DNA of 64,000 bases from a virus. Taxonomy: Duplodnaviria > Caudoviricetes. Positions 1 through 64,000 of this stretch are shown here, piece after piece. The position numbers were made by a program, and so were the translations under genes. The stretch is from the IMG/VR virus record IMGVR_UViG_3300031784_000002. One strand, written 5' to 3'. The notes under the pieces are model-generated. The model did not search any database. It was not told where the DNA came from and saw only the letters and a list, made by a program, of their open reading frames with translations. The number at the start of each line of letters is the position of its first letter. The stretch's first letter is position 1.

Positions 1-255
1 GTTTTTAATTCGCTTTTGGGATCTAGTGTTGAAGATTCTATGTTCCAATTACAAACTCCAGAGATGTCTTATTCTCTGGAGTTGAACATTACAACTCTTT
101 TAGAAAATTATGAACCTAGAATTTCATTATCTTCTGTTTTAGTTACATATCCGGATGATTCTAATCAAATCAATGTAAGAATAGCGTATACTATAATTGG
201 TATACCTGTCCCGGCTCAAACTATAGACTTCATATTACAACCAACTAGAGTCTAA
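1..255 (+). CDS. gp25: Baseplate wedge subunit gp25-like (5' end truncated by window edge)
   Basis: The frame is open from base 1 (VFNSLLGSS...). It contains the gp25/GPW motif LLENYEPRISL and its stop overlaps the gp6 start (TAATG). Confidence 0.85.
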   Translation, partial: VFNSLLGSSVEDSMFQLQTPEMSYSLELNITTLLENYEPRISLSSVLVTYPDDSNQINVRIAYTIIGIPVPAQTIDFILQPTRV

Positions 256-2129
256 TGTCATTCAATCAATTCACAAACTTAGATTTCAGTGATCTTAAGA
301 CTCAGATCAAAGATTATTTGCGTGCGAACGGTCAATTTACTGACTTCGATTTTGAGGGTTCAAATTTTTCGGTTTTAATTGACTTATTAGCATATAATAG
401 CTACATAACTGCCTACAACTCAAATATGGCAGTTAATGAAATGTTTCTTGATAGTGCCACTCTTAGAGAAAATATAGTATCCCTAGCCAGAAACATTGGT
501 TATTTACCCAGATCAAAAAGATCATCAAGAGCTTTAATAAATTTTAGCGTTGATATGAGTCAAACAAACGCTAGAAGTGTAAAGTTACTTGCAGGTCAAG
601 TATCTCTTGGTGCAGTAGTTAATGGAAATTATATTTTTTCAATACCGGAAGATATTGTTACTCCAGTAAATACGGACGGAATTGCTATATTTGATAATTT
701 ACAAATTTATGAGGGAATATATTTAACAACAACTTTCATAGTAGATGAATCTCAACCAAACCAAAGATTTGTTCTACCTAATATTGGAATTGATACCACC
801 ACAATTCGAGTAAAAGTTATAAATCAAGTAACAGAAATTTATAATCAATATGATACTCTATTAAATGTTGGTAAAGATTCAAGAATTTTCTTGATTCAGG
901 AAGTAGGAGATACTAAGTACGAAATTAGATTTGGTGATAATATTATTGGTAAAAAACCATCTAATGGAAGTAGAATAGAAATTAGTTATATTGTTACAAA
1001 TGGATCTTCTGGTAATGGAGCTTCAAACTTTACTTTTTCTGGTAGATTAATTGATAATAATTTATTTGATGTTACCACCGGAATTTCATTAGTTTTAACT
1101 CAATCTAAATCTGAAAATGGTGATAATATTGAATCGATGGATTCTATTAAATATTTCGCACCGAAAGTCTATGCATCTCAATATAGGGCAGTGACATCAA
1201 ATGATTATAAATCACTTATTCCATATGTTTATCCAAACGTAGAGTCCGTAAATTCTTATGGTGGTGATGAATTGGATCCACCGGAATATGGAAAAGTTTT
1301 TATATCAATAAAGCCAAGAAACGGAACGTTTCTTTCCGAAATTACAAAGCAGAATATTCTAAGTACAATTAAAAAGTATTCAATTGCAGGTATTAAACCG
1401 GAAATAGTTGACTTATCTTACTTGTACGTGGAATTGGATGTTTCAACTTATTATAATGTCAATCTACTAAGTAACCCAGAAATAGTAAAAACAAAAGTAA
1501 TTGACACTTTAACCGCATATTCTAACTCCAAAGATGTTAATAGTTTTGGAGGTAGATTCAAATATAGTAAAGTTGTTGGACTAATAGATGATTGTGACAA
1601 ATCAATTACATCTAACATAACAAAAGTTAAGATGAGAAGGGATTTGAATCCAGAGTTAAATACTTTTGCAACATATGAACTTTGTTTTGGTAATGAAATA
1701 CATATTAAAACTGGAGGATACTCTGTAAAGTCTACTGGATTTTTTATTAATGGTGTTTCTGATGTCATTTATATGGCAGATGCGGCATCACCTACAAATA
1801 AAACTAAAGGAATTATATTTTTCTTTAAATTGGAAAATAATCTTCCAGTAATTATAAAAAATAATGCTGGTACAATAAATTATAAACGAGGTGAAATTCT
1901 TTTAGACGTTGTTAATATAACATCGTCAGTGTTGGCAAATGGATTCATAGAAGTTCAAGCCATCCCAGAGTCAAACGATATTATAGGACTTCAAGATTTG
2001 TATTTGCAATTAGATGTTCAAAAATCTGTGGTAAATATTATAGAAGATGTTGTAAGTTCTGGTGAAAATTCTTCTGCAACCCAATATGTGGTTACATCAA
2101 GTTATCTAAACGGAAAGTATACGAGATAA
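255..2129 (+). CDS. gp6: Baseplate wedge subunit gp6
   Basis: N-terminal LDFSDLKTQIKDYLRANGQFTDFDFEGSNFSVLIDLLAYN and later RAVTSNDY and PPEYGKVFISIKP motifs are typical of T4-like gp6. It lies after gp25. Confidence 0.95.
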   Translation: MSFNQFTNLDFSDLKTQIKDYLRANGQFTDFDFEGSNFSVLIDLLAYNSYITAYNSNMAVNEMFLDSATLRENIVSLARNIGYLPRSKRSSRALINFSVDMSQTNARSVKLLAGQVSLGAVVNGNYIFSIPEDIVTPVNTDGIAIFDNLQIYEGIYLTTTFIVDESQPNQRFVLPNIGIDTTTIRVKVINQVTEIYNQYDTLLNVGKDSRIFLIQEVGDTKYEIRFGDNIIGKKPSNGSRIEISYIVTNGSSGNGASNFTFSGRLIDNNLFDVTTGISLVLTQSKSENGDNIESMDSIKYFAPKVYASQYRAVTSNDYKSLIPYVYPNVESVNSYGGDELDPPEYGKVFISIKPRNGTFLSEITKQNILSTIKKYSIAGIKPEIVDLSYLYVELDVSTYYNVNLLSNPEIVKTKVIDTLTAYSNSKDVNSFGGRFKYSKVVGLIDDCDKSITSNITKVKMRRDLNPELNTFATYELCFGNEIHIKTGGYSVKSTGFFINGVSDVIYMADAASPTNKTKGIIFFFKLENNLPVIIKNNAGTINYKRGEILLDVVNITSSVLANGFIEVQAIPESNDIIGLQDLYLQLDVQKSVVNIIEDVVSSGENSSATQYVVTSSYLNGKYTR

Positions 2130-2130
2130 A

Positions 2131-5100
2131 ATGTCAGAAATTAAAAGAGTAAAAATCAGCTCGATCATTGGAACCCAAATTCCAGAATTCTTATCCATAG
2201 AATCTCCGCTTTTTAGTGAGTTTCTTGCACAGTATTACAATTCATTAGAATATCAGTCAGGACCGATTGATATCGTTTCTAATATTGTAAACTATAAAAA
2301 TTCTAAAGCATTTAATAATGTAGAGTTAACTGAAAAAACTACTTTAACTTCTGATGTTTTATCTTTTGATGATGTTATAAATGTTGAGTCTACTAAAGGT
2401 TGGCCAGATTCTTATGGACTGTTGAAAATTAATGATGAAATTATCACTTACTTATCTAAAACTGAAACCTCCTTTCAAAATTGCATTAGGGGATTTAGTG
2501 GGATTGAGAACCTAGAATCTCTGGATAACCCAGAATTTTTGGTTTTCTCATCAACTAAGGCAGCCGAACATACGGATAATAGTGTAGTTCAAAATCTAAG
2601 TAATCTATTTTTGATCAAATTTTTTGAAAACTTTAAGTATGAGTTTTTACCTGGTTTTGAATCCAGAGATTTCTACAAAGATATTTCCATTGAAAATGTA
2701 TCTTACAAGATTAAAGACTTATACAAATCAAAAGGAACAGATTTATCATATAAACTTCTCTTCAAAATTTTATATGGCGCAGATATTGAAATTATAAAAC
2801 CACAAGATTATACCCTTTCACCATCTTCAAACTCTTATTTTATAACAAAAAATATACTAGTAGAAAAAATTTCTGGCGGTAATCCAATAGATATCAAGGG
2901 TAACTTTTTATTCCAAAACATAACTGGAATTGGTACTGTAAGTGCTTCAATTTTCAACGTTGAGTATCGACCAGTGGGAGAAAAAGAATTTTATGAAATT
3001 TCTTTGGATAGTACATCATTTAGTGGTAATTTTCAAGTTTCGGGTAAAACTAGAATACTGGAAGATGTACAAGTAAACAATAGTACTATTTTAGTTGATT
3101 CAACTGTAGGATTTGCTAATTCTGGAACTATCCTGGTAAAACCAAAAAATTCCGATTTCATTAAAGTAAGTTATACAGGAAAGAACATTAATCAATTTAC
3201 TGGAGTTACAAACGTAACTCAATTTTTAGATTTTGGACTCGATTTAATCGAAGAAAAATTTGCTTTTAGTTATGTTGGAGTAGGAAATACTTCTAAGGTA
3301 GAGTTCCGAGTAGTTAATGTAATTGATAATATTGATTTTTCAAAAACTTCAAATTTAAGAGTTGGAGATAACATATCTTTATCTGGATTTGGTAAAGATT
3401 TGTATGATACTTATGAGTTTAATAGTTGGATCTATAATATTCCAACTAATCATAACATAAGAAGTATTTCACAAATTGATGCCACAAAATACAGAATTAA
3501 TTTATTTGATAAAATTTATTTTTATCAAAATGAAATTATCTCACTTTCAGATAATCTAGGTAGTTCAATAGAAGCTAAGATTATATCCGTTGAATATTCA
3601 ACTTCAGATTCAATTAAAAAATATAGTAATAGGATACTGATTCAAGTTATAAATCCAGGAACATACAATGTTTTAACTTCGAAAGTTGTAGGGAAGAAAA
3701 TTTATAAGTCAAATCATTATAGCAATTATTTTCCAAATCTGGAAAATATTCCTGCAGGCATTCAAAATACATATATTGATTCTGAAGAAAAATATTTCTA
3801 CATTACTTCGTCCGGATTACCAAATTATACAATTTTCTCTACAGATAATAAAAAGACTATATCAACCATAGTAGGAACTTCCACTACGGATACATTTAAT
3901 GTTTTTAATCATAACCTGTTTAGTGGAGAATTAGTTTATTATTTGCCGGAAACATCTTCTGGAATATTAACAGGACTTTATTATGTCACAAAGATTGATG
4001 ATAATAGATTAAAATTATCTTATAGTAAGTCTGATATTTTTTCAAGAAAATATATCCAATCCACTTCTACGATTACTAATGATTCTCTATATAAGTTTGG
4101 ATATCAGAATAAAACTCTAAAACACCAGAAACTCTTAAAAAAATTCTATGTTGATAGTAGTAAACCGAGAGAGTCTTTTGATGATTTAAATGAAAGAACT
4201 ACTTTTAACAGAGAAGTGGGGTTATTAGTAAATGGAGTTGAGCTATTATCCCCCAACTTATTTGATGAAAACATTTATTATGGCAATATTACTTCAATTA
4301 ATGTCACTAACTCTGGACAAGATTATGATGTTATAGACGTTCCTCCATTAGAAGTTAAAGATGAGACTGGAACTGGGTTAAAAGCGCACCTAAACCTCTC
4401 AGGCAGTGTTAGAGAAATTAAAATATTAAACGCTGGATATGGATACCAAGAAAAACCAAAAATTACAATAACTGGTGGAAATGGTATCGGATGTATACTA
4501 GACTCCAACTTTGTTAAAACTAGAGTTTCTGCAGGATTTAAGGCTGATTTAAATGTAAGTACAGCAAATAACACTATACAATTTTTAAATACTATCCCAT
4601 TTGAAGATGGTGAAGAAGTTGTTTATGATTCTAACAAAAATAGTAACGTACCCGGAATTGTAAATAACTCAACCTATTTTGTAGGCATTCTTACAGATAA
4701 TAAGATTAAACTCTTTAATACTAAAACAAATGCTCTTCAAAAAGTAAATGAAATTGATATCGTTGGAGTTTCTTCCGGATTTCACTTCATAACAACATTA
4801 AAAAATAAAAATACTTTTACTAAAATTTATGTTAAAGAGTCTGGACAAGGATACTCAAATAGAAAAGTAAGAGTTCCATCAATACTTTCTGGAGATAATA
4901 GAAGTTCTGGAATTAATACTTTTGATTCGTATATCTTTGCAAAAAGCCACGGATTTAAAGATTTCGATCTTGTAAAGTATTCATATCAAGGTTCTGCAAT
5001 AAGTGGATTATCGACTTCAGTACATTATTATGTCAAAATTATTGATGTCAATAAATTTAGATTATATGAAGCTGGAATTGGAACTACTTTAAATAATGAA

Positions 5101-8100
5101 AATTATGTAAAAAATAAATTTGTAAAATTAAATTCACTTGGAGTAGGTACTCACACTATTGGATATCCTCCTATCGAAATACGTGTAGAATCAAAATTAG
5201 CGATAGGATCTACAACTATAATAAATCCAGAACTTAAGCCAATTGTATTGGGATCAATCGAAGATGTTTATCTCGAAGATGGTGGAATTGGTTTTGGATG
5301 CACAAATATTATTAACTATCATAGAAGACCTAACGTAGGAATTGCAAGTATAACAGCTGAGGCAATTTTAAAACCAATTATTATTGATGGATCAATTGTT
5401 GATGTTCAAATTATTAACAGAGGAAGGGGATTTAGAGAAAATTCGGAAATTATAATTTATGGCGATGGCAAATATGCACAAATAGAACCTATTGTTGCGG
5501 ATGGAAAGTTATCCAATGTAAACATTGTATTTGGTGGTATAGGATACAAGTCATCAAATACTATACTTGTATTGAAAAATAGAGGTCAAGATGCTAAGTT
5601 CTTAGCCAATGTAAAAGAGTGGAAAATAAATCAAGTTGCAAAAAGTAGAAATGTAATTTCCGAAGAAGATGATGGTGTGCTTTATCCAAGTAAAAACCCA
5701 AATTCGGAACTACAATTCTATAATTTCTATATTCCTAAAAAGTTAAGATATCAGTTATCTGATAATTTTACCGACGATAATAAAGAAAATAGTGGAATAT
5801 TAAATCACTCACCAATTTTAGGTTATGCATATGATGGCAATCCAATCTATGGTGCCTATTCATATGATAAAACTAGTGGTGGATTCATAAGAAGAATGAA
5901 TTCTAGCTATGTTTTAAATTTAAATTTAACTCCAGGAATAAGACCTCCATCGTTTGAAAGTGGATTTTTTATTGATGATTATGAATATGATGGATCTGGA
6001 GATCTTGATCAACATAATGGAAGATTTTGCATTACTCCAGAGTATCCTAATGGAACTTATGCATATTTTTGTACCATAGATGTTAATGCCTCTAATGAAC
6101 CTATCCCAAGATATCCCTACATTGTAGGACCATATTTTTACAATAAACCATTAACTGAAAATTTCTTACCATCGTATAATCAGGATCTTGACATCTTTAC
6201 CAAGAATTTAACTAGAAATGTAGGACCGTATTATTTAAATAGATCCAATTCATATTATGATTTGATTGATAAAGTATCGAATGAATACAAACAAGAGTTT
6301 TATGTAACCTCAATAAATTCTGGTAAAATAGAAGATGTTTCTATATTCTCCCCTGGAGATAATTATAAAATAAATGACCAAGTTGATGTTGACATAACAG
6401 ATACAGAGGGAATACAATCAAATATAGTTGTAAGTGAACTAGATGGTAGAGAAATAGAGTCTTTCAGTTTATTTGAAGATTTAATTCCAAATGTAGAATT
6501 CTTTATAAGAAATCCAAATACTGTTGTAAAGACAAGTTCTCCACATCAAATTAAAAATGGCCAACCAGTTTTAATAAGTGGAATATCAACAATTACATCA
6601 TCAAAATTTGAGGGAATAAAATATGTTGAAGTTGCGGAAAAAACTTCACAATTATTAGATAATATTGCTACAGAAGGTGTAACTGGACTATCGACATTTA
6701 TAACATTAAAAGATATCACTGGATTTAAAATTAATGACTTTATCGGTATAGGAACAGAAGTATTATTAATCACTGACATTGATTCCAAACGATCTGGATT
6801 TTATGTAAATAGACTCCAAAATACAGGAGTTCATACCGCAGGAATAGATAGTGTAGTTTTATTACCAAGAGAATTTTCAATTCCTACAGGAGATATTAAA
6901 GACCTAACTTTTGATAATTATACAACATTTTTTGACCCAAAATTTGCTGTAGGTATTGGTACAAGTGTAACGACTCGCACGGTTGTTGGACTTGGCACTA
7001 CGTCGTTTGAAACCAGATCGATACCACCAAGAAGTATATATTTACCATCACATAAGTTTTATACTGGCCAACCACTAATCTATAATTCTGGTTTTGCCGG
7101 TACATCACTATATGTTAACAATGTAGGATCTGCAACATCCATCAAATTACTTGATAATCAGATAGTTTATGCTGTAAATTTAGGAAAAGACTATGTTGGA
7201 CTATCTACGATTGGATTTACTAGTTCTACTGGAATTGGTACTAATTTAAATTCTTTAGAGTTTTGGGATCAAACTTTTGCTTATGGTGTTATTGGTGCGG
7301 CTCATTCATTAACTACTTTAAATCCAAAAATTACGGGAACAGTAGAAAAAGTATTAGGAGTAGTAACTACTAAATCAAATCATAATTTAAATAATGATGA
7401 CATTATTACTCTCAAATTAACTACAGATTATAATGAAGTTGTCAAAGTAGTTTTTGATCCAGTAAATAGAAAAGTTTTAATGAGAGAAATTTCTTTCTCG
7501 GACAGTAATGTTTCAGTTCAGGAAAGTTCTATAAATGTTTCTTCCTATAATGGTAATATAGAAACTGGTGACAAAGTTGTTTATATTGCTACATCCCCTA
7601 TTAATGGACTAGTCAACTATGGTGTTTATTATGTCCTTAAAACAGACTTCAATTCTATAAAATTATGTCAATATAGGAGTGACATAAATGAATCCAAATT
7701 TATTAATTTCTCTTCAACTGGTGGTGTCGGTTCAACTCATAAGTTATATTTTGTCAACCCACAAATTTCATGTGTGAGAACTACGAAGATAGAATTTGAT
7801 TTATCTGATACTAGTTTAATTAATCTTGATTTACAATTCTATTTTGATTCCAATTTCATTCAAAAAATTAATGAAAGAACTGGATTTTTTGTAAGTAGAC
7901 AAGGAGTTCCAGGGAATCCTAATTCCAAAGTTATTTTGGATCTTTCCGCACAGTTTTTCCCAATTTATTATAATCTTTTCCCCAAAGGTTCTTCAGATGA
8001 AAGTAAGAAACAAATATCTTCAGATGATGATGTGAAATCGCATAATAAAATTTCAATCATAAATCATCAACTTAACAGTAAATTTAAAGTATCTGTTTCT

Positions 8101-11100
8101 TCAGATAAAACATTCTCCTTCTATAACACTAAAAAGTTAACTTTTGTTGAAAGTAACATTATTATTCAAAGTGCTACTAAGTTTTCTTATAAAACAACTT
8201 CTACTAATGCATTAGGGCCAATATCTAAATTAAAAATTAATTTCCCAGGTAGAGGTTATAAGAAATTGCCAAATATTAGAGGAATAAGAAGTTCTTCTGG
8301 TAAAAATGCAGTATTGAAACTCATATCTCCAAATATTGGAAGAGTTGAAACTTTTAGTAGAATTAAGGATGGATTTGATTATCCAACAGATCCAACATTG
8401 TCACCATCCCTAAGTGTTCCTACTGTAATTGGAATAAAAGATATAAGAACCATAGATTATGTTGGAATTATTACTGGCGGTAAACGTTATAACAGCCCAC
8501 CAAAACTAGTAGTGAAAAATGATACTAGTGGAATTGAACTTAACGCTAAAATATCTGGTGGATCTGTAATTTCTGTGGATGTTATTAAAAACTCCACATC
8601 ATTATCAACACCATTAGACATTGTTCCAATATACAACTCAAATGGTTATGAAATTGATGCAATTACAGTAGGTGGTGATTTAGTAACACTCGAATTATTG
8701 AATAATTCTACCTTTAATCCTTTCATATCTTCTGGATTTGGAAGAACCGATTTTGTATATCCTTTTAAAATAGGAGATAAAATTTTTATTGAAAACTGCA
8801 GATTGACTGACGTTACATCAGACAATGCCAACTTCAATTCATCTTCATATAATTATTCCTTCTTTGACGTTGTTGGTGTAAACACTAACAATGCCACTGT
8901 AACCTATAACATGGCTGGAATTTCTACAGGATCTTTTGGTACATATAATGATGAACTTAATCTAGGCGTTGTTATTAATAAAAATGATATGCCAGAATTT
9001 ACTATGGTGTTAAAAGATGATGTTAGTTATATCTCGAATGAAAAGGTATCTTCAGAAACATTTTTTGGTACAGTAATGGAAAATGGTTGGGATAATAATC
9101 TCAATCAAATGAGATTAAAAAGTATTTCTGGAGAAATAAACGCAGGAGATAAAATTTTTGGAGAAATATCCAAGATAAATGGTACAGTTGAATATTTCGA
9201 TGTATTTAATTTATATGCTACCCTTGGAGTTTCTAGAGATAAAACATCTTCTATAGATCTTTCTTCTGGTATTTTAAACGATTCCTTACAAAAAATTTCT
9301 GATAATTTTTATTATCAAAAGTTTTCTTATTCAATCAAAGGAAGCATTCCTTACAACGTTTGGAGAGAATCCGTAAGATCGATTGTACACCCGTCCGGAT
9401 TTAAGGAATTTTCTGATTTAGAAATTTTTACAAAACCAACTTTAAATGAAGTTAATTTGGGAATTGCTAAATCTACTGGCATGAAACCAACTTTACTATC
9501 AACAGATTCATTTACTTTTATTAACATTGATCAGACAATACCATTAAATCTGCGGTCAAATTTTGCTAGAGTTTATGAAGAAGAATTGTTGCCTGATGGA
9601 TCTATACAAAATGTATATCTTGATGAAGGTGTTGACTTAACATCTTATATAATTAACAAAACAAATAAAGTCATTGAAATTGATAACATTAGTGATCAAT
9701 TTGAAGGAAGTTCCATACAATCGTTAGACCAACGTTTTTATGGAGGTGCTGATTTATTAGAGGGTAATAGAACTTTTATTCAAGAAGAAGTAGTAGGATT
9801 TATTACTACAAAATATCCAGGTATTAGTACAAATGTTGGATGGAGTAAAACTGTATTTTATGATAGTGTTGGATATGTTGTTGATGCAGTTACCCATGAT
9901 GTTAAGTATAAATCAAATAATAAATCTATTGAAGGGGGATTGAGTTATTGGGCCGGACTTGGCACTAGTTATGTTGCAGGAATACCAACCGAAACAATCG
10001 ATGCATTTAGATATGTTGTAGATTTATCAAAATACATTATTAATAATGTTGGAGTAAAGACATCTTACCAACTATTAAATTCTGTTGGAATATCTTCAGT
10101 TGTTTATAACAATATAACTGGAGTAACGACTGTTGGAACAACAACTAGCCATGGATTATCTACAACTACTACTAATTATGTTGTATTAAAGAATATATCC
10201 TTCTCATACAATCCAGGCAGTGGAATAACCACTTCAATTTTCCCAAGTTTGAGTTTAACCGGACCATTAACAGCTGAAAAATTTGTATATGAGGTTGAAG
10301 TTGTCGATTCGGTAAGATTTAGAATAAGAACAGGACCATCAACTATAAGTTATACTTATTTAAGTGGTGGTACAGCTCAAAAAGCCTTTATATCTACATC
10401 TCAATATCTAAGTTATGCAGTTCTACCTGATTTTGATTGTAATCCAAATTACAATGAAAATTGTTATGCAGACGTTCAAGCATCGGTTAGTAATTATGTT
10501 GGAATAATTACTACTATAATTGGGATTGGAACAACAGCAAGTCCTGATACAATAGTATCTCCATCTTTAGCAAAAGGTGGATCAGTAGTTGGATTGAGTA
10601 CTTTTAAATTAAAGAATAAAGGAACTTCTTTGTTTAAACATGAGTTTTCTGGTAGTAAAGTTGATATTGTTAATGACAAGTTTATAATTCCGAATCATAA
10701 TTTCCAATCTGGACAAGAGTTAATATATTCATATTCTGGTGGAAGTCCAGTTGGTATTGCAACTACTTCACATGTTACCGGCAATCTTGATACCCTACTA
10801 AATGTTCATAATTTCAGCGGAACAGCTGTTTTTGAAAATGGTTATAATGTTGGAATTACAACTGTTATTTCCGGAACAGTTCCAACTGGTCCAACTGGAA
10901 CTGTGAGTTATAATCAAGTAATTGGAGTTAACACTACTGGATTTGGAACAAATGCTGTATTTAATGTTTTAATTAATTATAATGGAGGAGGAGTTGCCAT
11001 ATCTACATCTATCATTCCAACTTATGGTGGATATGGATATAGTCTAGGACAACAAGTTTCTATTTCTGGAACTTATTTTGGTGGAACAAATCCAACTAAT

Positions 11101-14100
11101 AATTTGACATTCAATATTTCTAAGACAGGCCCTACCGTAATTCAAGCTCAAGCAAATACAAGTTATTCTTCAGTTCCTTCATCGGATGCAAGTGGAGCAA
11201 TTTTTGACGTTTCTAGAGATTCTAACGGTGCTGTTACATATGTAAAAGTACTAAACGGTGGATCCGGCTATACTAGTAACTCTGTCATTTCTATAGCAGG
11301 AACTTATATTGGAGGAATAAATTCGAGAGATGAACTGTCATTCACACCATTAGAACTTGGCACTAAAAACCTACCAACATCAGTGTTTGTCTATAAATTA
11401 AATGATAATGAATTTAAACTTTCTGGTTTATCTACAAGTGTATTCTTTGATTTAACTGGTGTAGGTACAGCAACACATTCACTTTCATATAAAGAACCAA
11501 ATGCCAGTGTAGTTATTACCATAGATGGAATAATACAAAAAGCAGTGGCTAGAAAATCACTAAATGTTTCTTTTGCCTCTAGTGTTTCTTCCGCTTCTAC
11601 AACAATAATAAGCATTTCCTCTGGAATTTCATCTTTATCCACAGGTGATATTATTAGTATTGATAGTGAATATGTTTCCATCAAAACTATTGGTATAACC
11701 TCTGCAAATCAAATAGAAGTTGCAAGAGGTTATTTTGGAACAGTTGCAACTGCACATACTGTTGGTGCTAGTGGAACAGTATTGGTAGGTGACTTTAATA
11801 TCGTTGGAGATGTAATATACTTTGATCAAGCTCCAAATGGAAAAATTGGACCAGTTGGATTAGAAACTGGATCTACATTTGGCGGTAGAGCGTTCAGTAG
11901 AAGGTTTGATCCAAATATTCCACAAGATAAAAATATATTATTTGATGATATATCACTATCATTCACTGGTATTGCAGCTACAGAATTTACTTTAAAATCT
12001 GGTGGACAAACTACTAGTACTGTTTTTAATAACGTAAACAGTTCTACTAATATTAATAACAATCCAATAGTCTTAATTAACAATGTATTCCAAAATCCAA
12101 CAAGTGATTATACAGTTGATGGAGTTGGTACAAACGTAATTAAGTTCTTATCGGGAACTCCAAATTCTGGAAAAATATCAAAAGTTTCGATTTCAACTAG
12201 TTATGGATACGCTCCAAGAATTGGAGCAGCTGCTACTGTAACTGTTTCTGCTGCTGGAACTATTAGTAATGTCATTGTTATTGGATCTGGATCTGGATAC
12301 AGAAATCCTCCTGTTGTTAGTATTGCATCCACTATTGGATTTGGTGCAAGTATTGTAGTTACAGTAAGTGCTGCAGGTACAATTTCTGGATTTACTATTG
12401 TTAACGCTGGATCTGGATATACCACTACTTCACGACCTGAAGTTGTAATTGGAATCCCAACAGGTTACAGTAACCTAGGTTTAGGTTATACTGGAGGAAC
12501 ATCTGGAGTCGGCCAAAAGGCAAAACTCACCGTTGAAGTGGGTATGGGATCTAGTATAATAACATATAAATTTGATGAACCTGGTATCGGATATAAAGTG
12601 GGTGATAAACTTACACCAATTGGAATAGTAACCAATCCAGCACTAAGTTTTCAACCTTTTGTATTAACTGTTGAGGAAGTAGAGACAGATAGTTTCTCCG
12701 GATTTTATCCCGGACAATTTATACAATTTAATGATATTTCCGAATTCTTTAATGGATTCACAAAGAAGTTCACTCTATCAACTACGTTAAATGGAGTAAA
12801 ACAAGTTTTAGGATTAAGAGTTCCTGATGGAACTGATTTGGACATTACCAATAATATTTTTATATACATAAATGACATTTTACAAGTTCCTAATATAGCA
12901 TATAAGTTCTCTGGAAGTAGAGTAATATTTACTGAAGCACCTAAGGCTGGATCTAAATGTGTTGTCCTTTACTATAGGGGATCTTCAACTGATGTTGAAT
13001 TAATTGATCCACCTAAAACTATTAAACCTGGAGATACGATAACTATACAGGAAAATCCTACAGATTTATTTGATATTTCTCAATTTGATAGAGTTGTTAA
13101 AAAAATTACATCTGCTGATCAGTTTGAAACATTTAATTATTATTCTGTTGGCATCATTACAGATCCAACAAAGATTAGACCTCTTACTTGGAAGAAACAA
13201 CTTAATGATACTGTCATTAGTGGATCATTATACTCTAAATCTAGACCAAATTTACAGAGCAGTGTTAAACCTTCTGCAACTATTATTAAAAAAGTAGATC
13301 CCAGTGATACTGTAATATATGTTGATAATGCATATCCATTATTCTCAGATTTGGATGCTCTTCCAGAAGATATAAGAGATGCACTAATATTAGAAAATAG
13401 AGTTATTCAAGAATCTTTAGGTGAATGTGTAGTTTCATCTGCGTCTACAATTTCATCAATTACCATCATAGATGGTGGAGTTGGATATGCAAATACACAG
13501 TCTCCAAAAGTAATTATTTCCGAGTCACTAATTACTAAAAAAGATCCAATTTTTAATTGGACAGGCGGCGTTGGACTATCAACTACTTATAGTCTAAAAT
13601 CTATTAAATATACAAATAAATTCATTTCAGTTGGAGATAATTCAATATATTCTACAAGTTTTGATGGAGTAAATTGGCAAGTTTCTACACTTGGTTTTGG
13701 TCAGTCTTCCAATTTTAATTCACTAGAATCGGTTGCTGTTGGATCAAGTAATTTCTTACTTTCTGCAGGAAATCTTGGACAAGTAATAAAAGCCACAGAT
13801 TATGGAAATGTGGTATCTTCATGGACGCAAATCCCATTACAAGAGGATGTTTCAATTCCAGGTTTTGGTGCAGTTAATAGAGTGAGTAGTGGTTACACGG
13901 GAACTTTTGCTGAAATTGTATACTCCAGTACCACTGATACTTGGGTTACAGTTGGTGCTGGTGGATCTATATTTGTCGGAACTGGAGTTGCTACTGATTC
14001 ATTTGTTAGTAGGTATTCGGAAACATTATCTAATTTAAATGGCTTAACTTTTGGAGCTGAGTATTTCGTTGCCGTTGGTAACGATGGAATAATTAGAACA

Positions 14101-15237
14101 TCAAACAATGGAAATATTTGGGAATTTGTAAGTTCTCCAGTTGTTACTAATTTAAATAAGGTTATTTACGTTGATGGGAAATATATTGCTGTTGGAGATT
14201 ATGGAGTAATAATTAGGTCAATAAACAGAAATTCTTATGAAATTATTCCAAATAATCTTGGTATTGTAAACATATCAAGCATTTATTATAATTATGGTTT
14301 CTATATAATTGTTACATCTTTAGGTGATTTGTACTACTCTTTCGACCTAAGTAATTGGATTTATAGATCAACATCACAAGCAAACTTCATTAATGATTTA
14401 ATATTTGTTGATAATCTTGGCTCTGATGGAAGATATGTTGCTATAGGATCTGGAGCTACTGCAATATACGCTGAACCTGTTTACAATAGAGCGGAAGGTA
14501 TTTCCAGCGTAACTGCTGGGGTTGTAACTTCTATACAAATTACTAATGGTGGATTTGGATATGATCCAAACAATTCTCCACCAGTAATAATAGAACCAGA
14601 TAGTTGCGATACTGAATTAATTAGATCATTTAAAGTTGTTGGTGATCATGGAATTATTATTGGTATTACAACATATATTACTGGAACTCCCGGAATAGGA
14701 ACAACATCTCCAAAAATTTCCTTTACATTAAAATCGGAACAATATGATAATAGTACTTTAGGAATTGGTTATTCCTCTCTTAATATTTTTGGAGTTCTTA
14801 ATAGTCAATTATCTAAAGGAGATTATTTTGTTATTACTGACAGTAATGTTGAGACTGGTGGAGATTTAGTTGGAATTACGACACTTCTTGGTGGAATGTC
14901 CAACTATCCGAATTCTAAAATTGGTATAGCGAAATCTTTCATAGATGGAGTTTACATTGTAGAAGACATAACCACTCCTTCGGTTGGTATTGTTACAGTT
15001 ACTTGTAACTTTGCTCCGATGGTTGATAACTATCTTAAAGTTTATTCTAGAGGTTCTAATAATTCGGGTGTTGGAACGAATAATTATTATGGTAGATATA
15101 GTTGGGCTAAGATTTTTGATTATCAAAATAGAATTTTGGGTAATCCAAAAACTTTTGAAGTTTTTAATGATAATGGAATTTCTGGAATTTCATCTTCGCC
15201 GAAAATTATAAGAACGAGAAGTGTAATAAGTAAGTAA
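2131..15237 (+). CDS. gp7: Giant baseplate wedge initiator gp7-like protein (4368 aa) with many inserted beta-rich modules
   Basis: It lies between gp6 and gp8. It has the N-terminal IPEF...FLAQYY and YKSKGTDLSYKLLFKILYG motifs, an internal YYQKFSYSIK...VHPSGF motif and many GxGY repeats. Confidence 0.8.
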   Translation: MSEIKRVKISSIIGTQIPEFLSIESPLFSEFLAQYYNSLEYQSGPIDIVSNIVNYKNSKAFNNVELTEKTTLTSDVLSFDDVINVESTKGWPDSYGLLKINDEIITYLSKTETSFQNCIRGFSGIENLESLDNPEFLVFSSTKAAEHTDNSVVQNLSNLFLIKFFENFKYEFLPGFESRDFYKDISIENVSYKIKDLYKSKGTDLSYKLLFKILYGADIEIIKPQDYTLSPSSNSYFITKNILVEKISGGNPIDIKGNFLFQNITGIGTVSASIFNVEYRPVGEKEFYEISLDSTSFSGNFQVSGKTRILEDVQVNNSTILVDSTVGFANSGTILVKPKNSDFIKVSYTGKNINQFTGVTNVTQFLDFGLDLIEEKFAFSYVGVGNTSKVEFRVVNVIDNIDFSKTSNLRVGDNISLSGFGKDLYDTYEFNSWIYNIPTNHNIRSISQIDATKYRINLFDKIYFYQNEIISLSDNLGSSIEAKIISVEYSTSDSIKKYSNRILIQVINPGTYNVLTSKVVGKKIYKSNHYSNYFPNLENIPAGIQNTYIDSEEKYFYITSSGLPNYTIFSTDNKKTISTIVGTSTTDTFNVFNHNLFSGELVYYLPETSSGILTGLYYVTKIDDNRLKLSYSKSDIFSRKYIQSTSTITNDSLYKFGYQNKTLKHQKLLKKFYVDSSKPRESFDDLNERTTFNREVGLLVNGVELLSPNLFDENIYYGNITSINVTNSGQDYDVIDVPPLEVKDETGTGLKAHLNLSGSVREIKILNAGYGYQEKPKITITGGNGIGCILDSNFVKTRVSAGFKADLNVSTANNTIQFLNTIPFEDGEEVVYDSNKNSNVPGIVNNSTYFVGILTDNKIKLFNTKTNALQKVNEIDIVGVSSGFHFITTLKNKNTFTKIYVKESGQGYSNRKVRVPSILSGDNRSSGINTFDSYIFAKSHGFKDFDLVKYSYQGSAISGLSTSVHYYVKIIDVNKFRLYEAGIGTTLNNENYVKNKFVKLNSLGVGTHTIGYPPIEIRVESKLAIGSTTIINPELKPIVLGSIEDVYLEDGGIGFGCTNIINYHRRPNVGIASITAEAILKPIIIDGSIVDVQIINRGRGFRENSEIIIYGDGKYAQIEPIVADGKLSNVNIVFGGIGYKSSNTILVLKNRGQDAKFLANVKEWKINQVAKSRNVISEEDDGVLYPSKNPNSELQFYNFYIPKKLRYQLSDNFTDDNKENSGILNHSPILGYAYDGNPIYGAYSYDKTSGGFIRRMNSSYVLNLNLTPGIRPPSFESGFFIDDYEYDGSGDLDQHNGRFCITPEYPNGTYAYFCTIDVNASNEPIPRYPYIVGPYFYNKPLTENFLPSYNQDLDIFTKNLTRNVGPYYLNRSNSYYDLIDKVSNEYKQEFYVTSINSGKIEDVSIFSPGDNYKINDQVDVDITDTEGIQSNIVVSELDGREIESFSLFEDLIPNVEFFIRNPNTVVKTSSPHQIKNGQPVLISGISTITSSKFEGIKYVEVAEKTSQLLDNIATEGVTGLSTFITLKDITGFKINDFIGIGTEVLLITDIDSKRSGFYVNRLQNTGVHTAGIDSVVLLPREFSIPTGDIKDLTFDNYTTFFDPKFAVGIGTSVTTRTVVGLGTTSFETRSIPPRSIYLPSHKFYTGQPLIYNSGFAGTSLYVNNVGSATSIKLLDNQIVYAVNLGKDYVGLSTIGFTSSTGIGTNLNSLEFWDQTFAYGVIGAAHSLTTLNPKITGTVEKVLGVVTTKSNHNLNNDDIITLKLTTDYNEVVKVVFDPVNRKVLMREISFSDSNVSVQESSINVSSYNGNIETGDKVVYIATSPINGLVNYGVYYVLKTDFNSIKLCQYRSDINESKFINFSSTGGVGSTHKLYFVNPQISCVRTTKIEFDLSDTSLINLDLQFYFDSNFIQKINERTGFFVSRQGVPGNPNSKVILDLSAQFFPIYYNLFPKGSSDESKKQISSDDDVKSHNKISIINHQLNSKFKVSVSSDKTFSFYNTKKLTFVESNIIIQSATKFSYKTTSTNALGPISKLKINFPGRGYKKLPNIRGIRSSSGKNAVLKLISPNIGRVETFSRIKDGFDYPTDPTLSPSLSVPTVIGIKDIRTIDYVGIITGGKRYNSPPKLVVKNDTSGIELNAKISGGSVISVDVIKNSTSLSTPLDIVPIYNSNGYEIDAITVGGDLVTLELLNNSTFNPFISSGFGRTDFVYPFKIGDKIFIENCRLTDVTSDNANFNSSSYNYSFFDVVGVNTNNATVTYNMAGISTGSFGTYNDELNLGVVINKNDMPEFTMVLKDDVSYISNEKVSSETFFGTVMENGWDNNLNQMRLKSISGEINAGDKIFGEISKINGTVEYFDVFNLYATLGVSRDKTSSIDLSSGILNDSLQKISDNFYYQKFSYSIKGSIPYNVWRESVRSIVHPSGFKEFSDLEIFTKPTLNEVNLGIAKSTGMKPTLLSTDSFTFINIDQTIPLNLRSNFARVYEEELLPDGSIQNVYLDEGVDLTSYIINKTNKVIEIDNISDQFEGSSIQSLDQRFYGGADLLEGNRTFIQEEVVGFITTKYPGISTNVGWSKTVFYDSVGYVVDAVTHDVKYKSNNKSIEGGLSYWAGLGTSYVAGIPTETIDAFRYVVDLSKYIINNVGVKTSYQLLNSVGISSVVYNNITGVTTVGTTTSHGLSTTTTNYVVLKNISFSYNPGSGITTSIFPSLSLTGPLTAEKFVYEVEVVDSVRFRIRTGPSTISYTYLSGGTAQKAFISTSQYLSYAVLPDFDCNPNYNENCYADVQASVSNYVGIITTIIGIGTTASPDTIVSPSLAKGGSVVGLSTFKLKNKGTSLFKHEFSGSKVDIVNDKFIIPNHNFQSGQELIYSYSGGSPVGIATTSHVTGNLDTLLNVHNFSGTAVFENGYNVGITTVISGTVPTGPTGTVSYNQVIGVNTTGFGTNAVFNVLINYNGGGVAISTSIIPTYGGYGYSLGQQVSISGTYFGGTNPTNNLTFNISKTGPTVIQAQANTSYSSVPSSDASGAIFDVSRDSNGAVTYVKVLNGGSGYTSNSVISIAGTYIGGINSRDELSFTPLELGTKNLPTSVFVYKLNDNEFKLSGLSTSVFFDLTGVGTATHSLSYKEPNASVVITIDGIIQKAVARKSLNVSFASSVSSASTTIISISSGISSLSTGDIISIDSEYVSIKTIGITSANQIEVARGYFGTVATAHTVGASGTVLVGDFNIVGDVIYFDQAPNGKIGPVGLETGSTFGGRAFSRRFDPNIPQDKNILFDDISLSFTGIAATEFTLKSGGQTTSTVFNNVNSSTNINNNPIVLINNVFQNPTSDYTVDGVGTNVIKFLSGTPNSGKISKVSISTSYGYAPRIGAAATVTVSAAGTISNVIVIGSGSGYRNPPVVSIASTIGFGASIVVTVSAAGTISGFTIVNAGSGYTTTSRPEVVIGIPTGYSNLGLGYTGGTSGVGQKAKLTVEVGMGSSIITYKFDEPGIGYKVGDKLTPIGIVTNPALSFQPFVLTVEEVETDSFSGFYPGQFIQFNDISEFFNGFTKKFTLSTTLNGVKQVLGLRVPDGTDLDITNNIFIYINDILQVPNIAYKFSGSRVIFTEAPKAGSKCVVLYYRGSSTDVELIDPPKTIKPGDTITIQENPTDLFDISQFDRVVKKITSADQFETFNYYSVGIITDPTKIRPLTWKKQLNDTVISGSLYSKSRPNLQSSVKPSATIIKKVDPSDTVIYVDNAYPLFSDLDALPEDIRDALILENRVIQESLGECVVSSASTISSITIIDGGVGYANTQSPKVIISESLITKKDPIFNWTGGVGLSTTYSLKSIKYTNKFISVGDNSIYSTSFDGVNWQVSTLGFGQSSNFNSLESVAVGSSNFLLSAGNLGQVIKATDYGNVVSSWTQIPLQEDVSIPGFGAVNRVSSGYTGTFAEIVYSSTTDTWVTVGAGGSIFVGTGVATDSFVSRYSETLSNLNGLTFGAEYFVAVGNDGIIRTSNNGNIWEFVSSPVVTNLNKVIYVDGKYIAVGDYGVIIRSINRNSYEIIPNNLGIVNISSIYYNYGFYIIVTSLGDLYYSFDLSNWIYRSTSQANFINDLIFVDNLGSDGRYVAIGSGATAIYAEPVYNRAEGISSVTAGVVTSIQITNGGFGYDPNNSPPVIIEPDSCDTELIRSFKVVGDHGIIIGITTYITGTPGIGTTSPKISFTLKSEQYDNSTLGIGYSSLNIFGVLNSQLSKGDYFVITDSNVETGGDLVGITTLLGGMSNYPNSKIGIAKSFIDGVYIVEDITTPSVGIVTVTCNFAPMVDNYLKVYSRGSNNSGVGTNNYYGRYSWAKIFDYQNRILGNPKTFEVFNDNGISGISSSPKIIRTRSVISK

Positions 15238-15243
15238 AATCTA

Positions 15244-15251
15244 ACTAAATA
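15244..15251 (+). promoter_or_regulatory. Possible late promoter variant (ACTAAATA) upstream of gp8
   Basis: A variant of T4 TATAAATA in the short intergenic gap, about 20 nt before the ATG. Confidence 0.5.
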
Positions 15252-15270
15252 AAAAAAAGTATGTTCTAAA

Positions 15271-16866
15271 ATGCCCGCCATAATATCAGACCAGTTTAGA
15301 ATTTTAAATGCAGATAACTTTGTAAAAAGTGTCTCTGGAGTAGGTGATACTTCTAACAAATACTATACTTTTATAGGACTTCCTAATAGTAATAATCCAG
15401 CTGCTGGTGGATCTGTGAATTGGGTTTCAAATACTCCATCTCCATTGGATGGATTTAGGGAAGAATATCAGGTTAAAGAAAGTATTATATCTTTAAAGCA
15501 AATTTCAAGTCAAGATGTACGAAGACTTGTTAGAAAAGTTACTTGGGTTGCAGGTAACACTTATGAAATGTATAGACACGACTATGATGTATTCAATGTC
15601 ACCTCTGTTACATCTCAAACAAGTTTATATGAAGCAAATTATTATGTAATAAACGAAGATTTGAGAGTTTATGTATGTTTGCAAAATGGAACTGATCCTG
15701 AAAATCCAAAAGGAAGACCTTCTTTTGACCAACCAACTTTTATTGATTTAGAACCTAGAGCAGCTGGTGCTAGTGGAGATGGTTATATATGGAAATATTT
15801 GTATACTATCAAACCTTCTGAAATTGTTAAGTTTGACTCTATTGAATATATCCCAGTACCAGAAAATTGGGGCAATACTGGTGAATCAATATCTACAAAA
15901 AATAATGCAATTGATGGTAAAATTGAAGTTATTCTTATTAATAATAGAGGATCAAATTATCAACCAATTTCTACATCATTTTCAAATGTTCCTATTTTAG
16001 GTGATGGTTCTGGAGGAAAAGCAACTATAACTATTGACTCTTTTGGTAAAGTATCTGAAGTTTTTGTTACAGATGGTGGAAATGGGTATACTTATGGTAC
16101 AATTCAATTCTATCCAGGAGCTCCTGGTTCCGAAATTACTGGTCCTTTGCGTCAATTAAGTAATACTGGAATCGGAACTACATCAGTGGCTTCTTTCAAT
16201 GTTATTATTCCACCAAAAGGTGGTCATGGATACGATATTTATCGAGAATTGGGTGCATATAGAGTTTTATTATACTCTAGATATGAAACTTTAGAAAGTA
16301 ACCCAGATATTATTTTGGGAAATGACTTTGCTAGAATTGGAATTTTGAAAAATCCAACAATAGTTGGAAGTAGTAACCAATTATTAGATGCATCTTTGGT
16401 TAGTGGACTAAATGCTCTAAAATTATCTGGAGTTACAACTAATACAACATATGGTGTTGATTCTGTAATCAAACAGACTGTTGGATTAGGATCTACTGCA
16501 ATTGGATTTGTATCATCTTGGGATCCAATAACAGGAGTTTTAAAGTATTATCAACCAACTGGTCTAGCTTCAAGTGAAACAGGATTCAAGATTATTCCTT
16601 TCACATCCAATCCAGATGTTGGATATGGATTGACAATTAATTGTTCATCAATTGTTGGTCCAACATTATCAATTAATTCTAATTTTAGTGGCGTAAGTAC
16701 CACAATAAATAATAGAATATATCAGTTGGGTCAAGAGTTTGTAGCGGGTATTTCCTCTGCTGAATATAATAAAAAATCGGGTGACATTATCTATTTGGAT
16801 AATAGACAACCAATTCCCAGATCTGCTAACCAAAAAGAAGACATTAAAATTGTACTGGAGTTCTAA
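15271..16866 (+). CDS. gp8: Baseplate wedge subunit gp8
   Basis: MPAIISDQFRILNADNFV, WVAGNTYEMYRHDY, DGYIWKYLYTI and the C-terminal SGDIIYLDNR...QKEDIKIVLEF are characteristic of cyanophage gp8. Confidence 0.92.
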   Translation: MPAIISDQFRILNADNFVKSVSGVGDTSNKYYTFIGLPNSNNPAAGGSVNWVSNTPSPLDGFREEYQVKESIISLKQISSQDVRRLVRKVTWVAGNTYEMYRHDYDVFNVTSVTSQTSLYEANYYVINEDLRVYVCLQNGTDPENPKGRPSFDQPTFIDLEPRAAGASGDGYIWKYLYTIKPSEIVKFDSIEYIPVPENWGNTGESISTKNNAIDGKIEVILINNRGSNYQPISTSFSNVPILGDGSGGKATITIDSFGKVSEVFVTDGGNGYTYGTIQFYPGAPGSEITGPLRQLSNTGIGTTSVASFNVIIPPKGGHGYDIYRELGAYRVLLYSRYETLESNPDIILGNDFARIGILKNPTIVGSSNQLLDASLVSGLNALKLSGVTTNTTYGVDSVIKQTVGLGSTAIGFVSSWDPITGVLKYYQPTGLASSETGFKIIPFTSNPDVGYGLTINCSSIVGPTLSINSNFSGVSTTINNRIYQLGQEFVAGISSAEYNKKSGDIIYLDNRQPIPRSANQKEDIKIVLEF

Positions 16867-16871
16867 TAGAA

Positions 16872-19800
16872 ATGGCACAAAACACTAATTTAAATACGTC
16901 TCCATATTTTGATGATTTTGATCCGACAAAAAATTATCAAAGAGTTTTATTTAAGCCAGGAACTCCAATTCAAGCAAGAGAATTAACAACTCTCCAATCT
17001 ATCCTACAGAATCAGGTTGAAAAATTTGGTAAACATTTTTTCAAAGAAGGATCTGTAGTAATCCCCGGAAATATCGCATATGATTCCGAATATACTTGTG
17101 TTCAGATTGATCCTACTCACTTAAGTATCCCAGTAGTAACTTATTTGTCATTTTTAATTGGAAAACAAATAAAGGGTGAGACTAGTGGAGTATTTGCTAA
17201 AATTGAAAATTATATTACTAGTGAAGAATCCGAAAATGATACATTCACTTTGTATATAAAGTATCAAAGTTCTAGTGAAACTGATTTTACTCGTAGTACT
17301 TTTGTTGATGGAGAAAATTTAATCGTTCTGGAAAATATTGATTATGGGCTAGGTGTAATTAGATTAGAATCGTCATTTGCAACTACCATTATATCAAATT
17401 CTACTGCAACCGGATCTGCAGCAAAAATAGAATCTGGTGTTTATTTCATAAGGGGATTTTTTGTAGATGTTTTCCCACAAACAGTAATATTAGATCAATA
17501 TTCAAATTTACCATCTTATAGAATTGGTCTATCTATTTTTGAAGATATAGCCGTACCTTCTCAAGAAAATTTAGATTTGTTTGACAATGCTAGGGGATTT
17601 TCAAACTTTGCTGCTCCTGGTGCAGATAGACTCAGAATCGTAACAACTCTAATAAAAAAATCTTTAGATGATTTTAATGATGAAAATTTTATTGAATTGT
17701 TGAGAATTGAAAATGGAAATATTAAGAGAATTCTCAGAAAGGAAGACATTCCATCACTAATAACGGATGAGTTAGCGAGAAGAACAACTGATGAATCTGG
17801 AGACTATTATGTAACTCCATTTAGAGTTGTTCCTAAAGAATCATTAAACGACAAAATAGGAAACAATGGTGTTTATAATCTAGGTCAATTAACCAAACAA
17901 GGAAGTATCCCTTCAGATGATTTATTGACATTACAAATTTCTCCAGGAAAAGCATATGTCAAAGGGTATGAAGTAGAAACTCTTGTAACTGTAAATGCGG
18001 ATCTAGAAAAACCAAGAACTACAACAACTGTTAATGATATAACTGTTCCTTTTAGTTTAGGCAACCAAGTAGAACTTAATAATGTTTATGGATCAATTCC
18101 TGTTGGATTTGGTTCAACTAGTCAAGTAACTTTATATTCAAGAAGAACTGCAACTCCAGGTCTTCCTTCTGGTATTCCAGTAGGAGTTGCTAGAGTTTAT
18201 GATTTAAAACTAAAAAATACTGCGTATGCCAATTCTTCAACTCCTTTTGAAGCGTCAGTTTACGATGTACAAACTTACACATATTTGACATTAAATACAA
18301 CCGTAACTCTCACTAAACCATCATTCGTTGAAGGTAAAAATAGTTCAGCTTCTGGATATTTAACATCAGCTGTCACAAATAGTAACCAAGTAGTATTATA
18401 TCAAACTTCTGGCGAATTTATCGTAGGTGAACAATTAAAAATAGATGGTCAAGATATTTCTAGAACAATAGTTAGTGTTAGGGATTATGATCTAGGAGAT
18501 ATAAAACAACTTGTCGGATATGTTGGAACTACAACGTCTTTCACTGCTGATACTGTATTATCTGTAGGAGTTCCTATTGCACCACAGGGTACTACATTTA
18601 CTATTTCTGCAGGTTCTGGAGGAATAAGTACTGTAACAACATCAACTTCTACTTTTGGAGTGGGAATTAACACTGGAGATATTTTTGTTTATACTAAGTC
18701 CGGAGAAACAGTACCTACTTATAATAGAGTTACTTCTGTAAATGCTTCTGCAAAATCTATAAGTATTGAAGCAACTACAAGTGTTTCTGGTATCAATAGT
18801 GGAGGACTACCTACAAGTATAACAAATACGAGTGGATTGTTTAAAGGAGTATCTACACTATTAAACAATAAACAATCATTTTTATTCGCCGAGTTACAGA
18901 ATCAAAATGTTGCAAGCGTTGATGTTTCTGATGCTGAAATAGTTTATAGAAAATCCTATTCTGTAACCGTTGCATCTAACGGTTTGACAGCAACTTTAGA
19001 AAGTGACACTAGTATCACTTTGGAACCATTTGATGAGGAAGACTATTATTTAGTTTTTTCTGATGGTACTGTTGAAACATTAACTTCCAGTCAGTTTACA
19101 ATTACCTCAGGAAGAACTTTAACTTTAGTTAATTTAAGTAAAAATGGTTCTGCAACCTTAACCGCTACTTTAAGAAAAAGAAGACTAAAATCTAGAAAGA
19201 AAGTTTTTAATAGATGTGCAGTTTTAGATATTAGAAATTCTAGTAGTCGTTCATCTGGAATAGGTAGTACCACCCTTAATGACGGTCTAACATATAGTTC
19301 ATATTATGGTACAAGAGTACAAGACTCCAGAATATCATTAAATGTACCTGATGTAATCTTTGTTGCAGGTGTTTTTGAATCTTCTGATTCAAATGATGCT
19401 GAATTACCCAGATTGGAAGTTGTTGATTTAAATGCTAATATTTTAAATGCAATTAAAGGTGAAATAATTTATGGACAATCGAGCAATGCAATAGCAAAGT
19501 TTGTTGCAACTAATGGAACAAATCAACTAGAATTTGTATACATTAACGAAAATGCTTTCATTAAAGGTGAAAAAATTCTGTTTGGAGAATCAAACGTCAG
19601 TGCAAGAATAAGCTCTTTAATTGAAGGCGATAGAAATATCATGACTGATTTTCTTTTTGATAATGGTCAAACTTTAGAAATAGCTGACTATTCTTCGCTT
19701 AGAAGAAAATCGGGTGTAACTGCACCAACAAAGAGGTTAAAAATAATTTACGATTATTACTATATTGATCCTAACGATACGGGAGATTTTGTAACGGTTA

Positions 19801-22800
19801 GTTCATACGAACGTGAAAGATATTCTCAAGACATGCCAAGAATTTCTTACTATAGATCGAGTGATATTATAGACCTAAGACCTAGAGTTAGTCCATATAA
19901 TAGTGCTTTAACTCCATTTTCTCCGTTTGAATTTGATTCAAGAAAGTTTTTAGCTTCAACAAATTCTAGTCCATATAATTTTGCTAAAGATAGAGATCTA
20001 TTTTTATCATATTCTTATTATCTTGGTAGAATCGATAAATTATATCTCAATAGATATGGAGAATTTTTCGTTACAAAAGGAGTAGCATCACAGACTCCAA
20101 TTGCTCCAAATAATATTGAAAATGCTATGGAAGTAGCTACCATTACTATGAGTCCATATGTTTATAATGTCAAAGATGTAATTGTCAAGTTATCATCGCA
20201 TAAACGTTATAGAATGCAAGATATTGCAAGACTAGAAGATAGAATAAGAAATATTGAATATTATACTTCGTTGTCTCTCTTAGAAACTGATACTAAGAAC
20301 CTATCTTTAAGAGACTCTCAAACTCAATTAGATAGATTTAAATGTGGTTTTCTTGTAGATAATTTCAAATCAATACGTTCAGGATCCTTAGGTGATTCTC
20401 AGCATAAGTGCAGTGTTGACACTGAAGAAGGAGTACTTAGACCTCAACACTATACCACTTCCATAGATCTTCTTTTAGGATCGGAATCTGTAACCGGAAT
20501 ATCTAATATTTCAAATCCAGACGCTGACTTAAGATTTGTAAAAGACTTAGGAAATCCAAATACAGTCAAAGTTGGAGATGTTGTTTGTTTGAAATATAGT
20601 GATGAAGTATTTTTAAAGAATACTTTTGCAACTAGAGTTGAAAATGTTAACCCATTCAATGTTGTTAACTGGATTGGATCTATCGAATTAAATCCATCAA
20701 CAGATACTTGGATTGAGACCAGAGGATCGAAGAGAACAATCGACCAGGAAGGAAATTATGAAGCTACACTGAGAGCTCTTGGTGCTGATAGTAATACTGG
20801 ATTATCTCCAATTGATTGGGGTTCTTGGGAAACTACTTGGACTGGTAGACAAGAAATTGCCAGACAAAATGTACATACTATATTCCAAGGATCCACCTTT
20901 GTGGGTTCTACCGGTACTTGGTGGAGAGAAGAACAAACTTTCAGAGATCAATATTTAACATTTGCAAATGTTACTACTCTTAATACTACAAGACAATCTA
21001 GACAAGGTGTTCAATATAAAGTTGGTGAAAGAATAGATTCTGTTAACTTGGGAACTTCTGTTGTATCTACAGAAATTATTCATGTAATGAGATCTAGAAA
21101 TATTGAGTTCATAGCAAAAAGATTAAAACCAAAAACAAAAGTTTATGCGTTTTTTGATAATGTTGATATGAACAAATATGTTGTTCCAAAACTCATTGAA
21201 ATTCAAATGGAAAGTGGTACTTTCACTGTTGGAGAAACAGTCGTTGGTACAGTAGGAACTACATCAATTAAATTTAGATTAGCAACTGCTAACCATAAGT
21301 ATGGTCCATACAATCAACCTGAACAAGTTTTTACAGATAATCCATATTCTCCCACACAATTAATACCAATATCTTATTCAACGACATCAACTATATTAAA
21401 TGTTGATACAGCTTCTCTAGAGTTACAATCTGCTTCTGGATTCTATGGACACGTCATTCCGAACATGCAACTAAGAGGCGAAACTTCTAAGGCAGTTGCA
21501 AAAATAATGGATGTTAGATTAGTTACTGATGTTTCCGGTACTGTAATTGGATCACTGTTTATTCCTGATTCAAGACTACAATCTACTCCATCATTTGAAA
21601 CAGGAACAAAAACTTTCGTCCTTACAACTAGCTCCACAAACACCCCAATTGTTGGTGCTACAGATAGTATAGCTGATGTTAAATTTAGATCCTCCGGAAC
21701 TATAAACAATACAGAAGAAGTTACTCTAAGAACAAGGAATGCAAATGTTGAGAGAACTAGTAGAACCGAAGAAAGAACTTTAACTTCTCAAGAGACAGAG
21801 TTAACAGCAGGAACTACTTTCATAAACCGTACTGTAGTTCAAACTAGATGGGTTGACCCAATTGCACAATCTTTTGAAGTTCCTGAAGAAACTGGAATTT
21901 TCATTACAAAATGTGATCTATTCTTTAGGACTAAAGATACTAATAATTTGCCGATTACAATGCAAATCAGAACTATGCAAACTGGTTTGCCTACAACAAC
22001 AATCATTCCATTTGGTGAGGTTGTTTTAGATCCAAGTCAGGTAAATGTATCGGAAGATGGTAGAACTCCAACAACATTTACTTTCTCATCTCCAGTTTAT
22101 CTTGAGAGTGGAAATGATTACTGTGTAGTATTACTTTCTGTATCTAATGAATACACTGTATGGATTTCTAGAATGGGTGAGGAAGATATAACAACATTGA
22201 ATTTACCAGAGTCACAAAAAATAGTTGTGTCACAACAACCTTTATTAGGATCTCTATTTAAATCCCAGAATGGTGCTACATGGGATCCTAGTCAATTAGA
22301 AGATCTAAAACTAACTCTTTATAGAGCGAAGTTTGTTACCGGATCTTCTACAGTTAGATTCTATAATCCAAAATTAGACATCGGTAACAATCAAATCGTA
22401 ACTTTAAGACCTAATCCATTAGATTGTATTTCTAAATCAACTTTGATTGGATTAGGAAAAAGTTTGACTTCTACAGAAGTTACTGGATTAACTCCAGGAA
22501 GTCCAATACTACAAAACAACAATCAAACTTTTAGATCGAATTTAAAGAGTATAGTTGGTTCTGTAGGAATTGGAAGTACGTTAGTGGTAACTTCAGCAGG
22601 AGCTGCATTTACATCTACATTTAAAACTTATTCTAATGTAGATTTAGTTTCCTTAACTGGTTTTGGTTTTGGTGCTAAAGTAAATCTAAGTGTTCAAAAT
22701 GGAGTTGCTATTGCAGCTACAGTTTCTATTGGAGGTACTGGATATGCTTATGGAGATTCACTGAGAGTCAATTATACACAAACAGATGGACTTGGTAGTA

Positions 22801-24356
22801 ATTTAATTCTTACTATTCCAAACAATGTAGGAATAATTTCTTCTTTCAATTCTTTATTAGTAGATAGAGTACAGGGAACTTTAAATCAAAATACTGTAGA
22901 CAGTCTATACTATGTGGGTTCTTCTGGAACTTCACTTCTTGCTAATGCAACGGTAAATACAATAACTGATTTGACTGATGGATTGCATTTCAAAGTCAGT
23001 CATAATAATCATGGAATGTATTCTTTGGCTGATAAAGTCACACTTTCTGGAATTCAACCAGATCAAAAACCAGAAACATTGAAGGCTTTATATGATTCTA
23101 CCTCTACAAGTGATATTTCGGTAAGTTCTGTTGGAATATTCACTAGTTTTGAAAACGTTCCTGTATCTTCAGTAAACCCTGGATATATTTTAATTGATAA
23201 TGAAGTTATCAGATATACTGGAATAGTTACATCAACAAGTAGTCTAATTGGAATAACTAGAAATATTGATGATACTATTTCTGGATCATATGATATTGAC
23301 TTCCCCATCTTTAAATATGAATTAAACGGAGTATCTCTAAGAAGAATCAACAAAACTCATAATTTATCTGATACAAACTTAGTAACTTATCCAACTGATT
23401 TGGATTACTATTATGTTAAGGTTGGAATGAGTAGTAGGGGTATTGATAGAACACCAGGAAATGGTCTTGGATATCCTGCTCTATACTTTAACGATGATAA
23501 GTCTTGTGGATCATATGATATTGTTCCTCTACTTGGATCACCAAGAGGACCTAAAGCGACTCAGAATATACCATTTAATGTTATTAGACCAAATATTCAA
23601 ACATTATTACCACAAAAAACTTCTATATCTGCAAAGGTAAGAACTTTCAGCGGATCTACACCAGATAGCAATTTAACTCCATTTTTAGATCAAGGATTTG
23701 TTGATGTATCTCTAAACTCAAATAATGAATTTAATTCACCAAGAATTATCTCTTCTCAAGTTAATGAAGAAACATATCTATCAAGTTTTCCTGGTAAAAA
23801 ATCTCTCACTATGGAGTTGACATTATCAACTCAAAATGAAAAAGTTTCTCCAATGATTGATTTGGATAGAGTTAATTTAGTTACTATTGCTAATAGAATT
23901 AATTCTAAAGTCGTAGACTATTCTACTGATCCAAGAGTTAATTCTCTGAAAGATGATCCAACCGCAGCAACATACTTAAGTAACATCGTTATTTTGGATA
24001 AGGCTGCTGATAATTTGAAAGTTTTCTTTGATGCTTTCCGTCATTCTACAAATGACATTAGAGTATGTTATAGAATCTTTAGATCGGATTCTCCTTCAGA
24101 ACCTCAACTTTGGCAGTTATTCCCAGGATATGATAACTTGGATGCAAATCTACAAGTCATTAATTCGGCTAAAAACAATGGAAGACCTGATAAAAATGTA
24201 GCAAGTTCTACATCCGAAGATAACTTCAATTCTTATGAATTTACTGCTGCTAATTTACCACAGTTTAATGGATTCCAGATAAAGATCTTAATGTCGGGAA
24301 CTAATTCAGCATTTGTTCCAAAAATTAGAGACTTTAGAGTTATTGCAACGATTTAA
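16872..24356 (+). CDS. Large baseplate or tail structural protein (VrlC/DUF4815-like), 2494 aa
   Basis: N-terminal NLNTSPYFDDFDPTKNYQRVLFKPGTPIQARELTTLQSILQNQ, then APGADRL and VDPIAQSF motifs. This protein typically follows gp8 in cyanomyophages. Confidence 0.8.
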   Translation: MAQNTNLNTSPYFDDFDPTKNYQRVLFKPGTPIQARELTTLQSILQNQVEKFGKHFFKEGSVVIPGNIAYDSEYTCVQIDPTHLSIPVVTYLSFLIGKQIKGETSGVFAKIENYITSEESENDTFTLYIKYQSSSETDFTRSTFVDGENLIVLENIDYGLGVIRLESSFATTIISNSTATGSAAKIESGVYFIRGFFVDVFPQTVILDQYSNLPSYRIGLSIFEDIAVPSQENLDLFDNARGFSNFAAPGADRLRIVTTLIKKSLDDFNDENFIELLRIENGNIKRILRKEDIPSLITDELARRTTDESGDYYVTPFRVVPKESLNDKIGNNGVYNLGQLTKQGSIPSDDLLTLQISPGKAYVKGYEVETLVTVNADLEKPRTTTTVNDITVPFSLGNQVELNNVYGSIPVGFGSTSQVTLYSRRTATPGLPSGIPVGVARVYDLKLKNTAYANSSTPFEASVYDVQTYTYLTLNTTVTLTKPSFVEGKNSSASGYLTSAVTNSNQVVLYQTSGEFIVGEQLKIDGQDISRTIVSVRDYDLGDIKQLVGYVGTTTSFTADTVLSVGVPIAPQGTTFTISAGSGGISTVTTSTSTFGVGINTGDIFVYTKSGETVPTYNRVTSVNASAKSISIEATTSVSGINSGGLPTSITNTSGLFKGVSTLLNNKQSFLFAELQNQNVASVDVSDAEIVYRKSYSVTVASNGLTATLESDTSITLEPFDEEDYYLVFSDGTVETLTSSQFTITSGRTLTLVNLSKNGSATLTATLRKRRLKSRKKVFNRCAVLDIRNSSSRSSGIGSTTLNDGLTYSSYYGTRVQDSRISLNVPDVIFVAGVFESSDSNDAELPRLEVVDLNANILNAIKGEIIYGQSSNAIAKFVATNGTNQLEFVYINENAFIKGEKILFGESNVSARISSLIEGDRNIMTDFLFDNGQTLEIADYSSLRRKSGVTAPTKRLKIIYDYYYIDPNDTGDFVTVSSYERERYSQDMPRISYYRSSDIIDLRPRVSPYNSALTPFSPFEFDSRKFLASTNSSPYNFAKDRDLFLSYSYYLGRIDKLYLNRYGEFFVTKGVASQTPIAPNNIENAMEVATITMSPYVYNVKDVIVKLSSHKRYRMQDIARLEDRIRNIEYYTSLSLLETDTKNLSLRDSQTQLDRFKCGFLVDNFKSIRSGSLGDSQHKCSVDTEEGVLRPQHYTTSIDLLLGSESVTGISNISNPDADLRFVKDLGNPNTVKVGDVVCLKYSDEVFLKNTFATRVENVNPFNVVNWIGSIELNPSTDTWIETRGSKRTIDQEGNYEATLRALGADSNTGLSPIDWGSWETTWTGRQEIARQNVHTIFQGSTFVGSTGTWWREEQTFRDQYLTFANVTTLNTTRQSRQGVQYKVGERIDSVNLGTSVVSTEIIHVMRSRNIEFIAKRLKPKTKVYAFFDNVDMNKYVVPKLIEIQMESGTFTVGETVVGTVGTTSIKFRLATANHKYGPYNQPEQVFTDNPYSPTQLIPISYSTTSTILNVDTASLELQSASGFYGHVIPNMQLRGETSKAVAKIMDVRLVTDVSGTVIGSLFIPDSRLQSTPSFETGTKTFVLTTSSTNTPIVGATDSIADVKFRSSGTINNTEEVTLRTRNANVERTSRTEERTLTSQETELTAGTTFINRTVVQTRWVDPIAQSFEVPEETGIFITKCDLFFRTKDTNNLPITMQIRTMQTGLPTTTIIPFGEVVLDPSQVNVSEDGRTPTTFTFSSPVYLESGNDYCVVLLSVSNEYTVWISRMGEEDITTLNLPESQKIVVSQQPLLGSLFKSQNGATWDPSQLEDLKLTLYRAKFVTGSSTVRFYNPKLDIGNNQIVTLRPNPLDCISKSTLIGLGKSLTSTEVTGLTPGSPILQNNNQTFRSNLKSIVGSVGIGSTLVVTSAGAAFTSTFKTYSNVDLVSLTGFGFGAKVNLSVQNGVAIAATVSIGGTGYAYGDSLRVNYTQTDGLGSNLILTIPNNVGIISSFNSLLVDRVQGTLNQNTVDSLYYVGSSGTSLLANATVNTITDLTDGLHFKVSHNNHGMYSLADKVTLSGIQPDQKPETLKALYDSTSTSDISVSSVGIFTSFENVPVSSVNPGYILIDNEVIRYTGIVTSTSSLIGITRNIDDTISGSYDIDFPIFKYELNGVSLRRINKTHNLSDTNLVTYPTDLDYYYVKVGMSSRGIDRTPGNGLGYPALYFNDDKSCGSYDIVPLLGSPRGPKATQNIPFNVIRPNIQTLLPQKTSISAKVRTFSGSTPDSNLTPFLDQGFVDVSLNSNNEFNSPRIISSQVNEETYLSSFPGKKSLTMELTLSTQNEKVSPMIDLDRVNLVTIANRINSKVVDYSTDPRVNSLKDDPTAATYLSNIVILDKAADNLKVFFDAFRHSTNDIRVCYRIFRSDSPSEPQLWQLFPGYDNLDANLQVINSAKNNGRPDKNVASSTSEDNFNSYEFTAANLPQFNGFQIKILMSGTNSAFVPKIRDFRVIATI

Positions 24357-24361
24357 AAATT

Positions 24362-24604
24362 ATGTTAGTACCTGTAGAAGGAAACATGGGGTTGTTTCGA
24401 GATGAGAACTCCAACGCTATTCTAAACTGTTCAGATTCTGAGTATAAAAAATATTTGGAATTAAAAACAGAAAAAATAAATGAAGTTGATAGATTGAATC
24501 AAATTGATAATAAAGTGAATGAAATAGATCAACTGAAGTCTGATGTGAATGAAATGAAGGATATGATGAAGTTAATTTTATCTAAATTGGACTCTGGATC
24601 ATAA
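24362..24604 (+). CDS. Small hypothetical protein with C-terminal coiled coil
   Basis: ATG follows closely after the upstream stop. The C-terminus has a heptad pattern (EIDQLKSDVNEMKDMMKLIL). Confidence 0.75.
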   Translation: MLVPVEGNMGLFRDENSNAILNCSDSEYKKYLELKTEKINEVDRLNQIDNKVNEIDQLKSDVNEMKDMMKLILSKLDSGS

Positions 24605-24607
24605 ATA
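24600..24607 (+). promoter_or_regulatory. Late promoter (CATAAATA)
   Basis: NATAAATA overlapping the upstream stop codon, about 20 nt before the next ATG. Confidence 0.65.
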
Positions 24608-24627
24608 CTTAAAAACGGATTCTAATA

Positions 24628-24960
24628 ATGGCGGCAAGGAATGTAAACTTAGTTCTTGAACAAGGGGTTGACTTTCAAGCCACCTTTACAATCAGGAATA
24701 CTAATAACGCACCATTAAATTTAACTGGGTATACGGGAATTTCCTCAATTAGGAAACATCCAACATCTTCCACGACATATCCATTAACACTAACTTTTCC
24801 CGATAGGATCAATGGAAAAATTGCAGTTTCTATGGGATATACTGCAACTGACGCGATTGAAGGTGGTCGTTATGTTTATGATGTTATTCTTATTTCTCCT
24901 AATTCTTACAGAACCCGAGCTGTTCAAGGAAATGTTCTGGTAACTCCAGGAGTATCATAA
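24628..24960 (+). CDS. Small virion structural protein (Ig-like baseplate or fibre adaptor type)
   Basis: NLVLEQGVDFQATF...LNLTGY...GRYVYDV...QGNVLVTPGV pattern seen in phage baseplate adaptor proteins. It is coupled to the next ORF by TAATG. Confidence 0.7.
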   Translation: MAARNVNLVLEQGVDFQATFTIRNTNNAPLNLTGYTGISSIRKHPTSSTTYPLTLTFPDRINGKIAVSMGYTATDAIEGGRYVYDVILISPNSYRTRAVQGNVLVTPGVS

Positions 24961-25637
24961 TGACAGATTACTTAGTAACGTTAAATGAACCAGGTCCTTA
25001 TAGAATTGGTGTTGACTATGAAATTCCCACCAAATCTATTCAGTATGGGAATATCATTCTTGACAATATAAACTCTCAGTTTACTGGAACTGCACATACT
25101 TTTGGATTAGCTGCGACTGGGACATCTTATGTTCCAATCAATGATCAACAACTGATTGTTGTAAAAAACAATCTTGTAATGGAACCAATTGAAGATTATA
25201 CAACATCCACAAATAATATAATATTTACTGTTGCTCCTAATCCTGGAGATGATGTTTTTATTATTGCTCTTGCAACAACAGCGGATTTAACCAGAACAAT
25301 CAACTATGTTATAGATAGTGGTTCATTTGCAATGATTCCTGGAAATAAGGGTTCAGTTACTTTGGATGTAAGTGGGGTCATAGAATCTTTAGTAATTTTG
25401 TCAGACCAACAAGGGGATCTGACTTTAGATATTAAAAAATCAACATACTCGACATTTCCAACCTTTACTTCTATAGTTGGTGGAGTATATCCACAAATGA
25501 CAAATGCTAGAAAAGTTAGAGATGATAACCTAGTTAATTGGGACACAACTTTGGTTGCTGGTAATATTTTGACCTTTGATGTGGTATCTGTGAACAATAT
25601 AAATCGTTTTCTAGTTTCTTTAAAATTAAAATTATAA
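24960..25637 (+). CDS. Putative virion structural protein
   Basis: Beta-rich 225-aa ORF in a late operon, containing an NNIIFTVAPNPGDDVFI module. Confidence 0.7.
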   Translation: MTDYLVTLNEPGPYRIGVDYEIPTKSIQYGNIILDNINSQFTGTAHTFGLAATGTSYVPINDQQLIVVKNNLVMEPIEDYTTSTNNIIFTVAPNPGDDVFIIALATTADLTRTINYVIDSGSFAMIPGNKGSVTLDVSGVIESLVILSDQQGDLTLDIKKSTYSTFPTFTSIVGGVYPQMTNARKVRDDNLVNWDTTLVAGNILTFDVVSVNNINRFLVSLKLKL

Positions 25638-25640
25638 ATA
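25633..25640 (+). promoter_or_regulatory. T4-type late promoter TATAAATA
   Basis: Exact consensus overlapping the upstream TAA. Confidence 0.8.
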
Positions 25641-25683
25641 AAGATAGTTATTACAAATCATAACCTGTAGGGGAGTTGTTTAA

Positions 25684-26691
25684 ATGGCGCTATTAGTTCC
25701 AAATATTGGAGAACTTGAGTCACTCAGATACTTGGTTGCACAGAACAACCACACCGCAAGTCTTGCTGACCAGTCTCCCAGAAACCTAGTTTTAAAACTT
25801 TTTACAAGTAACACGACTCCAGCTGAGTCTGATGTTCCTTCTGCAACCAGATACTTTGAACCATATGGAATTGGTAATACCAATGCTTATGGATTTGCTC
25901 CAACCACAGGTTATCCATATTGTGTTAATAATAGATCAGATCAAACATATACTTCACAAACTGGTATTCTACTAAACGGATCTCGTTGGAGAATTAACCA
26001 GGTCGGTTCTGGTACAACCGCAACATACCCAGAACAAACATTCACCTTTACTGGAGATGCAGGTGATGTCTACGGTTACTATGTAACTCGTGCAAACAAC
26101 ATGCCTGTGGCTGTACAAGGCGTTGTTCATGCGGCTTCTGTAGGAATTGGAACCACAGTTTCCAAGGGTGATAACACTGATCCAGTTATCGGAGTTATTG
26201 GCAATCAATATATTACTATTGACCCAGATCAAAGCGTTGATGATCTAACCTTAGGAATGGTTGTTGGTGGTAATGCTGGAATCCAAACCGGAACTCAAGT
26301 CATTGGTATTGATAGGGCTCTAAAAGTTGTTTATCTAGATAAATCACTCATTGATAACATTCAGGTTGCAACTGACCCAAGTGTAACTTTTAGTTATGGT
26401 AAGATTGTATCAAATGGCCACCAACTTGTTGCTGGTGATATTCTCTATGTTGCTGCTGGTACAGGAAACACAACTTTAACATCTTCCACGTATACCGTAT
26501 TCAGTGTTCCAAACGCTAACGAGTTCTATACAACCCCTGCACTTACTCCAACACCAAACGCAACTTCTGGACTAAGCAGTGCAACTCTTTATAGTTCTAT
26601 CATGTATGCTGAGAGATTTACGAATGGTCCTTATACCATTCAAAATAACGGCGACCAAATTAAGATCACTCTTAACGTCGCTCTAGACTGA
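25684..26691 (+). CDS. Putative virion structural or tail protein with inserted domains
   Basis: The core LVLKLF...TATYPEQTFTF...VYGYYV and C-terminal MYAERF...GDQIKIT resemble small phage tail proteins. About 160 aa of beta-rich sequence lies between them. Confidence 0.7.
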   Translation: MALLVPNIGELESLRYLVAQNNHTASLADQSPRNLVLKLFTSNTTPAESDVPSATRYFEPYGIGNTNAYGFAPTTGYPYCVNNRSDQTYTSQTGILLNGSRWRINQVGSGTTATYPEQTFTFTGDAGDVYGYYVTRANNMPVAVQGVVHAASVGIGTTVSKGDNTDPVIGVIGNQYITIDPDQSVDDLTLGMVVGGNAGIQTGTQVIGIDRALKVVYLDKSLIDNIQVATDPSVTFSYGKIVSNGHQLVAGDILYVAAGTGNTTLTSSTYTVFSVPNANEFYTTPALTPTPNATSGLSSATLYSSIMYAERFTNGPYTIQNNGDQIKITLNVALD

Positions 26692-26697
26692 TATCTA

Positions 26698-26705
26698 AAT
26701 AAATA
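26698..26705 (+). promoter_or_regulatory. Late promoter-like AATAAATA
   Basis: NATAAATA just after the stop of the 335-aa gene. Confidence 0.55.
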
Positions 26706-26720
26706 TATCATTGGATTTTT

Positions 26721-26749
26721 GGGGATTGTTGAACACAGTCCCCTTTTTT
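26721..26749 (+). terminator. Intrinsic terminator-like hairpin
   Basis: GGGGATTGT-TGAAC-ACAGTCCCC forms a 9-bp stem (one G-U pair) followed by TTTTTT. Confidence 0.7.
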
Positions 26750-26775
26750 ATTCTAACTCCCCCTTCCAGGTGAAG

Positions 26776-27150
26776 ATGAATATTTACGTCTACGATTCAT
26801 CTACTATCAATGAATATTTGTCGGACGATTGTGGACTCATTTCATCGTCGCCGATAGAGGTTTTGGATTGTGGTGGAATAGTTGAAACATATAATTATAC
26901 TGAAGACTGTTATGCAATTAATTGTTCCGAAACTTTGTATCCTTTTGGAAGTATAAAAATATCCAATTCTAAACAAACTTGTTATAAGAAAGTTTCTTCT
27001 GAATTTGTACGATTTGAAAATTTAAATAAGAAATCTATAATACTAACAGGTATTATTATCACATGGTACGGCTATGGAACTTTATTTGAAATTAATGATG
27101 GACTAATAAGACAAGTTGTACCTGATGTTTCCGGTGGAGGCATAGTATAA
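26776..27150 (+). CDS. Small Cys-containing paralog of the N-terminal repeat of the downstream 1344-aa protein
   Basis: The ATG at 26776 follows AGGTG. The ORF-track TTG start at 26719 runs through the terminator, so it is unlikely. It shares the DxGLI and ETLYPFG(S/T)I motifs with the next gene, and is coupled to it by TAATG. Confidence 0.65.
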   Translation: MNIYVYDSSTINEYLSDDCGLISSSPIEVLDCGGIVETYNYTEDCYAINCSETLYPFGSIKISNSKQTCYKKVSSEFVRFENLNKKSIILTGIIITWYGYGTLFEINDGLIRQVVPDVSGGGIV

Positions 27151-30100
27151 TGACATTATACCAATATTCCGGATCAGGTTCTTTAAGCCAATTTTCAAGT
27201 AGTAGTAATAATAAAACGGTTTCATATAACCTATCTTCTGTTTATCTCTACACAACGGAAGATTTCGGTAACGTATTTGAATTGCAACCTAATGGTTTTA
27301 GTAATAATACTATAGATTTTAGTCAAACAACACATACATTTGATGAGATTAATGTAGGTCTTGAAGGACTTATATTCAATGATTATGGAGATCTTTTAGC
27401 TGCAAGTGAAACTGAAGATTATGGACCAATAACAGGGTTTGGCGCTACAGAAACCCTCTATCCATTTGGAACTATAACTTTAAGTGGATCTGCAATAACA
27501 CAGTCCAACTATAGATTATACTTTACTGGATCTGCAATAGAGAAATTTGTCCATAGTCCAGATAATTTATCTGGTTCTCTATTCGGTTTTGGCGAAAAAA
27601 TTGAAAATAGATCTTATGATTATAATTTGGAATCAGTATTTAATGATTCTGATGATTATGGATCCATTACAAATATTTCTGGATTTATAGATGATTATGA
27701 GACAATAACTGAACCTGGACTTCTTCTAGAATATGGATTAATAACCGAGCCTATAACCGGCGGCATAGTATTACCATTTGGAACTATAACTTTAAGTGGA
27801 TCTGCAATAACTCAACCAAATTATAGGTTGTATTTCTCTGGATCTGCAATAGAGAAATTTGTACATAGTCCCGACAATCTTTCTGGAACTTTATTTGGAT
27901 TTGGTCAAAAGATAGAGTCTATTACTTTTGATTATAATGAAACATCTATTTCTGAAAATATTCTTGATTATGGATTAATATCTAATGAGTTTAGTGGAGT
28001 TGGAGATTATGGTAATCTTAGTGAATATTCTGGAAGCTCTGCATTCGATAATTATGGATTGATTTCTGATCCAACTCCAACAGAAACATTTACGTATCCA
28101 TTTGGTACTTTATCATTCTCTGGTTCTTCATCACAATTATTCGTAAAAGGACCATATTCTCCATCAGGATCTATATTTGTATTTTCTGGATCTGCTTATG
28201 CAGAATCATTTACTGCAGATACTCCAGACAATACTCAACTATTCCAGATCTCTGGATCAGCTTTACCCTCTGATGTAGACGTTTATGTTGGTATAGGAAC
28301 TTTATTCTCTGTTGGGGAAAAGGTTGAAAGTGTTACGTATGATTACAACATAGATTCGATAACTACAAATTCTCTAGAAGATTTTGGATTAGTATCTATT
28401 GCATCTACGGAATCATCTGATTGGGGATTAATTACCTTATCAGTAGATGATGGTATTGATAATCTTGGATCGTTGATAGGAAATCCATTTGCATCTACAC
28501 CATTCGGAACAATTACATTATCCGGCGATTCATTATTAAGTTTCCAGAAAGGTCCATTTATACCATCAGGATCTATTGTATTCTCTGGATTTGGTGGTGT
28601 ACAATCATTCACCGCAAATACCCCAGACAATACTCAACTATTCCAAATTTCTGGATCCGCTCTAACATCAGATGTAGACATTTATGTTGGCATAGGAACT
28701 CTATTCAAGTTTGGTGAGAAGATTGAGAGTGTCACTTATGATTATAATGAATCTTCAATAAGTGATAATGAAGATGATTTTGGATTAATAACAAACCTTG
28801 ATACTCAGTTCAGTGATTATGGATTTATTAGTGAATCTGGTGGCGGTCAGGTTGATGATGATTATGGCCTAATATCACAAGTTGTAACTGCAATATCTGG
28901 ATATCCATTTGGATCTCTAGTTATTTCTGGAACAGCTTCAGACATCAAAGAAACCGATTCTTATATTGGTCTTGGAACTATATTCTTATCTAGTCAGAGT
29001 GAACTTGTTGAAGTTGAATCTTATGATGGATCTGGAACAATCTTTGTTTCTGGAACTGCAGTTGAAAAAGATATAGATTCCTATGTAGGTGTTGGAACAC
29101 TTACACTTTCAACATCTGCATTTGAATCAGAAATTGAGATATATGCTGGATCAGGAACTCTTACTCTCTCCGGAATTGCAACTGAAAGAGTAACATTTAA
29201 TCCCCCAGAAACTACCCAACTCTTCCAGATTTCTGGGACCGCAGTTGAGAAAGATGTTGATTCTTATGTGGGCTTTGGAACAATCTTTATTAGTGGAGAA
29301 CTCGTACATCCAAATATTGATTATACCCCACATTATGGTATTGAGAAAAACATTGGAATCGGTACTACAGGAATTCAACTTTCTGGATCTGCAACAGATG
29401 TATATTCTGCACAAACTCCAGAAAATACTCAACTATTCCAGATTTCTGGTATTGCAACCGAAAGAGTAACATTCAATCCTCCAGAAAATAATCAACTCTT
29501 CCAGATTTCTGGTGGATATGTAGACCTAAAGGCTACAAATTCTTATGTTGGTACTGGTGGTACTATAACACTTTCTTCCACATTAGTAGAGAAGAATACA
29601 GAATCCTATGTTGGAGTTGGCACTGTCACATTCTCTGGAACTGCTCTAGAGTCTCTCTCTGCTCAAACTCCAGAGAATATAATTCTCTATACATTCTCTG
29701 GAACTGGTTTAGAAAGTGAAACTGAAGTTTATACTGGTCTTGGAACTGCGTTTATTGATGTTTCTTCTAGAAACTACTCTCCAGTATATCCACGAAATGC
29801 TCTACCTACTGATCCAAGTTCCGGTATTGGCACTATCAGAATTAATGATGATGATGGTCTTACAATTACAAGAGCTGTATTACCTTACTTCGCCAAAGGT
29901 GGAATTGTTCTTTCCAATACAGGTAATGAGAGCTTCACAAGAACAAATTATGATGGCAGTGGTTTAATTACGGTATCTGGAGTTTCTTCTACAAGAGAAA
30001 TTGCAGTTTATACTGCAGTTGGATTTGGTACAATTACATTTGCTACCGAAACATTAATTGAAACTGATGTTGATGCTTATTCTGGATCTGGTTCTATTAT

Positions 30101-31184
30101 AGTTTCTGGTGCATCTATTGATAGAAGAATTGATAATTACAACGGAGCTGGTTCGATTGCATTCCTTTCCGGAGCTTCGGAATCACTCGTAGCGCAGACT
30201 CCAGAAAATACTCAACTCTTTACAATTTCTGGATCTGCAGCCGATGCATATTCTGCACAAACTCCAGAAACTGAAGTTCTTTATCAATTTAGTGGCAATA
30301 TCAGTGAGTCTAGAACTTATGGATACGAAGGTTCTGGCCAGGCAACCTTTAGTTCTGCTGCAGTACCAATTTTCGAACCAAGAGTATTTGGTACTGGATT
30401 ACTAAGGTTTGCAACTTATCTAAGTGATAGTCTATACGATACTTGTGATTCCACTGATCTTACTTCAGATTATCAGATTTCTGCGTTTGTTAAGTTTGTT
30501 TCTAATCCTCCAGAAAATACTGTTCTTTATAATTTCAACGGATCTGCATCTACAACAGAAATTCAAGTTTACACATACTCTGGATTTGGTTCTGTTGGAA
30601 TATCTGGATCACATATTAGTAGTAAAACTAAGTCAGTTGTTGGAATTGGAACTCTCAGTATTACTTCAACGGCAGTTAAGAAAGATATTGATTCTTATGT
30701 TGGTTCTGGATCTATTGCAATTCTTTCTGGTTCTGCAGAATCCAAAGTTTCTGTTATTCCACGATCTACTGTTCTATTCAGTATTTCTGGAGTTTCTTCG
30801 ACCAGAACATTCAAGATCAAGACTTATTCTGGAGTCGGAACTGCATATTTCAGTGGATCTGCATCTACCAAAGTATTATCAAGACGTTCTTACTCTGGAG
30901 TCGGTACAATTTATCTCTCCGGAGAACTTGTACATCCAAATATTAAATTCATACCAGCATCTAAAGGTGCCGGTCTCATCAACATTAATGGTTCTGGACT
31001 TGAAAAAATTGGATATAAGTATATACCAATACCACAAACTCTATTCGCATTCTCTGGTGGATTTGAATCATTTACAAAAACCGGATATATTGGCGTCGGA
31101 ACAATTTATATTCAACCTACTTCTTCTTCTTCAACTATCAATAATCCTTACCAAATCCCAAGAGTTTATGTCACAATCATTTAA
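27150..31184 (+). CDS. Large repeat-rich virion structural protein (fibre-like), 1344 aa
   Basis: Many internal repeats: D(Y/F)GLI, (Y)PFGTITLSGSA, TP(D/E)NTQLFQISG and DSYVGxGT. Confidence 0.75.
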   Translation: MTLYQYSGSGSLSQFSSSSNNKTVSYNLSSVYLYTTEDFGNVFELQPNGFSNNTIDFSQTTHTFDEINVGLEGLIFNDYGDLLAASETEDYGPITGFGATETLYPFGTITLSGSAITQSNYRLYFTGSAIEKFVHSPDNLSGSLFGFGEKIENRSYDYNLESVFNDSDDYGSITNISGFIDDYETITEPGLLLEYGLITEPITGGIVLPFGTITLSGSAITQPNYRLYFSGSAIEKFVHSPDNLSGTLFGFGQKIESITFDYNETSISENILDYGLISNEFSGVGDYGNLSEYSGSSAFDNYGLISDPTPTETFTYPFGTLSFSGSSSQLFVKGPYSPSGSIFVFSGSAYAESFTADTPDNTQLFQISGSALPSDVDVYVGIGTLFSVGEKVESVTYDYNIDSITTNSLEDFGLVSIASTESSDWGLITLSVDDGIDNLGSLIGNPFASTPFGTITLSGDSLLSFQKGPFIPSGSIVFSGFGGVQSFTANTPDNTQLFQISGSALTSDVDIYVGIGTLFKFGEKIESVTYDYNESSISDNEDDFGLITNLDTQFSDYGFISESGGGQVDDDYGLISQVVTAISGYPFGSLVISGTASDIKETDSYIGLGTIFLSSQSELVEVESYDGSGTIFVSGTAVEKDIDSYVGVGTLTLSTSAFESEIEIYAGSGTLTLSGIATERVTFNPPETTQLFQISGTAVEKDVDSYVGFGTIFISGELVHPNIDYTPHYGIEKNIGIGTTGIQLSGSATDVYSAQTPENTQLFQISGIATERVTFNPPENNQLFQISGGYVDLKATNSYVGTGGTITLSSTLVEKNTESYVGVGTVTFSGTALESLSAQTPENIILYTFSGTGLESETEVYTGLGTAFIDVSSRNYSPVYPRNALPTDPSSGIGTIRINDDDGLTITRAVLPYFAKGGIVLSNTGNESFTRTNYDGSGLITVSGVSSTREIAVYTAVGFGTITFATETLIETDVDAYSGSGSIIVSGASIDRRIDNYNGAGSIAFLSGASESLVAQTPENTQLFTISGSAADAYSAQTPETEVLYQFSGNISESRTYGYEGSGQATFSSAAVPIFEPRVFGTGLLRFATYLSDSLYDTCDSTDLTSDYQISAFVKFVSNPPENTVLYNFNGSASTTEIQVYTYSGFGSVGISGSHISSKTKSVVGIGTLSITSTAVKKDIDSYVGSGSIAILSGSAESKVSVIPRSTVLFSISGVSSTRTFKIKTYSGVGTAYFSGSASTKVLSRRSYSGVGTIYLSGELVHPNIKFIPASKGAGLININGSGLEKIGYKYIPIPQTLFAFSGGFESFTKTGYIGVGTIYIQPTSSSSTINNPYQIPRVYVTII
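27462..27875 (+). repeat. Internal tandem duplication in the 1344-aa gene
   Basis: CCATTTGGAACTATAACTTTAAGTGGATCTGCAATAAC occurs at about 27462 and 27775. CTGGATCTGCAATAGAGAAATTTGT occurs at about 27526 and 27838. Confidence 0.8.
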
Positions 31185-31194
31185 TTAATTTAAT

Positions 31195-31202
31195 GATAAA
31201 TA
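31195..31202 (+). promoter_or_regulatory. Late promoter (GATAAATA)
   Basis: NATAAATA in the intergenic gap before the 2312-aa gene. Confidence 0.65.
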
Positions 31203-31238
31203 TATCAGAAGAAAGAGTAGTTTGGGTTACGTCGTACT

Positions 31239-34200
31239 ATGACTAAGCAGGTACAGCTCAGAAGAGGAACAACAGCTGAACACGCAACATTTACAGGAGC
31301 AGTAGGTGAATTAACCATTGATACTAGTAAAGACATCGCCGTTGTTCATGATGGAGTCACTACCGGTGGTCATGAACTTGTAGGTGTTGCTGCTACTGGA
31401 CAAACAATTGTTAATAAAGATGGACTTGCAATTGGTTCTAGTATAGCTAGTTCTCCATTGACAGTTATAGGAAACTCATATATTTCTGGAATTGGTACTT
31501 TTGGCGACGATGTTAATGTTGGATCTGACCTAACAGTTTCCGGGGATGCAACATTTGCTGGAATAACAACTACATTAGGCGTAACTATTGGGGTAGGAAA
31601 TACCGATTTAATAGTAAATGGTACTGCAAGGATAACCAATACTTTGTCAATTGGTACTAGTACTATAACTTTAAATGGAAATACTAATACGATAAGTGCT
31701 GAGACTGCTTCTTTTACTAGATTATCAGTCAGTGGTGAGAATGTAACTGTTGCAACTTTTGGTAAAACAGTTACAAATACAGTTTCTTCGGGATCTACAT
31801 CAATTCCAGTAAATAATACAACTTCTTTATTGGTGGGAGATTTAGTTAACGTTACTGGTATACTTACACATGTCCCAATTGTTGGATTAGGAACTACTTC
31901 AGTAACTTCTTTTTATGAAACTGGATCAACGACCTCAATTTCAACAACAGTAAGTGCAGGATCCACTGTTATTGGTGTATCCACAGATGTTGGCATTTCA
32001 ACATCAAATTTTATTTCTGTAGCTGGAATAATCACCAATGTACCTATTGTTGGATTTACAACTACTTCTTTAGGTAATGTTTATAACTTAGTAAGTATTA
32101 CTGGGGTAGCTTCAACTGTATCTTCAGCTTCAACATCTTTCCCAGTTAATGCGACAACTAATGTTATTGTTGGTGACTATGTGAGCGTTGCTAATAGTAC
32201 TACTGGTGCTATTTTAGTTAATAGACAACAAATATTAGGATTAGGATCTACTGATGGAACTCCATATTATCTAACAATCAATACTACATCTATTTCAACA
32301 ACTGTAAGTATTGGATCAACTATTATTTCAATTGGAAGTACATCTGGAATTACCACAAGTTCATTTATTACCGTATCTGGAATTATCACCAATGCTCAAG
32401 TTGTTGGTGTAATTACAACAGGACTCACAACTTCTTATCAAACTTCCGGTTCAACTACCGTAGCTTCTACTGTAGCTACTGGATCAACGGTAATTTCTGT
32501 TGCTTCAACTTCTGGAATAGTTGTTGGAAGCGCTATTGACATTACTGGTATATTTGATAAGGTAAGAGTTACTGGTATAGGCCTCACTACAATAACAATT
32601 GGCGCAGGAAATACTTACAATAGTACTATATCATCTGGATTGGCTCTAACTTCATTTCTAGTTTCTGAGACTCTAAACTATGCTGCTCTGATTGGATCTG
32701 GAAGTACTTCAAATCAAGTTTTACCATCAGGAACATCTGTAAATGTAAATTCATTCATTACTCCATCAATACCTGTAGTAATCATTGGGTCTTCTGTTGG
32801 AACTAATTTGGGTATAGGTTTTACTGTAACTTATGAAAGACTAACTACTCCTACTGGACCTGCTATTCTAATTGGATCTGGAAACACTTCAAATCAGTCC
32901 ATTCCAGTTGGAACAGCTGTATCATACACATTTTTAAATAATGTAAGGTCAACTATTATTATTGGAACTGGAAATACTTCAACTTCTGTTATTTCTGCGG
33001 GATCTTCTCTTAATATTATAAGACAAGAATCGGTGCAGAGTGATTTAAATATTAATAATTTGAAAGCGGTTGGTATTACAACTATTGAACAATTAGTTCT
33101 TTCTGGTCTAACTTTCCCAACTATTGATGGAGCAAAAGGACAAGTTCTTGCTACCGATGGTGCTGGTAATATTGGATTTACCACTGGTGGTGGAGGAGGA
33201 GGATCTAACGTAATTCTTAGAGTATCTTCTAAGACAGGTAGTGACAGTAATGATGGCAAGATTCTTCCTCTTGCAACTATCAGAAAAGCAACTCAACTTG
33301 CATCTATGGTTGGAGAACCGGTAACTATTCTCGTAGAAACTGGTGAATATGTAGAAGATAACCCAATTATTGTCTATGATGAGGTTTCTATTATTGGAGA
33401 TTCTCTAAGAAATATCGTAGTAAGACCTCAAAATGCTGGTAAGGATTTATTTAAGGTCAGAAATGGTTGTTACCTCACAGGAATGACTTTTAATGATTAT
33501 ATCAATCCTACTACTAAAGTTCCTCAGCACACTTATAATTACTCCATAGCTTTTGACGATCCTTATGATTCATCAATATCTAGAACTGGTTATGCTGCTA
33601 CAGCTATTGTAGATATCACAAATGCTGTCTATACGCCATCAACCGGCATTTTAACTGTTACAACAGCTACACCACACCAATTATATTCTCCAAACAGTGT
33701 AAGACTTTCTGGACTTGCATTTACTTGTGGATATGATGAGGTTGGAGTTAGTACATTTAGATATACTAATACAACTGGTGTTTCAACTTGCACTACAGTA
33801 AATGTACATGGACTATCTACTGGTAGCAAAGTATTTTTAGCAGGTCTTGCATTTACTTGTTCTGCAGAACATGCTGGAGTAACCACCACAATTTTCCCAG
33901 ATGGGACCAGTCAATATGGAAGGATATTTACGGTAACTAGTGTTGGTAGCACCAATACATTTACATTTAATGCCGGAATTTCGACAATTGGACATAATTA
34001 TGTAAGTGGAGGTACTGTACAAAAAGCACTAATTTACCCTGAAGCAAATTCCGATGGAAGAATTGATTTTGGTGTTATCAGTGTAGGTTCTTCAACTACA
34101 TTTACCATTAGAGCTGGAGTTACTACTGTACCACACTATTATACTCAAGATGGTACGGCTAGAATTTCCAAACCAATTATTAATAAATCTCCATACATAC

Positions 34201-37200
34201 AAAACTGTTCTATTCTTTCTTTCCTTGGTGGTAATGGTATTCTTGTAGATGGTAATAAGATTGCTAGTCAAAACGAAGCAATCGTTCCCGAACTTGGAGA
34301 AAGACCTACTGCAGGAGAAGGACCGGAATTTGGTAAGTCAATGGTTGCTGCAACCTTTACCATGGTATCTTTTGGTGGTATTGGTTGGAGAACAATTAAC
34401 GATGGATATGCACAGGTTGTTTCTTGTTTCCAAATTTTCTGCCGTTATGCATCCTTAACTCAGTCGGGTGGTTACCTATCAATCACTAACTCCGCTACAA
34501 ACTTTGGAGATTTTTCTCTTAGATCCACAGGTTTCAGTCCAAATGCTTTTGCATTTGATAAGGGACGTATTGCCGCAACTGGCACTAGAGACGGACTTCA
34601 AACACTCAAGGTCATTGGACTTGGTAGAACCGACCAAGATCTTTATGTTTTACAATTCTTAGATAATAATCTTGCCAATAGAACTGGTGATTTCAAACCA
34701 GTTGTAACAAGTCAAGAATTTAACGGTGGTCAAATTAGCACCACAACAAACATTTTCAACATTTCAGGTCACCCATTCAGTAACTTAGATCCAGTTGTAT
34801 ATCTTGGAAATGAAAACGACGCAAATCCACAGTTTATTAGTGGAATGGTTCCAGGAAACCAATATTATGTTTCATATATTGATGCATCTAATTTCTACCT
34901 CTACCAAGATGAAGGTTTAGAAACCATTGTAACTATTGGATCTACATTTGTAGGCATTAATACATTATCTAAAAATAATCAAGAATTTTTTGTAGAAGAA
35001 ATCTTTGATACTCATGGTTCATACCAAACAGTCAGTCTTGCATCAACTTCAAGTACACTTAAGTTTGTATCTGGAAGACAAATTACTCAAACCGTAACAG
35101 GGGGTAATGCAGTTGGTTATGCACTGACATTTAATTCAACCTCAAGACAACTTGTTGTTTCTGTAGAGGCTGTTGCTGGAGTTAGGAGATTCTTCTCCAC
35201 TGCGGGTGGAAATATTAGTGATCACAATGCATCCCCAGTTTCAATTGGTGTAACTGCTGTTGCTGGAATAACAACATATAAAACGGTAGACTTCAAAGTA
35301 GATTCTACTAATACAGGAACCGTTATTGCTGGTATTAGCACACTTCCAGAAAATTACTACTTACATTTCCATAGACCATCTATTATTAACTCTTCTGGTC
35401 ATACATGGGAATATTCTGGATCTGGAACTGATTACAATGCACTTCCTCAAAATGGTGGTAAAGGTGATGCTGCAACTGAACAGGTTTCAGAACTTGGTGG
35501 TAGAGTATATGCTTCTGGTACTAATGAACTTGGTGACTTTAAGATCGGTGATCAGATTACTGCATTTAACAGAACTGGTAACATTATCTTCAACAACAAA
35601 GTTACAATCGGTCAGTTAGATAGTATTCGTCTTTCACTCTCTGGTGGTGTAGCCGTTGAGGAATTCTCTACAGACGTAAATCTTGGAGAAGGTGAGATTG
35701 GTGGACCACAGAATAAGAGAGTTTCTACTCAACTTGCTGTAAGATCTTTCCTTGGAAATAGACTTGGGACATTCATTGATAAGACGGTATCTGCAAATGC
35801 AGTTCCGAATGCAGTTGTTCAGTTAAATGCTAATGGCCAAATTAACCCAGATCTAATTCCTCCAAAAGTTGTTAATTATAACATTACCAACGTTGGTGGC
35901 GGCAGAACTATGTTATCCAACCAAATTCCATCAATTAATATTCTTCAGGGGGACACTGTTGTTGAGCCGGATGATTCTTATGTACTCGTTAATGATGTTT
36001 TAAGTCAATATCTGGTCTTAGATACTGATGGAAGAGATTATAACTTCAATAATGGTAATGTAGTTACTTCCGCACTTGCTGAAGCAGTTACTGGCGTTGT
36101 TACGGCACCTCCTAGAGGACTTGCAATTGGTGTTGGTACAACTGGGTACGTAGATTATAATTACGTTGGTTATGGAACCACAGGCCTTGTTAAGGGCGTG
36201 ATGTTGGGTGGTATAATTAATGCTGCTGGATCTGGATATAATGTCGCTGGAGTTTATACTGGAGTACAATTACTCACACAGACAGGTGTAGGTACTCAAG
36301 CCACTGCTAATATTACGGTTAGTGCTGGTGGTAGTGTAACGAGTGTAGATATTCATGGTGGTGGTAGGTACTACGCAAGTGGAAACATTGTTTCTGCTGC
36401 GGCTACTGCTTTGGGTGGAAGAACTGGTGGATCTGACTTCCAGTTCACTATTAATGACGTTGAAACTAGACTTTACATTGGTCTTACAAATAATCAAAAG
36501 TTTGCTGGTTCTTCAGCTCTGGCCGATTATATTGCAGATAATGATGCAGCTGGTATTTCTACAGTATTAACTACAAGATATGAAGTAACCTTTACACCTA
36601 CAGATATTTCGGTTGGAGGTAATATTGACTTCATAAATGATAGAATTGTGGTTGGAGCCGGTAACAGTTTTGTTAATGGAGATCCAATCATTTATGACGC
36701 AAATGGTGGTAACATTATTACTGTTGGTGGTCTTGGTATTATTAACTTGTCTACTTACTATGTTAAGGTAGTTGGAGCGGGTACTTCAGTTGAATTACAC
36801 AGAACATATCAGTTAAATGATCCATTAGATCTAACTGGTAGTGGAACAGGTACACACAAACTTGCAAGAGCTGTAGTAAACGTAGAAGAGGATGCTCTCG
36901 TAATAGTTGGTCACGGATATTCAACTGGTACTCCAGTTAGAGTGACTGGATCAACACCAGTTGGAATTGATACTCATGCATTCTACTATGTTGGTTCAAT
37001 AACAACTAACTCATTTACATTCCACGAAACGCAATCTGATGCATTGTCTTCCGTAAATGGAGTAAGTTTCAATACAATTGCAATTGGATCAACTTCTACT
37101 GGTACAATAACTCTAACAAAACAAAACGTAAGATATGCTTCTGTTGTTAATACTTCATCCACAAATCCCAATAACTGGGCTTTACTTGCTAGAGACAGTA

Positions 37201-38177
37201 TTGACGCTTCTAACATTGTATCTGGAGTAATTTCACCTACAAGACTAGGAACTGGATCTGCAAACTCAGACACTGTTCTTACCGGTACTTCGGAATATAA
37301 GAAGAATGTCTTCTCAGTGGGCATTGGTACGACTCAACCATTAGGTGTAAGTTCTTATACAAGTGCAGATTTAGCTGCAGGTGGAGTTGGAGTTAACACA
37401 TATTATGGTTCATTAAATTTTACAGTCACTAGAGCTGCTGGATCTGCAGATCTTTATTCAACTCTTGGTGTTGCAAGATTTAAGACCAGTACCTTCTCTG
37501 TAGATACTGATGGTAATGTTCAGATTAAAAATTCACTAACTGGTGATGTTGATGCTGCTACTCTAGGTGGTCAAACCGGTGCTTATTATCTAAACTCACT
37601 AAATCATACTGGCGCTGTTCCTATTACCAGGGGTGGTACTGGTCAAAATGGTGTTCCTGCTGCAGGTGCAATTCTGCAGGGTAATGGAACTGCTTATAAC
37701 TTAACTACTGCTCCAATATTTACAGGTATCACAACCTTCAGTGGCGGCACTGCATCATCTTCAACAACAACTGGACAGGTTGTAATTACTGGTGGTCTTG
37801 GAGTTAGTGGAAATATTAACCTAGGAGGAACCTTAAATGCGGTTTCCAAGTCATTCTTAATTGATCACCCAACAAAACCAGGATACAAACTCCAATATGG
37901 TTCTCTTGAGGGTCCAGAAAATGGAGTATATGTAAGAGGTAAACTTGTTGGTTCGGATACAATTCAACTTCCAGATTACTGGACTGGATTAGTTGATGAA
38001 GAAACAATTACCGTAACATTAACTCCAATTGGACAAACTCCAGTTCTACATAGTGCAGTAAGTACAAGTATTTCTGAAGTAAAGGTAGCTAGTGCAGGTG
38101 ATATTAACTGTTACTATGTTGTTTACGCAGAAAGAAAGGATACTGAAAAACTTGTTGTAGAATTTGAGGGGGTTTGA
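31239..38177 (+). CDS. Tail fibre or tailspike: Mtd-type N-terminal domain, Thr/Ser/Val repeats, pectin-lyase-like beta-helix, C-terminal chaperone-like domain
   Basis: MTKQVQLRRGTTAEHATFTGAVGELTIDT is Mtd_N-like. GSDSNDG...PLATIRKA...TILVETGEYVE...SIIGDSLR is a beta-helix entry motif. SKSFLIDHPTKPGYKLQYGSLEGPE is a common fibre C-terminal domain. Confidence 0.8.
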   Translation: MTKQVQLRRGTTAEHATFTGAVGELTIDTSKDIAVVHDGVTTGGHELVGVAATGQTIVNKDGLAIGSSIASSPLTVIGNSYISGIGTFGDDVNVGSDLTVSGDATFAGITTTLGVTIGVGNTDLIVNGTARITNTLSIGTSTITLNGNTNTISAETASFTRLSVSGENVTVATFGKTVTNTVSSGSTSIPVNNTTSLLVGDLVNVTGILTHVPIVGLGTTSVTSFYETGSTTSISTTVSAGSTVIGVSTDVGISTSNFISVAGIITNVPIVGFTTTSLGNVYNLVSITGVASTVSSASTSFPVNATTNVIVGDYVSVANSTTGAILVNRQQILGLGSTDGTPYYLTINTTSISTTVSIGSTIISIGSTSGITTSSFITVSGIITNAQVVGVITTGLTTSYQTSGSTTVASTVATGSTVISVASTSGIVVGSAIDITGIFDKVRVTGIGLTTITIGAGNTYNSTISSGLALTSFLVSETLNYAALIGSGSTSNQVLPSGTSVNVNSFITPSIPVVIIGSSVGTNLGIGFTVTYERLTTPTGPAILIGSGNTSNQSIPVGTAVSYTFLNNVRSTIIIGTGNTSTSVISAGSSLNIIRQESVQSDLNINNLKAVGITTIEQLVLSGLTFPTIDGAKGQVLATDGAGNIGFTTGGGGGGSNVILRVSSKTGSDSNDGKILPLATIRKATQLASMVGEPVTILVETGEYVEDNPIIVYDEVSIIGDSLRNIVVRPQNAGKDLFKVRNGCYLTGMTFNDYINPTTKVPQHTYNYSIAFDDPYDSSISRTGYAATAIVDITNAVYTPSTGILTVTTATPHQLYSPNSVRLSGLAFTCGYDEVGVSTFRYTNTTGVSTCTTVNVHGLSTGSKVFLAGLAFTCSAEHAGVTTTIFPDGTSQYGRIFTVTSVGSTNTFTFNAGISTIGHNYVSGGTVQKALIYPEANSDGRIDFGVISVGSSTTFTIRAGVTTVPHYYTQDGTARISKPIINKSPYIQNCSILSFLGGNGILVDGNKIASQNEAIVPELGERPTAGEGPEFGKSMVAATFTMVSFGGIGWRTINDGYAQVVSCFQIFCRYASLTQSGGYLSITNSATNFGDFSLRSTGFSPNAFAFDKGRIAATGTRDGLQTLKVIGLGRTDQDLYVLQFLDNNLANRTGDFKPVVTSQEFNGGQISTTTNIFNISGHPFSNLDPVVYLGNENDANPQFISGMVPGNQYYVSYIDASNFYLYQDEGLETIVTIGSTFVGINTLSKNNQEFFVEEIFDTHGSYQTVSLASTSSTLKFVSGRQITQTVTGGNAVGYALTFNSTSRQLVVSVEAVAGVRRFFSTAGGNISDHNASPVSIGVTAVAGITTYKTVDFKVDSTNTGTVIAGISTLPENYYLHFHRPSIINSSGHTWEYSGSGTDYNALPQNGGKGDAATEQVSELGGRVYASGTNELGDFKIGDQITAFNRTGNIIFNNKVTIGQLDSIRLSLSGGVAVEEFSTDVNLGEGEIGGPQNKRVSTQLAVRSFLGNRLGTFIDKTVSANAVPNAVVQLNANGQINPDLIPPKVVNYNITNVGGGRTMLSNQIPSINILQGDTVVEPDDSYVLVNDVLSQYLVLDTDGRDYNFNNGNVVTSALAEAVTGVVTAPPRGLAIGVGTTGYVDYNYVGYGTTGLVKGVMLGGIINAAGSGYNVAGVYTGVQLLTQTGVGTQATANITVSAGGSVTSVDIHGGGRYYASGNIVSAAATALGGRTGGSDFQFTINDVETRLYIGLTNNQKFAGSSALADYIADNDAAGISTVLTTRYEVTFTPTDISVGGNIDFINDRIVVGAGNSFVNGDPIIYDANGGNIITVGGLGIINLSTYYVKVVGAGTSVELHRTYQLNDPLDLTGSGTGTHKLARAVVNVEEDALVIVGHGYSTGTPVRVTGSTPVGIDTHAFYYVGSITTNSFTFHETQSDALSSVNGVSFNTIAIGSTSTGTITLTKQNVRYASVVNTSSTNPNNWALLARDSIDASNIVSGVISPTRLGTGSANSDTVLTGTSEYKKNVFSVGIGTTQPLGVSSYTSADLAAGGVGVNTYYGSLNFTVTRAAGSADLYSTLGVARFKTSTFSVDTDGNVQIKNSLTGDVDAATLGGQTGAYYLNSLNHTGAVPITRGGTGQNGVPAAGAILQGNGTAYNLTTAPIFTGITTFSGGTASSSTTTGQVVITGGLGVSGNINLGGTLNAVSKSFLIDHPTKPGYKLQYGSLEGPENGVYVRGKLVGSDTIQLPDYWTGLVDEETITVTLTPIGQTPVLHSAVSTSISEVKVASAGDINCYYVVYAERKDTEKLVVEFEGV

Positions 38178-38180
38178 TAG

Positions 38181-39626
38181 ATGACAATATCGGTAGGAAG
38201 TTCTTCTTTTATTTCTGATGGATTAATTTTATATTTTAATCCATCAAACCCCAAAAATTACCTATTGAATGAAATTGAGGTTTTATTAATTGGTGGTGGG
38301 GGAGGTGGATCGGAAAATCAATATGATGATGGATCCGGAGGTGGTGGAGGGGGATTTTTACAGAGGGTTACGAATGTCTCTTCATCTACAGCTTATACTA
38401 TTACTGTGGGTAATGGAGGTGGAACTGGTGGAAGTGGATCTGTCGGTGGAAATACCAGTGCTTTTGGGTTAATTGCTTATGGCGGCGGCGGTGGGTCTAG
38501 TCATAGGAGTAGTGGTGGAACTGTTGATGGAGCTAGTGGCGGTGGATCAGGTGGACAATACTCTTCAGATATTCCAGTAGTAGGTAGAGCAATATATGGC
38601 GATCAAGGAAATGATGGTGGTGCAAGTATAACTTATGGTGGAGGAGGTGGAGGAGGTGCGGGCTCTGCAGGACAAGGTTCAATAACTTATGGTCATGGCG
38701 GTTATGGAGGCAAAGGTAGAGCTTCTTCAATATCTGGAACTTTAAGATATTATTCTGGAGGCGGAGGCGGTTTTGGTTATGCTAATTTGGGTAGAGGTGG
38801 AATCGGTGGAGGTGGTTCTACGGGAGTTTCTCCACAAGCGAATAGTGGTGGTGGAGGAGGTGGAGGAAAAACCACCGGAAACAGAGCTACTGGTGGTGCT
38901 CAGGGAGTTGTGATAATTAGATACCCTGGTCCACAAAAAGCAACAGGTGGTAATACTATTACTTATATTGGTGGATATACTATTCATACATTTACTTCAA
39001 CTGGAACGTTTACCACTCTTGGCACACCATCTAATGGTTCTACTGTTTATGGATTGTATGATCTGAGTAATAATTTAAATTCTGCAAATACCTTAGGAGC
39101 GTCTTATGCTCCTACTTACAATATTAGTGCATCGGGAACTTTACTTTTTGATGGATCTGATGATATTATTCAGTTTGATAGATCCCCCATTTTAAGTAAT
39201 TTGAAAGCTTCTTTGGGAGGTGAAGGTTATACTGTTTTAATCTGGGCAAGATCTACGAGTACCACTGGCCAGTGGAGAAAATTAATAGGAAATGATGATG
39301 GCGAGAATTATATTGATCTATACCAAAATCCTAGTGGATATTATCATCAGGAGTGTGGATCAACGTTATATGTTGATGGTACACAAGTATCTCAGGGATC
39401 TTATTATATGCCAAACGCCGGTTATCATTTTTGGGGAGCCACAAATTATAACTCCGGCACACTAAATAATCCCAGTAGAGGATTTGGAATATTTAATGAA
39501 CCAGATAGAGTTAGATCATATCAACTTGCAGGAAATTTGGGAGAAGTTTTTATATTCAATAGAGTATTAACTACAAACGAGATTAATTTAATTTTTAATT
39601 CCACAAAAAGTAGGTATGGACTATAA
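38181..39626 (+). CDS. Cassette 1 gene A: glycine-rich domain inserted in a LamG/ConA-like lectin domain (putative adhesin)
   Basis: DGLILYFNPSNPKNY, then EVLLIGGGGGG...TIHTFTSTGTF, then a LamG-like C-terminus (LGEVFIFNRVLTTNEI...RYGL). Confidence 0.75.
   Translation: MTISVGSSSFISDGLILYFNPSNPKNYLLNEIEVLLIGGGGGGSENQYDDGSGGGGGGFLQRVTNVSSSTAYTITVGNGGGTGGSGSVGGNTSAFGLIAYGGGGGSSHRSSGGTVDGASGGGSGGQYSSDIPVVGRAIYGDQGNDGGASITYGGGGGGGAGSAGQGSITYGHGGYGGKGRASSISGTLRYYSGGGGGFGYANLGRGGIGGGGSTGVSPQANSGGGGGGGKTTGNRATGGAQGVVIIRYPGPQKATGGNTITYIGGYTIHTFTSTGTFTTLGTPSNGSTVYGLYDLSNNLNSANTLGASYAPTYNISASGTLLFDGSDDIIQFDRSPILSNLKASLGGEGYTVLIWARSTSTTGQWRKLIGNDDGENYIDLYQNPSGYYHQECGSTLYVDGTQVSQGSYYMPNAGYHFWGATNYNSGTLNNPSRGFGIFNEPDRVRSYQLAGNLGEVFIFNRVLTTNEINLIFNSTKSRYGL
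38919..38999 (+). repeat. 81-bp perfect direct repeat, arm L copy 1 (partner 41491-41571)
   Basis: Base-by-base identical: AGATACCCTGGTCCACAAAAAG...CATACATTTACTTCA. Confidence 0.95.
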
Positions 39627-39724
39627 TGGCTAACTCAGATAAAAATATTCTAATAACTCCCAATAAAAATGCCTCTGGTATTCCAGAAATTGCTCTGACT
39701 GGTTTTGGCAATTCTACAATTTCA
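39617..39724 (+). repeat. 108-bp perfect direct repeat, arm R copy 1 (partner 42189-42296), spanning the A/B gene junction
   Basis: Base-by-base identical: TGGACTATAATGGCTAACTCAG...CAATTCTACAATTTCA. Confidence 0.95.
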
Positions 39725-40723
39725 GCAAATATTCCAGATTCTAACATTGGTACTTTAAATTTTTCTACAAGTACAAAAAATATTTTTTCAATTGATAGTG
39801 ATCAAAATTCAAATATCCAACTATCTATAGGAAGCACTACATCTGGTAGTTTTTTAGAGCTCAAAAATTTTGGAAATTTAAGTATAAACACTCCAAAAAC
39901 TACAATATATGGAAAGGGGTTGAAATTATCAAAAGTAAAACCAACAACATCTCCTTCCGTTAACGGAAAAATTGCTTACGATTCCGTACAAAAAACTTTG
40001 GTAGTTAGCAATTCAACTACATGGACTTCTTATAGTTCTCCAACTTATGTACAAGATGGACTTATAGTTTACTACGATGCTTCCAGACCAGACTCATATC
40101 CAGGAAGTGGTAGCGTAGTTTACGATATTAGTGGAAGTTCTATTGGATCTGGTGAAATGCATGGAACAATGGGAAATGTTGGGTTTAGTACTGAAAGAGG
40201 TGGAGCCTTAACATTTAATGGATCCAATTCTTATATTGATGTCAATAATAGTAGTGATTTATTGCGAGATTTTTCTGGATATACTGTAGAGTGGTATACC
40301 AAGATAACTACAGCTACTGCATGTGAAATTTTTGGTAATTATGGTCCTTCGTTTACAACTAATTACTTGTGGATTGCAGCAAGATATGGACATTATTTAA
40401 ATGGAGCAAATCCTTATTTTGTTGCAGGACCTTACACTGAGGCTGCTCCTCTTGAACCGGGATACACTTATCATGGAGCGGTGACTAGAGATCCTCAAAC
40501 TAGAAATACGATGTTGTATTTGAATGGATTTTTAAATACAAGTTCTACTGCAGATGCAAGAATAGGAAATGGAATCAATTATAGAATTGGATTGGATGTA
40601 AACTCAAGTACGGCCGAACCTTTTGGTGGTAGTTTATATTTAATCAGAGTCTATAATAGACCTCTTACCCCTAAAGAAATTCAAATAAATTTTGAGTCCG
40701 CAAGGACCAGAGTTGGATTATAA
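39626..40723 (+). CDS. Cassette 1 gene B: conserved MANSDK N-terminal domain plus LamG-like C-terminal domain
   Basis: MANSDKNILITPNK...; then DGLIVYYDASRPDSYPGSGS...VYNRPLTPKEI. Confidence 0.75.
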   Translation: MANSDKNILITPNKNASGIPEIALTGFGNSTISANIPDSNIGTLNFSTSTKNIFSIDSDQNSNIQLSIGSTTSGSFLELKNFGNLSINTPKTTIYGKGLKLSKVKPTTSPSVNGKIAYDSVQKTLVVSNSTTWTSYSSPTYVQDGLIVYYDASRPDSYPGSGSVVYDISGSSIGSGEMHGTMGNVGFSTERGGALTFNGSNSYIDVNNSSDLLRDFSGYTVEWYTKITTATACEIFGNYGPSFTTNYLWIAARYGHYLNGANPYFVAGPYTEAAPLEPGYTYHGAVTRDPQTRNTMLYLNGFLNTSSTADARIGNGINYRIGLDVNSSTAEPFGGSLYLIRVYNRPLTPKEIQINFESARTRVGL

Positions 40724-40726
40724 ATA
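40719..40726 (+). promoter_or_regulatory. Late promoter TATAAATA for cassette 2
   Basis: Exact consensus overlapping the stop of cassette 1 gene B. Confidence 0.8.
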
Positions 40727-40758
40727 TCTTTTATGAAGACTAATAATAGGAAAAAATA

Positions 40759-42198
40759 ATGACCATAAGAGTTGGATCTGGAATAATTAAAGATGGTCTT
40801 ATTTTGCATCTTGATGCAGCTGATCAGTTAAATTATCTACTTTCCGTTGTTGAAGTTCTTGTGGTCGCTGGCGGTGGTGGTGGCGGTGTTTGTTATGGAG
40901 GAGGAGGTGGTGGAGGAGGAGTAGTATATTCAAATTCGTATTCCGTAACACCTGGTACTGGTATAAACGTTTCCATAGGTAATGGTGGAACTAATCAAGT
41001 AAACGTTGTCGGTAATGGTGGCCCTGGAGGCAACTCTTCTTTTGGTAATTTAACTGCTATTGGTGGCGGCTACGGCGGCGGTAATTGTGGTAATGCAGGA
41101 GGTTCTGGGGGATCAGGAGGCGGTGGATCTGGTACAGGGTCTGCAAGAGTATCTGGTGGTACAGGAACTCCTGCGATGGGTTTTGATGGAGAAACTTCTA
41201 TTCCCGCTGGTGGAGGTGGAGGTGGAGGTGCTGGTTCTTTAGGATTTAGAAGAGCTGGCGGGAATGGACTTCCATTTACCATTTCCGGATCTATTCAATA
41301 CTATGGAGGAGGTGGTTCCGGCGGTGGACCAGAGGACATGCCAGGCGGAGCTGGCGGTGGTGGAATGGGGGGCACTGCAGTTGCTTCTGGAAGAGCAGAT
41401 GCGACTCCTAACACTGGCGGTGGAGGTGGAGGTAGTATTATTTCCGGTTCTGGAGTTTCTGGTATAGGTGGATCAGGAATAGTAATTGTAAGATACCCTG
41501 GTCCACAAAAAGCAACAGGTGGTAATACTATTACTTATATTGGTGGATATACTATTCATACATTTACTTCAGCTGGAACATTTACTCCAAATTCTTTACC
41601 ATCAAATAATAGTTCCATCAACGGATTATTTGATTTAACTGGAGATGGTAATACGGCTTTTCAATCTGGGGGAGTAACTTATAATGCAAGTAACTCTGGT
41701 GCATTAAATTTTGATGGGAGTAATGATTTTTTAACTTCTCCAGCATCCTCTTTGTTTTCATTTGGGACAGGGGATTTTACTTTAGAAATTTTGATATATC
41801 CAGAAAGTTTTTCTACTTATACCCATATGATCGCTCTTCCAGATCAAAATACATTTGCACTTAAAGCCAATGCATCTGATGGCCAAATATACTTTTATAG
41901 TCCATCTTATAATACTTTTGGTTCTACTTCGGGTTGGACTTTATCTTTGAATACTTGGAATCATGTAGTTTTTAAAAGAGAATCTTCTATAGGTTATGCT
42001 TTTTTAAATGGTATTTCTAGGGGATCTAAATCTGGATTTATTAACAATTTTACATCACGAGTATTAAATATCCACAATGGATGGCCAAATGAATTTACTC
42101 AATGTAGAATATCAAATGTAATGATATATAATAGATCATTAACTACTTCAGAGATCCAACAAAACTTCAATGCACTCAGAGGGAGGTTTGGACTATAA
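40759..42198 (+). CDS. Cassette 2 gene A: glycine-rich domain plus LamG-like domain
   Basis: DGLILHLDAADQLNY, EVLVVAGGGGG..., C-terminal IYNRSLTTSEIQQNFNALRGRFGL. Confidence 0.75.
   Translation: MTIRVGSGIIKDGLILHLDAADQLNYLLSVVEVLVVAGGGGGGVCYGGGGGGGGVVYSNSYSVTPGTGINVSIGNGGTNQVNVVGNGGPGGNSSFGNLTAIGGGYGGGNCGNAGGSGGSGGGGSGTGSARVSGGTGTPAMGFDGETSIPAGGGGGGGAGSLGFRRAGGNGLPFTISGSIQYYGGGGSGGGPEDMPGGAGGGGMGGTAVASGRADATPNTGGGGGGSIISGSGVSGIGGSGIVIVRYPGPQKATGGNTITYIGGYTIHTFTSAGTFTPNSLPSNNSSINGLFDLTGDGNTAFQSGGVTYNASNSGALNFDGSNDFLTSPASSLFSFGTGDFTLEILIYPESFSTYTHMIALPDQNTFALKANASDGQIYFYSPSYNTFGSTSGWTLSLNTWNHVVFKRESSIGYAFLNGISRGSKSGFINNFTSRVLNIHNGWPNEFTQCRISNVMIYNRSLTTSEIQQNFNALRGRFGL
41491..41571 (+). repeat. 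81-bp perfect direct repeat, arm L copy 2
   Basis: Identical to 38919-38999, offset 2572 bp. Confidence 0.95.
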
Positions 42199-42296
42199 TG
42201 GCTAACTCAGATAAAAATATTCTAATAACTCCCAATAAAAATGCCTCTGGTATTCCAGAAATTGCTCTGACTGGTTTTGGCAATTCTACAATTTCA
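42189..42296 (+). repeat. 108-bp perfect direct repeat, arm R copy 2
   Basis: Identical to 39617-39724, offset 2572 bp. Confidence 0.95.
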
Positions 42297-43277
42297 ATAA
42301 GAGTACCAGATGACACAACAGGAACTCTTTCTTTTGAAAATTCCGGTAGAAGATTATTTTCAATAGATACCAACTTAAGTTCGGGAGAATTGTTTAAAGT
42401 TGTAAATAATACTTCCCAAGCACCAGTATTCAATGTTAATTCTAATGGAAATTTAATTTTATCGCCAAAATTAGGGACAACAAATATTAGTGGAAATGGA
42501 ATAACACTTCCATCTTATAGTAGCAATTCATTACCGGATGGAGAAGAAGGACTTTTAATATATGATAGAACACTAAAAATTGTACGTATATATTCAGATA
42601 ATAAATGGGTAAATTTGGGAAATCCACCAATTGTAACTAGTGGATTGGCCCTTAGATTGGATGCAAGTGATATTCGTTCATATCCCGGAAATGGTTCAAT
42701 ATGGTATGATCTAAGTGGATATAATAACAACTGCAATTGGAGCAGCACACCTTCATTTGATCATAGGGGATTTTTTAGATTCAATGGATCAAGTCATGCA
42801 GGAGTTATTACCAATAATGGAAGTTTGAATACCAATTATGAACAAACTTTAATAATGGTACTGAAACATAATTATAACTCAGGAAGAAGAAATCCATGGA
42901 ACCAAGCATACGCTGGTTTTGGAACTTGGACTCATGAACAGGGGGAAAATATTAGTTGGTATTTTGGTGATGGTGGCGGAGATAATAGTCCATACTTGGG
43001 ATATAGTAGCCCATCAACACCCCGAAATAGATGGAACATTCTTGCTACTGTTAGAAATATTTCAAATTATCAGTGGTATTATGATGGAATTTCTACCGGT
43101 GTTTCTTCAAATCCTTATGCAGTTTTAACAGATAGTAGCGCAAATATTACAATAGGAAATGGATATGCTGGATATTGGCAAGGTGACATGGGAATGGTTC
43201 TTATGTACAGAAGAGCTTTGACTACTGACGAAATTCTCCAGACTTATAATGTCATAAGACTTCGTTATCCGATATAA
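42198..43277 (+). CDS. Cassette 2 gene B: MANSDK domain plus LamG-like domain
   Basis: The first 33 aa are identical to gene B1. SGLALRLDASDIRSYPGNGSIWYDLSG...MYRRALTTDEI. Confidence 0.75.
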   Translation: MANSDKNILITPNKNASGIPEIALTGFGNSTISIRVPDDTTGTLSFENSGRRLFSIDTNLSSGELFKVVNNTSQAPVFNVNSNGNLILSPKLGTTNISGNGITLPSYSSNSLPDGEEGLLIYDRTLKIVRIYSDNKWVNLGNPPIVTSGLALRLDASDIRSYPGNGSIWYDLSGYNNNCNWSSTPSFDHRGFFRFNGSSHAGVITNNGSLNTNYEQTLIMVLKHNYNSGRRNPWNQAYAGFGTWTHEQGENISWYFGDGGGDNSPYLGYSSPSTPRNRWNILATVRNISNYQWYYDGISTGVSSNPYAVLTDSSANITIGNGYAGYWQGDMGMVLMYRRALTTDEILQTYNVIRLRYPI

Positions 43278-43280
43278 ATA
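43273..43280 (+). promoter_or_regulatory. Late promoter TATAAATA for cassette 3
   Basis: Exact consensus overlapping the stop of cassette 2 gene B. Confidence 0.8.
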
Positions 43281-43309
43281 TAAAAAAAGATGATTTTACA
43301 ATAATATAA

Positions 43310-44890
43310 ATGGCAATAAGTATTGGCCAAACTTCTATTACTCCAACTAATGCAGATCTTCTTTTTTACTTAGATCCTGCGATTAGTTATAATTACACTT
43401 TATCTGACGTTGAAGTTCTCGTAGTCGCTGGAGGCGGCGGAGGAGGCGGCTGGGGAGGAGGAGGAGGCGGTGGGGGTGTAGTTTATAATAGATTGTATCC
43501 GGTGACTCCTGGTACTGGAATTAATATTTCTATTGGAAATGGAGGAAGTCCAGGAACTAACGCATATACCTCCGGTGGAGATGGAGAAAGTTCAGTTTTT
43601 GGTACTATTACTGCAATAGGTGGAGGAGGCGGCGGACATTATAATGGGAATAATGGTAGAGCTGGTGGATCCGGAGGAGGCGGCGGTGGAGCCTCAAATG
43701 CAACTTATGGATTCGTGACCACTGGTGGCTCTGGTACTCCGAGACAAGGAAATAATGGAGGTAGAGGTGGTGGGCTCCCTGACGGTTCAATCTATAATCC
43801 AGGTGGAGGTGGAGGTGGAGCTGGAGAACGTGGATATGATTTTGATATTAATCTTAGACTGGGTGGAAAGGGTGGAGATGGACTGCCATTTAATATTTCT
43901 GGAAGATTAAAATATTATGGCGGCGGTGGAGGAGGCCATACAGATGGTAGAGGTGGAACCAACTCAACTTCTTTTGGAGGAAAAGGTGGTGGAGGTCGTG
44001 GAGGAAATTATGGCATTCCACGAAGAGGATTAGATGGTGCTCCAAATACTGGAGGTGGGGGAGGGGGATCTTATGGAACCTCATCCGGATATGAGTGTGG
44101 TGCTGGTGGTTCTGGAGTAGTCATCATTCGTTATCCAGGATTACAAAAAGCATCAGGTGGAAACACTATCACTCAGGTTGATGGTTATACTATTCACACG
44201 TTTACTTCGGGTGGAACTTTTACTCCAAATACAGCACCAACAAATGGAGGTGGTTTGAATGGACTTCAAGATTTGGGTCCAAATGGATATAATTTCTATC
44301 AAGTCAATACACCAACTTATAATACAAGTAGATCTGGAACAATTGATTTCAACGGAACTAGTGCATACTTGGAATCCGTTTTACCAACAAGATATAGTGC
44401 AGCATCCGTTTATACTATTAATATGTGGTTTAAAATTAATGGTGCCCCTAGTGGTGCAAGTGGAAATCAGGCCAATTTCTTGATAGATTTAGATGTTACT
44501 GGTGGATCTTTCAATGGATTGATAGTTGATTGGCAGCCATACTTGTCAGGAAGTTCGCAAATGAGATTTGCATATGCAACTAGACCATCTAGTGGTGGAT
44601 CTTATACACCTCTACTAGGATCAGTTTTAACTCAGGGGGTATGGTATAATGGTTGTGTTGTAAAAAATGGAACTACAGAAACCAGACTATATTTAAATGG
44701 ATCTTTAGAATCTACATATTCTGGCAATATGCCTTCTTGGGGCACAAATACTGTCCGAATAGCTAGATGGACTGATGGAACAGTATATTCCAATTGTTCT
44801 GTTGGTGTAGTTTGGGTTCAAAATAAAGCCTTAACTGCTTCTGAAGTTTTGCAAAACTTTAATGCACTTAAAGGGAGGTATCAAGTCTGA
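43310..44890 (+). CDS. Cassette 3 gene A: glycine-rich domain plus LamG-like domain
   Basis: DLLFYLDPAISYNY, EVLVVAGGGGG..., TIHTFTSGGTF, C-terminal NKALTASEVLQNFNALKGRYQV. Confidence 0.75.
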   Translation: MAISIGQTSITPTNADLLFYLDPAISYNYTLSDVEVLVVAGGGGGGGWGGGGGGGGVVYNRLYPVTPGTGINISIGNGGSPGTNAYTSGGDGESSVFGTITAIGGGGGGHYNGNNGRAGGSGGGGGGASNATYGFVTTGGSGTPRQGNNGGRGGGLPDGSIYNPGGGGGGAGERGYDFDINLRLGGKGGDGLPFNISGRLKYYGGGGGGHTDGRGGTNSTSFGGKGGGGRGGNYGIPRRGLDGAPNTGGGGGGSYGTSSGYECGAGGSGVVIIRYPGLQKASGGNTITQVDGYTIHTFTSGGTFTPNTAPTNGGGLNGLQDLGPNGYNFYQVNTPTYNTSRSGTIDFNGTSAYLESVLPTRYSAASVYTINMWFKINGAPSGASGNQANFLIDLDVTGGSFNGLIVDWQPYLSGSSQMRFAYATRPSSGGSYTPLLGSVLTQGVWYNGCVVKNGTTETRLYLNGSLESTYSGNMPSWGTNTVRIARWTDGTVYSNCSVGVVWVQNKALTASEVLQNFNALKGRYQV

Positions 44891-46044
44891 TGGCTAATTC
44901 TGATAAAGATATTTTAATAACGCCTAATAAAAATGTTTCTGGGTTACCAGAAATAAGATTTACTGGATTTGGTAATTCAAGTCTCTCTCTTGTAGTTGCA
45001 GATGATAATACTGGAAAGATAAACTTTGTAAGTTCTGGTGCAACTGCTTTTTCAATTGATACCAATGTAAATAATGGAGTATTACTTAACGTTGCTGACA
45101 GAAATTCAGTACCACTTTTAGAAATTTCCGACACAAATTCTTTACTTGGATATGAATTGGGTACTGTTTCCGTGGAAGGTGATGGAATAGTATTACCTTC
45201 TTATGGAACAACTGCATTACCAATAGGAACTCCAGAAGGAACTATTGTTTATGATGATAACCATCAAGTAGCAAAAGTATATAATGGCACTGTTTGGACA
45301 CCAATTGGTGGCAGAAAAAATGGATTAACTGCTGATACCGCGGCAGAATCAACAGAACAATTAATCACAGATTATCCGGATTCTCCAACTGGTTTTTATT
45401 GGATTCTCGTTGATAGAATCCCACAACTATTTTGGGTTGACATGGTTTATGAGGGTGGAGGATGGATTCTTGTATTAAATAATAGAATTAATACAAATGG
45501 AATGACAGGATTGAATTATCAATCAGCAACTACTAGAGTAATTAATTATAGAGGAAATTATTATTCAGCAACAGGAAATAATCCTACAAACTTTAATCTT
45601 TGGGTTGGATTAGATGCATGGGTAAAATTAGCTAATGCCAACTTTAGTACATCAAATAGAGTTGTTGAATTTGTTGCCTCTGCATATCAACCCCTTGGGG
45701 CAGTTCATCAACATACAAAAAGGGCTAGTTGGGATTGGAGTGGTTGGGGTGGTGCTTACGCTTGGCAAGGTCTTGCAAATACTTATTTAGAGTTGGGTGG
45801 ATCTCTACCAGGATTATACTCATATCACGCAGCAAATGGATATAATTTAACTACTTTTGATGTAGACCAAGATGTAGCTGGTAACAATTGTTCTACTGCT
45901 TATTTTAATCAACCGAATTGGTATGGTGCATGTTGGTCTGGTAGTCCTTTTGGGGGAGGTGGTTCCGGCAGTCATGCTGATGCTTGGTTCTGGGATAGTT
46001 CTACTAGCGACTATCACAATTATGGTGCTTTATACGTTAGGTAA
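44890..46044 (+). CDS. Cassette 3 gene B: MANSDK domain plus fibrinogen-like C-terminal domain
   Basis: MANSDKDILITPNK...; then GFYWI...LFWVDMVYEGGGWILV, TTFDVDQD...NC and WYGACW, which resemble fibrinogen C-terminal domain motifs. Confidence 0.65.
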   Translation: MANSDKDILITPNKNVSGLPEIRFTGFGNSSLSLVVADDNTGKINFVSSGATAFSIDTNVNNGVLLNVADRNSVPLLEISDTNSLLGYELGTVSVEGDGIVLPSYGTTALPIGTPEGTIVYDDNHQVAKVYNGTVWTPIGGRKNGLTADTAAESTEQLITDYPDSPTGFYWILVDRIPQLFWVDMVYEGGGWILVLNNRINTNGMTGLNYQSATTRVINYRGNYYSATGNNPTNFNLWVGLDAWVKLANANFSTSNRVVEFVASAYQPLGAVHQHTKRASWDWSGWGGAYAWQGLANTYLELGGSLPGLYSYHAANGYNLTTFDVDQDVAGNNCSTAYFNQPNWYGACWSGSPFGGGGSGSHADAWFWDSSTSDYHNYGALYVR

Positions 46045-46049
46045 AATTT

Positions 46050-46451
46050 ATGGAACCAATTAAAAGGAAATCAAACAAATTAAATATTTTAAAGTCTGAG
46101 GATGTATATAAATTAGTTTGGATAAATGATGACGAAATTATTTTTTCAGAAAAATATATTATTTCTTTTGATTCTGAAAATAATCCAACTAATTTCAATC
46201 TAACAGAAATCATTGAACATAAAAAACATTGTTGTTTAGATATTGATGACGAAAATTTTCAAGTAATTGAAGAAGAAAATTTTAGTTTTATTATTGGTGT
46301 AAATGATGCAATTAATGATTTGCGACCTGGATCAAAATATCAGTTAAACGGTAAAACATTTACTTATTGGGAACATGATTCTCAACCACCGTCTTGGGAA
46401 GAAATTTCTTTACACATAAAAAAAATGCAGAGGGATTTGGATTCAAACTAG
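46050..46451 (+). CDS. Small hypothetical protein, C-terminus resembling XkdW-type tail fibre chaperones
   Basis: DAINDLRPGSKY...W....QPPSWEEI pattern, and it ends the fibre cluster. Confidence 0.5.
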   Translation: MEPIKRKSNKLNILKSEDVYKLVWINDDEIIFSEKYIISFDSENNPTNFNLTEIIEHKKHCCLDIDDENFQVIEEENFSFIIGVNDAINDLRPGSKYQLNGKTFTYWEHDSQPPSWEEISLHIKKMQRDLDSN

Positions 46452-46470
46452 TTAAATTTAAAGTTTAATT

Positions 46471-46478
46471 TATAAATA
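46471..46478 (+). promoter_or_regulatory. Late promoter TATAAATA for gp13
   Basis: Exact consensus, 28 nt before the gp13 ATG. Confidence 0.85.
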
Positions 46479-46505
46479 CCTCTAGAAGACTAGGGGTATT
46501 TTTTT
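46474..46505 (+). terminator. 12-bp hairpin plus U tract overlapping the late promoter and the gp13 ribosome-binding region
   Basis: AAATACCTCTAG-AAGA-CTAGGGGTATTT followed by TTTT and then ATG. Confidence 0.7.
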
Positions 46506-47336
46506 ATGGCGCAACCATCTAGTAGGGCGGAGTTGAAAGAATACTGCCTTAAGCAACTAGGAAAGCCAGTTTTAGAAATAAACGTAGATGATGATCAGAT
46601 TGATAATCTGATTGATGATGCGATTCAGTATTTCCATGAGAGGCATTATGATGGTATTGATCGTATATTCCTGAAGCACAAACTTACTCCTTCAACCAAA
46701 ACAACTTTAGCTCAACCAGGTCCAGTTGGAAGTGCAACTACTTCTCCAGTAGTTGTTGGTTCTGGGTTAACTTCTGCCACTTATGTTGAAGGAGTTAATT
46801 ATCTTCCTCTCCCAGACTCTATTATCGGCGTAAATAATATTCTGAAAATTAATTCAAGTACCGTATCTGATGGTCTTTTTAATATCAAATATCAATTATT
46901 TTTAAATGATGTTTACTATTATGGTGCATTAGATCTTCTCAACTATGCAATGGTTAAGAGATATCTTGAGGATTTGGATTTTCTTTTAAACCCTAATGCA
47001 CAAATTCGTTTTAACAAATTAAATCATAAATTATACTTAGATATAGACTGGCAACAAGTTGGTGAAAATGAATATGTAATTATTGATTGTTATAGAATTG
47101 TAGACCCATCGGATGCTCCCAAACTTTATAATGATTGGTGGTTAAAAAAATACCTCACTGCATTAATCAAGAAACAGTGGGGACAAAACATGATTAAATT
47201 TAATGGTGTTTTACTTCCTGGAGGAGTTCAACTCAATGGAAGACAAATCTATGATGATGGAGTTGCAGAAGTAGAGAAACTTGAACAACAACTTAAGGAT
47301 GAGTACGAATTACCACCACTTGATCTCATAGGTTGA
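46506..47336 (+). CDS. gp13: Neck protein gp13
   Basis: SRAELKEYCLKQLGKPVLEINVDDDQIDNLIDDAIQYF and KKQWGQNMIKFNGVLLPGGVQLNG motifs. Confidence 0.95.
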   Translation: MAQPSSRAELKEYCLKQLGKPVLEINVDDDQIDNLIDDAIQYFHERHYDGIDRIFLKHKLTPSTKTTLAQPGPVGSATTSPVVVGSGLTSATYVEGVNYLPLPDSIIGVNNILKINSSTVSDGLFNIKYQLFLNDVYYYGALDLLNYAMVKRYLEDLDFLLNPNAQIRFNKLNHKLYLDIDWQQVGENEYVIIDCYRIVDPSDAPKLYNDWWLKKYLTALIKKQWGQNMIKFNGVLLPGGVQLNGRQIYDDGVAEVEKLEQQLKDEYELPPLDLIG

Positions 47337-47337
47337 T

Positions 47338-48768
47338 ATGTCACCACTCAATTCTTATTTTTTACAAGGATCTCCGAGTGAGCAAAGACTTATTCAAGAT
47401 CTAATCAACGAACAACTTAAGATGTATGGACAAGATGTTCTATACATGCCAAGAAGAATTATTGGTGAAAATACAGTCATTAAAGAAGTCACTGCTTCAA
47501 AATTTGATGATAGTTTTCGTATTGAAGCCTATCTAATGAACTTTGAAGGTTTCAGTGGGAACGGAGATATTCTTAGTAAGTTTGGAGTCAGAAGTAATGA
47601 TGAAATTAATCTCGTAATCTCCAAAGAAAGATATGATGATTTTATTTCTCCTTTGTTGAAATTATGGCCAGAAACTGAAAGAAAACTTGCATATAGACCA
47701 CAAGAAGGAGATTTAATTTGGTTTCCTCTTGACGAGTCTTTATTTGAAATCAAGTATGTTGAAGGTAAAAAACCTTTCTATCAACTTAATAATCTTTATG
47801 TCTATGAGTTAAGATGTGAGAGATTTGAATATGAAGATGAGATTATTGATGTTCCAGAGGTTGATCCAACGGGTATTGAAGTCAACGAATCAATCAAAGA
47901 TCTTGGAAACATTTATACTATTCAAATGGTTGGAACTGGAGCTACAACTGCAGTTGCAACTGTAGGTTTTGCTACTACTAATCCAAATTCCAAGTCTGTT
48001 CAGTATGTTGATCTTATCAATGACGGATATGGATATACTTCCGCTCCTGTAGTTTCAATCTCTACTGCTCCGGCCGGAGGACTAACTGCAACTGCTGTTG
48101 CAATTATGACAAGTAGATCATCAAATCAGAAACTATCAATTGATAAAATTCTCATTACAAATCCAGGATTTGGATATACTGAACCACCAGTTATCATGAT
48201 TTCTGGTGGAGGTGGTGCTGGAGGTATCGCTACCGCAGTTATTAATAATAGAGTTCTTGGAATTGTTGGGTTATCTTCCGGTGGAGTTGGATATACTACT
48301 ACTCCACAAGTTACGATTCAAAGAATATTCATTCCTTCTGGTGCAGGCATTTCTTCAAACATCAACAATGCTCAAGCAGAAGCTGTAATCAATTCAAATG
48401 GAGTTGTTGTTGCGGTTCGTTATTCAAACGCTGGTGCTGGATACACATTTACTCCAACAATATCTTTCACAAATCCAACTGCAACCTCTTTCGGTGATTA
48501 CGATTATAACGAAGTTGTTACCGGAACAAGAACAGGTACAACTGGTTATGTAAGAAGTTGGGATGCTACAAATAGAGTTCTTAAGCTTTCTGTAGTTGAT
48601 GGAACTTTTGCAAGAGGTGAAGCGATTGTTGGTGTCGCAGCAAGTTACAAAGTATCTACGGTTCAGACAAATGAATTCTTAGACCTTTACGCAGAAAATA
48701 TTCAAATTGAAAATGCTGCTGATAATATTGTAGATTTCAGTCAGAGAAATCCATTTGGCGAATACTAA
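47338..48768 (+). CDS. gp14: Neck protein gp14 with an internal repeat insertion
   Basis: EQRLIQDLINEQLKMYGQDVLYMPR, SKFG and C-terminal DFSQRNPFGEY motifs. Confidence 0.92.
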   Translation: MSPLNSYFLQGSPSEQRLIQDLINEQLKMYGQDVLYMPRRIIGENTVIKEVTASKFDDSFRIEAYLMNFEGFSGNGDILSKFGVRSNDEINLVISKERYDDFISPLLKLWPETERKLAYRPQEGDLIWFPLDESLFEIKYVEGKKPFYQLNNLYVYELRCERFEYEDEIIDVPEVDPTGIEVNESIKDLGNIYTIQMVGTGATTAVATVGFATTNPNSKSVQYVDLINDGYGYTSAPVVSISTAPAGGLTATAVAIMTSRSSNQKLSIDKILITNPGFGYTEPPVIMISGGGGAGGIATAVINNRVLGIVGLSSGGVGYTTTPQVTIQRIFIPSGAGISSNINNAQAEAVINSNGVVVAVRYSNAGAGYTFTPTISFTNPTATSFGDYDYNEVVTGTRTGTTGYVRSWDATNRVLKLSVVDGTFARGEAIVGVAASYKVSTVQTNEFLDLYAENIQIENAADNIVDFSQRNPFGEY

Positions 48769-48771
48769 ATA
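48764..48771 (+). promoter_or_regulatory. Possible late promoter variant ACTAAATA
   Basis: Overlaps the gp14 stop, 25 nt before the gp15 start. Confidence 0.5.
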
Positions 48772-48795
48772 ATTATTACTCCAGAATAACTTGTA

Positions 48796-49848
48796 ATGAT
48801 ATCAAATTATTTTTATCACGAAATATTGAGAAAGACCATCGTATCTTTCGGTACTCTTTTTAATGATATTCAAATCAAACATAAAGATAATGCAGGCGAT
48901 GATTTTAGTATCTTAACTGTGCCGATTGCTTATGGTCCGGTTCAAAAGTTTTTAGCTAGAATCGAACAAGTTCCCGACCTAAAAAAGAGAGTAGCTATAA
49001 CTCTTCCAAGAATGTCATTTGAAATGACTGGTATTCAATATGATCCTTCTCGAAAGTCTTCGACAATGCAGACTTTTAAAACAGTTGATAAGACTAGTAA
49101 TAATGAATTAACACAGGTTTTTATGCCTGTTCCATATAATGTTAATATTCGTCTTTCAATTATGTCTAAATTGAATGAAGATGCTTTGCAAATTGTAGAA
49201 CAAATACTACCTTACTTTCAACCACATTTTAACTTAACAGTAGATCTCGTATCGAGTATTGGAGAAAAACGAGATATTCCAATGATTCTGGAGAGAATCA
49301 CAATGGATGATCAGTATGAGGGTGATTTTACTACAAGAAGGATTTTAATTTATACTCTAGATTTTACCGCAAAAACATACCTATTTGGTCCAGTTGGAAA
49401 TGGTAATGAGGCGTTAATCAAACAGGTTCAAGTCGATTATTACACAAATACAAATAGAGTTAATCCTTCAAGACAACTTAGATATGTTGCTGAACCAAGA
49501 GCAATTAAAGATTACAATAACGATGAAATTACTATAGTTTCAGAAAATATTTCTGAAAATGTCACTGAGTTTAATGTATCTGATGCAACTGGATTAATTG
49601 TAAATTCATACATTCAAATTGACAATGAATCCATGTTTATTCGTAGTATTAATGGAAATACTTTATTGGTAAATAGAGGTCAAGATAATACTGATATTAC
49701 AACTCACTCATCCGGAACTGCGGTTAATGTGATTAATAATGCAGATGATGAACTAATAGATATGGATGATGACTTTGGATTCAGTGAATATCGTTATGAT
49801 TTTGCTGACGGTAAGATTTATAGTACAACAAAAGGAATTGATGTATGA
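48796..49848 (+). CDS. gp15: Tail sheath stabilizer / head-tail joining protein gp15
   Basis: YFYHEILRKTIVSFGTLFN, VPIAYGPVQKFLARI, LPRMSFE and QILPYFQP motifs. Confidence 0.95.
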   Translation: MISNYFYHEILRKTIVSFGTLFNDIQIKHKDNAGDDFSILTVPIAYGPVQKFLARIEQVPDLKKRVAITLPRMSFEMTGIQYDPSRKSSTMQTFKTVDKTSNNELTQVFMPVPYNVNIRLSIMSKLNEDALQIVEQILPYFQPHFNLTVDLVSSIGEKRDIPMILERITMDDQYEGDFTTRRILIYTLDFTAKTYLFGPVGNGNEALIKQVQVDYYTNTNRVNPSRQLRYVAEPRAIKDYNNDEITIVSENISENVTEFNVSDATGLIVNSYIQIDNESMFIRSINGNTLLVNRGQDNTDITTHSSGTAVNVINNADDELIDMDDDFGFSEYRYDFADGKIYSTTKGIDV

Positions 49849-50261
49849 ATTTTGAAGACATTGATACAGCTTTAGATATTGAACCAACAGAAATTGTAAA
49901 GTCGGAACCAGTTCCAGTATTAAAACCACAGGAGACAGAACAACTTCAAAAAGATTATGAATATTCTAGAGGACAACTCTATTCTATTATTGAAAAGGGA
50001 CAAGAAGCAATTAATGGAATTCTAGAACTTGCACAAGAATCCGACTCCCCAAGAGCTTATGAAGTTGCTGGTCAATTGATCAAAAACGTTGGGGACGTTA
50101 CGGACAAGTTATTAGATCTTCAGAAGAAAATGAAGGATATTAACAAGGAGGAAAAAGGTGTGACTCCAACAAGTGTAACTAATAATGCCGTCTTTTTTGG
50201 TTCTACTGCGGAACTCCAAAAGTTTCTGAAGAGTTCCATGAATCAAGATACATCTAAATAA
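49845..50261 (+). CDS. gp16: Terminase small subunit gp16
   Basis: DYEYSRGQLYSIIEKGQEAI...PRAYEVAGQLIK...GSTAELQK motifs. Confidence 0.93.
   Translation: MNFEDIDTALDIEPTEIVKSEPVPVLKPQETEQLQKDYEYSRGQLYSIIEKGQEAINGILELAQESDSPRAYEVAGQLIKNVGDVTDKLLDLQKKMKDINKEEKGVTPTSVTNNAVFFGSTAELQKFLKSSMNQDTSK
50253..50260 (+). promoter_or_regulatory. Possible late promoter variant TCTAAATA
   Basis: Overlaps the gp16 stop, 26 nt before the next ATG. Confidence 0.5.
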
Positions 50262-50285
50262 TAGATAGACTACCAAAATAGATAA

Positions 50286-50708
50286 ATGAAAACGTTTAAA
50301 GATTTTTGTGCAGAGGCATATTCTATTGATGAAATGGCAATGAATCCAAAGAGTCGTTTTGTTACTCAGGGTCAGATGAGAAATTATGAAAAAGATAGAA
50401 TTGGATCCCAGAGTTTTTCTGATAGAGGTGGATATGCAGGACTCAAAGCAGGTGGTGGCCAAGCAGCATTGAAAAAAGGAAGTAGTGTCAGTGATGTTCT
50501 TTATGCGGGACAAAAAGCAAAGCAAGCAAAGGCACAACAAGATTTTTCAAATAAAATAAACAGACCTACTCAACATCAATCTGGACCAGCAAAGAAACCA
50601 ATGGATGATTTTGCTGCTGGTGGTGGAAATGCTAAGATGAAATCAACTGGTATGACTAAAGATCAAGTGATTGCACTTGGAAAGAAAAACGTATCTAATC
50701 AAAAGTAA
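50286..50708 (+). CDS. Putative internal head protein with a T4 capsid-targeting-like N-terminus
   Basis: It begins MKTFKDFCAEA, compared with the T4 IPIII CTS MKTYQEFIAE. The rest is K/G/Q-rich and low-complexity. Confidence 0.6.
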   Translation: MKTFKDFCAEAYSIDEMAMNPKSRFVTQGQMRNYEKDRIGSQSFSDRGGYAGLKAGGGQAALKKGSSVSDVLYAGQKAKQAKAQQDFSNKINRPTQHQSGPAKKPMDDFAAGGGNAKMKSTGMTKDQVIALGKKNVSNQK

Positions 50709-50709
50709 T

Positions 50710-52356
50710 ATGGAAAAACTCACCTTTAAAGAGTGGTCTATTCTTGCAGACCTAGAAACTATCGCACCTCTTGGAGAGGACTTTGAGTTTTCTATGGCTC
50801 GTGGAGAACTTAAGACTGCTCAGGCAGCTATTACAAGATTGATGACTAAACTTAAGGGTGAGGGAGATTTGGAGGCATGGGTGCAATCCAAAATCACTAA
50901 GGCCGCAGAATATCTTGACACCGTAGCCGACCATCTTTCTCATGGTGAGGATGATACAGAAAGAACGAAAGAAGTCAAGGAAGGTTTCAAAGGCCACAAG
51001 TCTGTAGAAGAAATTGCAAAAAAGCATAAAGTATCTCCATCGGTAATTCAAAAACAACTTGAGATGGGGATGAAAGTAGAACATGAGCATACAACAGATA
51101 ATGATGAGGCAATGGATATTGCCTTACAACATCTAGATGAAATTCCAAACTACTACTCCAAACTCAAGAAGATGGAGAAAGTAAAAGAGGAGTGGACAGA
51201 AATTCATGATGCAAATGGTAATACTTTTGCACATGTTGTTGATATCATTAAGGGATCTGATTATAAGTTCAAGAGTTTTACTGCACCAGTAAACGAGAAG
51301 TGTTGGGATGGTTATAAACAAGTTGGAATGAAGAAAAAAGGAAAAAAAGTAGTTCCTAATTGTGTGAAGGAGGATTTTATTGATGAAGCCAACAAGAGTG
51401 GTGATAGTTCTCTGCGTGACTGGTTTACTAAGAGTCGCGCTTCTGATGGCACCCCTGGTTGGGTTCAACTGGGTGGTAAATACGCAGGACAACCCTGTGC
51501 AAAACAACCAGGACAAACAACCAAACCAAAGTGCGGTTCAAGCAAAATGAAATCAGACCTCTCTGATAAAGAAGAGGAGAGTGCATTCCGTCGTAAGAAT
51601 CAGGAAGATCCAAATCCCGATAGAAAGGGTAAGGCTAAGATGGTTGCGACTGAAGAAAAGGATGCATGTTATTCAAAGGTAAAATCTCGTTATTCGGTTT
51701 GGCCTTCCGCATATGCATCTGGAGCACTAGTTAAGTGCCGTAAAGTCGGTGCAAAAAATTGGGGTAATAAGACTAAAAAGGAGTCTTTTGAACTTCAAGA
51801 AATGGGTGAAATTCAAAGATATTGTCCTAAGTGTAAAAAGAATGAGACGATGAAGGACTGTAGATATGGTGAGGGATATTGGAAAATGTTCTCACTTCCT
51901 GCATCATTAGCCCCAGATCCTTATGATCCCAATGATATTCATCCCGCTAATGAGGGAATGAGTTTTGAAATTGGTTCTGGTCATAAACAGGCGCAGAAAC
52001 AAGCAAAGATCAGAAATCTTGCAACAGGAACTAATAATCCCAATGAAAAGTCTGCTGCCCTCAGGAAACTAACTGGACCTTCACTTCCTCTTGCAGATTC
52101 AGTAATCCAACCAGGACAACTGACAAATGAGGACTATCAACGGATACAATCCACTGGAAATGTTTATACTATACTCTTCTCATGGAGAGGTAGACCGATG
52201 ATGAATCTCCAATTCTTTTTCCCAAACATGAAGAGACCATCAAAAGATGAAGTTAAAAAGGAAATTGAGAAGTTCTATCCTGGTGCAGTTATAATGCAAT
52301 GGTATCCAAGTCCTACTGATCCATCTAAACCAATTGTAGTGATTCCAGGTAATTGA
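50710..52356 (+). CDS. Mosaic multi-module protein, putative internal head polyprotein (548 aa from the ATG at 50710)
   Basis: The ATG lies 2 nt after the upstream stop. It begins MEKLTFKEW. It has discrete modules (HLDEIPNYYSKL; CWDGYKQVGMKKKGKKVVPNCV; KDACYSKVKSRYSVWPSAYASG) separated by x-x-E linkers. Confidence 0.7.
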   Translation: MEKLTFKEWSILADLETIAPLGEDFEFSMARGELKTAQAAITRLMTKLKGEGDLEAWVQSKITKAAEYLDTVADHLSHGEDDTERTKEVKEGFKGHKSVEEIAKKHKVSPSVIQKQLEMGMKVEHEHTTDNDEAMDIALQHLDEIPNYYSKLKKMEKVKEEWTEIHDANGNTFAHVVDIIKGSDYKFKSFTAPVNEKCWDGYKQVGMKKKGKKVVPNCVKEDFIDEANKSGDSSLRDWFTKSRASDGTPGWVQLGGKYAGQPCAKQPGQTTKPKCGSSKMKSDLSDKEEESAFRRKNQEDPNPDRKGKAKMVATEEKDACYSKVKSRYSVWPSAYASGALVKCRKVGAKNWGNKTKKESFELQEMGEIQRYCPKCKKNETMKDCRYGEGYWKMFSLPASLAPDPYDPNDIHPANEGMSFEIGSGHKQAQKQAKIRNLATGTNNPNEKSAALRKLTGPSLPLADSVIQPGQLTNEDYQRIQSTGNVYTILFSWRGRPMMNLQFFFPNMKRPSKDEVKKEIEKFYPGAVIMQWYPSPTDPSKPIVVIPGN

Positions 52357-52357
52357 A

Positions 52358-52534
52358 ATGAATATTGACCCCTCTGAAATTGAACTTTCGGATATTAATA
52401 AGATGTTGATTTATGAACAACAGGCAAGGGTTATAGATAAATTAGATAGAGAAGAAGCAATAGAGTTTGCAAAGGCTTATTTTAAACTTTATCTCAAACA
52501 ACAGGAAGTAGTAGCAAGTTTAGTTAAATTATAA
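52358..52534 (+). CDS. nblA: NblA-like phycobilisome degradation adaptor, 58 aa (not in the ORF track)
   Basis: Manual translation gives MNIDPSEIELSDINKMLIYEQQARVIDKLDREEAIEFAKAYFKLYLKQQEVVASLVKL. It fills the gap between 52356 and 52544 exactly. Size and helix-turn-helix pattern resemble NblA. Confidence 0.6.
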   Translation: MNIDPSEIELSDINKMLIYEQQARVIDKLDREEAIEFAKAYFKLYLKQQEVVASLVKL

Positions 52535-52543
52535 TTTTATACT

Positions 52544-54193
52544 ATGAATGATCAAGTATATCTTGGCAATCCCAATCTTAAGAAGGCTAATGTAGCCGTA
52601 GAATTTACGCAGGATCAAGTTCTTGAATTCGTCAAGTGCAAGAATGATCCTGTATATTTTGCTAAAAATTATATCAAGATTGTTTCTCTGGACCATGGTG
52701 AGATACCTTTCAAGATGTATCCGTTCCAGGAAAAATTAATTAATAATTTCCACGAGAACCGATTCAACATTTGTAGGATGCCTCGTCAGACAGGTAAATC
52801 TACAACTTGTGTTTCATATTTGTTACATTATGCGGTGTTTAACGATAATGTCAATATAGCTATTCTAGCGAACAAAGCATCCACTGCACAGGATCTACTG
52901 AGTAGATTACAATTTGCATACGAGAAACTGCCAAAGTGGATGCAACAAGGTATTGTATCATGGAATAAACGATCACTAGAACTAGAAAATGGTTCCAAAA
53001 TTATCGCAGCGTCTACTTCTGCATCTGCTGTCCGAGGCGGATCATATAATGTCATCTTTTTGGACGAATTCGCATTCATCCCAAATCACATTGCTGATGA
53101 ATTCTTTGCCTCTGTTTATCCTACTATTTCGTCAGGTAAAAGCACAAAAGTCCTGATTGTTTCTACCCCAAAGGGTATGAACCACTTCTACCGTATCTGG
53201 CATGATGCGGAGAGGGGTAAGAACGAATACATACCTACAGACGTACATTGGTCTGAAGTCCCTGGCAGGGACGATAAGTGGAAAGCCCAGACAATTGCAA
53301 ATACTTCCGAACAACAATTCAAAGTTGAGTTTGAATGCGAATTCCTAGGATCTGTCGATACTCTTGTATCTGCAGCAAAACTCAGATCCTTGGTTTATGA
53401 AGATCCAATCAAGTCAAATGCGGGTTTGGATATCTACGAAGAACCTCAGAAAGACCACAACTATGTTGTTACAGTAGACGTTGCTCGTGGAGTAGAAAAA
53501 GATTATTCTGCATTTACGATTTGTGATACTACATCATTCCCATATAGATTAGTAGCAAAATATAGAGACAACCAAATAAAACCAATGTTGTTTCCAAGTA
53601 TTATCAAAGATCTTGCAGTTGCATATAACAAAGCATATATTCTTGTAGAGGTTAATGATATTGGAGAACAAGTAGGACAAATTCTACATATGGATTTGGA
53701 ATATGATAATGTTCTCATGTGTACAATGAGAGGTCGTGCTGGACAACTGGTTGGTCAGGGATTTTCTGGAAAGAAATCTCAAATGGGCGTCAAGATGTCC
53801 AAGAATGTCAAAAAGATTGGATGTATGAATCTTAAGACATTAATTGAAGGAGATAAATTGGATATTAAAGATTATGATACTATTAGTGAACTAACCACTT
53901 TCATTCAAAAATCAAATTCATTTGAAGCTGAAGATGGTTGTAATGATGACCTCGCAATGTGTCTAGTAATTTTTGCTTGGTTAATTGCACAACCTTATTT
54001 CAAAGAGATGACGGACAATGATGTTCGTAAAAGATTATATGAGGAACAAAAGAATCAAATAGAACAAGATATGGCTCCTTTTGGATTTATTTCTGATGGT
54101 TTAGATAGTGGAGAGAGTTTTGTTGATGAAGATGGAGATCGTTGGCACGTTGATGAATATGGAGATATGCAATATATGTGGGATTACCGATAA
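52544..54193 (+). CDS. gp17: Terminase large subunit gp17
   Basis: YLGNPNLK, Walker A RQTGKST, Walker B VIFLDEFAF, and nuclease motifs VTVDVARG and DDLAM. Confidence 0.98.
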   Translation: MNDQVYLGNPNLKKANVAVEFTQDQVLEFVKCKNDPVYFAKNYIKIVSLDHGEIPFKMYPFQEKLINNFHENRFNICRMPRQTGKSTTCVSYLLHYAVFNDNVNIAILANKASTAQDLLSRLQFAYEKLPKWMQQGIVSWNKRSLELENGSKIIAASTSASAVRGGSYNVIFLDEFAFIPNHIADEFFASVYPTISSGKSTKVLIVSTPKGMNHFYRIWHDAERGKNEYIPTDVHWSEVPGRDDKWKAQTIANTSEQQFKVEFECEFLGSVDTLVSAAKLRSLVYEDPIKSNAGLDIYEEPQKDHNYVVTVDVARGVEKDYSAFTICDTTSFPYRLVAKYRDNQIKPMLFPSIIKDLAVAYNKAYILVEVNDIGEQVGQILHMDLEYDNVLMCTMRGRAGQLVGQGFSGKKSQMGVKMSKNVKKIGCMNLKTLIEGDKLDIKDYDTISELTTFIQKSNSFEAEDGCNDDLAMCLVIFAWLIAQPYFKEMTDNDVRKRLYEEQKNQIEQDMAPFGFISDGLDSGESFVDEDGDRWHVDEYGDMQYMWDYR

Positions 54194-54423
54194 TGAATTT
54201 AGATAATCAGTTTGAATTAGAACATTTATTTTTAACTGAACGAAAGTGTAGAGTTTGTAAGGAAATAAAAGATTTAATTGATGGATTTTATCTAACTCGT
54301 AGTGGTAGAGGTCACATTCCCTCTGCGTATTCATATGAATGTAAAGAGTGTACTAAGAAACGAATTATCAGTAATAGAAAACAAAAACCCACAGATTCAT
54401 ACTGGCAATATCCTGATTGGTAG
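54193..54423 (+). CDS. Small Zn-finger protein (CxxC...CxxC), endonuclease-VII N-terminal-like
   Basis: CRVC...SYECKEC. The likely start is the ATG at 54193, overlapping the gp17 stop (TAATG). Confidence 0.7.
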   Translation: MNLDNQFELEHLFLTERKCRVCKEIKDLIDGFYLTRSGRGHIPSAYSYECKECTKKRIISNRKQKPTDSYWQYPDW

Positions 54424-54461
54424 TGTTCACTGTCCGTTTCCCCAATATAAAGTTAGCAAAT

Positions 54462-54469
54462 AATAAATA
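54462..54469 (+). promoter_or_regulatory. Late promoter AATAAATA for gp18
   Basis: NATAAATA upstream of the GAGGG SD and the ATG at 54506. Confidence 0.75.
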
Positions 54470-54505
54470 TTTGTAGTCAAGTTGAACTTCTTCAGAGGGA
54501 AAGAC

Positions 54506-56902
54506 ATGTCGCTAAACTTAGTATCACCTGGCATAAAAGTTCGAGAAGTTGATCTTACTGTAGGTAGAATCGATGCAGTAAATGATCAAGTAGGTGCTTT
54601 TGCTGGACCTTTTGAGAAAGGACCAGTAGGCGAGCCAGTTCTTATAGAAACCGAACAGGATTTATTGAACACTTTTGGTAAACCATCTAATTCTGATGGT
54701 CAAGCCGAGTATTGGTTATCCGCTTCATCATATCTCTCATATGGAGGAACCCTACGAGTAGTTAGAACGGATTCCAGTAATTTGAGAAATGCAAATTATC
54801 CCGTATCTACTCCTGTTAATTTAAAAATTACTGGACAAGAAGATTATAACAACAATCATGCCACAGATAGTGATTGGATTTTTGCGGCTAAGAATCCAGG
54901 ATCATGGGGCAATGGATTAAAAGTTTGCGTTATTGATGCTTTCGCAGATCAAAGAATAGCTATTGGAACTTTTGGCATCTCTGCTGGATTTGCTATTACT
55001 TGTTCAATCGGAACCAGTTACGCTACCCCTAATGGAACCGTTGAAAATTTTGATGGATACGTTAAGGGAATCGTTACTAAAGTAAATGTCGGTAACATTG
55101 ACGTAAAGGTAATAAGTCGTCACAATAATGTCACAGGTCTTTCTACTGAAATTACATATGCATCATCAGGATTAAATAGAATTCCCGATGGTCCAGGAAA
55201 TTATTATCAATTGTTTAATAATGTTGGAACCGCTACTTCATTAGAAAAGTTTAGATTTGATGGAAATGCAACGATCGGAATTGGATCTACAACTATTGCC
55301 TTCCCATCCGCATTAGATGCAACCTCTGTTAATGTTGGTGATCTAATCCAAACTTTAAATGGTGCATTATCTGCTAGAGTTGTTGGTGTCAGCACAGGTC
55401 AAGTTGTAATTGATTCCGCATCTCCAGTATCAATAGCTTCGACTACATTAGTAGTAAGATATACAAGAAGTATTTCTGATGGAACTAATGGTTTTGGTGA
55501 AGGTTTACTTACAGGTAATAGTACCGTTTCTCTAGATTGGTATGATCAACAGACTTTAGGATTATCAAATTCTACCGTTTTCTGGAAATCAATTGCACCA
55601 AAACCAGGAACATCTCAGTATGCTATTGAAAGATCTGGAAAAAATGACGAGATTCATGTCGTTGTTGTGGATGAAAATGGTTCAATAACTGGAACATCTG
55701 GTAATATTTTAGAAAAGTATACAAATCTATCTAAGGCTGTTGACGGTAAGATTTCTCCTTCGGAGAATATTTACTACAAAGATTATCTTGGAAATGTATC
55801 TTCATATATTTTTGTTGGTACTAGTGATTCAGTTACTGGGGTCAAATTCACCTCTATTGATGGATACGTTCAAGCTAGTGGTGGTTCCATAGCTAGTGGA
55901 CAAAATGCTACTGGGGTTAATTTTGGATGTTTTGGAAATAAATCGTATTCATTCAGTAATGGATATGATTATTCTTCAGCGACTGGAGGAATGGCAGCAA
56001 CTTTAGCTGACGTTATAAGTTCCTATGAAGTCTTTAGAAATCCTGCGGAATATGATATTAATTTCTTGATTGCAGGTCCTGATGGAGGACCAGCTATATT
56101 CGATTCACAAGCCAAAGCAAATAGACTAATTGATATTGCAGAAGCTAGAAAAGATTGTATTGCTTGCATTTCTCCAAGAAAATCGGGAGTTGTTAATATT
56201 GCAAATAGTGACCTCCAAACAGATAATATTATTAAATTCTTTGATGCTATAACTTCTTCTTCATATGCGGTATTTGATTCTGGTTATAAGTATATGTTTG
56301 ATAGATTTAATAATTCATTTAGATATGTTCCATTGAATGGTGATATTGCTGGATTAATGGCAAGAACATCAATTAATAATTATCCATGGTTCTCTCCTGC
56401 TGGATCTTCAAGAGGAGTAATCAACAATGCAATTAAACTTGCATATAATCCTTCACAAGCACAAAGAGATTTACTCTATCCTAAGAGAATTAATCCAGTA
56501 ATCTTCTCACCAGGAGCTGGAATCCTTCTTTTCGGTGATAAGACTGCTTTATCTGTTGCTAGTGCTTTTGATAGAATTAACGTTCGTCGTTTATTCTTAA
56601 CTATCGAAGATACAATTTCTAGAGCTGCTAGATCTCAACTATTTGAATTCAATGATGTTATCACCAGAAACAACTTTGTTAATATTGTTGAACCATATCT
56701 ACGCGATGTTAAAGCAAAGAGAGGAATTACAGACTTCCTCGTTGTTTGCGATGAATCAAACAACACTCCAGATGTAATTGATTCAAATCAATTTAGGGCT
56801 GATATTTTCATTAAACCTGCAAGATCGATTAACTTTATTGGTCTTACTTTTGTTGCTAATAGAACTGGTATTAGTTTTGAAGAGGTTGTTGGAACCGTTT
56901 AA
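54506..56902 (+). CDS. gp18: Tail sheath protein gp18
   Basis: LVSPGIKVREVDLT, PWFSPAGSSRG, SAFDRINVRRLF and KPARSINFIGLTFVA motifs. The start at the ATG at 54506 follows an SD. Confidence 0.97.
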   Translation: MSLNLVSPGIKVREVDLTVGRIDAVNDQVGAFAGPFEKGPVGEPVLIETEQDLLNTFGKPSNSDGQAEYWLSASSYLSYGGTLRVVRTDSSNLRNANYPVSTPVNLKITGQEDYNNNHATDSDWIFAAKNPGSWGNGLKVCVIDAFADQRIAIGTFGISAGFAITCSIGTSYATPNGTVENFDGYVKGIVTKVNVGNIDVKVISRHNNVTGLSTEITYASSGLNRIPDGPGNYYQLFNNVGTATSLEKFRFDGNATIGIGSTTIAFPSALDATSVNVGDLIQTLNGALSARVVGVSTGQVVIDSASPVSIASTTLVVRYTRSISDGTNGFGEGLLTGNSTVSLDWYDQQTLGLSNSTVFWKSIAPKPGTSQYAIERSGKNDEIHVVVVDENGSITGTSGNILEKYTNLSKAVDGKISPSENIYYKDYLGNVSSYIFVGTSDSVTGVKFTSIDGYVQASGGSIASGQNATGVNFGCFGNKSYSFSNGYDYSSATGGMAATLADVISSYEVFRNPAEYDINFLIAGPDGGPAIFDSQAKANRLIDIAEARKDCIACISPRKSGVVNIANSDLQTDNIIKFFDAITSSSYAVFDSGYKYMFDRFNNSFRYVPLNGDIAGLMARTSINNYPWFSPAGSSRGVINNAIKLAYNPSQAQRDLLYPKRINPVIFSPGAGILLFGDKTALSVASAFDRINVRRLFLTIEDTISRAARSQLFEFNDVITRNNFVNIVEPYLRDVKAKRGITDFLVVCDESNNTPDVIDSNQFRADIFIKPARSINFIGLTFVANRTGISFEEVVGTV

Positions 56903-56937
56903 TTTATTAAAACATCAATCCCTACAGAGGTAAAAAA

Positions 56938-57630
56938 ATGGCATTTTCAAATACCCCAAGTTTTGGCTCCAGAACTTTAGAAGACTTTAAAGCAAGGTTA
57001 ATTGGTGGAGCAGCTCGTCCAAATCTTTTTGAAGTTGAGTTAAACTTCCCAACATTTGCAACTGAATCAACTACAACTGCAAGTGTCGATCAAACTAGAT
57101 CTATAAGTGAACTTTCTAGATTCATGATCAAATCTGCAAATCTACCAGCATCAAATGTTGGTGTTATCGAAGTTCCTTTTAGAGGAAGAACTTTAAAAAT
57201 TGCAGGAGATAGAACGTTTGATGTTTGGACAGTTACAATTATCAACGATGTTGATTTTACTATTAGAACTGCTTTTGAAAAGTGGATGAACGCTATCAAC
57301 AAACATGATGATAACTCTGGACTTATTAACCCTTCACAATATCAGAGAGATGCTATTGTGAAACAGTTTGGTAGAACGTCTGTTGCATCTGCACAGTCAA
57401 ATGTTTCTAACCCAATTACAACTAATGCTGGAGATCCAATTCCAGTTCTTAAAGCCTATAAGTTTTATGGAATATTTCCAACTGCTATTAGTGCGATTGA
57501 TTTATCATATGATTCCTCAGATACAATTGAAGAATTTACGGTAGATCTTCAGGTTCAGTGGTGGGATGCATTAGATTCAAATGGAACAACTCAGTTAGGT
57601 ACTGATCCACAAGTTGTGAACCCTCTATAA
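56938..57630 (+). CDS. gp19: Tail tube protein gp19
   Basis: GGAARPNLFEVEL, VPFRGRTLKIAGDRTFDVWTVT and IEEFTVDLQVQWW motifs. Confidence 0.97.
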   Translation: MAFSNTPSFGSRTLEDFKARLIGGAARPNLFEVELNFPTFATESTTTASVDQTRSISELSRFMIKSANLPASNVGVIEVPFRGRTLKIAGDRTFDVWTVTIINDVDFTIRTAFEKWMNAINKHDDNSGLINPSQYQRDAIVKQFGRTSVASAQSNVSNPITTNAGDPIPVLKAYKFYGIFPTAISAIDLSYDSSDTIEEFTVDLQVQWWDALDSNGTTQLGTDPQVVNPL

Positions 57631-57633
57631 ATA
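57626..57633 (+). promoter_or_regulatory. Late promoter TATAAATA for gp20
   Basis: Exact consensus overlapping the gp19 stop. Confidence 0.85.
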
Positions 57634-57660
57634 GTACAAATAGAGTTAAATATTTGAATA

Positions 57661-59364
57661 ATGCCTAAATTATTTGGTTTCAAAATCCAAGATTCGGAGG
57701 ACGATAGATCAAAAAAATCTATCGTCTCTCCTGTTCCGGAGAATCAAGAAGATTCTTCGGACTTTTATGTGTCTAGTGGATTTTATGGACAGTATGTTGA
57801 TATTGAAGGTGTTTATAAGTCCGAGTACGATTTAATTAAAAGATATCGTGAAATGGCAATTCATCCTGAAGTTGATGGAGCTATTGAAGATATTATTAAT
57901 GAAGCAATTGTTTCTGATCAAAACGACTCTCCAGTTCAAATCGATTTACAAAATGTTCCTGCTTCTGACAAACTTAAGTCAATTATCAGAGATGAATTCA
58001 AGTACATCAAAGAAATTTTAGATTTTGATAAAAGATGTCATGAAATAATGAGGAATTGGTACGTTGATGGTAGAATTTATTACCACAAAGTTATTGATTT
58101 ACAAAAACCCGAAGAAGGTATTAAAGAAGTAAGATATATTGATCCTACAAAAATTAAACTTGTAAGAAAAATCAAAAAAGACGGTAAACATGTTCTAAAT
58201 CCATCTTTCACAGTTACAGATGGAAGGACTGCTAATGCTAATATGGTCACTCCAGAAGTGGAGGAATTTTATGAATATGATCCAAACACTAGAGGTGGAC
58301 AGAGAACTAGTACATTTAAAAGCGGTGTTGGTGGGGCTGCAAGAATTTCTAAAGACTCTATTACCTATGTACACTCTGGTTTAGTAGATAGAAATAAACA
58401 GGTTGTTCTTTCATATCTCCACAAAGCAATTAAAGCACTTAATCAACTCCGCATGATTGAAGATAGTCTTGTTATCTATAGATTATCTAGAGCACCAGAA
58501 CGTCGTATTTTTTACATTGACGTTGGTAATCTTCCTAAGATTAAAGCAGAACAATATTTACGAGATGTAATGACTCGTTATCGTAATAAGTTAGTTTACG
58601 ATGCAAATACTGGAGAAATTCGTGATGATAAACGAATGATGGCAATGCTTGAAGATTTCTGGCTTCCTCGTCGTGAAGGTGGTAGAGGAACTGAAATTAC
58701 AACTCTTCCTGGTGGTCAGAATCTCGGAGAACTTGCTGACATTGAGTATTTCCAGAAAAAACTTTTTAGGGCTCTTGGAGTTCCCGAGTCACGCTTAGCT
58801 GGAAGTGGTGGTTTCAATTTGGGACGTTCTTCTGAAATTTTAAGAGATGAAATTAAATTTACAAAATTTGTTGGAAGAATGAGGAAGAGATTTTCATATC
58901 TCTTCACAGATATGTTAAAGACTCAACTCATTCTTAAAAATATTGTTACTCCAGAAGATTGGAAAATTCTTTCTGATCACATTCAATTTGATTTTGTTTA
59001 TGATAATCATTTTGCAGAACTTAAAGAAGCTGAACTTATTCAAAATAGGTTAAATGTTCTTGTTGCGGCTGAACCTTACGTTGGTAAGTATTTCTCGGTA
59101 GAGTATGTAAGAAGACACATTCTCAAACAAACCGATTCGGATATTGTAGAAATAGATGAACAAATAGGGGCAGAACAAGAGGCTGGAATTATTCCACCTC
59201 CAGTTGATCCAAATACTGGATTACCAGTAGGACAAGAACCACCTGTCAATCAAAGTGCAATGGGTGAAGTTCCAATGAATCCAGAAGCTTCAACCGGAGT
59301 TGCTGAACTACCTCCGACTGAAGAAGCTCCAAAAATGACTACACCAAAGGGTGGCAGAATCTAA
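57661..59364 (+). CDS. gp20: Portal protein gp20
   Basis: YREMAIHPEVD, WYVDGRIYYHK, RAPERRIFYIDVGNLPK and MLEDFWLPRREGGRGTEI motifs. Confidence 0.98.
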   Translation: MPKLFGFKIQDSEDDRSKKSIVSPVPENQEDSSDFYVSSGFYGQYVDIEGVYKSEYDLIKRYREMAIHPEVDGAIEDIINEAIVSDQNDSPVQIDLQNVPASDKLKSIIRDEFKYIKEILDFDKRCHEIMRNWYVDGRIYYHKVIDLQKPEEGIKEVRYIDPTKIKLVRKIKKDGKHVLNPSFTVTDGRTANANMVTPEVEEFYEYDPNTRGGQRTSTFKSGVGGAARISKDSITYVHSGLVDRNKQVVLSYLHKAIKALNQLRMIEDSLVIYRLSRAPERRIFYIDVGNLPKIKAEQYLRDVMTRYRNKLVYDANTGEIRDDKRMMAMLEDFWLPRREGGRGTEITTLPGGQNLGELADIEYFQKKLFRALGVPESRLAGSGGFNLGRSSEILRDEIKFTKFVGRMRKRFSYLFTDMLKTQLILKNIVTPEDWKILSDHIQFDFVYDNHFAELKEAELIQNRLNVLVAAEPYVGKYFSVEYVRRHILKQTDSDIVEIDEQIGAEQEAGIIPPPVDPNTGLPVGQEPPVNQSAMGEVPMNPEASTGVAELPPTEEAPKMTTPKGGRI

Positions 59365-59370
59365 TAAATA
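59363..59370 (+). promoter_or_regulatory. Late promoter AATAAATA
   Basis: Overlaps the gp20 stop. Confidence 0.7.
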
Positions 59371-59399
59371 ACTTTTAAGTAAACACTGAATTTAAACCA

Positions 59400-59594
59400 A
59401 TGGATGATCTTATTGATATGATGGCGAGAAACGAATCGCCTGCTGACATTAGTGATAAAATTAAAGAGATTTTGATGCAAAAATCTGCAGAAAATATTGA
59501 AATTATTCGACCAGTAGTTGCTGCTTCATTGTTTGGTGGAGAAGAAACTGAACCTGAAGTAGAAGAAGAAACCTATGAAGAAGACGCAGAATAA
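59400..59594 (+). CDS. Small acidic prohead core protein (gp67-like position)
   Basis: It lies between the portal and protease genes and has an acidic tail. DLIDMM...ISDKIKEIL...KSAE pattern. Confidence 0.7.
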   Translation: MDDLIDMMARNESPADISDKIKEILMQKSAENIEIIRPVVAASLFGGEETEPEVEEETYEEDAE

Positions 59595-59600
59595 TAAATA
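59593..59600 (+). promoter_or_regulatory. Late promoter AATAAATA
   Basis: Overlaps the stop of the 64-aa gene. Confidence 0.7.
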
Positions 59601-59625
59601 ACTATTATAGGACTTTATTATAACG

Positions 59626-59895
59626 ATGCAAAGAACAAAAATAATTGCAACAGAAGTTGCAATGCCCACAACTGCTGGTACTGCTTCAAGTATTAGTGAA
59701 GCAACTTGTGTAAGATTATACAATGGAGCTGGGGGTGCGGCTACAGTAAGTATTTCAACTGCTGTAGGTGCTGCAACTACTAGTACATTTACAATGCCCG
59801 ATGGCACTGTTGAATTTCTCCAGAAAGCATCAACGGATGTAATTTTTGCATCTTCTGCATCTGTGAAAGCGGCTAAAGTAGGACTTACCAACTAA
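59626..59895 (+). CDS. Small Ala/Thr-rich protein between the prohead core gene and the protease
   Basis: It has its own late promoter and an AGGA upstream, and it abuts the gp21 start. Confidence 0.75.
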   Translation: MQRTKIIATEVAMPTTAGTASSISEATCVRLYNGAGGAATVSISTAVGAATTSTFTMPDGTVEFLQKASTDVIFASSASVKAAKVGLTN

Positions 59896-59900
59896 GAAAA

Positions 59901-60551
59901 ATGAAACTAATTACCGAAGAAGTAACGAACGTAAAAATTATCAGCGAAGGAAAAGGCGCTGATAAAAAACTTTATATTGAAGGTGTATTCCTTCAAGGTG
60001 AGATTAAAAATAGAAACGGTAGAATGTATCCCATCACTACTCTATCTCGTGAAGTAAATCGTTATAATGAAAACTTTGTTGCAAAAGGTCGTGCTCTTGG
60101 CGAACTTGGTCATCCAGATGGACCAACTGTAAACCTTGATCGTGTTTCACATAAAATTACTTCTTTAACTCAAGAAGGTAATAATTTTATCGGTAAGGCA
60201 CAAATCCTCAATACTCCAATGGGTAAAATTGCATCTTCACTTCTTGATGAGGGTGTAATGCTTGGTGTTTCTTCTCGTGGTGTTGGATCACTCCAAACAA
60301 CCAGTGAAGGACATAAAGTTGTGGGTGAAGATTTTATGCTTGCTACTGCAGCTGATATCGTAGCTGATCCTTCAGCTCCTGATGCATTTGTTTCGGGAAT
60401 CATGGAAGGTAAAGAGTGGGTTTGGGAAGGAGGAATCCTTCGTGAACAACTTGCTTCCAGAACACAGAAGAGAATCAACACACTTGTTGATCAAAGAAAG
60501 CTAGATGAACAGAAGTTAAATCTGTTCAATGAGTTTTTATCAAATCTTTAA
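59901..60551 (+). CDS. gp21: Prohead protease gp21
   Basis: LYIEGVFLQ, NRNGRMYP, LGELGHP, LGVSSRG and DIVADPSAPDAFV motifs. Confidence 0.97.
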   Translation: MKLITEEVTNVKIISEGKGADKKLYIEGVFLQGEIKNRNGRMYPITTLSREVNRYNENFVAKGRALGELGHPDGPTVNLDRVSHKITSLTQEGNNFIGKAQILNTPMGKIASSLLDEGVMLGVSSRGVGSLQTTSEGHKVVGEDFMLATAADIVADPSAPDAFVSGIMEGKEWVWEGGILREQLASRTQKRINTLVDQRKLDEQKLNLFNEFLSNL

Positions 60552-60553
60552 TT

Positions 60554-60565
60554 TATAAATAAATA
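60554..60565 (+). promoter_or_regulatory. Overlapping late promoters TATAAATA and AATAAATA for gp22-gp23
   Basis: TATAAATAAATA directly after the gp21 stop. Confidence 0.85.
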
Positions 60566-60596
60566 CAGATTATACTAAGGTAATCGGAGAGTACAA

Positions 60597-61790
60597 ATGT
60601 CCCGTGGTAAGAATTTACAAGAAATGGAATCTGTTGCTACCCCCGGTCAGGGCGGTGGTGCAGGAAGCGGCACTTCACAATCCAAAACCGCTGTAAATGC
60701 TAATGCATCTGCACCGGCTTCCCCAGAAAAAAGTGCAACTCCAGTTGCAACTCCAGGTCAAACTGGTGCATGGGAAGATCTAGGAGGCCCAACTCCAGAA
60801 AATAGTCGTCCAGACGACAATTCCAATGCGTACAAAACCCCAGGTGCAACCCTTAAGCAAGTTAAGGATGTTGTAAATGCTAAAGCTTCTGCAGCTGATG
60901 CTCCTGCTACTTCTGCAACTCCAGTTGCAACACCTGGACAAGGTGGTGGAATGAAGGAAGAAGTAGAAGAAGATGAAGAGCTAGTAGAAGTTGAAGATGA
61001 AGAGGGTGGTGAAGAGGCCGAAGAAGAGGATGCGGAAGAAGTTGTAGAAGAAGATGTAGATTCCATCATCGATGAGGACGTAAATGCTCTTCTATCTGGT
61101 GAAGAAGAACTCTCCGAAGAATTTAGAGAGAAGGCAAAGCTAGTATTTGAAGCCGCCCTTCACGCCAAAACAAAAGAAATTCAATCAGTAATGGAAGAGC
61201 ACTATGCTGCTGCTCTTGCTGAAGAGATTGAAGAAATTAAACTAGAACTAACCGAGCGTGTTGATTCATACCTAGAGTATGTTTCATCCGAATGGTTAGA
61301 AGAGAATGCTCTCGCAGTTGAGAGTGGTCTCAAGACTGAGATCACCGAGTCCTTCATCAATGGTATGAAGGGACTTTTTGAAACACATTATGTATCAATG
61401 CCTGAAGAAAAATATGATGTTCTAGAGAGCATGGTAGAAAAACTTGATGAAATGGAGACAAAACTCAACGAGCAAATTCAAAAGAATATTGCTCTAAACA
61501 CGAAACTTGCTGAATCTTCTGCTGACAGAATTTTCAATCAGGTTTCCGAGGGTCTCGCGCTTTCCCAAAAGGATAAGCTTGCAAGCCTCGTAGAAAGTGT
61601 TGAGTTTGAGAGTGAAGCTGACTATTACCAGAAACTGGTAACTCTTAGGGAGTCGTACTTCCCGAGAAACGCTGGTATTCCAGCAAACGAGACGGAAAAT
61701 CTATCAGAAGAAGCGAACTTCCAGGAAGTGAATCATTCACCTTCTATGGACGCTTATCTACGTGCGCTTTCCAACGTTGCTAAAAAGTGA
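60597..61790 (+). CDS. gp22: Prohead core scaffold gp22
   Basis: WEDLGGPTPEN, an acidic linker, LSEEFREKAKLVFEAA, VDSYLEYV...W...N and SMDAYLRAL motifs. Confidence 0.95.
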   Translation: MSRGKNLQEMESVATPGQGGGAGSGTSQSKTAVNANASAPASPEKSATPVATPGQTGAWEDLGGPTPENSRPDDNSNAYKTPGATLKQVKDVVNAKASAADAPATSATPVATPGQGGGMKEEVEEDEELVEVEDEEGGEEAEEEDAEEVVEEDVDSIIDEDVNALLSGEEELSEEFREKAKLVFEAALHAKTKEIQSVMEEHYAAALAEEIEEIKLELTERVDSYLEYVSSEWLEENALAVESGLKTEITESFINGMKGLFETHYVSMPEEKYDVLESMVEKLDEMETKLNEQIQKNIALNTKLAESSADRIFNQVSEGLALSQKDKLASLVESVEFESEADYYQKLVTLRESYFPRNAGIPANETENLSEEANFQEVNHSPSMDAYLRALSNVAKK

Positions 61791-61850
61791 TTTTTAGATA
61801 ATACTCAAACCGCAGTTCAACAACACTTTTAACAGAGGTATTAAAAACAA

Positions 61851-63245
61851 ATGGACGGAATTAATTCACAAATGTTAATGGAGAAGTGGGCTCCAGTTCT
61901 AGACTTCGACGGTCTAGGCAACATCAAAGATTCCCACAGACGTGCAGTAACTGCACAACTTCTAGAGAACCAAGAAAGAGAACTCCGTGAATCTGCTGAG
62001 TTCCTTGGCGAAGCTTCCCCAACCAACTCTGCCGGTACTGGTGGTTTTAGTGGTGGTGCTACCGCTGGTGGTCCTGTTGCCGGTTTCGACCCAGTTCTAA
62101 TCAGCCTCATTCGTCGTGCAATGCCTAACCTCATTGCTTATGACATCTGTGGCGTTCAACCAATGAGTGGTCCTACTGGACTTATCTTCGCAATGCGTTC
62201 CCGCTACGATGGTCAGTCTGGTACTGAAACCTTCTTCGATGAAGTCGATACTACCTTCTCTGGTCAGAACAACAGCCGCAACCTTGCTAACGGATTCTCT
62301 GATGGTCTCGTTGGTTTCGGTACAACCAACCAGGATGGAACTAATCCTAACGTTCTCAACCCAGTTGGAACCGCAACAACCAACCCATCACCATATAACG
62401 TTGGTCAAGGTATGACCACTGGTGATTCGGAAGCTCTTGGAGATGCTGCTGCTAATGCCTTCAATCAGATGGCATTCAGCATCGAGAAAGTTACCGTAAC
62501 CGCTAAGTCACGTGCCCTCAAGGCTGAGTACTCACTAGAGCTCGCTCAAGACCTCAAGGCTATCCACGGTCTAAACGCAGAAGCAGAACTTGCTAACATT
62601 CTCTCCACTGAGATCCTCGCTGAAATCAACAGAGAAGTTATCAGAACCATCTATAAGGTTGCTGAGCAAGGTGCTGCTGTTAACACTGCTACCGCTGGTG
62701 TATTTGACCTCGACGTTGACTCCAATGGTCGTTGGTCAGTTGAGAAGTTCAAGGGTCTACTCTTCCAGATCGAGAGAGATGCAAACGCTATCGCTCAAAG
62801 AACTCGTAGAGGAAAGGGCAACACCATCATCTGCTCCGCAGACGTTGCTTCCGCTCTAACCATGGCTGGTGTACTTGATTACACTCCTGCACTCAACGCT
62901 AACCTCAATGTTGATGACACTGGTAACACCTTCGCTGGTGTTCTCCAAGGTAAGTATCGTGTATACATTGACCCATATGCTGCTAACGTTGCTGCTGATC
63001 AGTACTACGTTGTAGGTTATAAGGGTTCTAGCGCATATGACGCTGGTATCTTCTACTGCCCATATGTTCCTCTCCAGATGGTTCGTGCCGTCGGTCAGGA
63101 CACCTTCCAACCAAAAATTGGCTTCAAGACCCGTTATGGTATTGTTGCCAACCCATTTGCAGAAGGAACCGATCAGGGACTCGGAAGACTCCGCCTCAAT
63201 GCAAACCGTTACTACAGAAGAGTCAAGGTTTCCAACCTCATGTGA
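61851..63245 (+). CDS. gp23: Major capsid protein gp23
   Basis: EKWAPVL, LLENQE, FDPVLISLIRRAMPNLIAYDICGVQPMSGPTGLIFAMRSRY and FQPKIGFKTRYG motifs. Confidence 0.99.
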   Translation: MDGINSQMLMEKWAPVLDFDGLGNIKDSHRRAVTAQLLENQERELRESAEFLGEASPTNSAGTGGFSGGATAGGPVAGFDPVLISLIRRAMPNLIAYDICGVQPMSGPTGLIFAMRSRYDGQSGTETFFDEVDTTFSGQNNSRNLANGFSDGLVGFGTTNQDGTNPNVLNPVGTATTNPSPYNVGQGMTTGDSEALGDAAANAFNQMAFSIEKVTVTAKSRALKAEYSLELAQDLKAIHGLNAEAELANILSTEILAEINREVIRTIYKVAEQGAAVNTATAGVFDLDVDSNGRWSVEKFKGLLFQIERDANAIAQRTRRGKGNTIICSADVASALTMAGVLDYTPALNANLNVDDTGNTFAGVLQGKYRVYIDPYAANVAADQYYVVGYKGSSAYDAGIFYCPYVPLQMVRAVGQDTFQPKIGFKTRYGIVANPFAEGTDQGLGRLRLNANRYYRRVKVSNLM

Positions 63246-63269
63246 TCCATTTCACAACTCTTCAGATTC

Positions 63270-63293
63270 AGGGGTCCGAAAGGACCCTTTTTT
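63270..63293 (+). terminator. Intrinsic terminator after gp23
   Basis: AG-GGGTCC-GAAA-GGACCC-TTTTTT: a GNRA tetraloop hairpin followed by a U tract. Confidence 0.9.
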
Positions 63294-63299
63294 ATTGCA

Positions 63300-63307
63300 A
63301 ATAAATA
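63300..63307 (+). promoter_or_regulatory. Late promoter AATAAATA for gp3
   Basis: NATAAATA just after the terminator, 13 nt before the ATG. Confidence 0.7.
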
Positions 63308-63319
63308 AAAGTAAAAACA

Positions 63320-63859
63320 ATGTCAGGCGCTTTTGATAAACAAATTTCAAATAGAAATTTTCTTAGTCCAGTAGGATTTAAATTTATTCTTACAAGGGCC
63401 CCGAAAGTAGATTTTTTTTCAAAATCAGCTAATGTTCCTGGTATAAATCTTGGAGTTGCAATTCAACCAACTTACTTAAAAGATATTCCAATACCTGGAG
63501 ATAAACTTGTTTTTGATGACTTTAGATTAACATTTAACATTGATGAAAATCTAGAAAATTATAACGTAGTTCAAAGTTGGATGAGGGGACTTGGTTATCC
63601 TGAAAGTATCTACGAATACACTGAATGGAAAAAAAGTGATCCAAACAATCCACAACAAGATCCAAACGTTTCGGATGGTACGTTAATTATCTACAATAGT
63701 AATTTTCAACCATCAACTTTAGTAAAATTTCAGGGAATGTTTCCAACTTCCCTGTCTGATATTGAATTTGATTCGACTGCTGCAGATGTGCAGTATGCGG
63801 TTGCTACGGTAACCTTTAAGTATGTTCTTTATAAAATCATGCCTTATGAACCTGGATGA
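63320..63859 (+). CDS. gp3: Tail tube terminator / tail completion protein gp3
   Basis: NRNFLSPVGFKF, ANVPGINLG, FNIDENLENY and MFPTSLS motifs. It lies after gp23. Confidence 0.88.
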   Translation: MSGAFDKQISNRNFLSPVGFKFILTRAPKVDFFSKSANVPGINLGVAIQPTYLKDIPIPGDKLVFDDFRLTFNIDENLENYNVVQSWMRGLGYPESIYEYTEWKKSDPNNPQQDPNVSDGTLIIYNSNFQPSTLVKFQGMFPTSLSDIEFDSTAADVQYAVATVTFKYVLYKIMPYEPG

Positions 63860-64000
63860 AATTCAAACCCTTTGGGAAGAAGATTCAAAAATTGATGAAG
63901 ACAATCTCCACACAGAATCCGTAAAAATTCCAAGTCTTCATGCAAAATATTATAAGATCTTTAATAATATTTTAACTCTTAAAAAAGCACAAGAGAACAA
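63846..64000 (+). CDS. uvsY: Recombination mediator UvsY (3' end truncated by window edge)
   Basis: Manual translation gives MNLDEIQTLWEEDSKIDEDNLHTESVKIPSLHAKYYKIFNN..., matching the UvsY N-terminus and its usual position after gp3. Confidence 0.85.
   Translation, partial: MNLDEIQTLWEEDSKIDEDNLHTESVKIPSLHAKYYKIFNNILTLKKAQEN

Follow-up and report, generated by a model that had tools for sequence, protein, structure and literature searches.

The locus described here is rather likely to be a tandemly triplicated, probably late-transcribed host-recognition module, each unit of which encodes two different receptor-binding-type proteins, A and B, and we read it as a recombining array of independent receptor-binding proteins. 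A preliminary description of this DNA had already assigned the array to receptor binding, and the domain identities reported below support that assignment, while the locus establishes no new kind of machine. How marine cyanomyophages recognize their hosts is poorly understood, and the locus gives testable handles for predicting or engineering cyanophage host range in laboratory strains.

Organization of the array

The window (the whole 64,000-nucleotide stretch of DNA that was analysed) comes from an uncultured T4-like cyanomyophage whose major capsid protein is 84% identical to that of S-SCSM2R, its nearest cultured relative. The array lies between a gene for a 2312-aa fibre and the gp13, gp14 and gp15 neck genes downstream. 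As the preliminary description had it, an A-B pair is repeated three times, and the six ORFs and neighbouring features are as follows:

31239–38177, + strand: giant fibre gene (2312 aa) with an Mtd_N N-terminal domain, directly upstream of A1
38181–39626, + strand: A1 (481 aa), LamG jelly-roll with an inserted polyglycine (Gly_rich_2) domain
38919–38999, + strand: 81-bp perfect repeat, identical to 41491–41571, encoding RYPGPQKATGGNTITYIGGYTIHTFTS; putative 5′ arm of the exchangeable A-LamG segment
39617–39724, + strand: 108-bp perfect repeat, identical to 42189–42296; putative 3′ arm of the exchangeable A-LamG segment
39626–40723, + strand: B1 (365 aa), MANSDK N-terminal module (about residues 1–145) and LamG tip
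40719–40726, + strand: T4-type late-promoter motif TATAAATA, 33 nt upstream of the A2 start
40759–42198, + strand: A2 (479 aa), LamG with a TNF-like/polyglycine insert
42198–43277, + strand: B2 (359 aa), MANSDK module and LamG tip
43273–43280, + strand: late-promoter motif TATAAATA, 30 nt upstream of the A3 start
43310–44890, + strand: A3 (526 aa), LamG with a polyglycine insert
44890–46044, + strand: B3 (384 aa), MANSDK module and putative fibrinogen-related/intelectin-like tip (about residues 150–384)
46050–46451, + strand: 133-aa ORF after the last B gene, conserved in the comparison of related loci
46474–46501, + strand: terminator-like hairpin (12 pairs, then a T run), closing the array

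The late-promoter motif occurs six times in the window, always on the + strand and no more than about 50 nt ahead of a gene start, and its copies before A2 and A3 suggest promoter-A-B transcription units. The hairpin overlaps the late-promoter motif of gp13. Each A stop codon overlaps the following B start by 1 nt (TAATG, TAATG and TGATG), exactly as first described. However, overlaps of 1 or 4 nt and gaps of 1–2 nt are found at other junctions of the late operon (27150; 49845–49848; 2129/2131; 47336/47338), so that the A/B overlap is no specific sign of an A-B partnership.

The giant fibre matches Pfam Mtd_N (E 1e-10), and its C-terminal ∼120 aa are 36–60% identical across nearly all related loci. 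Neither Pfam nor PHROG gave a family for the 133-aa ORF; in other loci the C-terminal half stands alone as an ORF of 65 aa, situated between an A-like gene and a MANSDK-only gene. In S-SCSM2R the array is absent altogether, and it is therefore dispensable for this virion design.

The A proteins

All three A proteins match Pfam Gly_rich_2 (PF21722), with 69, 69 and 92 bits for A1, A2 and A3 against a cut-off of 24.3 (E 1e-19 to 1e-26). Their C-terminal parts match Laminin_G_3 (PF13385, a concanavalin A-like lectin family), A2 with the full-length protein as query (E 1e-16) and the other two with the C-terminal part cut out (A1, E 4e-6 and 27.6 bits, exactly at the cut-off; A3, E 3e-11 and 43.9 bits). 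Both domains proposed earlier for A are thus present, but the Gly-rich one does not stand in front of LamG; in the A2 model it is nested inside. The AlphaFold2 model of A2 (pLDDT 88) predicts the first LamG strand at residues 10–25, followed by a TNF-like/polyglycine insert (about 26–252), a conserved β-meander (253–277) and the LamG body (280–479). Since matches of this model to solved LamG folds (VIA-align, Z 20–22) span residues 10 to 471, the Gly-rich domain is an insert placed after the first LamG strand. Residues 26–252 superpose on the Bxb1 tail tip (9d93_Qa; Z 13.4, rmsd 3.0 Å, 166 aligned residues, 34% identity) and on the Pam3 fibre (7ypx_A; Z 13.1, rmsd 2.5 Å, 164 aligned residues, 32% identity). 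As modelled, this part of A is a member of the polyglycine-II receptor-binding fold, among whose known members are also S16 gp38 and ALK.

Marine phages are rich in polyglycine adhesin domains, which are known from S16, Pam3 and mycobacteriophages, and those of the array are nested in a lectin scaffold that accepts other inserts too: LamG bodies 75–77% identical to that of A2 carry quite different inserts in other proteins. In many unrelated proteins the polyglycine module ends, at its C-terminus, in the conserved sequence GGYTIHTFTSSGTF, which was on that ground rejected as a B-specific docking element.

The likeness of A to gp38 suggested previously would extend to the polyglycine fold but not to the means of attachment. 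In gp38, an N-terminal attachment domain binds the tip of the gp37 trimer. No separate N-terminal attachment domain was seen in the predicted A2 model, where residues 10–25 are LamG strand 1; with both termini lying in the LamG fold, A lacks a domain of the gp38 type. At the sequence level the relation consists of a weak PHROG match to phrog_863 ‘tail fiber assembly’; no PDB sequence match was found for A, and the S16 gp38 structure 6F45 was not among the 50 structure matches listed, which were filled by LamG matches. No anchor for A was identified, and that A is part of the virion we infer from the type of its domains and from its place in the late operon.

The B proteins

B1, B2 and B3 have the MANSDK N-terminus in common and differ in their C-terminal domain, in agreement with the preliminary description. 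The N-terminal module (∼100–145 aa) matched neither a Pfam family nor a PDB entry, and no PHROG family consistently. It heads at least 3,399 protein clusters (50% identity) of proteins of 133–4,333 aa, nearly always starting at residue 1; among 50,697 deposited phage records it is found only in S-SKS1, in an internal position. Some MANSDK-headed proteins carry collagen repeats, some end in Peptidase_S74 or Peptidase_G2 intramolecular-chaperone domains, which are known from trimeric fibres, and some have trimer-only tips. Others have no tip at all, one cluster of such MANSDK-only proteins having 221 members. The occurrence of the module at the head of thousands of fibres supports the earlier proposal that B anchors to the virion, the conserved N-terminus apparently behaving as a virion or fibre anchor. 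A precedent for virion location is provided by the S-PM2 virion structural protein p176, which carries a B-like LamG end. With its thousands of clusters, MANSDK is a large unannotated N-terminal fibre module that marks the exchangeable fibre slot of these phages.

The C-terminal domains of B likewise appear to occupy a swappable lectin slot, a view that the comparison of sequences supports. Full-length B1 and B2 match Laminin_G_3. B3 alone falls below the Pfam cut-off for PF00147 (E 0.016, 15.5 bits; cut-off 22), whereas 12 of its 14 homologues match that family (best E 7e-7), and a profile of the homologues matches ficolins, tenascins and intelectin-1 (E 1e-9), its alignment to fibrinogen beta covering residues 166–379. 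The fold model of B3 is poor (pLDDT 44). These profile matches suggest that the B3 tip is fibrinogen-related or intelectin-like. Of the five LamG domains and one fibrinogen-like domain originally counted, the former are all borne out by Laminin_G_3, and the latter is supported by way of the homologue profile rather than B3 itself.

Repeats and module exchange

The 81-bp and 108-bp perfect repeats flank 617 bp of divergent A-LamG sequence, and the longer one runs from the end of A across the stop/start overlap into B, of which it includes the first 33 codons. In L001 and L003, analogous perfect repeats (93 bp and 103 bp) are found at B starts. When A2 of the window is compared with contig L001, the Gly part is 80% identical and the LamG part 31%, while the B2 tip beside that A2 is still 73% identical. 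Identity matrices of this kind show that modules have been swapped independently across related genomes.

We propose that B is a short, probably trimeric fibre that would be fixed to the virion by its conserved N-terminal MANSDK module, and whose exchangeable C-terminal lectin (LamG, LamG and fibrinogen/intelectin-like in the three units) may contact host surface glycans. A would be a two-lobed adhesin with no anchor domain, a LamG jelly-roll bearing the TNF-like/polyglycine-II domain in its first loop. The units would play a part in host range and would diversify by homologous recombination at conserved arms, one where the polyglycine domain ends and one at the A-stop/B-start junction, and arms so placed would allow the heads to be swapped independently of each other. 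The perfect repeats thereby offer a concrete mechanism for head swapping.

Attachment of A and B

In the window and in 9 related loci, A lies directly before B and overlaps it by 1 nt. Similar arrays are present in L001, L002, L003 and L007, and in rearranged form in L004. The survey of MANSDK genes for a Gly-rich partner that had been suggested earlier thus finds linkage in those nine loci, but for about 64 of 78 MANSDK loci no A gene lies within 10 kb; in 29 of 31 polyglycine loci a MANSDK gene is absent from the surrounding 6–8 kb, and L084 and L089 contain tandem A-type genes alone. Judged from these loci, A-B linkage is restricted to certain lineages. A second architecture is seen in L037, L083 and L087, where a 771–808-aa LamG protein with C-terminal polyglycine is followed by a 65-aa ORF and then by a MANSDK-only protein of ∼150 aa.

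It is possible, though we hold this only tentatively, that A is attached to some other structure, such as the baseplate or the conserved C-terminal domain of the giant fibre, and acts independently of B, their pairing reflecting only the duplication of a two-gene segment. In T-even phages g37 is followed by g38, the same order as that of the giant fibre gene and A. Such attachment is consistent with the position of A directly 3′ of the giant fibre gene in every A-bearing locus (the window, L001–L004, L007, L020, L034/35 and L037), with the conservation of the giant-fibre C-terminus and with the existence of A-type genes without MANSDK genes. It also has a parallel in Bxb1, whose central fibre bears separate polyglycine proteins (PMC13252515). 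However, A2 and A3 follow B genes rather than the giant fibre gene, and loci lacking an A gene have the conserved giant-fibre C-terminus as well.

The preliminary description inferred three bi-lectin units, in each of which A would sit on its cognate B as a cap, in the manner of gp38 on gp37. The immediate 5′ position of A, promoter-A-B units consistent with co-expression, a recurrent polyglycine-MANSDK association hinted at by the second architecture, and tipless MANSDK-only proteins that could be adaptors all agree with capping. Nevertheless, the B tips, being lectins in their own right, would make an odd surface to cap; the LamG part of A varies independently of the B tip; tight overlaps are frequent all through the operon; and GGYTIHTFTSSGTF is a generic module end. 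Given that A and MANSDK genes are mostly unlinked and that A has no gp38-type attachment domain, capping is unproven and, if anything, disfavoured, and we regard it as unlikely, although the conserved parts of the two proteins may bind each other.

For B, an equally unlikely arrangement is attachment at the neck or collar, as whisker-like fibres standing in for T4 fibritin instead of fibres of the baseplate. In loci with enough flanking DNA the MANSDK genes have the giant fibre gene on one side and gp13 on the other. In the window, as in the many related loci that extend as far as gp13, they come after the genes for baseplate and fibres and directly precede gp13-gp14-gp15. This is the place of wac in T4, but the last tail-fibre gene (T4 gene 12) has that place just as well. 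Both wac and gp12 resemble B in being short fibres with a conserved N-terminal attachment part; their ends are a foldon and the gp12 head, whereas the B tips are lectins. No sequence relationship was detected between the MANSDK profile and either T4 protein by hhalign (probability ≤0.1%), single T4 sequences making this a weak test. Giant fibre-like proteins, too, contain MANSDK residues 15–113, as an internal repeat, which speaks against a whisker.

A combined reading, in which MANSDK is a hitherto undescribed universal plug for a docking site of T4-like marine myophages, phages of the window's clade fill that site with a mixed set of three fibres and the unanchored A adhesins ride on the conserved part of these fibres, seems to us improbable; it would make the locus a combinatorial, recombination-programmable receptor array, with six different lectin or polyglycine heads exchanged through perfect-repeat arms. 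In T4 (gp38), lambda (Tfa) and Mu (Tfa) the chaperone gene lies downstream of its fibre gene. That A is itself an assembly chaperone for a neighbouring fibre, like T4 gp38 or Tfa, is highly implausible: it adjoins fibre genes and its Gly-rich region weakly matches phrog_863 (E 3e-7 and 2e-5), but it is larger than B, has two hypervariable, laterally exchanged lectin-type lobes, does not follow the gene order of known chaperones, and contains a domain whose solved relatives are receptor-binding tips.

Comparison with known systems

The closest structural parallels to the A insert are gp24, the tail fibre of cyanophage Pam3 (7YPX), and a polyglycine-domain protein in the tail tip of mycobacteriophage Bxb1 (9D93 chain Qa), which share with modelled A2 residues 26–252 a TNF-like β-sandwich and a polyglycine lattice. 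In Pam3 gp24 this domain is the proposed receptor-binding tip (PMC9608196), and such a role has been proposed or shown for the polyglycine domains of Pam3 gp24 and S16 gp38 (PMC9608196; PMC11806420). Unlike A, with its unanchored domain nested in LamG, Pam3 gp24 docks on the baseplate through an N-terminal helical bundle and forms a trimer.

For mycobacteriophages, host-binding machineries have been predicted in which polyglycine-rich domains are joined with lectin or carbohydrate-binding modules (Cambillau and Goulet, as cited in PMC11806420), and there, as in the array, accessory lectin-like and polyglycine proteins are encoded beside the main receptor-binding protein. These belong to another phage group and host, and the account given in that citing paper describes no nested LamG/polyglycine domain, MANSDK fibre or triplicated array.

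With T2/S16 gp38 (6F45), A shares a glycine-rich adhesin module, conserved Gly motifs bounding variable loops, and a gene that adjoins a fibre gene. It differs from gp38 in size (480–526 aa versus ∼260 aa), in its additional LamG domain and in lacking the β-helix domain. The conserved motifs of gp38 are described as recombination points (PMC3157838; PMC9608196). The B3 tip, by its profile, resembles animal fibrinogen-related lectins (intelectin-1, ficolins and tenascin), a domain that in B3 would be carried on a phage fibre.

Genomic setting of the adhesin array

As judged from its sequence, this locus is best explained as an array of receptor-binding proteins undergoing recombination. Its six ORFs (window 38181-46044, + strand) encode, in the order A1-B1-A2-B2-A3-B3, three LamG plus polyglycine proteins (A) and three short fibres with a conserved MANSDK N-terminus (B), and they lie where the preliminary description had placed them, with the one-base overlap that it reported within every A/B pair (TAATG, TAATG and TGATG). 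Paralogues are 40-44% identical among the A proteins and 27-39% identical among the B proteins. The virus is a T4-like cyanomyophage whose major capsid protein shares 84% identity with its counterpart in Synechococcus phage S-SCSM2R, and the A2 protein cluster has been recorded on contigs as long as 235,939 bp. DNA megablast of the array region against deposited phages gave no matches. In S-SCSM2R, the nearest cultured phage, the giant protein is followed directly by gp13 without an array, and we therefore regard the array as accessory. The features surrounding and punctuating the array are as follows.

Features of the window
255-38177: run of large structural ORFs (4368, 2494, 1344 and 2312 aa)
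46050-46451: 133-aa ORF following B3, kept in related arrays
46474-46501: terminator-like hairpin (12 pairs, then a T run) at the 3' end of the array
25633, 40719, 43273, 46471, 57626 and 60554, + strand: TATAAATA late-promoter motif

All six TATAAATA motifs, a total not above chance for the window, are found on the + strand shortly upstream of gene starts. Since one of them precedes A2 and another A3, the repeat unit is best described as promoter-A-B. The hairpin overlaps the motif before gp13.

The giant fibre (2312 aa, 31239-38177) carries Mtd_N at its N-terminus and a conserved end, its last ~120 aa being 36-60% identical in nearly all related loci while its middle is variable. Because A, where present, always follows the giant fibre gene, it may bind the giant fibre.

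A proteins combine a LamG body with a polyglycine domain

Pfam Gly_rich_2 was matched by A1, A2 and A3, and Laminin_G_3 was detected in their C-terminal parts, for A2 with the full-length protein and for the other two with the excised part (A1 exactly at the cut-off, A3 clearly). An AlphaFold2 model of A2 built from 52 homologues (pLDDT 88) gave concanavalin-A-like matches in VIA-align (Z 20-22) with aligned residues running from 10 to 471, the tailspike of cyanopodophage Pan3 being among these matches (Z 19.5). This extent places the N-terminal strand DGLILHLDA within the jelly-roll; in the model, an insert after the first LamG strand accounts for the Gly-rich domain. The insert (residues 26-252) resembles the Bxb1 tail tip (9d93_Qa; Z 13.4, rmsd 3.0 Å, 166 aligned residues, 34% identity) and Pam3 fibre gp24 (7ypx_A; Z 13.1, rmsd 2.5 Å, 164 aligned residues, 32% identity). 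In Pam3 gp24 this TNF-like plus glycine-rich unit forms the distal, proposed receptor-binding tip, which its authors liken to S16 gp38 and ALK (PMC9608196), and the central fibre of Bxb1 bears polyglycine domains (PMC13252515).

Against the PDB, phmmer with the polyglycine part of A2 returned no matches and Foldseek with A2 returned LamG matches only. With A3 as query, tblastn against deposited phages reached LamG ends and the conserved motif only, since its low-complexity filter strips the Gly-rich part. The highly conserved RYPGPQKATGGNTITYIGGYTIHTFTSSGTFT closes the polyglycine module on its C-terminal side, and many unrelated viral proteins end right after it. The A family comprises at least 1,932 proteins at E ≤ 1e-5, every source-named one of which is labelled hypothetical. 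BFVD places the polyglycine domain in Pelagibacter phage HTVC025P, in Synechococcus phage Bellamy as part of a Gly-rich/LamG protein, and in Bathycoccus viruses; the last are represented by predicted proteins of two viruses, and the other matching entries are nameless. Bathycoccus viruses infect eukaryotic algae.

A LamG body like that of A2 occurs in database proteins P0031 and P0035 (75-77% identity) and P0043 and P0065 (64-67%), in which another domain replaces the polyglycine insert after the same first strand. LamG thus serves as a scaffold whose inserted head can be exchanged. P0031, P0035 and their kin had been considered as B-type proteins bearing the LamG head of A2, until reading them showed LamG proteins with other inserts. 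The model indicates no separate N-terminal attachment domain in A, which would make it a two-lobed adhesin without an anchor.

B proteins share a widespread N-terminal module

The C-terminal ends of B1 and B2 are Laminin_G_3 domains, and the B3 tip is probably fibrinogen-related or intelectin-like: the profile of its homologues matches intelectin-1 (E 1e-9) and aligns over residues 166-379 to fibrinogen beta, and PF00147 is detected in 12 of 14 homologues, B3 by itself falling under the Pfam cut-off. These assignments uphold the tally proposed earlier, with five domains of the LamG-like kind and one fibrinogen-like domain.

The first 100-145 residues of B form a module that is widespread in uncultured phages, its profile matching 3,399 cluster representatives of 133 to 4,333 aa at E ≤ 1e-3 (2,147 at ≤ 1e-10). 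Among 50,697 deposited phage records it was found only in S-SKS1, as an internal copy. The module nearly always starts at residue 1, and positions 15-113 are sometimes repeated internally; in P0205, P0206, P0216 and P0251 they occur 3-6 times within giant proteins, the largest of 3915 aa. The module is therefore used as a shaft repeat as well, and its N-terminus-specific part is limited to the first 14 residues. As in trimeric fibres, the C-terminal ends of some MANSDK-headed proteins are collagen repeats or intramolecular-chaperone domains (Peptidase_S74 or Peptidase_G2). Others consist of the module alone (~150 aa) and lack a tip domain; such proteins, which include an Atlas cluster of 221 members, could be adaptors or tip-less fibres. 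Examples from related loci are listed here.

MANSDK-only proteins
L037:3141-3596
L083:10516-10965
L087:8637-9104

No Pfam family covers the module, whole-protein scans having matched C-terminal parts only. Its profile gave no significant match to PDB sequences (best E 0.12) and no consistent family in PHROGs, where weak matches were scattered and the commonest, unannotated phrog_2415, was hit by 6 of 27 members. The AlphaFold2 model of B3 (pLDDT 44) was too low in confidence for a fold search of the module or the tip. In the window, as in most related loci whose flanks are long enough, a MANSDK gene sits between the giant fibre gene and gp13-gp15, the genes 3' of the array, which is the position that gene 12 and wac occupy in T4. 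B may accordingly be a neck fibre, synteny with wac being the one argument for this; however, hhalign found no relationship of the MANSDK profile to T4 wac, or to gp12. More generally, B would be a short fibre whose plug is conserved and whose lectin tip can be swapped.

Recombination and independent exchange of modules

Cassettes (A-B pairs) 1 and 2 share perfect repeats of 81 and 108 bp, both at an offset of 2572 bp, which flank 617 bp of divergent sequence encoding the LamG body of A. Perfect repeats of 93 and 103 bp are found at B starts in L001 and L003, between different cassette pairs. These repeats point to ongoing intragenomic recombination. Identity matrices comparing modules over five genomes show that these have been exchanged independently of one another. 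Between the window and L001, identity is 80% for the Gly part of A2, 31% for its LamG part and 73% for the B2 tip; the A3 LamG part is 57% identical to that of A3 in L007 and 26% to that in L001, where the A3 Gly part is 78% identical. In L004 and L007 every B tip differs. No sign of co-variation between the variable part of A and B was seen in these matrices.

Phages commonly carry tandem modular receptor-binding genes, and each of the three tip domains falls in a known family. What is new is the predicted nesting of polyglycine in LamG, the large MANSDK module without annotation, the perfect-repeat arms and the putative fibrinogen/intelectin-like tip on a phage fibre.

Linkage of A and B in other genomes

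The B-side survey covered 78 loci. L001, L002, L003 and L007 each carry three A-B pairs, and in L004 the order is rearranged to A-A-B-B-A-B. Short contigs L008, L013 and L015 carry a single overlapping pair, an A gene abuts a MANSDK start cut off by the contig end in L020, and L033-L035 and L037 have an A that does not overlap the MANSDK gene and is no more than 1 kb away from it. The other ~64 of the 78 loci carry a single MANSDK fibre without any A. On the A side, where the scan was seeded with the A alignment and, through poly-Gly patterns, reached remote polyglycine proteins instead of near relatives of A, a MANSDK gene was near a polyglycine gene in only 2 of 31 loci (L083 and L087) among the matches listed. 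In both, and in L037, a 771-808-aa protein with LamG and a C-terminal polyglycine domain is followed by a 65-aa ORF and a MANSDK-only protein. These counts indicate that A-B linkage is confined to certain lineages. Tandem polyglycine genes without a MANSDK gene occur in L084, L089, L102, L108 and L109, for example:

Tandem arrays of 3-4 polyglycine genes
L084:7873-13271
L089:1321-6891

The L084 array is flanked by small ORFs and ABC-transporter genes, with no recognisable tail genes.

That A caps B as gp38 caps its fibre, as first proposed, is not favoured: linkage in two architectures is a weak hint of association, but A appears to lack the attachment domain of gp38 members, and neither the linkage nor the co-variation data favour the idea. 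Prediction of the A2 + B2 complex (full length, own alignments) scored 0.00 without controls, which weighs neither way on binding. Docking of A and B via their conserved parts is possible.

Other genes at the 3' end of the array

The C-terminal half of the 133-aa ORF corresponds to the stand-alone 65-aa ORF (L037:2943-3140; L083:10316-10513), which has an A-like gene on one side and a MANSDK-only gene on the other. A Pfam scan of the 133-aa ORF and its 65-aa relatives found no families and so lends no support to a likeness to XkdW; any part that it plays in fibre assembly is conjectural. The gp14 homologue (window 47338-48768) has 476 aa, compared with 256 aa in T4, and its added C-terminal ~290 aa match repeats of baseplate and virion structural PHROGs.

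Follow-up and report, generated by a model that had tools for sequence, protein, structure and literature searches.

Short repeats at the module borders of a tandem array of putative adhesin genes in a freshwater T4-like phage: likely gene conversion between old paralogues

We consider it likely that two perfect repeats in a tandem array of putative adhesin genes are short, recent, non-reciprocal gene-conversion tracts between cassettes 1 and 2, which are old paralogues, with exchange of the LamG cores at the module borders over evolution. The repeats, here called arms, would be recent tracts because the cassettes that carry them are old positional paralogues. Conversion is read from sequence patterns, which are set out below together with the other readings that we tried.

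Organization of the locus

The window, the whole 64-kb stretch of DNA analysed here, comes from a freshwater T4-like myovirus. The locus consists of three tandem A+B late-gene pairs, flanked by a giant fibre gene and the neck gene 13, and all of its features are on the + strand. Each A gene codes for a glycine-rich adhesin domain resembling the Pam3 fibre and for a LamG lectin domain, each B gene for a conserved N-terminal module joined to a LamG or fibrinogen-like domain. Just 5' of the array lies the gene for a fibre-like protein of 2312 aa (31239..38177), found in all related contigs, with an Mtd_N domain at residues 5-41 (E 1e-10). In the first pair, A1 (38181..39626, 481 aa) has a glycine-rich domain (Gly_rich_2, E 8e-19) and a LamG-like C-terminal domain, and B1 (39626..40723, 365 aa) has the conserved N-terminal module and a LamG domain (Laminin_G_3, E 9e-13, with model and fold matches). 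A T4-type late-promoter motif, TATAAATA, at 40719..40726 overlaps the B1 stop, 33 nt 5' of the start of A2 (40759..42198, 479 aa; Gly_rich_2 E 7e-19, Laminin_G_3 E 1e-16, model pLDDT 84), which is followed by B2 (42198..43277, 359 aa; Laminin_G_3, E 1e-11). The same motif is matched at 43273..43280 ahead of A3 (43310..44890, 526 aa; Gly_rich_2, E 8e-26). B3 (44890..46044, 384 aa) joins the common N-terminal module to a weakly fibrinogen-like C-terminal domain. The last gene of the unit is a 133-aa ORF of unknown function (46050..46451), conserved in the related genome L002, and a terminator scan placed a terminator-like hairpin after it, at 46474-46501.

The three A proteins score 69 (A1), 69 (A2) and 92 bits (A3) against Gly_rich_2 (PF21722), all above the curated Pfam cut-off of 24.3. 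Against Laminin_G_3 (PF13385), with a cut-off of 27.6, A2, B1 and B2 score 61.7, 49.1 and 45.2 bits, and A1 and A3 have no Pfam match to this family. The LamG assignment is backed by Pfam in A2, B1 and B2 and also by the fold search, A3 matches LamG-containing PHROGs, and core 1 of A1 owes its LamG label solely to homology with core 2 (BLASTP E 1e-14). In the fold search, residues 28-252 of A2 matched the fibre of cyanophage Pam3 (7ypx) with Z 12.9 and 32% identity; a tailspike of Pan3 was matched with Z 19, and carbohydrate-binding domains were resembled at fold level. The three gene pairs probably encode receptor-binding proteins, and the A and B proteins would act as adhesins with putative roles in adsorption. 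The N-terminal module of the B proteins, to which part of arm 2 belongs, is found family-wide and is probably a virion anchor.

The two exact repeats

The initial annotation had reported exact arms of 81 and 108 nt at a common offset of 2572, identical even at synonymous sites, and we found them again where it had placed them. The first copy of arm 1 (38919..38999) covers A1 codons 247-273 (RYPG...HTFTS), the link between the glycine-rich and LamG parts, and is an exact match to 41491..41571 within A2. Arm 2 (39617..39724) takes in the final three codons of A1, the overlapping stop and start (TAATG) and codons 1-33 of B1, and matches exactly 42189..42296, which comprises the end of A2, the coupled stop/start and codons 1-33 of B2. 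Neither repeat can be extended by even one base on either side, and the two are the longest exact direct repeats of the window, the third longest being 38 nt. Cassettes 1 and 2 agree in all 27 + 33 codons, with no synonymous difference, against an identity of only 38-60% in the 60-nt flanks of the arms at the same offset. Cassette 3, whose homologue of arm 1 (44129-44209) is 77% identical to the arms and whose B N-terminal module has 75% nucleotide identity to arm 2, does differ at silent sites, as had been claimed: in each arm 11 codons have changed synonymously and 5 to 7 non-synonymously. With a per-site identity of 0.77-0.88, the range given by cassette 3 and the orthologues, runs of 81 and 108 matching sites would have a probability between 3e-5 and 6e-13. 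The arm motifs themselves are conserved in 31 A genes and 39 B genes.

Between the arms lie core 1 (39000..39616) and core 2 (41572..42188), the LamG segments of A1 and A2. They are homologous, with 33% amino acid identity (E 1e-14), and both are 617 nt long. That the cores are divergent LamG segments of the same length was part of the earlier description and stands; the equal length is not conserved, since cores in relatives range from 207 to 235 aa. The alignment of the two cores takes 28 gap positions, so their equal length comes from compensating indels, and the match at 617 nt looks coincidental.

Age of the cassettes

For each gene of the window, L002, L011 and L012 contain a positional orthologue with about 66-81% amino acid identity; for A1, one was seen in L002 only. 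Paralogues are 23-61% identical, and from these comparisons the three pairs are ancient paralogues. Against its L002 orthologue, A1 is 73% identical in the N-part and 61% in the core. Core 1 sits in its ancestral place, because it has about 97% nucleotide identity to L006 as well as this 61% to the L002 core. The C-part of B1 is 66-71% identical to its orthologues, and that of B2 72-74%.

This history bears on the proposal that the repeats are an assembly artefact or the remnant of a very recent duplication of a 2572-nt unit, which we regard as extremely improbable. Metagenome assemblies may collapse or mis-join at repeats; here the Logan k=31 unitigs are broken at both arms, and the L006 contig stops at arm 2. 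However, independent k=141 assemblies, with k longer than either arm, and JGI assemblies, made from separate samples, are 100% identical over 38000-46100, and the depth of the arm-2 unitig is twice that of its flanks, as for two true copies. Recent duplication is excluded: the N-parts of the A proteins, the core of A1 and the bodies of the B proteins in cassettes 1 and 2 are each matched by a separate positional orthologue in L002, L011 or L012.

Gene conversion of the arms

The claim that the arms were recently homogenised is thus borne out, in the form of likely gene conversion between old paralogues, and similar homogenisation recurs in the family. Over the first 99 nt of B, the closest copy is a paralogue in the same genome for 22 of 39 B genes (14 genomes). 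Homogenisation of the arm-2 type occurs in 7 of 14 related genomes, where within-genome identity is 0.91-1.0 versus 0.79-0.88 for the best copy in another genome, and perfect junction repeats of 48-123 nt are present in L002, L012, L018, L021, L023 and L026. For arm 1, homogenisation is seen in only 2 of the 14 genomes. Which pair of cassettes has been homogenised varies from genome to genome.

This variation also bears on whether the arms are functional elements at the nucleotide level that need identity, such as an RNA structure, a signal for translation initiation or coupling, or a protein-binding site. Arm 2 does run across the coupled stop/start into B as far as codon 33, a stretch where features of the mRNA can matter. 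Nevertheless, the arms fold no better than shuffled sequences (z 0.46 and 0.59), match no Rfam family and are not enriched in promoter-like sites; cassette 3 tolerates its 11 synonymous changes per arm, and in relatives 12-25% of arm sites are changed with respect to the window while the peptide is kept. Together with the changing identity of the homogenised pair, these results largely refute such a function, which we consider very unlikely.

Returning to gene conversion, a direction can be read for arm 1. The copy in A1 carries the YIGG signature of A2 type; the A1 orthologues, including that of L006 with 94% identity, have F-x-x-G, and the A2 orthologue of L011 has SYIGG and nearly the same 3' half of arm 1. 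L006 differs from the window at 10 sites inside 38962-38990. By these signatures, A2 was likely the donor and A1 the recipient. The cluster of L006 differences adjoins a glycine-rich block that is generally more diverged, and the direction therefore rests mainly on the residue signatures.

Conservation of the protein has probably left enough nucleotide identity in the arm segments to seed recombination, the seed of arm 1 being the glycine-rich-to-LamG link and that of arm 2 the junction of A stop and B start with the N-terminus of B. Recombination enzymes of the T4 type would be the agent, and the identical arms would be a by-product of recombination and no selected device. In principle, selection on the arms as recombination handles or as a common docking interface could also hold them identical.

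Core exchange among relatives

Conserved arms with variable cores, which the initial annotation had looked for in related genomes, are what we found. In the window, L002, L011 and L012, the N-parts of A2 are 73-81% identical versus 34-36% for the A2 cores; taken by itself, the window A2 N-part is 76-81% identical to those of the other three. The N-parts of A3 are 79-80% identical, against 35% between the window core and those of its A3 orthologues; the window A3 core is closest to that of L030 (58%). An AU test rejected a single clade for the A3 cores (p 0.008) and did not reject one for the A2 cores (p 0.51), which are highly diverged. The A2 cores by themselves could also have diverged very fast in place. 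Trees of the N-parts and of the cores are incongruent, with re-assortment of L020/L021 and L017 at starred support, and modules of the core-2 type, 58-77% identical, are joined to unrelated N-termini in other metagenome proteins.

Recombinants and breakpoints were read from metagenome contigs. Similarity of the window A2 and A3 genes to their L002 orthologues stops 19-36 nt past arm 1 and returns about 70 nt before the stop codon. The left side of contig L013 is identical to L002 and its right side to L011, and the crossover interval (10547-10768) encloses arm 1 (10571-10651). As a single metagenome contig, L013 could be an assembly chimera. Its right end is an exact match to neither parent, which speaks against a chimera. 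Over evolution, the conserved arm segments have probably been the sites at which the LamG cores of A genes were swapped, both between cassettes and between phages.

Is the array being reshuffled today?

It had also been proposed that the arms could delete or amplify a 2572-nt unit. In an active accordion of this kind, the arms would be kept as handles and unequal crossing-over in each burst would yield a standing minority of arrays that are chimeric, deleted or amplified but in frame, a bet-hedging switch of host range. As direct repeats of 81 and 108 nt that lie in frame in the genes to be joined, the arms would give an in-frame product at any crossover between copies. T4-type recombination can act on homologous stretches as short as about 50 nt. 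The clades vary in gene order (ABABAB, AABBAB, ABBAAB), so the array has been rearranged in the past. Hints of variants that share the arms come from an unexplained dip in run X1, where the core-1 unitig has a depth of 7.7 against 12-13, and from X17 contigs that depart from the window sequence inside core 1.

Even so, we regard an active accordion as unlikely, and deletion or amplification in the present population is unsupported by the contigs. The six genes stand in one and the same order in 24 of 24 independent contigs that encode the exact B1 protein, and in 23 of 23 that encode the exact A1 protein; these are consensus assemblies, which miss rare variants, so this evidence is only weak against shuffling at low frequency. 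Several contigs from samples of different studies are 100% identical across 8.1 kb, and every one of ten diverged genomes has an array of three A plus three B genes, a constancy that speaks for selection against changes in copy number. Paired handles are no family trait, given the rarity of homogenised arm 1, and the depth pattern of X1 fits neither a 2572-nt deletion nor conversion of cassette 1 by core 2.

It is quite unlikely that the arms are a selected device that keeps cassettes 1 and 2 permanently competent for recombination, so that in every burst a minority of the arrays would be chimeric in frame or have two or four pairs. If this were true, an abundant freshwater phage would hedge its host range by recombination, and the X1 dip in core-1 depth would be its first trace. 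A switch of host range at the locus is something that we can only infer.

Comparison with known systems

In concerted evolution by gene conversion, a bounded tract is closer between paralogues of the same genome than between orthologues, synonymous sites included. The arms resemble this in their within-genome likeness, which extends to synonymous sites and recurs in independent lineages, and in their anciently diverged, positionally orthologous flanks. They differ in that the tracts are only about 50-125 nt, at module borders only, while the remaining parts of the genes have 25-50% amino acid identity. A literature search found no paper on short-tract concerted evolution for phage adhesin arrays.

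In poxvirus gene accordions and in the cassette conversion of antigenic variation, as in pilE/pilS and vlsE, direct repeats or conserved flanks allow copy number to change or a variable core to be replaced. Our locus differs in that no copy-number polymorphism was seen among its consensus contigs and that silent donor cassettes are absent: every cassette is complete and looks expressed, two with a late-promoter motif of their own. A site-specific shufflon or invertible tail-fibre segment of the Mu Gin or P1 Cin type was rejected, the repeats being direct and not inverted; the genes called over about 9 kb to each side include no recombinase family. A target of a diversity-generating retroelement, which would show a template/variable repeat pair with adenine-specific differences, was also rejected, as the arms do not differ at all and the cores have no relation in nucleotide sequence. 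Among the neighbouring genes there is no reverse transcriptase, only the Mtd_N domain of the upstream fibre gene.

The glycine-rich part of the A proteins is like the Pam3 fibre gp24 (7YPX; PMC9608196), A2 28-252 aligning to gp24 96-280 with an rmsd of 2.6 A. The Pam3 fibre tip, TNF-like and glycine-rich, has been proposed to serve host recognition (PMC9608196). Unlike gp24, the A proteins lack the N-terminal helical domain that docks to the baseplate and have an extra LamG domain; no gp25-like chaperone was identified beside the A genes, and Pam3 has a single fibre gene in place of a tandem array.

The closest parallel in mode of exchange is with the T-even adhesins gp37/gp38, in which, as cited in PMC12032242, conserved segments act as crossover points beside hypervariable receptor-binding segments. 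As in that account, conserved segments here flank divergent receptor-binding ones (arms 100% versus cores 33% amino acid identity), modules are swapped between phages with breakpoints of natural recombinants in conserved segments, and a glycine-rich adhesin domain is involved. Compared with the system as outlined there, the unit swapped here is about 200 aa long and makes up the greater part of a LamG lectin domain, in place of short loops lying between glycine-rich motifs; the array is built of three two-gene cassettes in tandem; and intragenomic conversion between paralogues is seen directly and recurrently. The locus is a variation on known motif-mediated adhesin shuffling.

Implications

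Mosaic tail-fibre genes are well known. This one locus displays two time scales, with fresh conversion patches at exact module borders and a lectin module repeatedly replaced in relatives while its neighbours remain orthologous. The arms also carry a practical warning, in that they break short-k assemblies and can create or mask strain chimeras in viromes. The paired putative adhesin genes, with their clear domain borders, make up a family that had not been described before and that is widespread in T4-like phages from freshwater and in some marine ones. That the B N-terminus has been homogenised again and again suggests a common docking site, and the module borders are a natural guide to how such phages change receptor specificity.

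Genomic context of the putative adhesin array

The window derives from a T4-like myovirus with a G+C content of 35%. Its major capsid protein shares 82-84% identity with the counterparts in Synechococcus phages S-SCSM2R and S-SSM7. The locus sequence is present at full word share in more than 17 public runs; the runs that carry it are freshwater and lake metagenomes of many studies, dated 2017-2025. Megablast and tblastn searches of the GenBank phages with the locus identified no close relative, the glycine-rich query probably having been masked; B1 had only distant LamG matches among these phages.

The array consists of three tandem gene pairs, or cassettes, each with an A gene (glycine-rich and LamG-type) and a B gene (an N-terminal module and a LamG or fibrinogen-like part): A1 (38181-39626) and B1 (39626-40723), A2 (40759-42198) and B2 (42198-43277), and A3 (43310-44890) and B3 (44890-46044). 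Upstream is the gene for a 2312-aa fibre-like protein (31239-38177) and downstream are the neck genes gp13, gp14 and gp15. The unit is closed by a 133-aa ORF (46050-46451) without a family match, which has a counterpart of the same length after B3 in the related locus L002, and it ends in a strong terminator-like hairpin (46474-46501). In each pair the A stop overlaps the B start as TAATG. The T4-type late promoter motif TATAAATA is found at 40719-40726 and 43273-43280, where it overlaps the B1 and B2 stops about 33 nt ahead of A2 and A3. The window has six copies of the motif, every one of them on the + strand; four were located (these two and those at 46471 and 57626) and sit at gene boundaries, although the number of copies does not exceed chance. 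The 2312-aa protein has Mtd_N at its start (E 1e-10), but a DGR was rejected, given that the neighbours include neither a reverse transcriptase nor a template repeat.

Two exact repeats within old paralogues

The initial annotation claimed two pairs of exact repeats with a common offset of 2572 nt, and exact comparison verified the coordinates and the sharp edges of both. Arm 1 is 81 nt long (38919-38999 and 41491-41571) and arm 2 is 108 nt long (39617-39724 and 42189-42296); neither can be extended by one base, and the 60-nt flanks at the same offset are only 38-60% identical. No other exact direct repeat in the 64-kb window is as long, the next measuring 38 nt, and the direct orientation of the arms led us to reject an invertase-type switch. 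Arm 1 corresponds to A codons 247-273 (RYPG...HTFTS), where the glycine-rich domain exits into LamG, and arm 2 runs from the last three codons of A through the coupled stop/start to codon 33 of B. Cassette 3 keeps the peptides, as first described, and in each arm 11 of its codons differ synonymously and 5-7 non-synonymously. At a per-site identity of 0.77-0.88, the chance of 81 or 108 identical sites is 3e-5 to 6e-13.

Between the arms are the divergent LamG-type segments core 1 (39000-39616, in A1) and core 2 (41572-42188, in A2). Both are indeed 617 nt long, as had been pointed out; the equal length results from compensating indels between them, and because relatives do not share a common 617-nt core length we have treated it as a coincidence.

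Logan k=31 unitigs end exactly at the arms, with the arm-2 unitig at twice the depth of its flanks. A collapse or mis-join in assembly had been named as a possible refutation. This was rejected, as contigs of independent assemblies, among them MEGAHIT k141 contigs (k greater than either arm) and JGI assemblies of other samples, are 100% identical to the window over 38000-46100.

A recent duplication of the 2572-nt unit is a second possible source of such repeats. The six genes of the window recur in the related genomes L002, L011 and L012, and most of them have a positional orthologue in every one of the three, with B bodies 66-79% identical. Among these genomes A1 has an orthologue in L002 only (73% identity in the N-part, the portion of A before the core, and 61% in the core); A1 in L011 and L012 is no closer to the window A1 than a paralogue (49% and 31-38%). 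The identity between paralogues of one genome is only 23-61%. This orthology and the low paralogue identity exclude a recent duplication, and since the cassettes are old, the arms are better described as conversion tracts. Two short, fully identical tracts inside old paralogues are, at the sequence level, a signature of gene conversion, and the claim that the arms were recently homogenised stands.

The window arm 1 carries YIGG, an A2-type signature. SYIGG, encoded by almost identical nucleotides, occurs in the A2 gene of L011, and TTIGG, joined to a core-2-type module, in P0003. The F-x-x-G form is found in all A1 orthologues, including the one in L006, which matches the window A1 at 94% identity but has 10 differing sites within 38962-38990. 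The presence of an A2-type YIGG in the window where A1 orthologues have F-x-x-G can thus be read as conversion of A1 by A2.

Recurrent homogenisation in relatives

We compared the first 99 nt of 39 B genes from 14 genomes as a measure of arm 2. The nearest copy was a paralogue from the same genome for 22 of the 39 genes, and in seven genomes the same-genome identity was 0.91-1.0, versus 0.79-0.88 for the best copy from another genome. L002, L012, L018, L021, L023 and L026 have perfect repeats of 48-123 nt at the junctions, and the cassette pair that these join varies between genomes. Judged from these comparisons, homogenisation of arm 2 is a trait of the family. For arm 1, homogenisation is confined to the window (1.0) and L017 (0.93).

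Between genomes, the arms differ at synonymous sites. Scans of the arms detected neither RNA structure (z 0.46 and 0.59) nor a match to Rfam, and they showed no excess of promoters. A nucleotide-level function of the arms is therefore unlikely, and the simpler reading is that recombination is seeded by protein-level conservation, the conserved segments in the arms supplying the seeds.

Exchange of cores

The initial annotation also claimed that the cores are exchanged, and comparison with relatives supports this. In the window, L002, L011 and L012, the N-parts of A2 are 73-81% identical, whereas the cores form three types with a mutual identity of 34-36%, only those of L011 and L012 matching (82%). 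The N-parts of A3 are 79-80% identical; the window A3 core has 35% identity to the L002/L011 type and 58% to that of L030. A phylogenetic tree of the N-parts grouped positional orthologues with starred support, and the core tree lacked such grouping. The AU test rejected a single clade for the A3 cores (p 0.008) and did not reject one for the A2 cores (p 0.51). The A3 gene of L020 has the N-part of L021 A1 and the core of L021 A3, and in the A1 gene of L017 the N-part is of the A2 type and the core of the A1 type. Nucleotide similarity of the window A2 and A3 genes to their L002 orthologues ends 19-36 nt past arm 1 and restarts about 70 nt before the stop. In other metagenome proteins, a core-2-type module (58-77% amino acid identity) is joined to unrelated N-terminal domains.

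An apparent crossover is seen in the single contig L013: up to 10768 it is identical to L002, and between 10547 and about 12900 to L011. Arm 1 of cassette 3 (10571-10651) falls inside the 222-nt interval of the crossover. The far right end of L013 is an exact match to neither L002 nor L011, which argues against a simple assembly chimera of two strains.

Gene order and read depth

In these sequences there is no evidence of a working accordion, that is, of the proposed deletion and amplification of the 2572-nt unit. The gene order is the same in all 23 contigs with an exact A1 and all 24 with an exact B1. The only variants among them are an in-frame 15-nt deletion in the glycine-rich part of A2 (a single ENA contig, listed as both L008 and L094) and an A2 frameshift in one JGI contig (L093:7134-8572) that splits A2 into 396 and 83 aa. 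Ten diverged genomes each have three A and three B genes, with an order that varies by clade; a second clade (L017, L019, L020, L023, L025 and L027) has AABBAB or ABBAAB rather than ABABAB, still with three of each. Read joints resembling rearrangements, one of which skips 2572 nt, were dismissed as noise, having sides of 21-23 nt in GGTGGAGG repeats. The raw-read runs X21 and X22 had only 4 and 15 partial reads at the locus, all in glycine-codon low complexity.

In sequencing run X1, the core-1 unitig (window 38970-39646) has a depth of 7.7, versus 12-13 for all else, and in run X17 one contig diverges from the window at 75 nt within core 1. The 30-mers of the divergent X17 contigs were found neither in the related loci examined nor in IMG/VR. 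Neither a 2572-nt deletion nor the copying of core 2 into cassette 1 fits the pattern, which may be caused by a co-occurring strain or allele with another core 1 and the same arms.

Comparison with known systems

The closest precedent, as far as it is described in PMC12032242, is the T-even gp37/gp38 locus, in which conserved motifs, some of them glycine-rich, are proposed to act as hot spots of recombination through which parts of adhesins are swapped (Tetart et al. 1998, Trojet et al. 2011). Relative to that description, the window has another protein family (a Pam3-like glycine-rich domain with LamG, alongside an anchor-LamG partner), exchange involves the greater part of a lectin domain, three gene pairs stand in tandem, and recurrent intragenomic conversion is directly visible. 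Our literature search found nothing specific on gene conversion among phage fibre paralogues or on the adhesin family of the window.

Domains of the A and B proteins

The B proteins have a common N-terminal module (MANSDKNILITPNKN...), after which come a beta-rich region and then a LamG domain. B3 differs in that residues 166-369 are weakly fibrinogen-like in place of LamG (tenascin FReD, E 0.004; Pfam Fibrinogen_C, E 0.016, below the cut-off). The C-terminal part of B3 has orthologues in L002, L011 and L012 that are 67-76% identical. The MANSDKNILITPNKN module, which appears to be a general one of anchor-like type, is also found at the N-terminus of much larger proteins, of about 650-2800 aa, encoded by further contigs of freshwater and marine origin (L029, L032-L034, L038, L041, L042, L045, L052, L055, L066 and others).

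The A proteins have a Gly_rich_2 domain and a LamG-type C-terminal domain. A sequence search of the PDB with A2 and B1 gave weak LamG-type matches only. In the A2 model (mean pLDDT 84), residues 28-252 match 7ypx, the tail fibre of cyanophage Pam3 (32% identity, Z 12.9, rmsd 2.6 A), and the LamG part matches the Pan3 tailspike and carbohydrate-binding modules (Z 17-19). The glycine-rich tip of the Pam3 fibre has been given a role in host recognition and compared to the S16 gp38 adhesin (PMC9608196).

The LamG fold matches to the A2 model cover residues ~3-479, with ~190-210 aligned, and the N-terminal strand, which has the motif GLxLxLD (A N-termini at 38181-38270, 40759-40850 and 43310-43400), therefore seems to be part of the LamG sandwich. 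The model thus gives partial support to what looks like an insertion of the glycine-rich domain into the LamG sandwich. If the glycine-rich domain is inserted in this way, a core swap would leave the first LamG strand in place.

Follow-up and report, generated by a model that had tools for sequence, protein, structure and literature searches.

A probable divergent nblA gene lies between the terminase genes of an uncultured T4-like cyanophage

What does a small open reading frame (ORF) wedged directly ahead of the large terminase gene encode, and could its product act on the light-harvesting antenna of the host? This question is raised by a 64-kb stretch of viral DNA (64,000 nucleotides, here called the window), in which a first-pass annotation had proposed such a frame as an NblA-like gene. 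The mechanism of NblA has been reviewed: the protein binds phycobiliproteins and recruits ClpC-ClpP. Viral NblA speeds infection and cuts light harvesting in oceanic Synechococcus, as reported for T7-like marine phages (Nature 2025, PMC12695635). In S-TIP37, the sole viral NblA case with knock-out evidence, deletion of nblA stretched a latent period of 3 h to one of 8-10 h, and less morphogenesis protein was made; the protein degrades the phycobilisome and other proteins and lowers the yield of photosystem II (PSII) (PMC12695635). The analysis described below indicates that the ORF in the window probably encodes a divergent NblA of an uncultured freshwater T4-like cyanomyovirus, a protein that would be expressed late and would degrade the antenna.

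RESULTS

Position of the ORF in the window

The nblA-like gene lies at 52358..52534 on the + strand and consists of 58 codons, starting with the ATG at 52358, and a TAA stop at 52532-52534. The gene upstream (50671..52356, +; phrog_727, DUF5661) encodes 561 aa when the listed TTG is taken as its start, although an ATG at 50710 is likelier, and its homologues carry the annotation "virion structural protein." At the junction of the two genes (52347..52357, +), a single nucleotide (A52357) separates the TGA of the upstream gene (52354-52356) from the ATG of nblA, and an AGG at 52347-52349, read directly from the sequence, forms a weak Shine-Dalgarno-like element. The stop/start layout at 52354-52358 suggests that translation of the two genes may be coupled.

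The terminase genes stand on either side. The large-subunit gene (gp17-like; 52544..54193, +) was identified with PF03237, PF17289, and phrog_2, and the small-subunit gene (gp16-like; 49845..50261, +) with PF11053 (E 4.6e-11) and phrog_445 (E 1e-55). A 140-aa gene and the 561-aa gene (together 50286-52356) are both inserted between them, and the gene order is gp16, two virion-protein genes, the nblA-like ORF, and gp17. The two inserted genes are those for which the first-pass annotation had used the label "internal-protein cluster." Thus, the frame of 58 codons that the first-pass annotation had placed 1 nt past the upstream stop and 9 nt ahead of the gp17 ATG was confirmed in each respect, and the peptide quoted there is exact. 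The location directly before gp17 also holds and can be refined to a site between both terminase genes, two virion-protein genes after gp16. The description of the gene as hidden is right insofar as it fell below the ORF track of that annotation, but gene callers do predict the ORF, and one relative is annotated as NblA. Further downstream, an ORF of 81 aa that contains two CxxC pairs (54178-54423) overlaps gp17 in its final codons; at this place, the annotation in relatives is "endonuclease VII" (S-T4) or "PacI protein" (S-SCSM2R).

Conservation of the gene

An identical protein was found on 29 contigs of up to 236 kb, together with 75 relatives at 46-95% identity, and the matches of an exhaustive profile search, grouped at 50% identity, formed 153 clusters. 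Relatives of the ORF occupy more than 519 loci in IMG/VR, a number that is a lower bound. Among the closest loci, the ORF length is constant at 54-61 aa, the median pairwise dN/dS is 0.15 at a mean dS of 0.95, and variable sites at codon positions 1, 2, and 3 number 29, 16, and 42, respectively. These data showed that ORF 52358-52534 is a conserved gene under purifying selection. Some relatives (P0082, P0088, P0113, and P0145) are 134-140 aa long, with the NblA-like domain C-terminal, N-terminal, or doubled; these may be fused or tandem forms or may have mis-called starts.

Predicted fold, dimer, and binding positions

AlphaFold2 with the family alignment predicted a confident helix-loop-helix for the 58-aa protein (pLDDT 91.9), in which helices at residues 13-27 and 31-57 are joined by a loop. 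The model was then aligned structurally to 48,161 PDB representatives without the use of Foldseek. NblA structures ranked 1, 2, and 5 among these chains, which places all three NblA representatives in the top 5; the values recorded were 6.6, 1.2, and 50 of 52 for 1ojh_A (rank 1), 6.2, 3.0, and 51 for 2q8v_A (rank 2), and 5.0, 1.0, and 46 for 3cs5_A (rank 5). The alignment to NblA of Anabaena/Nostoc PCC 7120 (1ojh) is gapless, with residues 9-58 of the model on residues 5-54 of the chain. An alignment made by eye in the first-pass annotation had used the register LDREEA...SLVK/MSHDQA...ELLK, which is the same as the gapless structural register, but the IELS match offered alongside it needs a shift of one residue, in agreement with hhalign.

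In the structural register, the codons of L55-V56-K57 are located at 52520..52528 (+), and L55 and K57 take the places of L51 and K53 in PCC 7120 NblA, two residues reported in the S-TIP37 study to mediate phycobiliprotein binding (Nature 2025, PMC12695635). Of 90 family members, 82 have a hydrophobic residue at the Leu position, and 29 retain the Lys.

Prediction of the dimer, a check suggested by the first-pass annotation, gave a favorable outcome, with a homodimer score of 0.54 against 0.00 for the best control. Of the proteins solved as same-chain pairs, 20 of 30 attained the mark for a homodimer, compared with 1 of 23 for those solved as single chains. Contact agreement in the homodimer runs was at least 92%, pLDDT of the partner was at least 75, and the predicted contacts are symmetric in helix 2 (34:34, 38:38, and 41:41). 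Since solved NblA dimers exist, the pass may reflect likeness.

Direct searches and the limit of the Pfam model

The Pfam NblA model (PF04485/IPR007574; curated cut-off, 25 bits), the first check that had been proposed for this gene, did not match the 58-aa protein at E≤1. When relatives were tested below the cut-off, 3 of 26 close ones touched the model (best E 0.033), as did 1 of 83 diverse ones (E 2.4e-5). The model found no candidates in the genomes of S-SCSM2R, S-SCSM1, and S-TIM5, with the Ma-LMM01 control scoring 52 bits, and its cut-off was exceeded in none of five marine Synechococcus genomes. Four weak matches were obtained in marine Synechococcus, three of which lie on ORFs found by the phage-family profile. 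A poor score of marine phage NblAs with the Pfam model was already described by Nadel et al. 2019. Because the same model also misses the five marine Synechococcus genomes, we regard the Pfam miss as a limit of the model, not as a refutation. With both the phage clade and the host copies missed by PF04485, it follows that surveys based on this model undercount nblA.

Several other direct searches were conducted. No NblA was among the matches when the protein and family profiles were compared with PDB sequences by phmmer and hmmsearch; weak matches to FabH and AcrIIA15 were rejected as unrelated. Foldseek of the model against PDB and BFVD returned nothing at E≤0.001, the top BFVD match being an unnamed protein, and the NblA of Ma-LMM01 as a query in bacterial genomes gave no confirmed match. 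The 58-aa protein does match phrog_27081 (E 3.4e-12), and an NblA cluster is its first named neighbor in a language-model atlas (score 0.79), which was taken as a lead only.

A profile chain to canonical NblA

A profile of the phage family (A2; 83 diverse members) was used to search picocyanobacterial genomes, which had been reached with phage psbA as bait. It matched 3-7 small ORFs per genome in five marine Synechococcus genomes, with E values down to 1e-8, and 1-3 ORFs per genome in five freshwater Cyanobium, Vulcanococcus, or related genomes. All 10 picocyanobacterial genomes searched thus contain nblA-like ORFs, in 1-7 copies each. Adjacent pairs of such ORFs also occur in picocyanobacteria (for example, G005:C17 182196-182297 and 182403-182522).

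Profiles were then compared by hhalign. A narrow Ma-LMM01-type NblA profile (Neff 1.3) reached only 15% probability and was therefore replaced by a more diverse canonical set, which comprised 26 distinct NblAs from 30 loci that scored above the Pfam cut-off when 151 genomes of the phylum were sampled. The phage family aligned with the picocyanobacterial ORFs over 52 columns (98.4%, E 5.8e-15), and these ORFs aligned with canonical NblA over 34 columns (86.9%, E 4.2e-6). The merged phage and picocyanobacterial profile also aligned with canonical NblA (66.7%, E 5.4e-5, 37 columns), while the phage family compared directly with canonical NblA gave a weak match of 32% (P 4.8e-4, 35 columns). Every score exceeded those of all 100 column shuffles, and the scores fell to background when profiles were reversed. 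These results indicated that profile homology of the phage ORF to bona fide NblA is transitive, via the picocyanobacterial ORFs, and not direct.

Published homologues in cultured cyanophages

All 20 records matched in a phage collection are Synechococcus phages or cyanophages. By tblastn, the closest of the three cultured phages named here is S-SCSM2R (57% identity over 88% of the protein, E 3e-10), followed by S-TIM5 (40%, E 2e-4) and S-SCSM1 (41%, E 3e-3). The S-TIM5 homologue is letter for letter H6WG80 of the NblA set of Nadel et al. 2019. ORF237 of S-SCSM1 was described as a "phycobilisome degradation protein" and called nblA by HHpred, and its seven myovirus homologues cluster with S-TIM5 and picocyanobacterial genes (PMC9602691); the clustering of the phage family with picocyanobacterial nblA was reproduced here by profile comparison. 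We place the gene in the window in a clade that includes the published nblA of S-TIM5, S-SCSM1, and S-SCSM2R as well as the nblA-like genes that picocyanobacteria carry in multiple copies. As the first-pass annotation had stated, nblA genes are known in some cyanophages, with these three homologues already published or annotated as NblA, and its NblA-like call is borne out by the fold, the transitive profile homology, the predicted dimer, and the published assignments of homologues.

Genomic position in relatives

Among 80 IMG/VR loci, nblA is located 3-23 nt before gp17 and after a homologue of the 561-aa gene in about 24, mainly the closest ones (at least 62% identity); the 3-23 nt gap was recorded in 20 related loci. 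The remaining loci of the 80 showed no terminase within 3.5 kb. In one of these, on a 211-kb contig, nblA follows genes for large virion proteins and precedes tail-fibre-assembly, neck, and sheath-stabiliser genes. In a distant clade (L200:3314-3677; other loci, L160-L217), the nblA-like gene and the end of a gene for a 66-aa virion structural protein (phrog_473) overlap, and tail-fibre-assembly, gp13/gp14-like, and gp15-like genes are found downstream; within the structural module, this is the second location of the gene that is conserved. The slot between gp16 and gp17 is absent from S-SCSM1, S-TIM5, and more distant loci. Taken together, the family moves within T4-like cyanophage genomes yet stays in the morphogenesis module in the cases examined, S-TIM5 being the exception.

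Predicted late transcription

The window carries 15 copies of the T4-type late-promoter motif NATAAATA on the + strand and one on the - strand, and for 12 of the 15 + strand copies a gene starts no more than 60 nt downstream (binomial P 3e-16). The nearest copy upstream of nblA (TATAAATA, 46471..46478, +) was recognized by its motif only, and the next one (AATAAATA, 54462..54469, +) stands 13 nt before the start of the sheath gene at 54482. No NATAAATA motif lies between them (46471-54462, 8 kb). A scan for sigma-70-like promoters and terminators gave hits at the level of shuffled sequence, and none of the sites lay on the + strand directly ahead of the nblA ORF. The lack of a late motif over 46471-54462, combined with the 1-nt and 9-nt spacers on the two sides of nblA, leads to the prediction of one long late mRNA. 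Such a transcript, initiated at 46471, would carry the neck genes, gp15, gp16, the two virion-protein genes, nblA, and gp17. Late expression of nblA from a packaging operon, as the first-pass annotation had supposed, is thus plausible from the arrangement of motifs and genes. In metatranscriptomes, one run (X20, share 0.06) yielded three short contigs, for which DNA carry-over is possible; each was confined to the 561-aa gene upstream, and 52358-52534 was covered by none of them. In run X21, searched as raw reads, zero reads fell on the stretch.

Habitat and probable host

Nineteen runs, drawn from 14 studies, contain 80-96% of the words of the 4.5-kb region 50000-54500, and contigs of one run span the stretch nearly without differences. 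Eight of the studies are labeled freshwater or lake water and six "fungus metagenome"; the source sample of the window may be one of these. The latter label, which applies to seven runs in the six studies (86-96% of the words of the stretch), probably hides lake or pond samples.

A host bearing phycobilisomes had been suggested from the presence of nblA, and this reasoning needs to be modified. Prochlorococcus is marine. Phages with nblA also infect Prochlorococcus, including S-SCSM1 (PMC9602691) and S-SCSM2R (PMC12801897), and nblA alone is no proof of such a host. The freshwater habitat nevertheless makes a phycobilisome-bearing picocyanobacterial host likely, and it fits that conclusion better than nblA itself does.

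DISCUSSION

Proposed function and alternatives

By homology with characterized NblAs, we infer a phycobilisome-degrading activity for the present protein. The 58-aa protein is predicted to fold as a helix-loop-helix and to homodimerise through helix 2. The dimer would bind host phycobiliproteins, with L55 and K57 at the positions of L51 and K53, and would pass them to the host ClpC-ClpP protease; dismantling of the antenna would then free amino acids for phage protein synthesis, as in S-TIP37. Apparently lacking a promoter of its own, nblA would be translated from the long late mRNA, and its product would act during virion assembly.

A genuine NblA homologue could also serve a purpose other than homodimeric phycobilisome degradation, either as a modulator or decoy that pairs with a host NblA paralogue or in Clp proteolysis of proteins other than phycobiliproteins. 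Candidate partners are many, at 3-7 related genes per picocyanobacterial genome, and Nadel et al. have suggested that a viral NblA that fails to complement may need a host partner. Furthermore, NblA-dependent degradation in S-TIP37 extends beyond phycobilisome proteins, and nblA is carried by phages of Prochlorococcus, which is devoid of phycobilisomes and is also infected by S-SCSM1 and S-SCSM2R. We nonetheless consider such a role unlikely, given a homodimer prediction that holds up against its controls, a phycobiliprotein-binding Leu position that stays hydrophobic in 82 of 90 members, and a freshwater habitat, which favors hosts with phycobilisomes.

It is far less credible that the gene encodes a small virion-assembly protein, a packaging accessory, or a packaged internal protein whose two helices resemble NblA by chance. 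Homologous ORFs are multi-copy in the cyanobacterial genomes searched, which is unexpected for a virion component, and the phage-collection matches are solely cyanophages. A chance likeness is also opposed by the three NblA representatives in the top 5 of 48,161 chains and by a profile chain to canonical NblA that beats shuffles. The text on the virion proteome of S-SCSM2R does not list ORF118, the homologue in that phage, but small proteins are easily missed there (PMC12801897). Finally, the notion that the gp16-gp17 spacer merely happens to contain an open frame, which the mere 58 codons, the lack of a strong ribosome-binding site, and the place below the ORF cut-off of the first-pass annotation might have suggested, is already refuted by a dN/dS of 0.15 at a dS near 1, the excess of variable sites at third positions, and the constant length of 54-61 aa across hundreds of relatives; the confident fold prediction also speaks against it.

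Significance and timing

Two wider points emerge from the analysis. A divergent, picocyanobacterial-type NblA is widespread in freshwater T4-like cyanophages, as judged from more than 519 IMG/VR loci and from lake metagenomes of many studies. The present gene also extends the picture drawn from T7-like marine phages to T4-like freshwater phages, in which nblA lies inside predicted late structural operons. We tentatively raise a further idea, which we regard as possible though rather doubtful, that T4-like cyanophages keep this nblA clade in late morphogenesis and packaging operons such that demolition of the antenna is timed to virion protein synthesis. If true, this would be a regulatory strategy unlike that of the replication-phase nblA of S-TIP37 and the nrd-linked nblA of Ma-LMM01, and a late NblA might act jointly with the multiple NblA paralogues of the host.

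Comparison with known systems

Canonical NblA (PF04485; PDB 1OJH, 2Q8V, and 3CS5), including that of Ma-LMM01, has size, helix-loop-helix, dimer, and the Leu/Lys positions in common with the present protein. Identity to canonical NblA is only about 10%, however, without a Pfam match, and the canonical motifs LSLEQQF and EQA...LYEQM are replaced here by FEYEK.SR.ID and KLYLKQQE. In the Microcystis phage Ma-LMM01, the nblA gene is host-derived and is flanked by nrdA and nrdB rather than by virion genes.

The NblA of T7-like S-TIP37 (Nature 2025, PMC12695635) belongs to another phage family and another NblA clade. Like the present protein, it is viral and comes from a phage of picocyanobacteria, and it supplies a working functional model. 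Its second binding position is occupied by T66, in contrast to K57 here, and the S-TIP37 protein is active without the Lys. Expression differs as well, since nblA of S-TIP37 is expressed with DNA-replication genes, before morphogenesis (PMC12695635), whereas the present gene resides in a predicted late operon.

Much closer are the T4-like relatives. H6WG80 of S-TIM5 and ORF237 of S-SCSM1 are of the same family and length as the present protein, at 40-41% identity, but neither gene occupies the gp16-gp17 slot: the S-TIM5 copy is among small genes and tRNAs, and the S-SCSM1 copy is flanked by genes for a virion protein and a helicase. ORF118 of S-SCSM2R (XQU50031; BMC Biol 2025, PMC12801897), an NblA by annotation only, shares the slot in the order small terminase, large hypothetical or virion protein, nblA, and large terminase, and S-SCSM2R is likewise a large (about 240 kb) T4-like cyanomyovirus. 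It differs from the present phage in being marine and in having one extra small ORF between nblA and gp17. The cyanomyovirus NblA clade itself has thus already been published in cultured cyanophages, and what is new here is its freshwater member.
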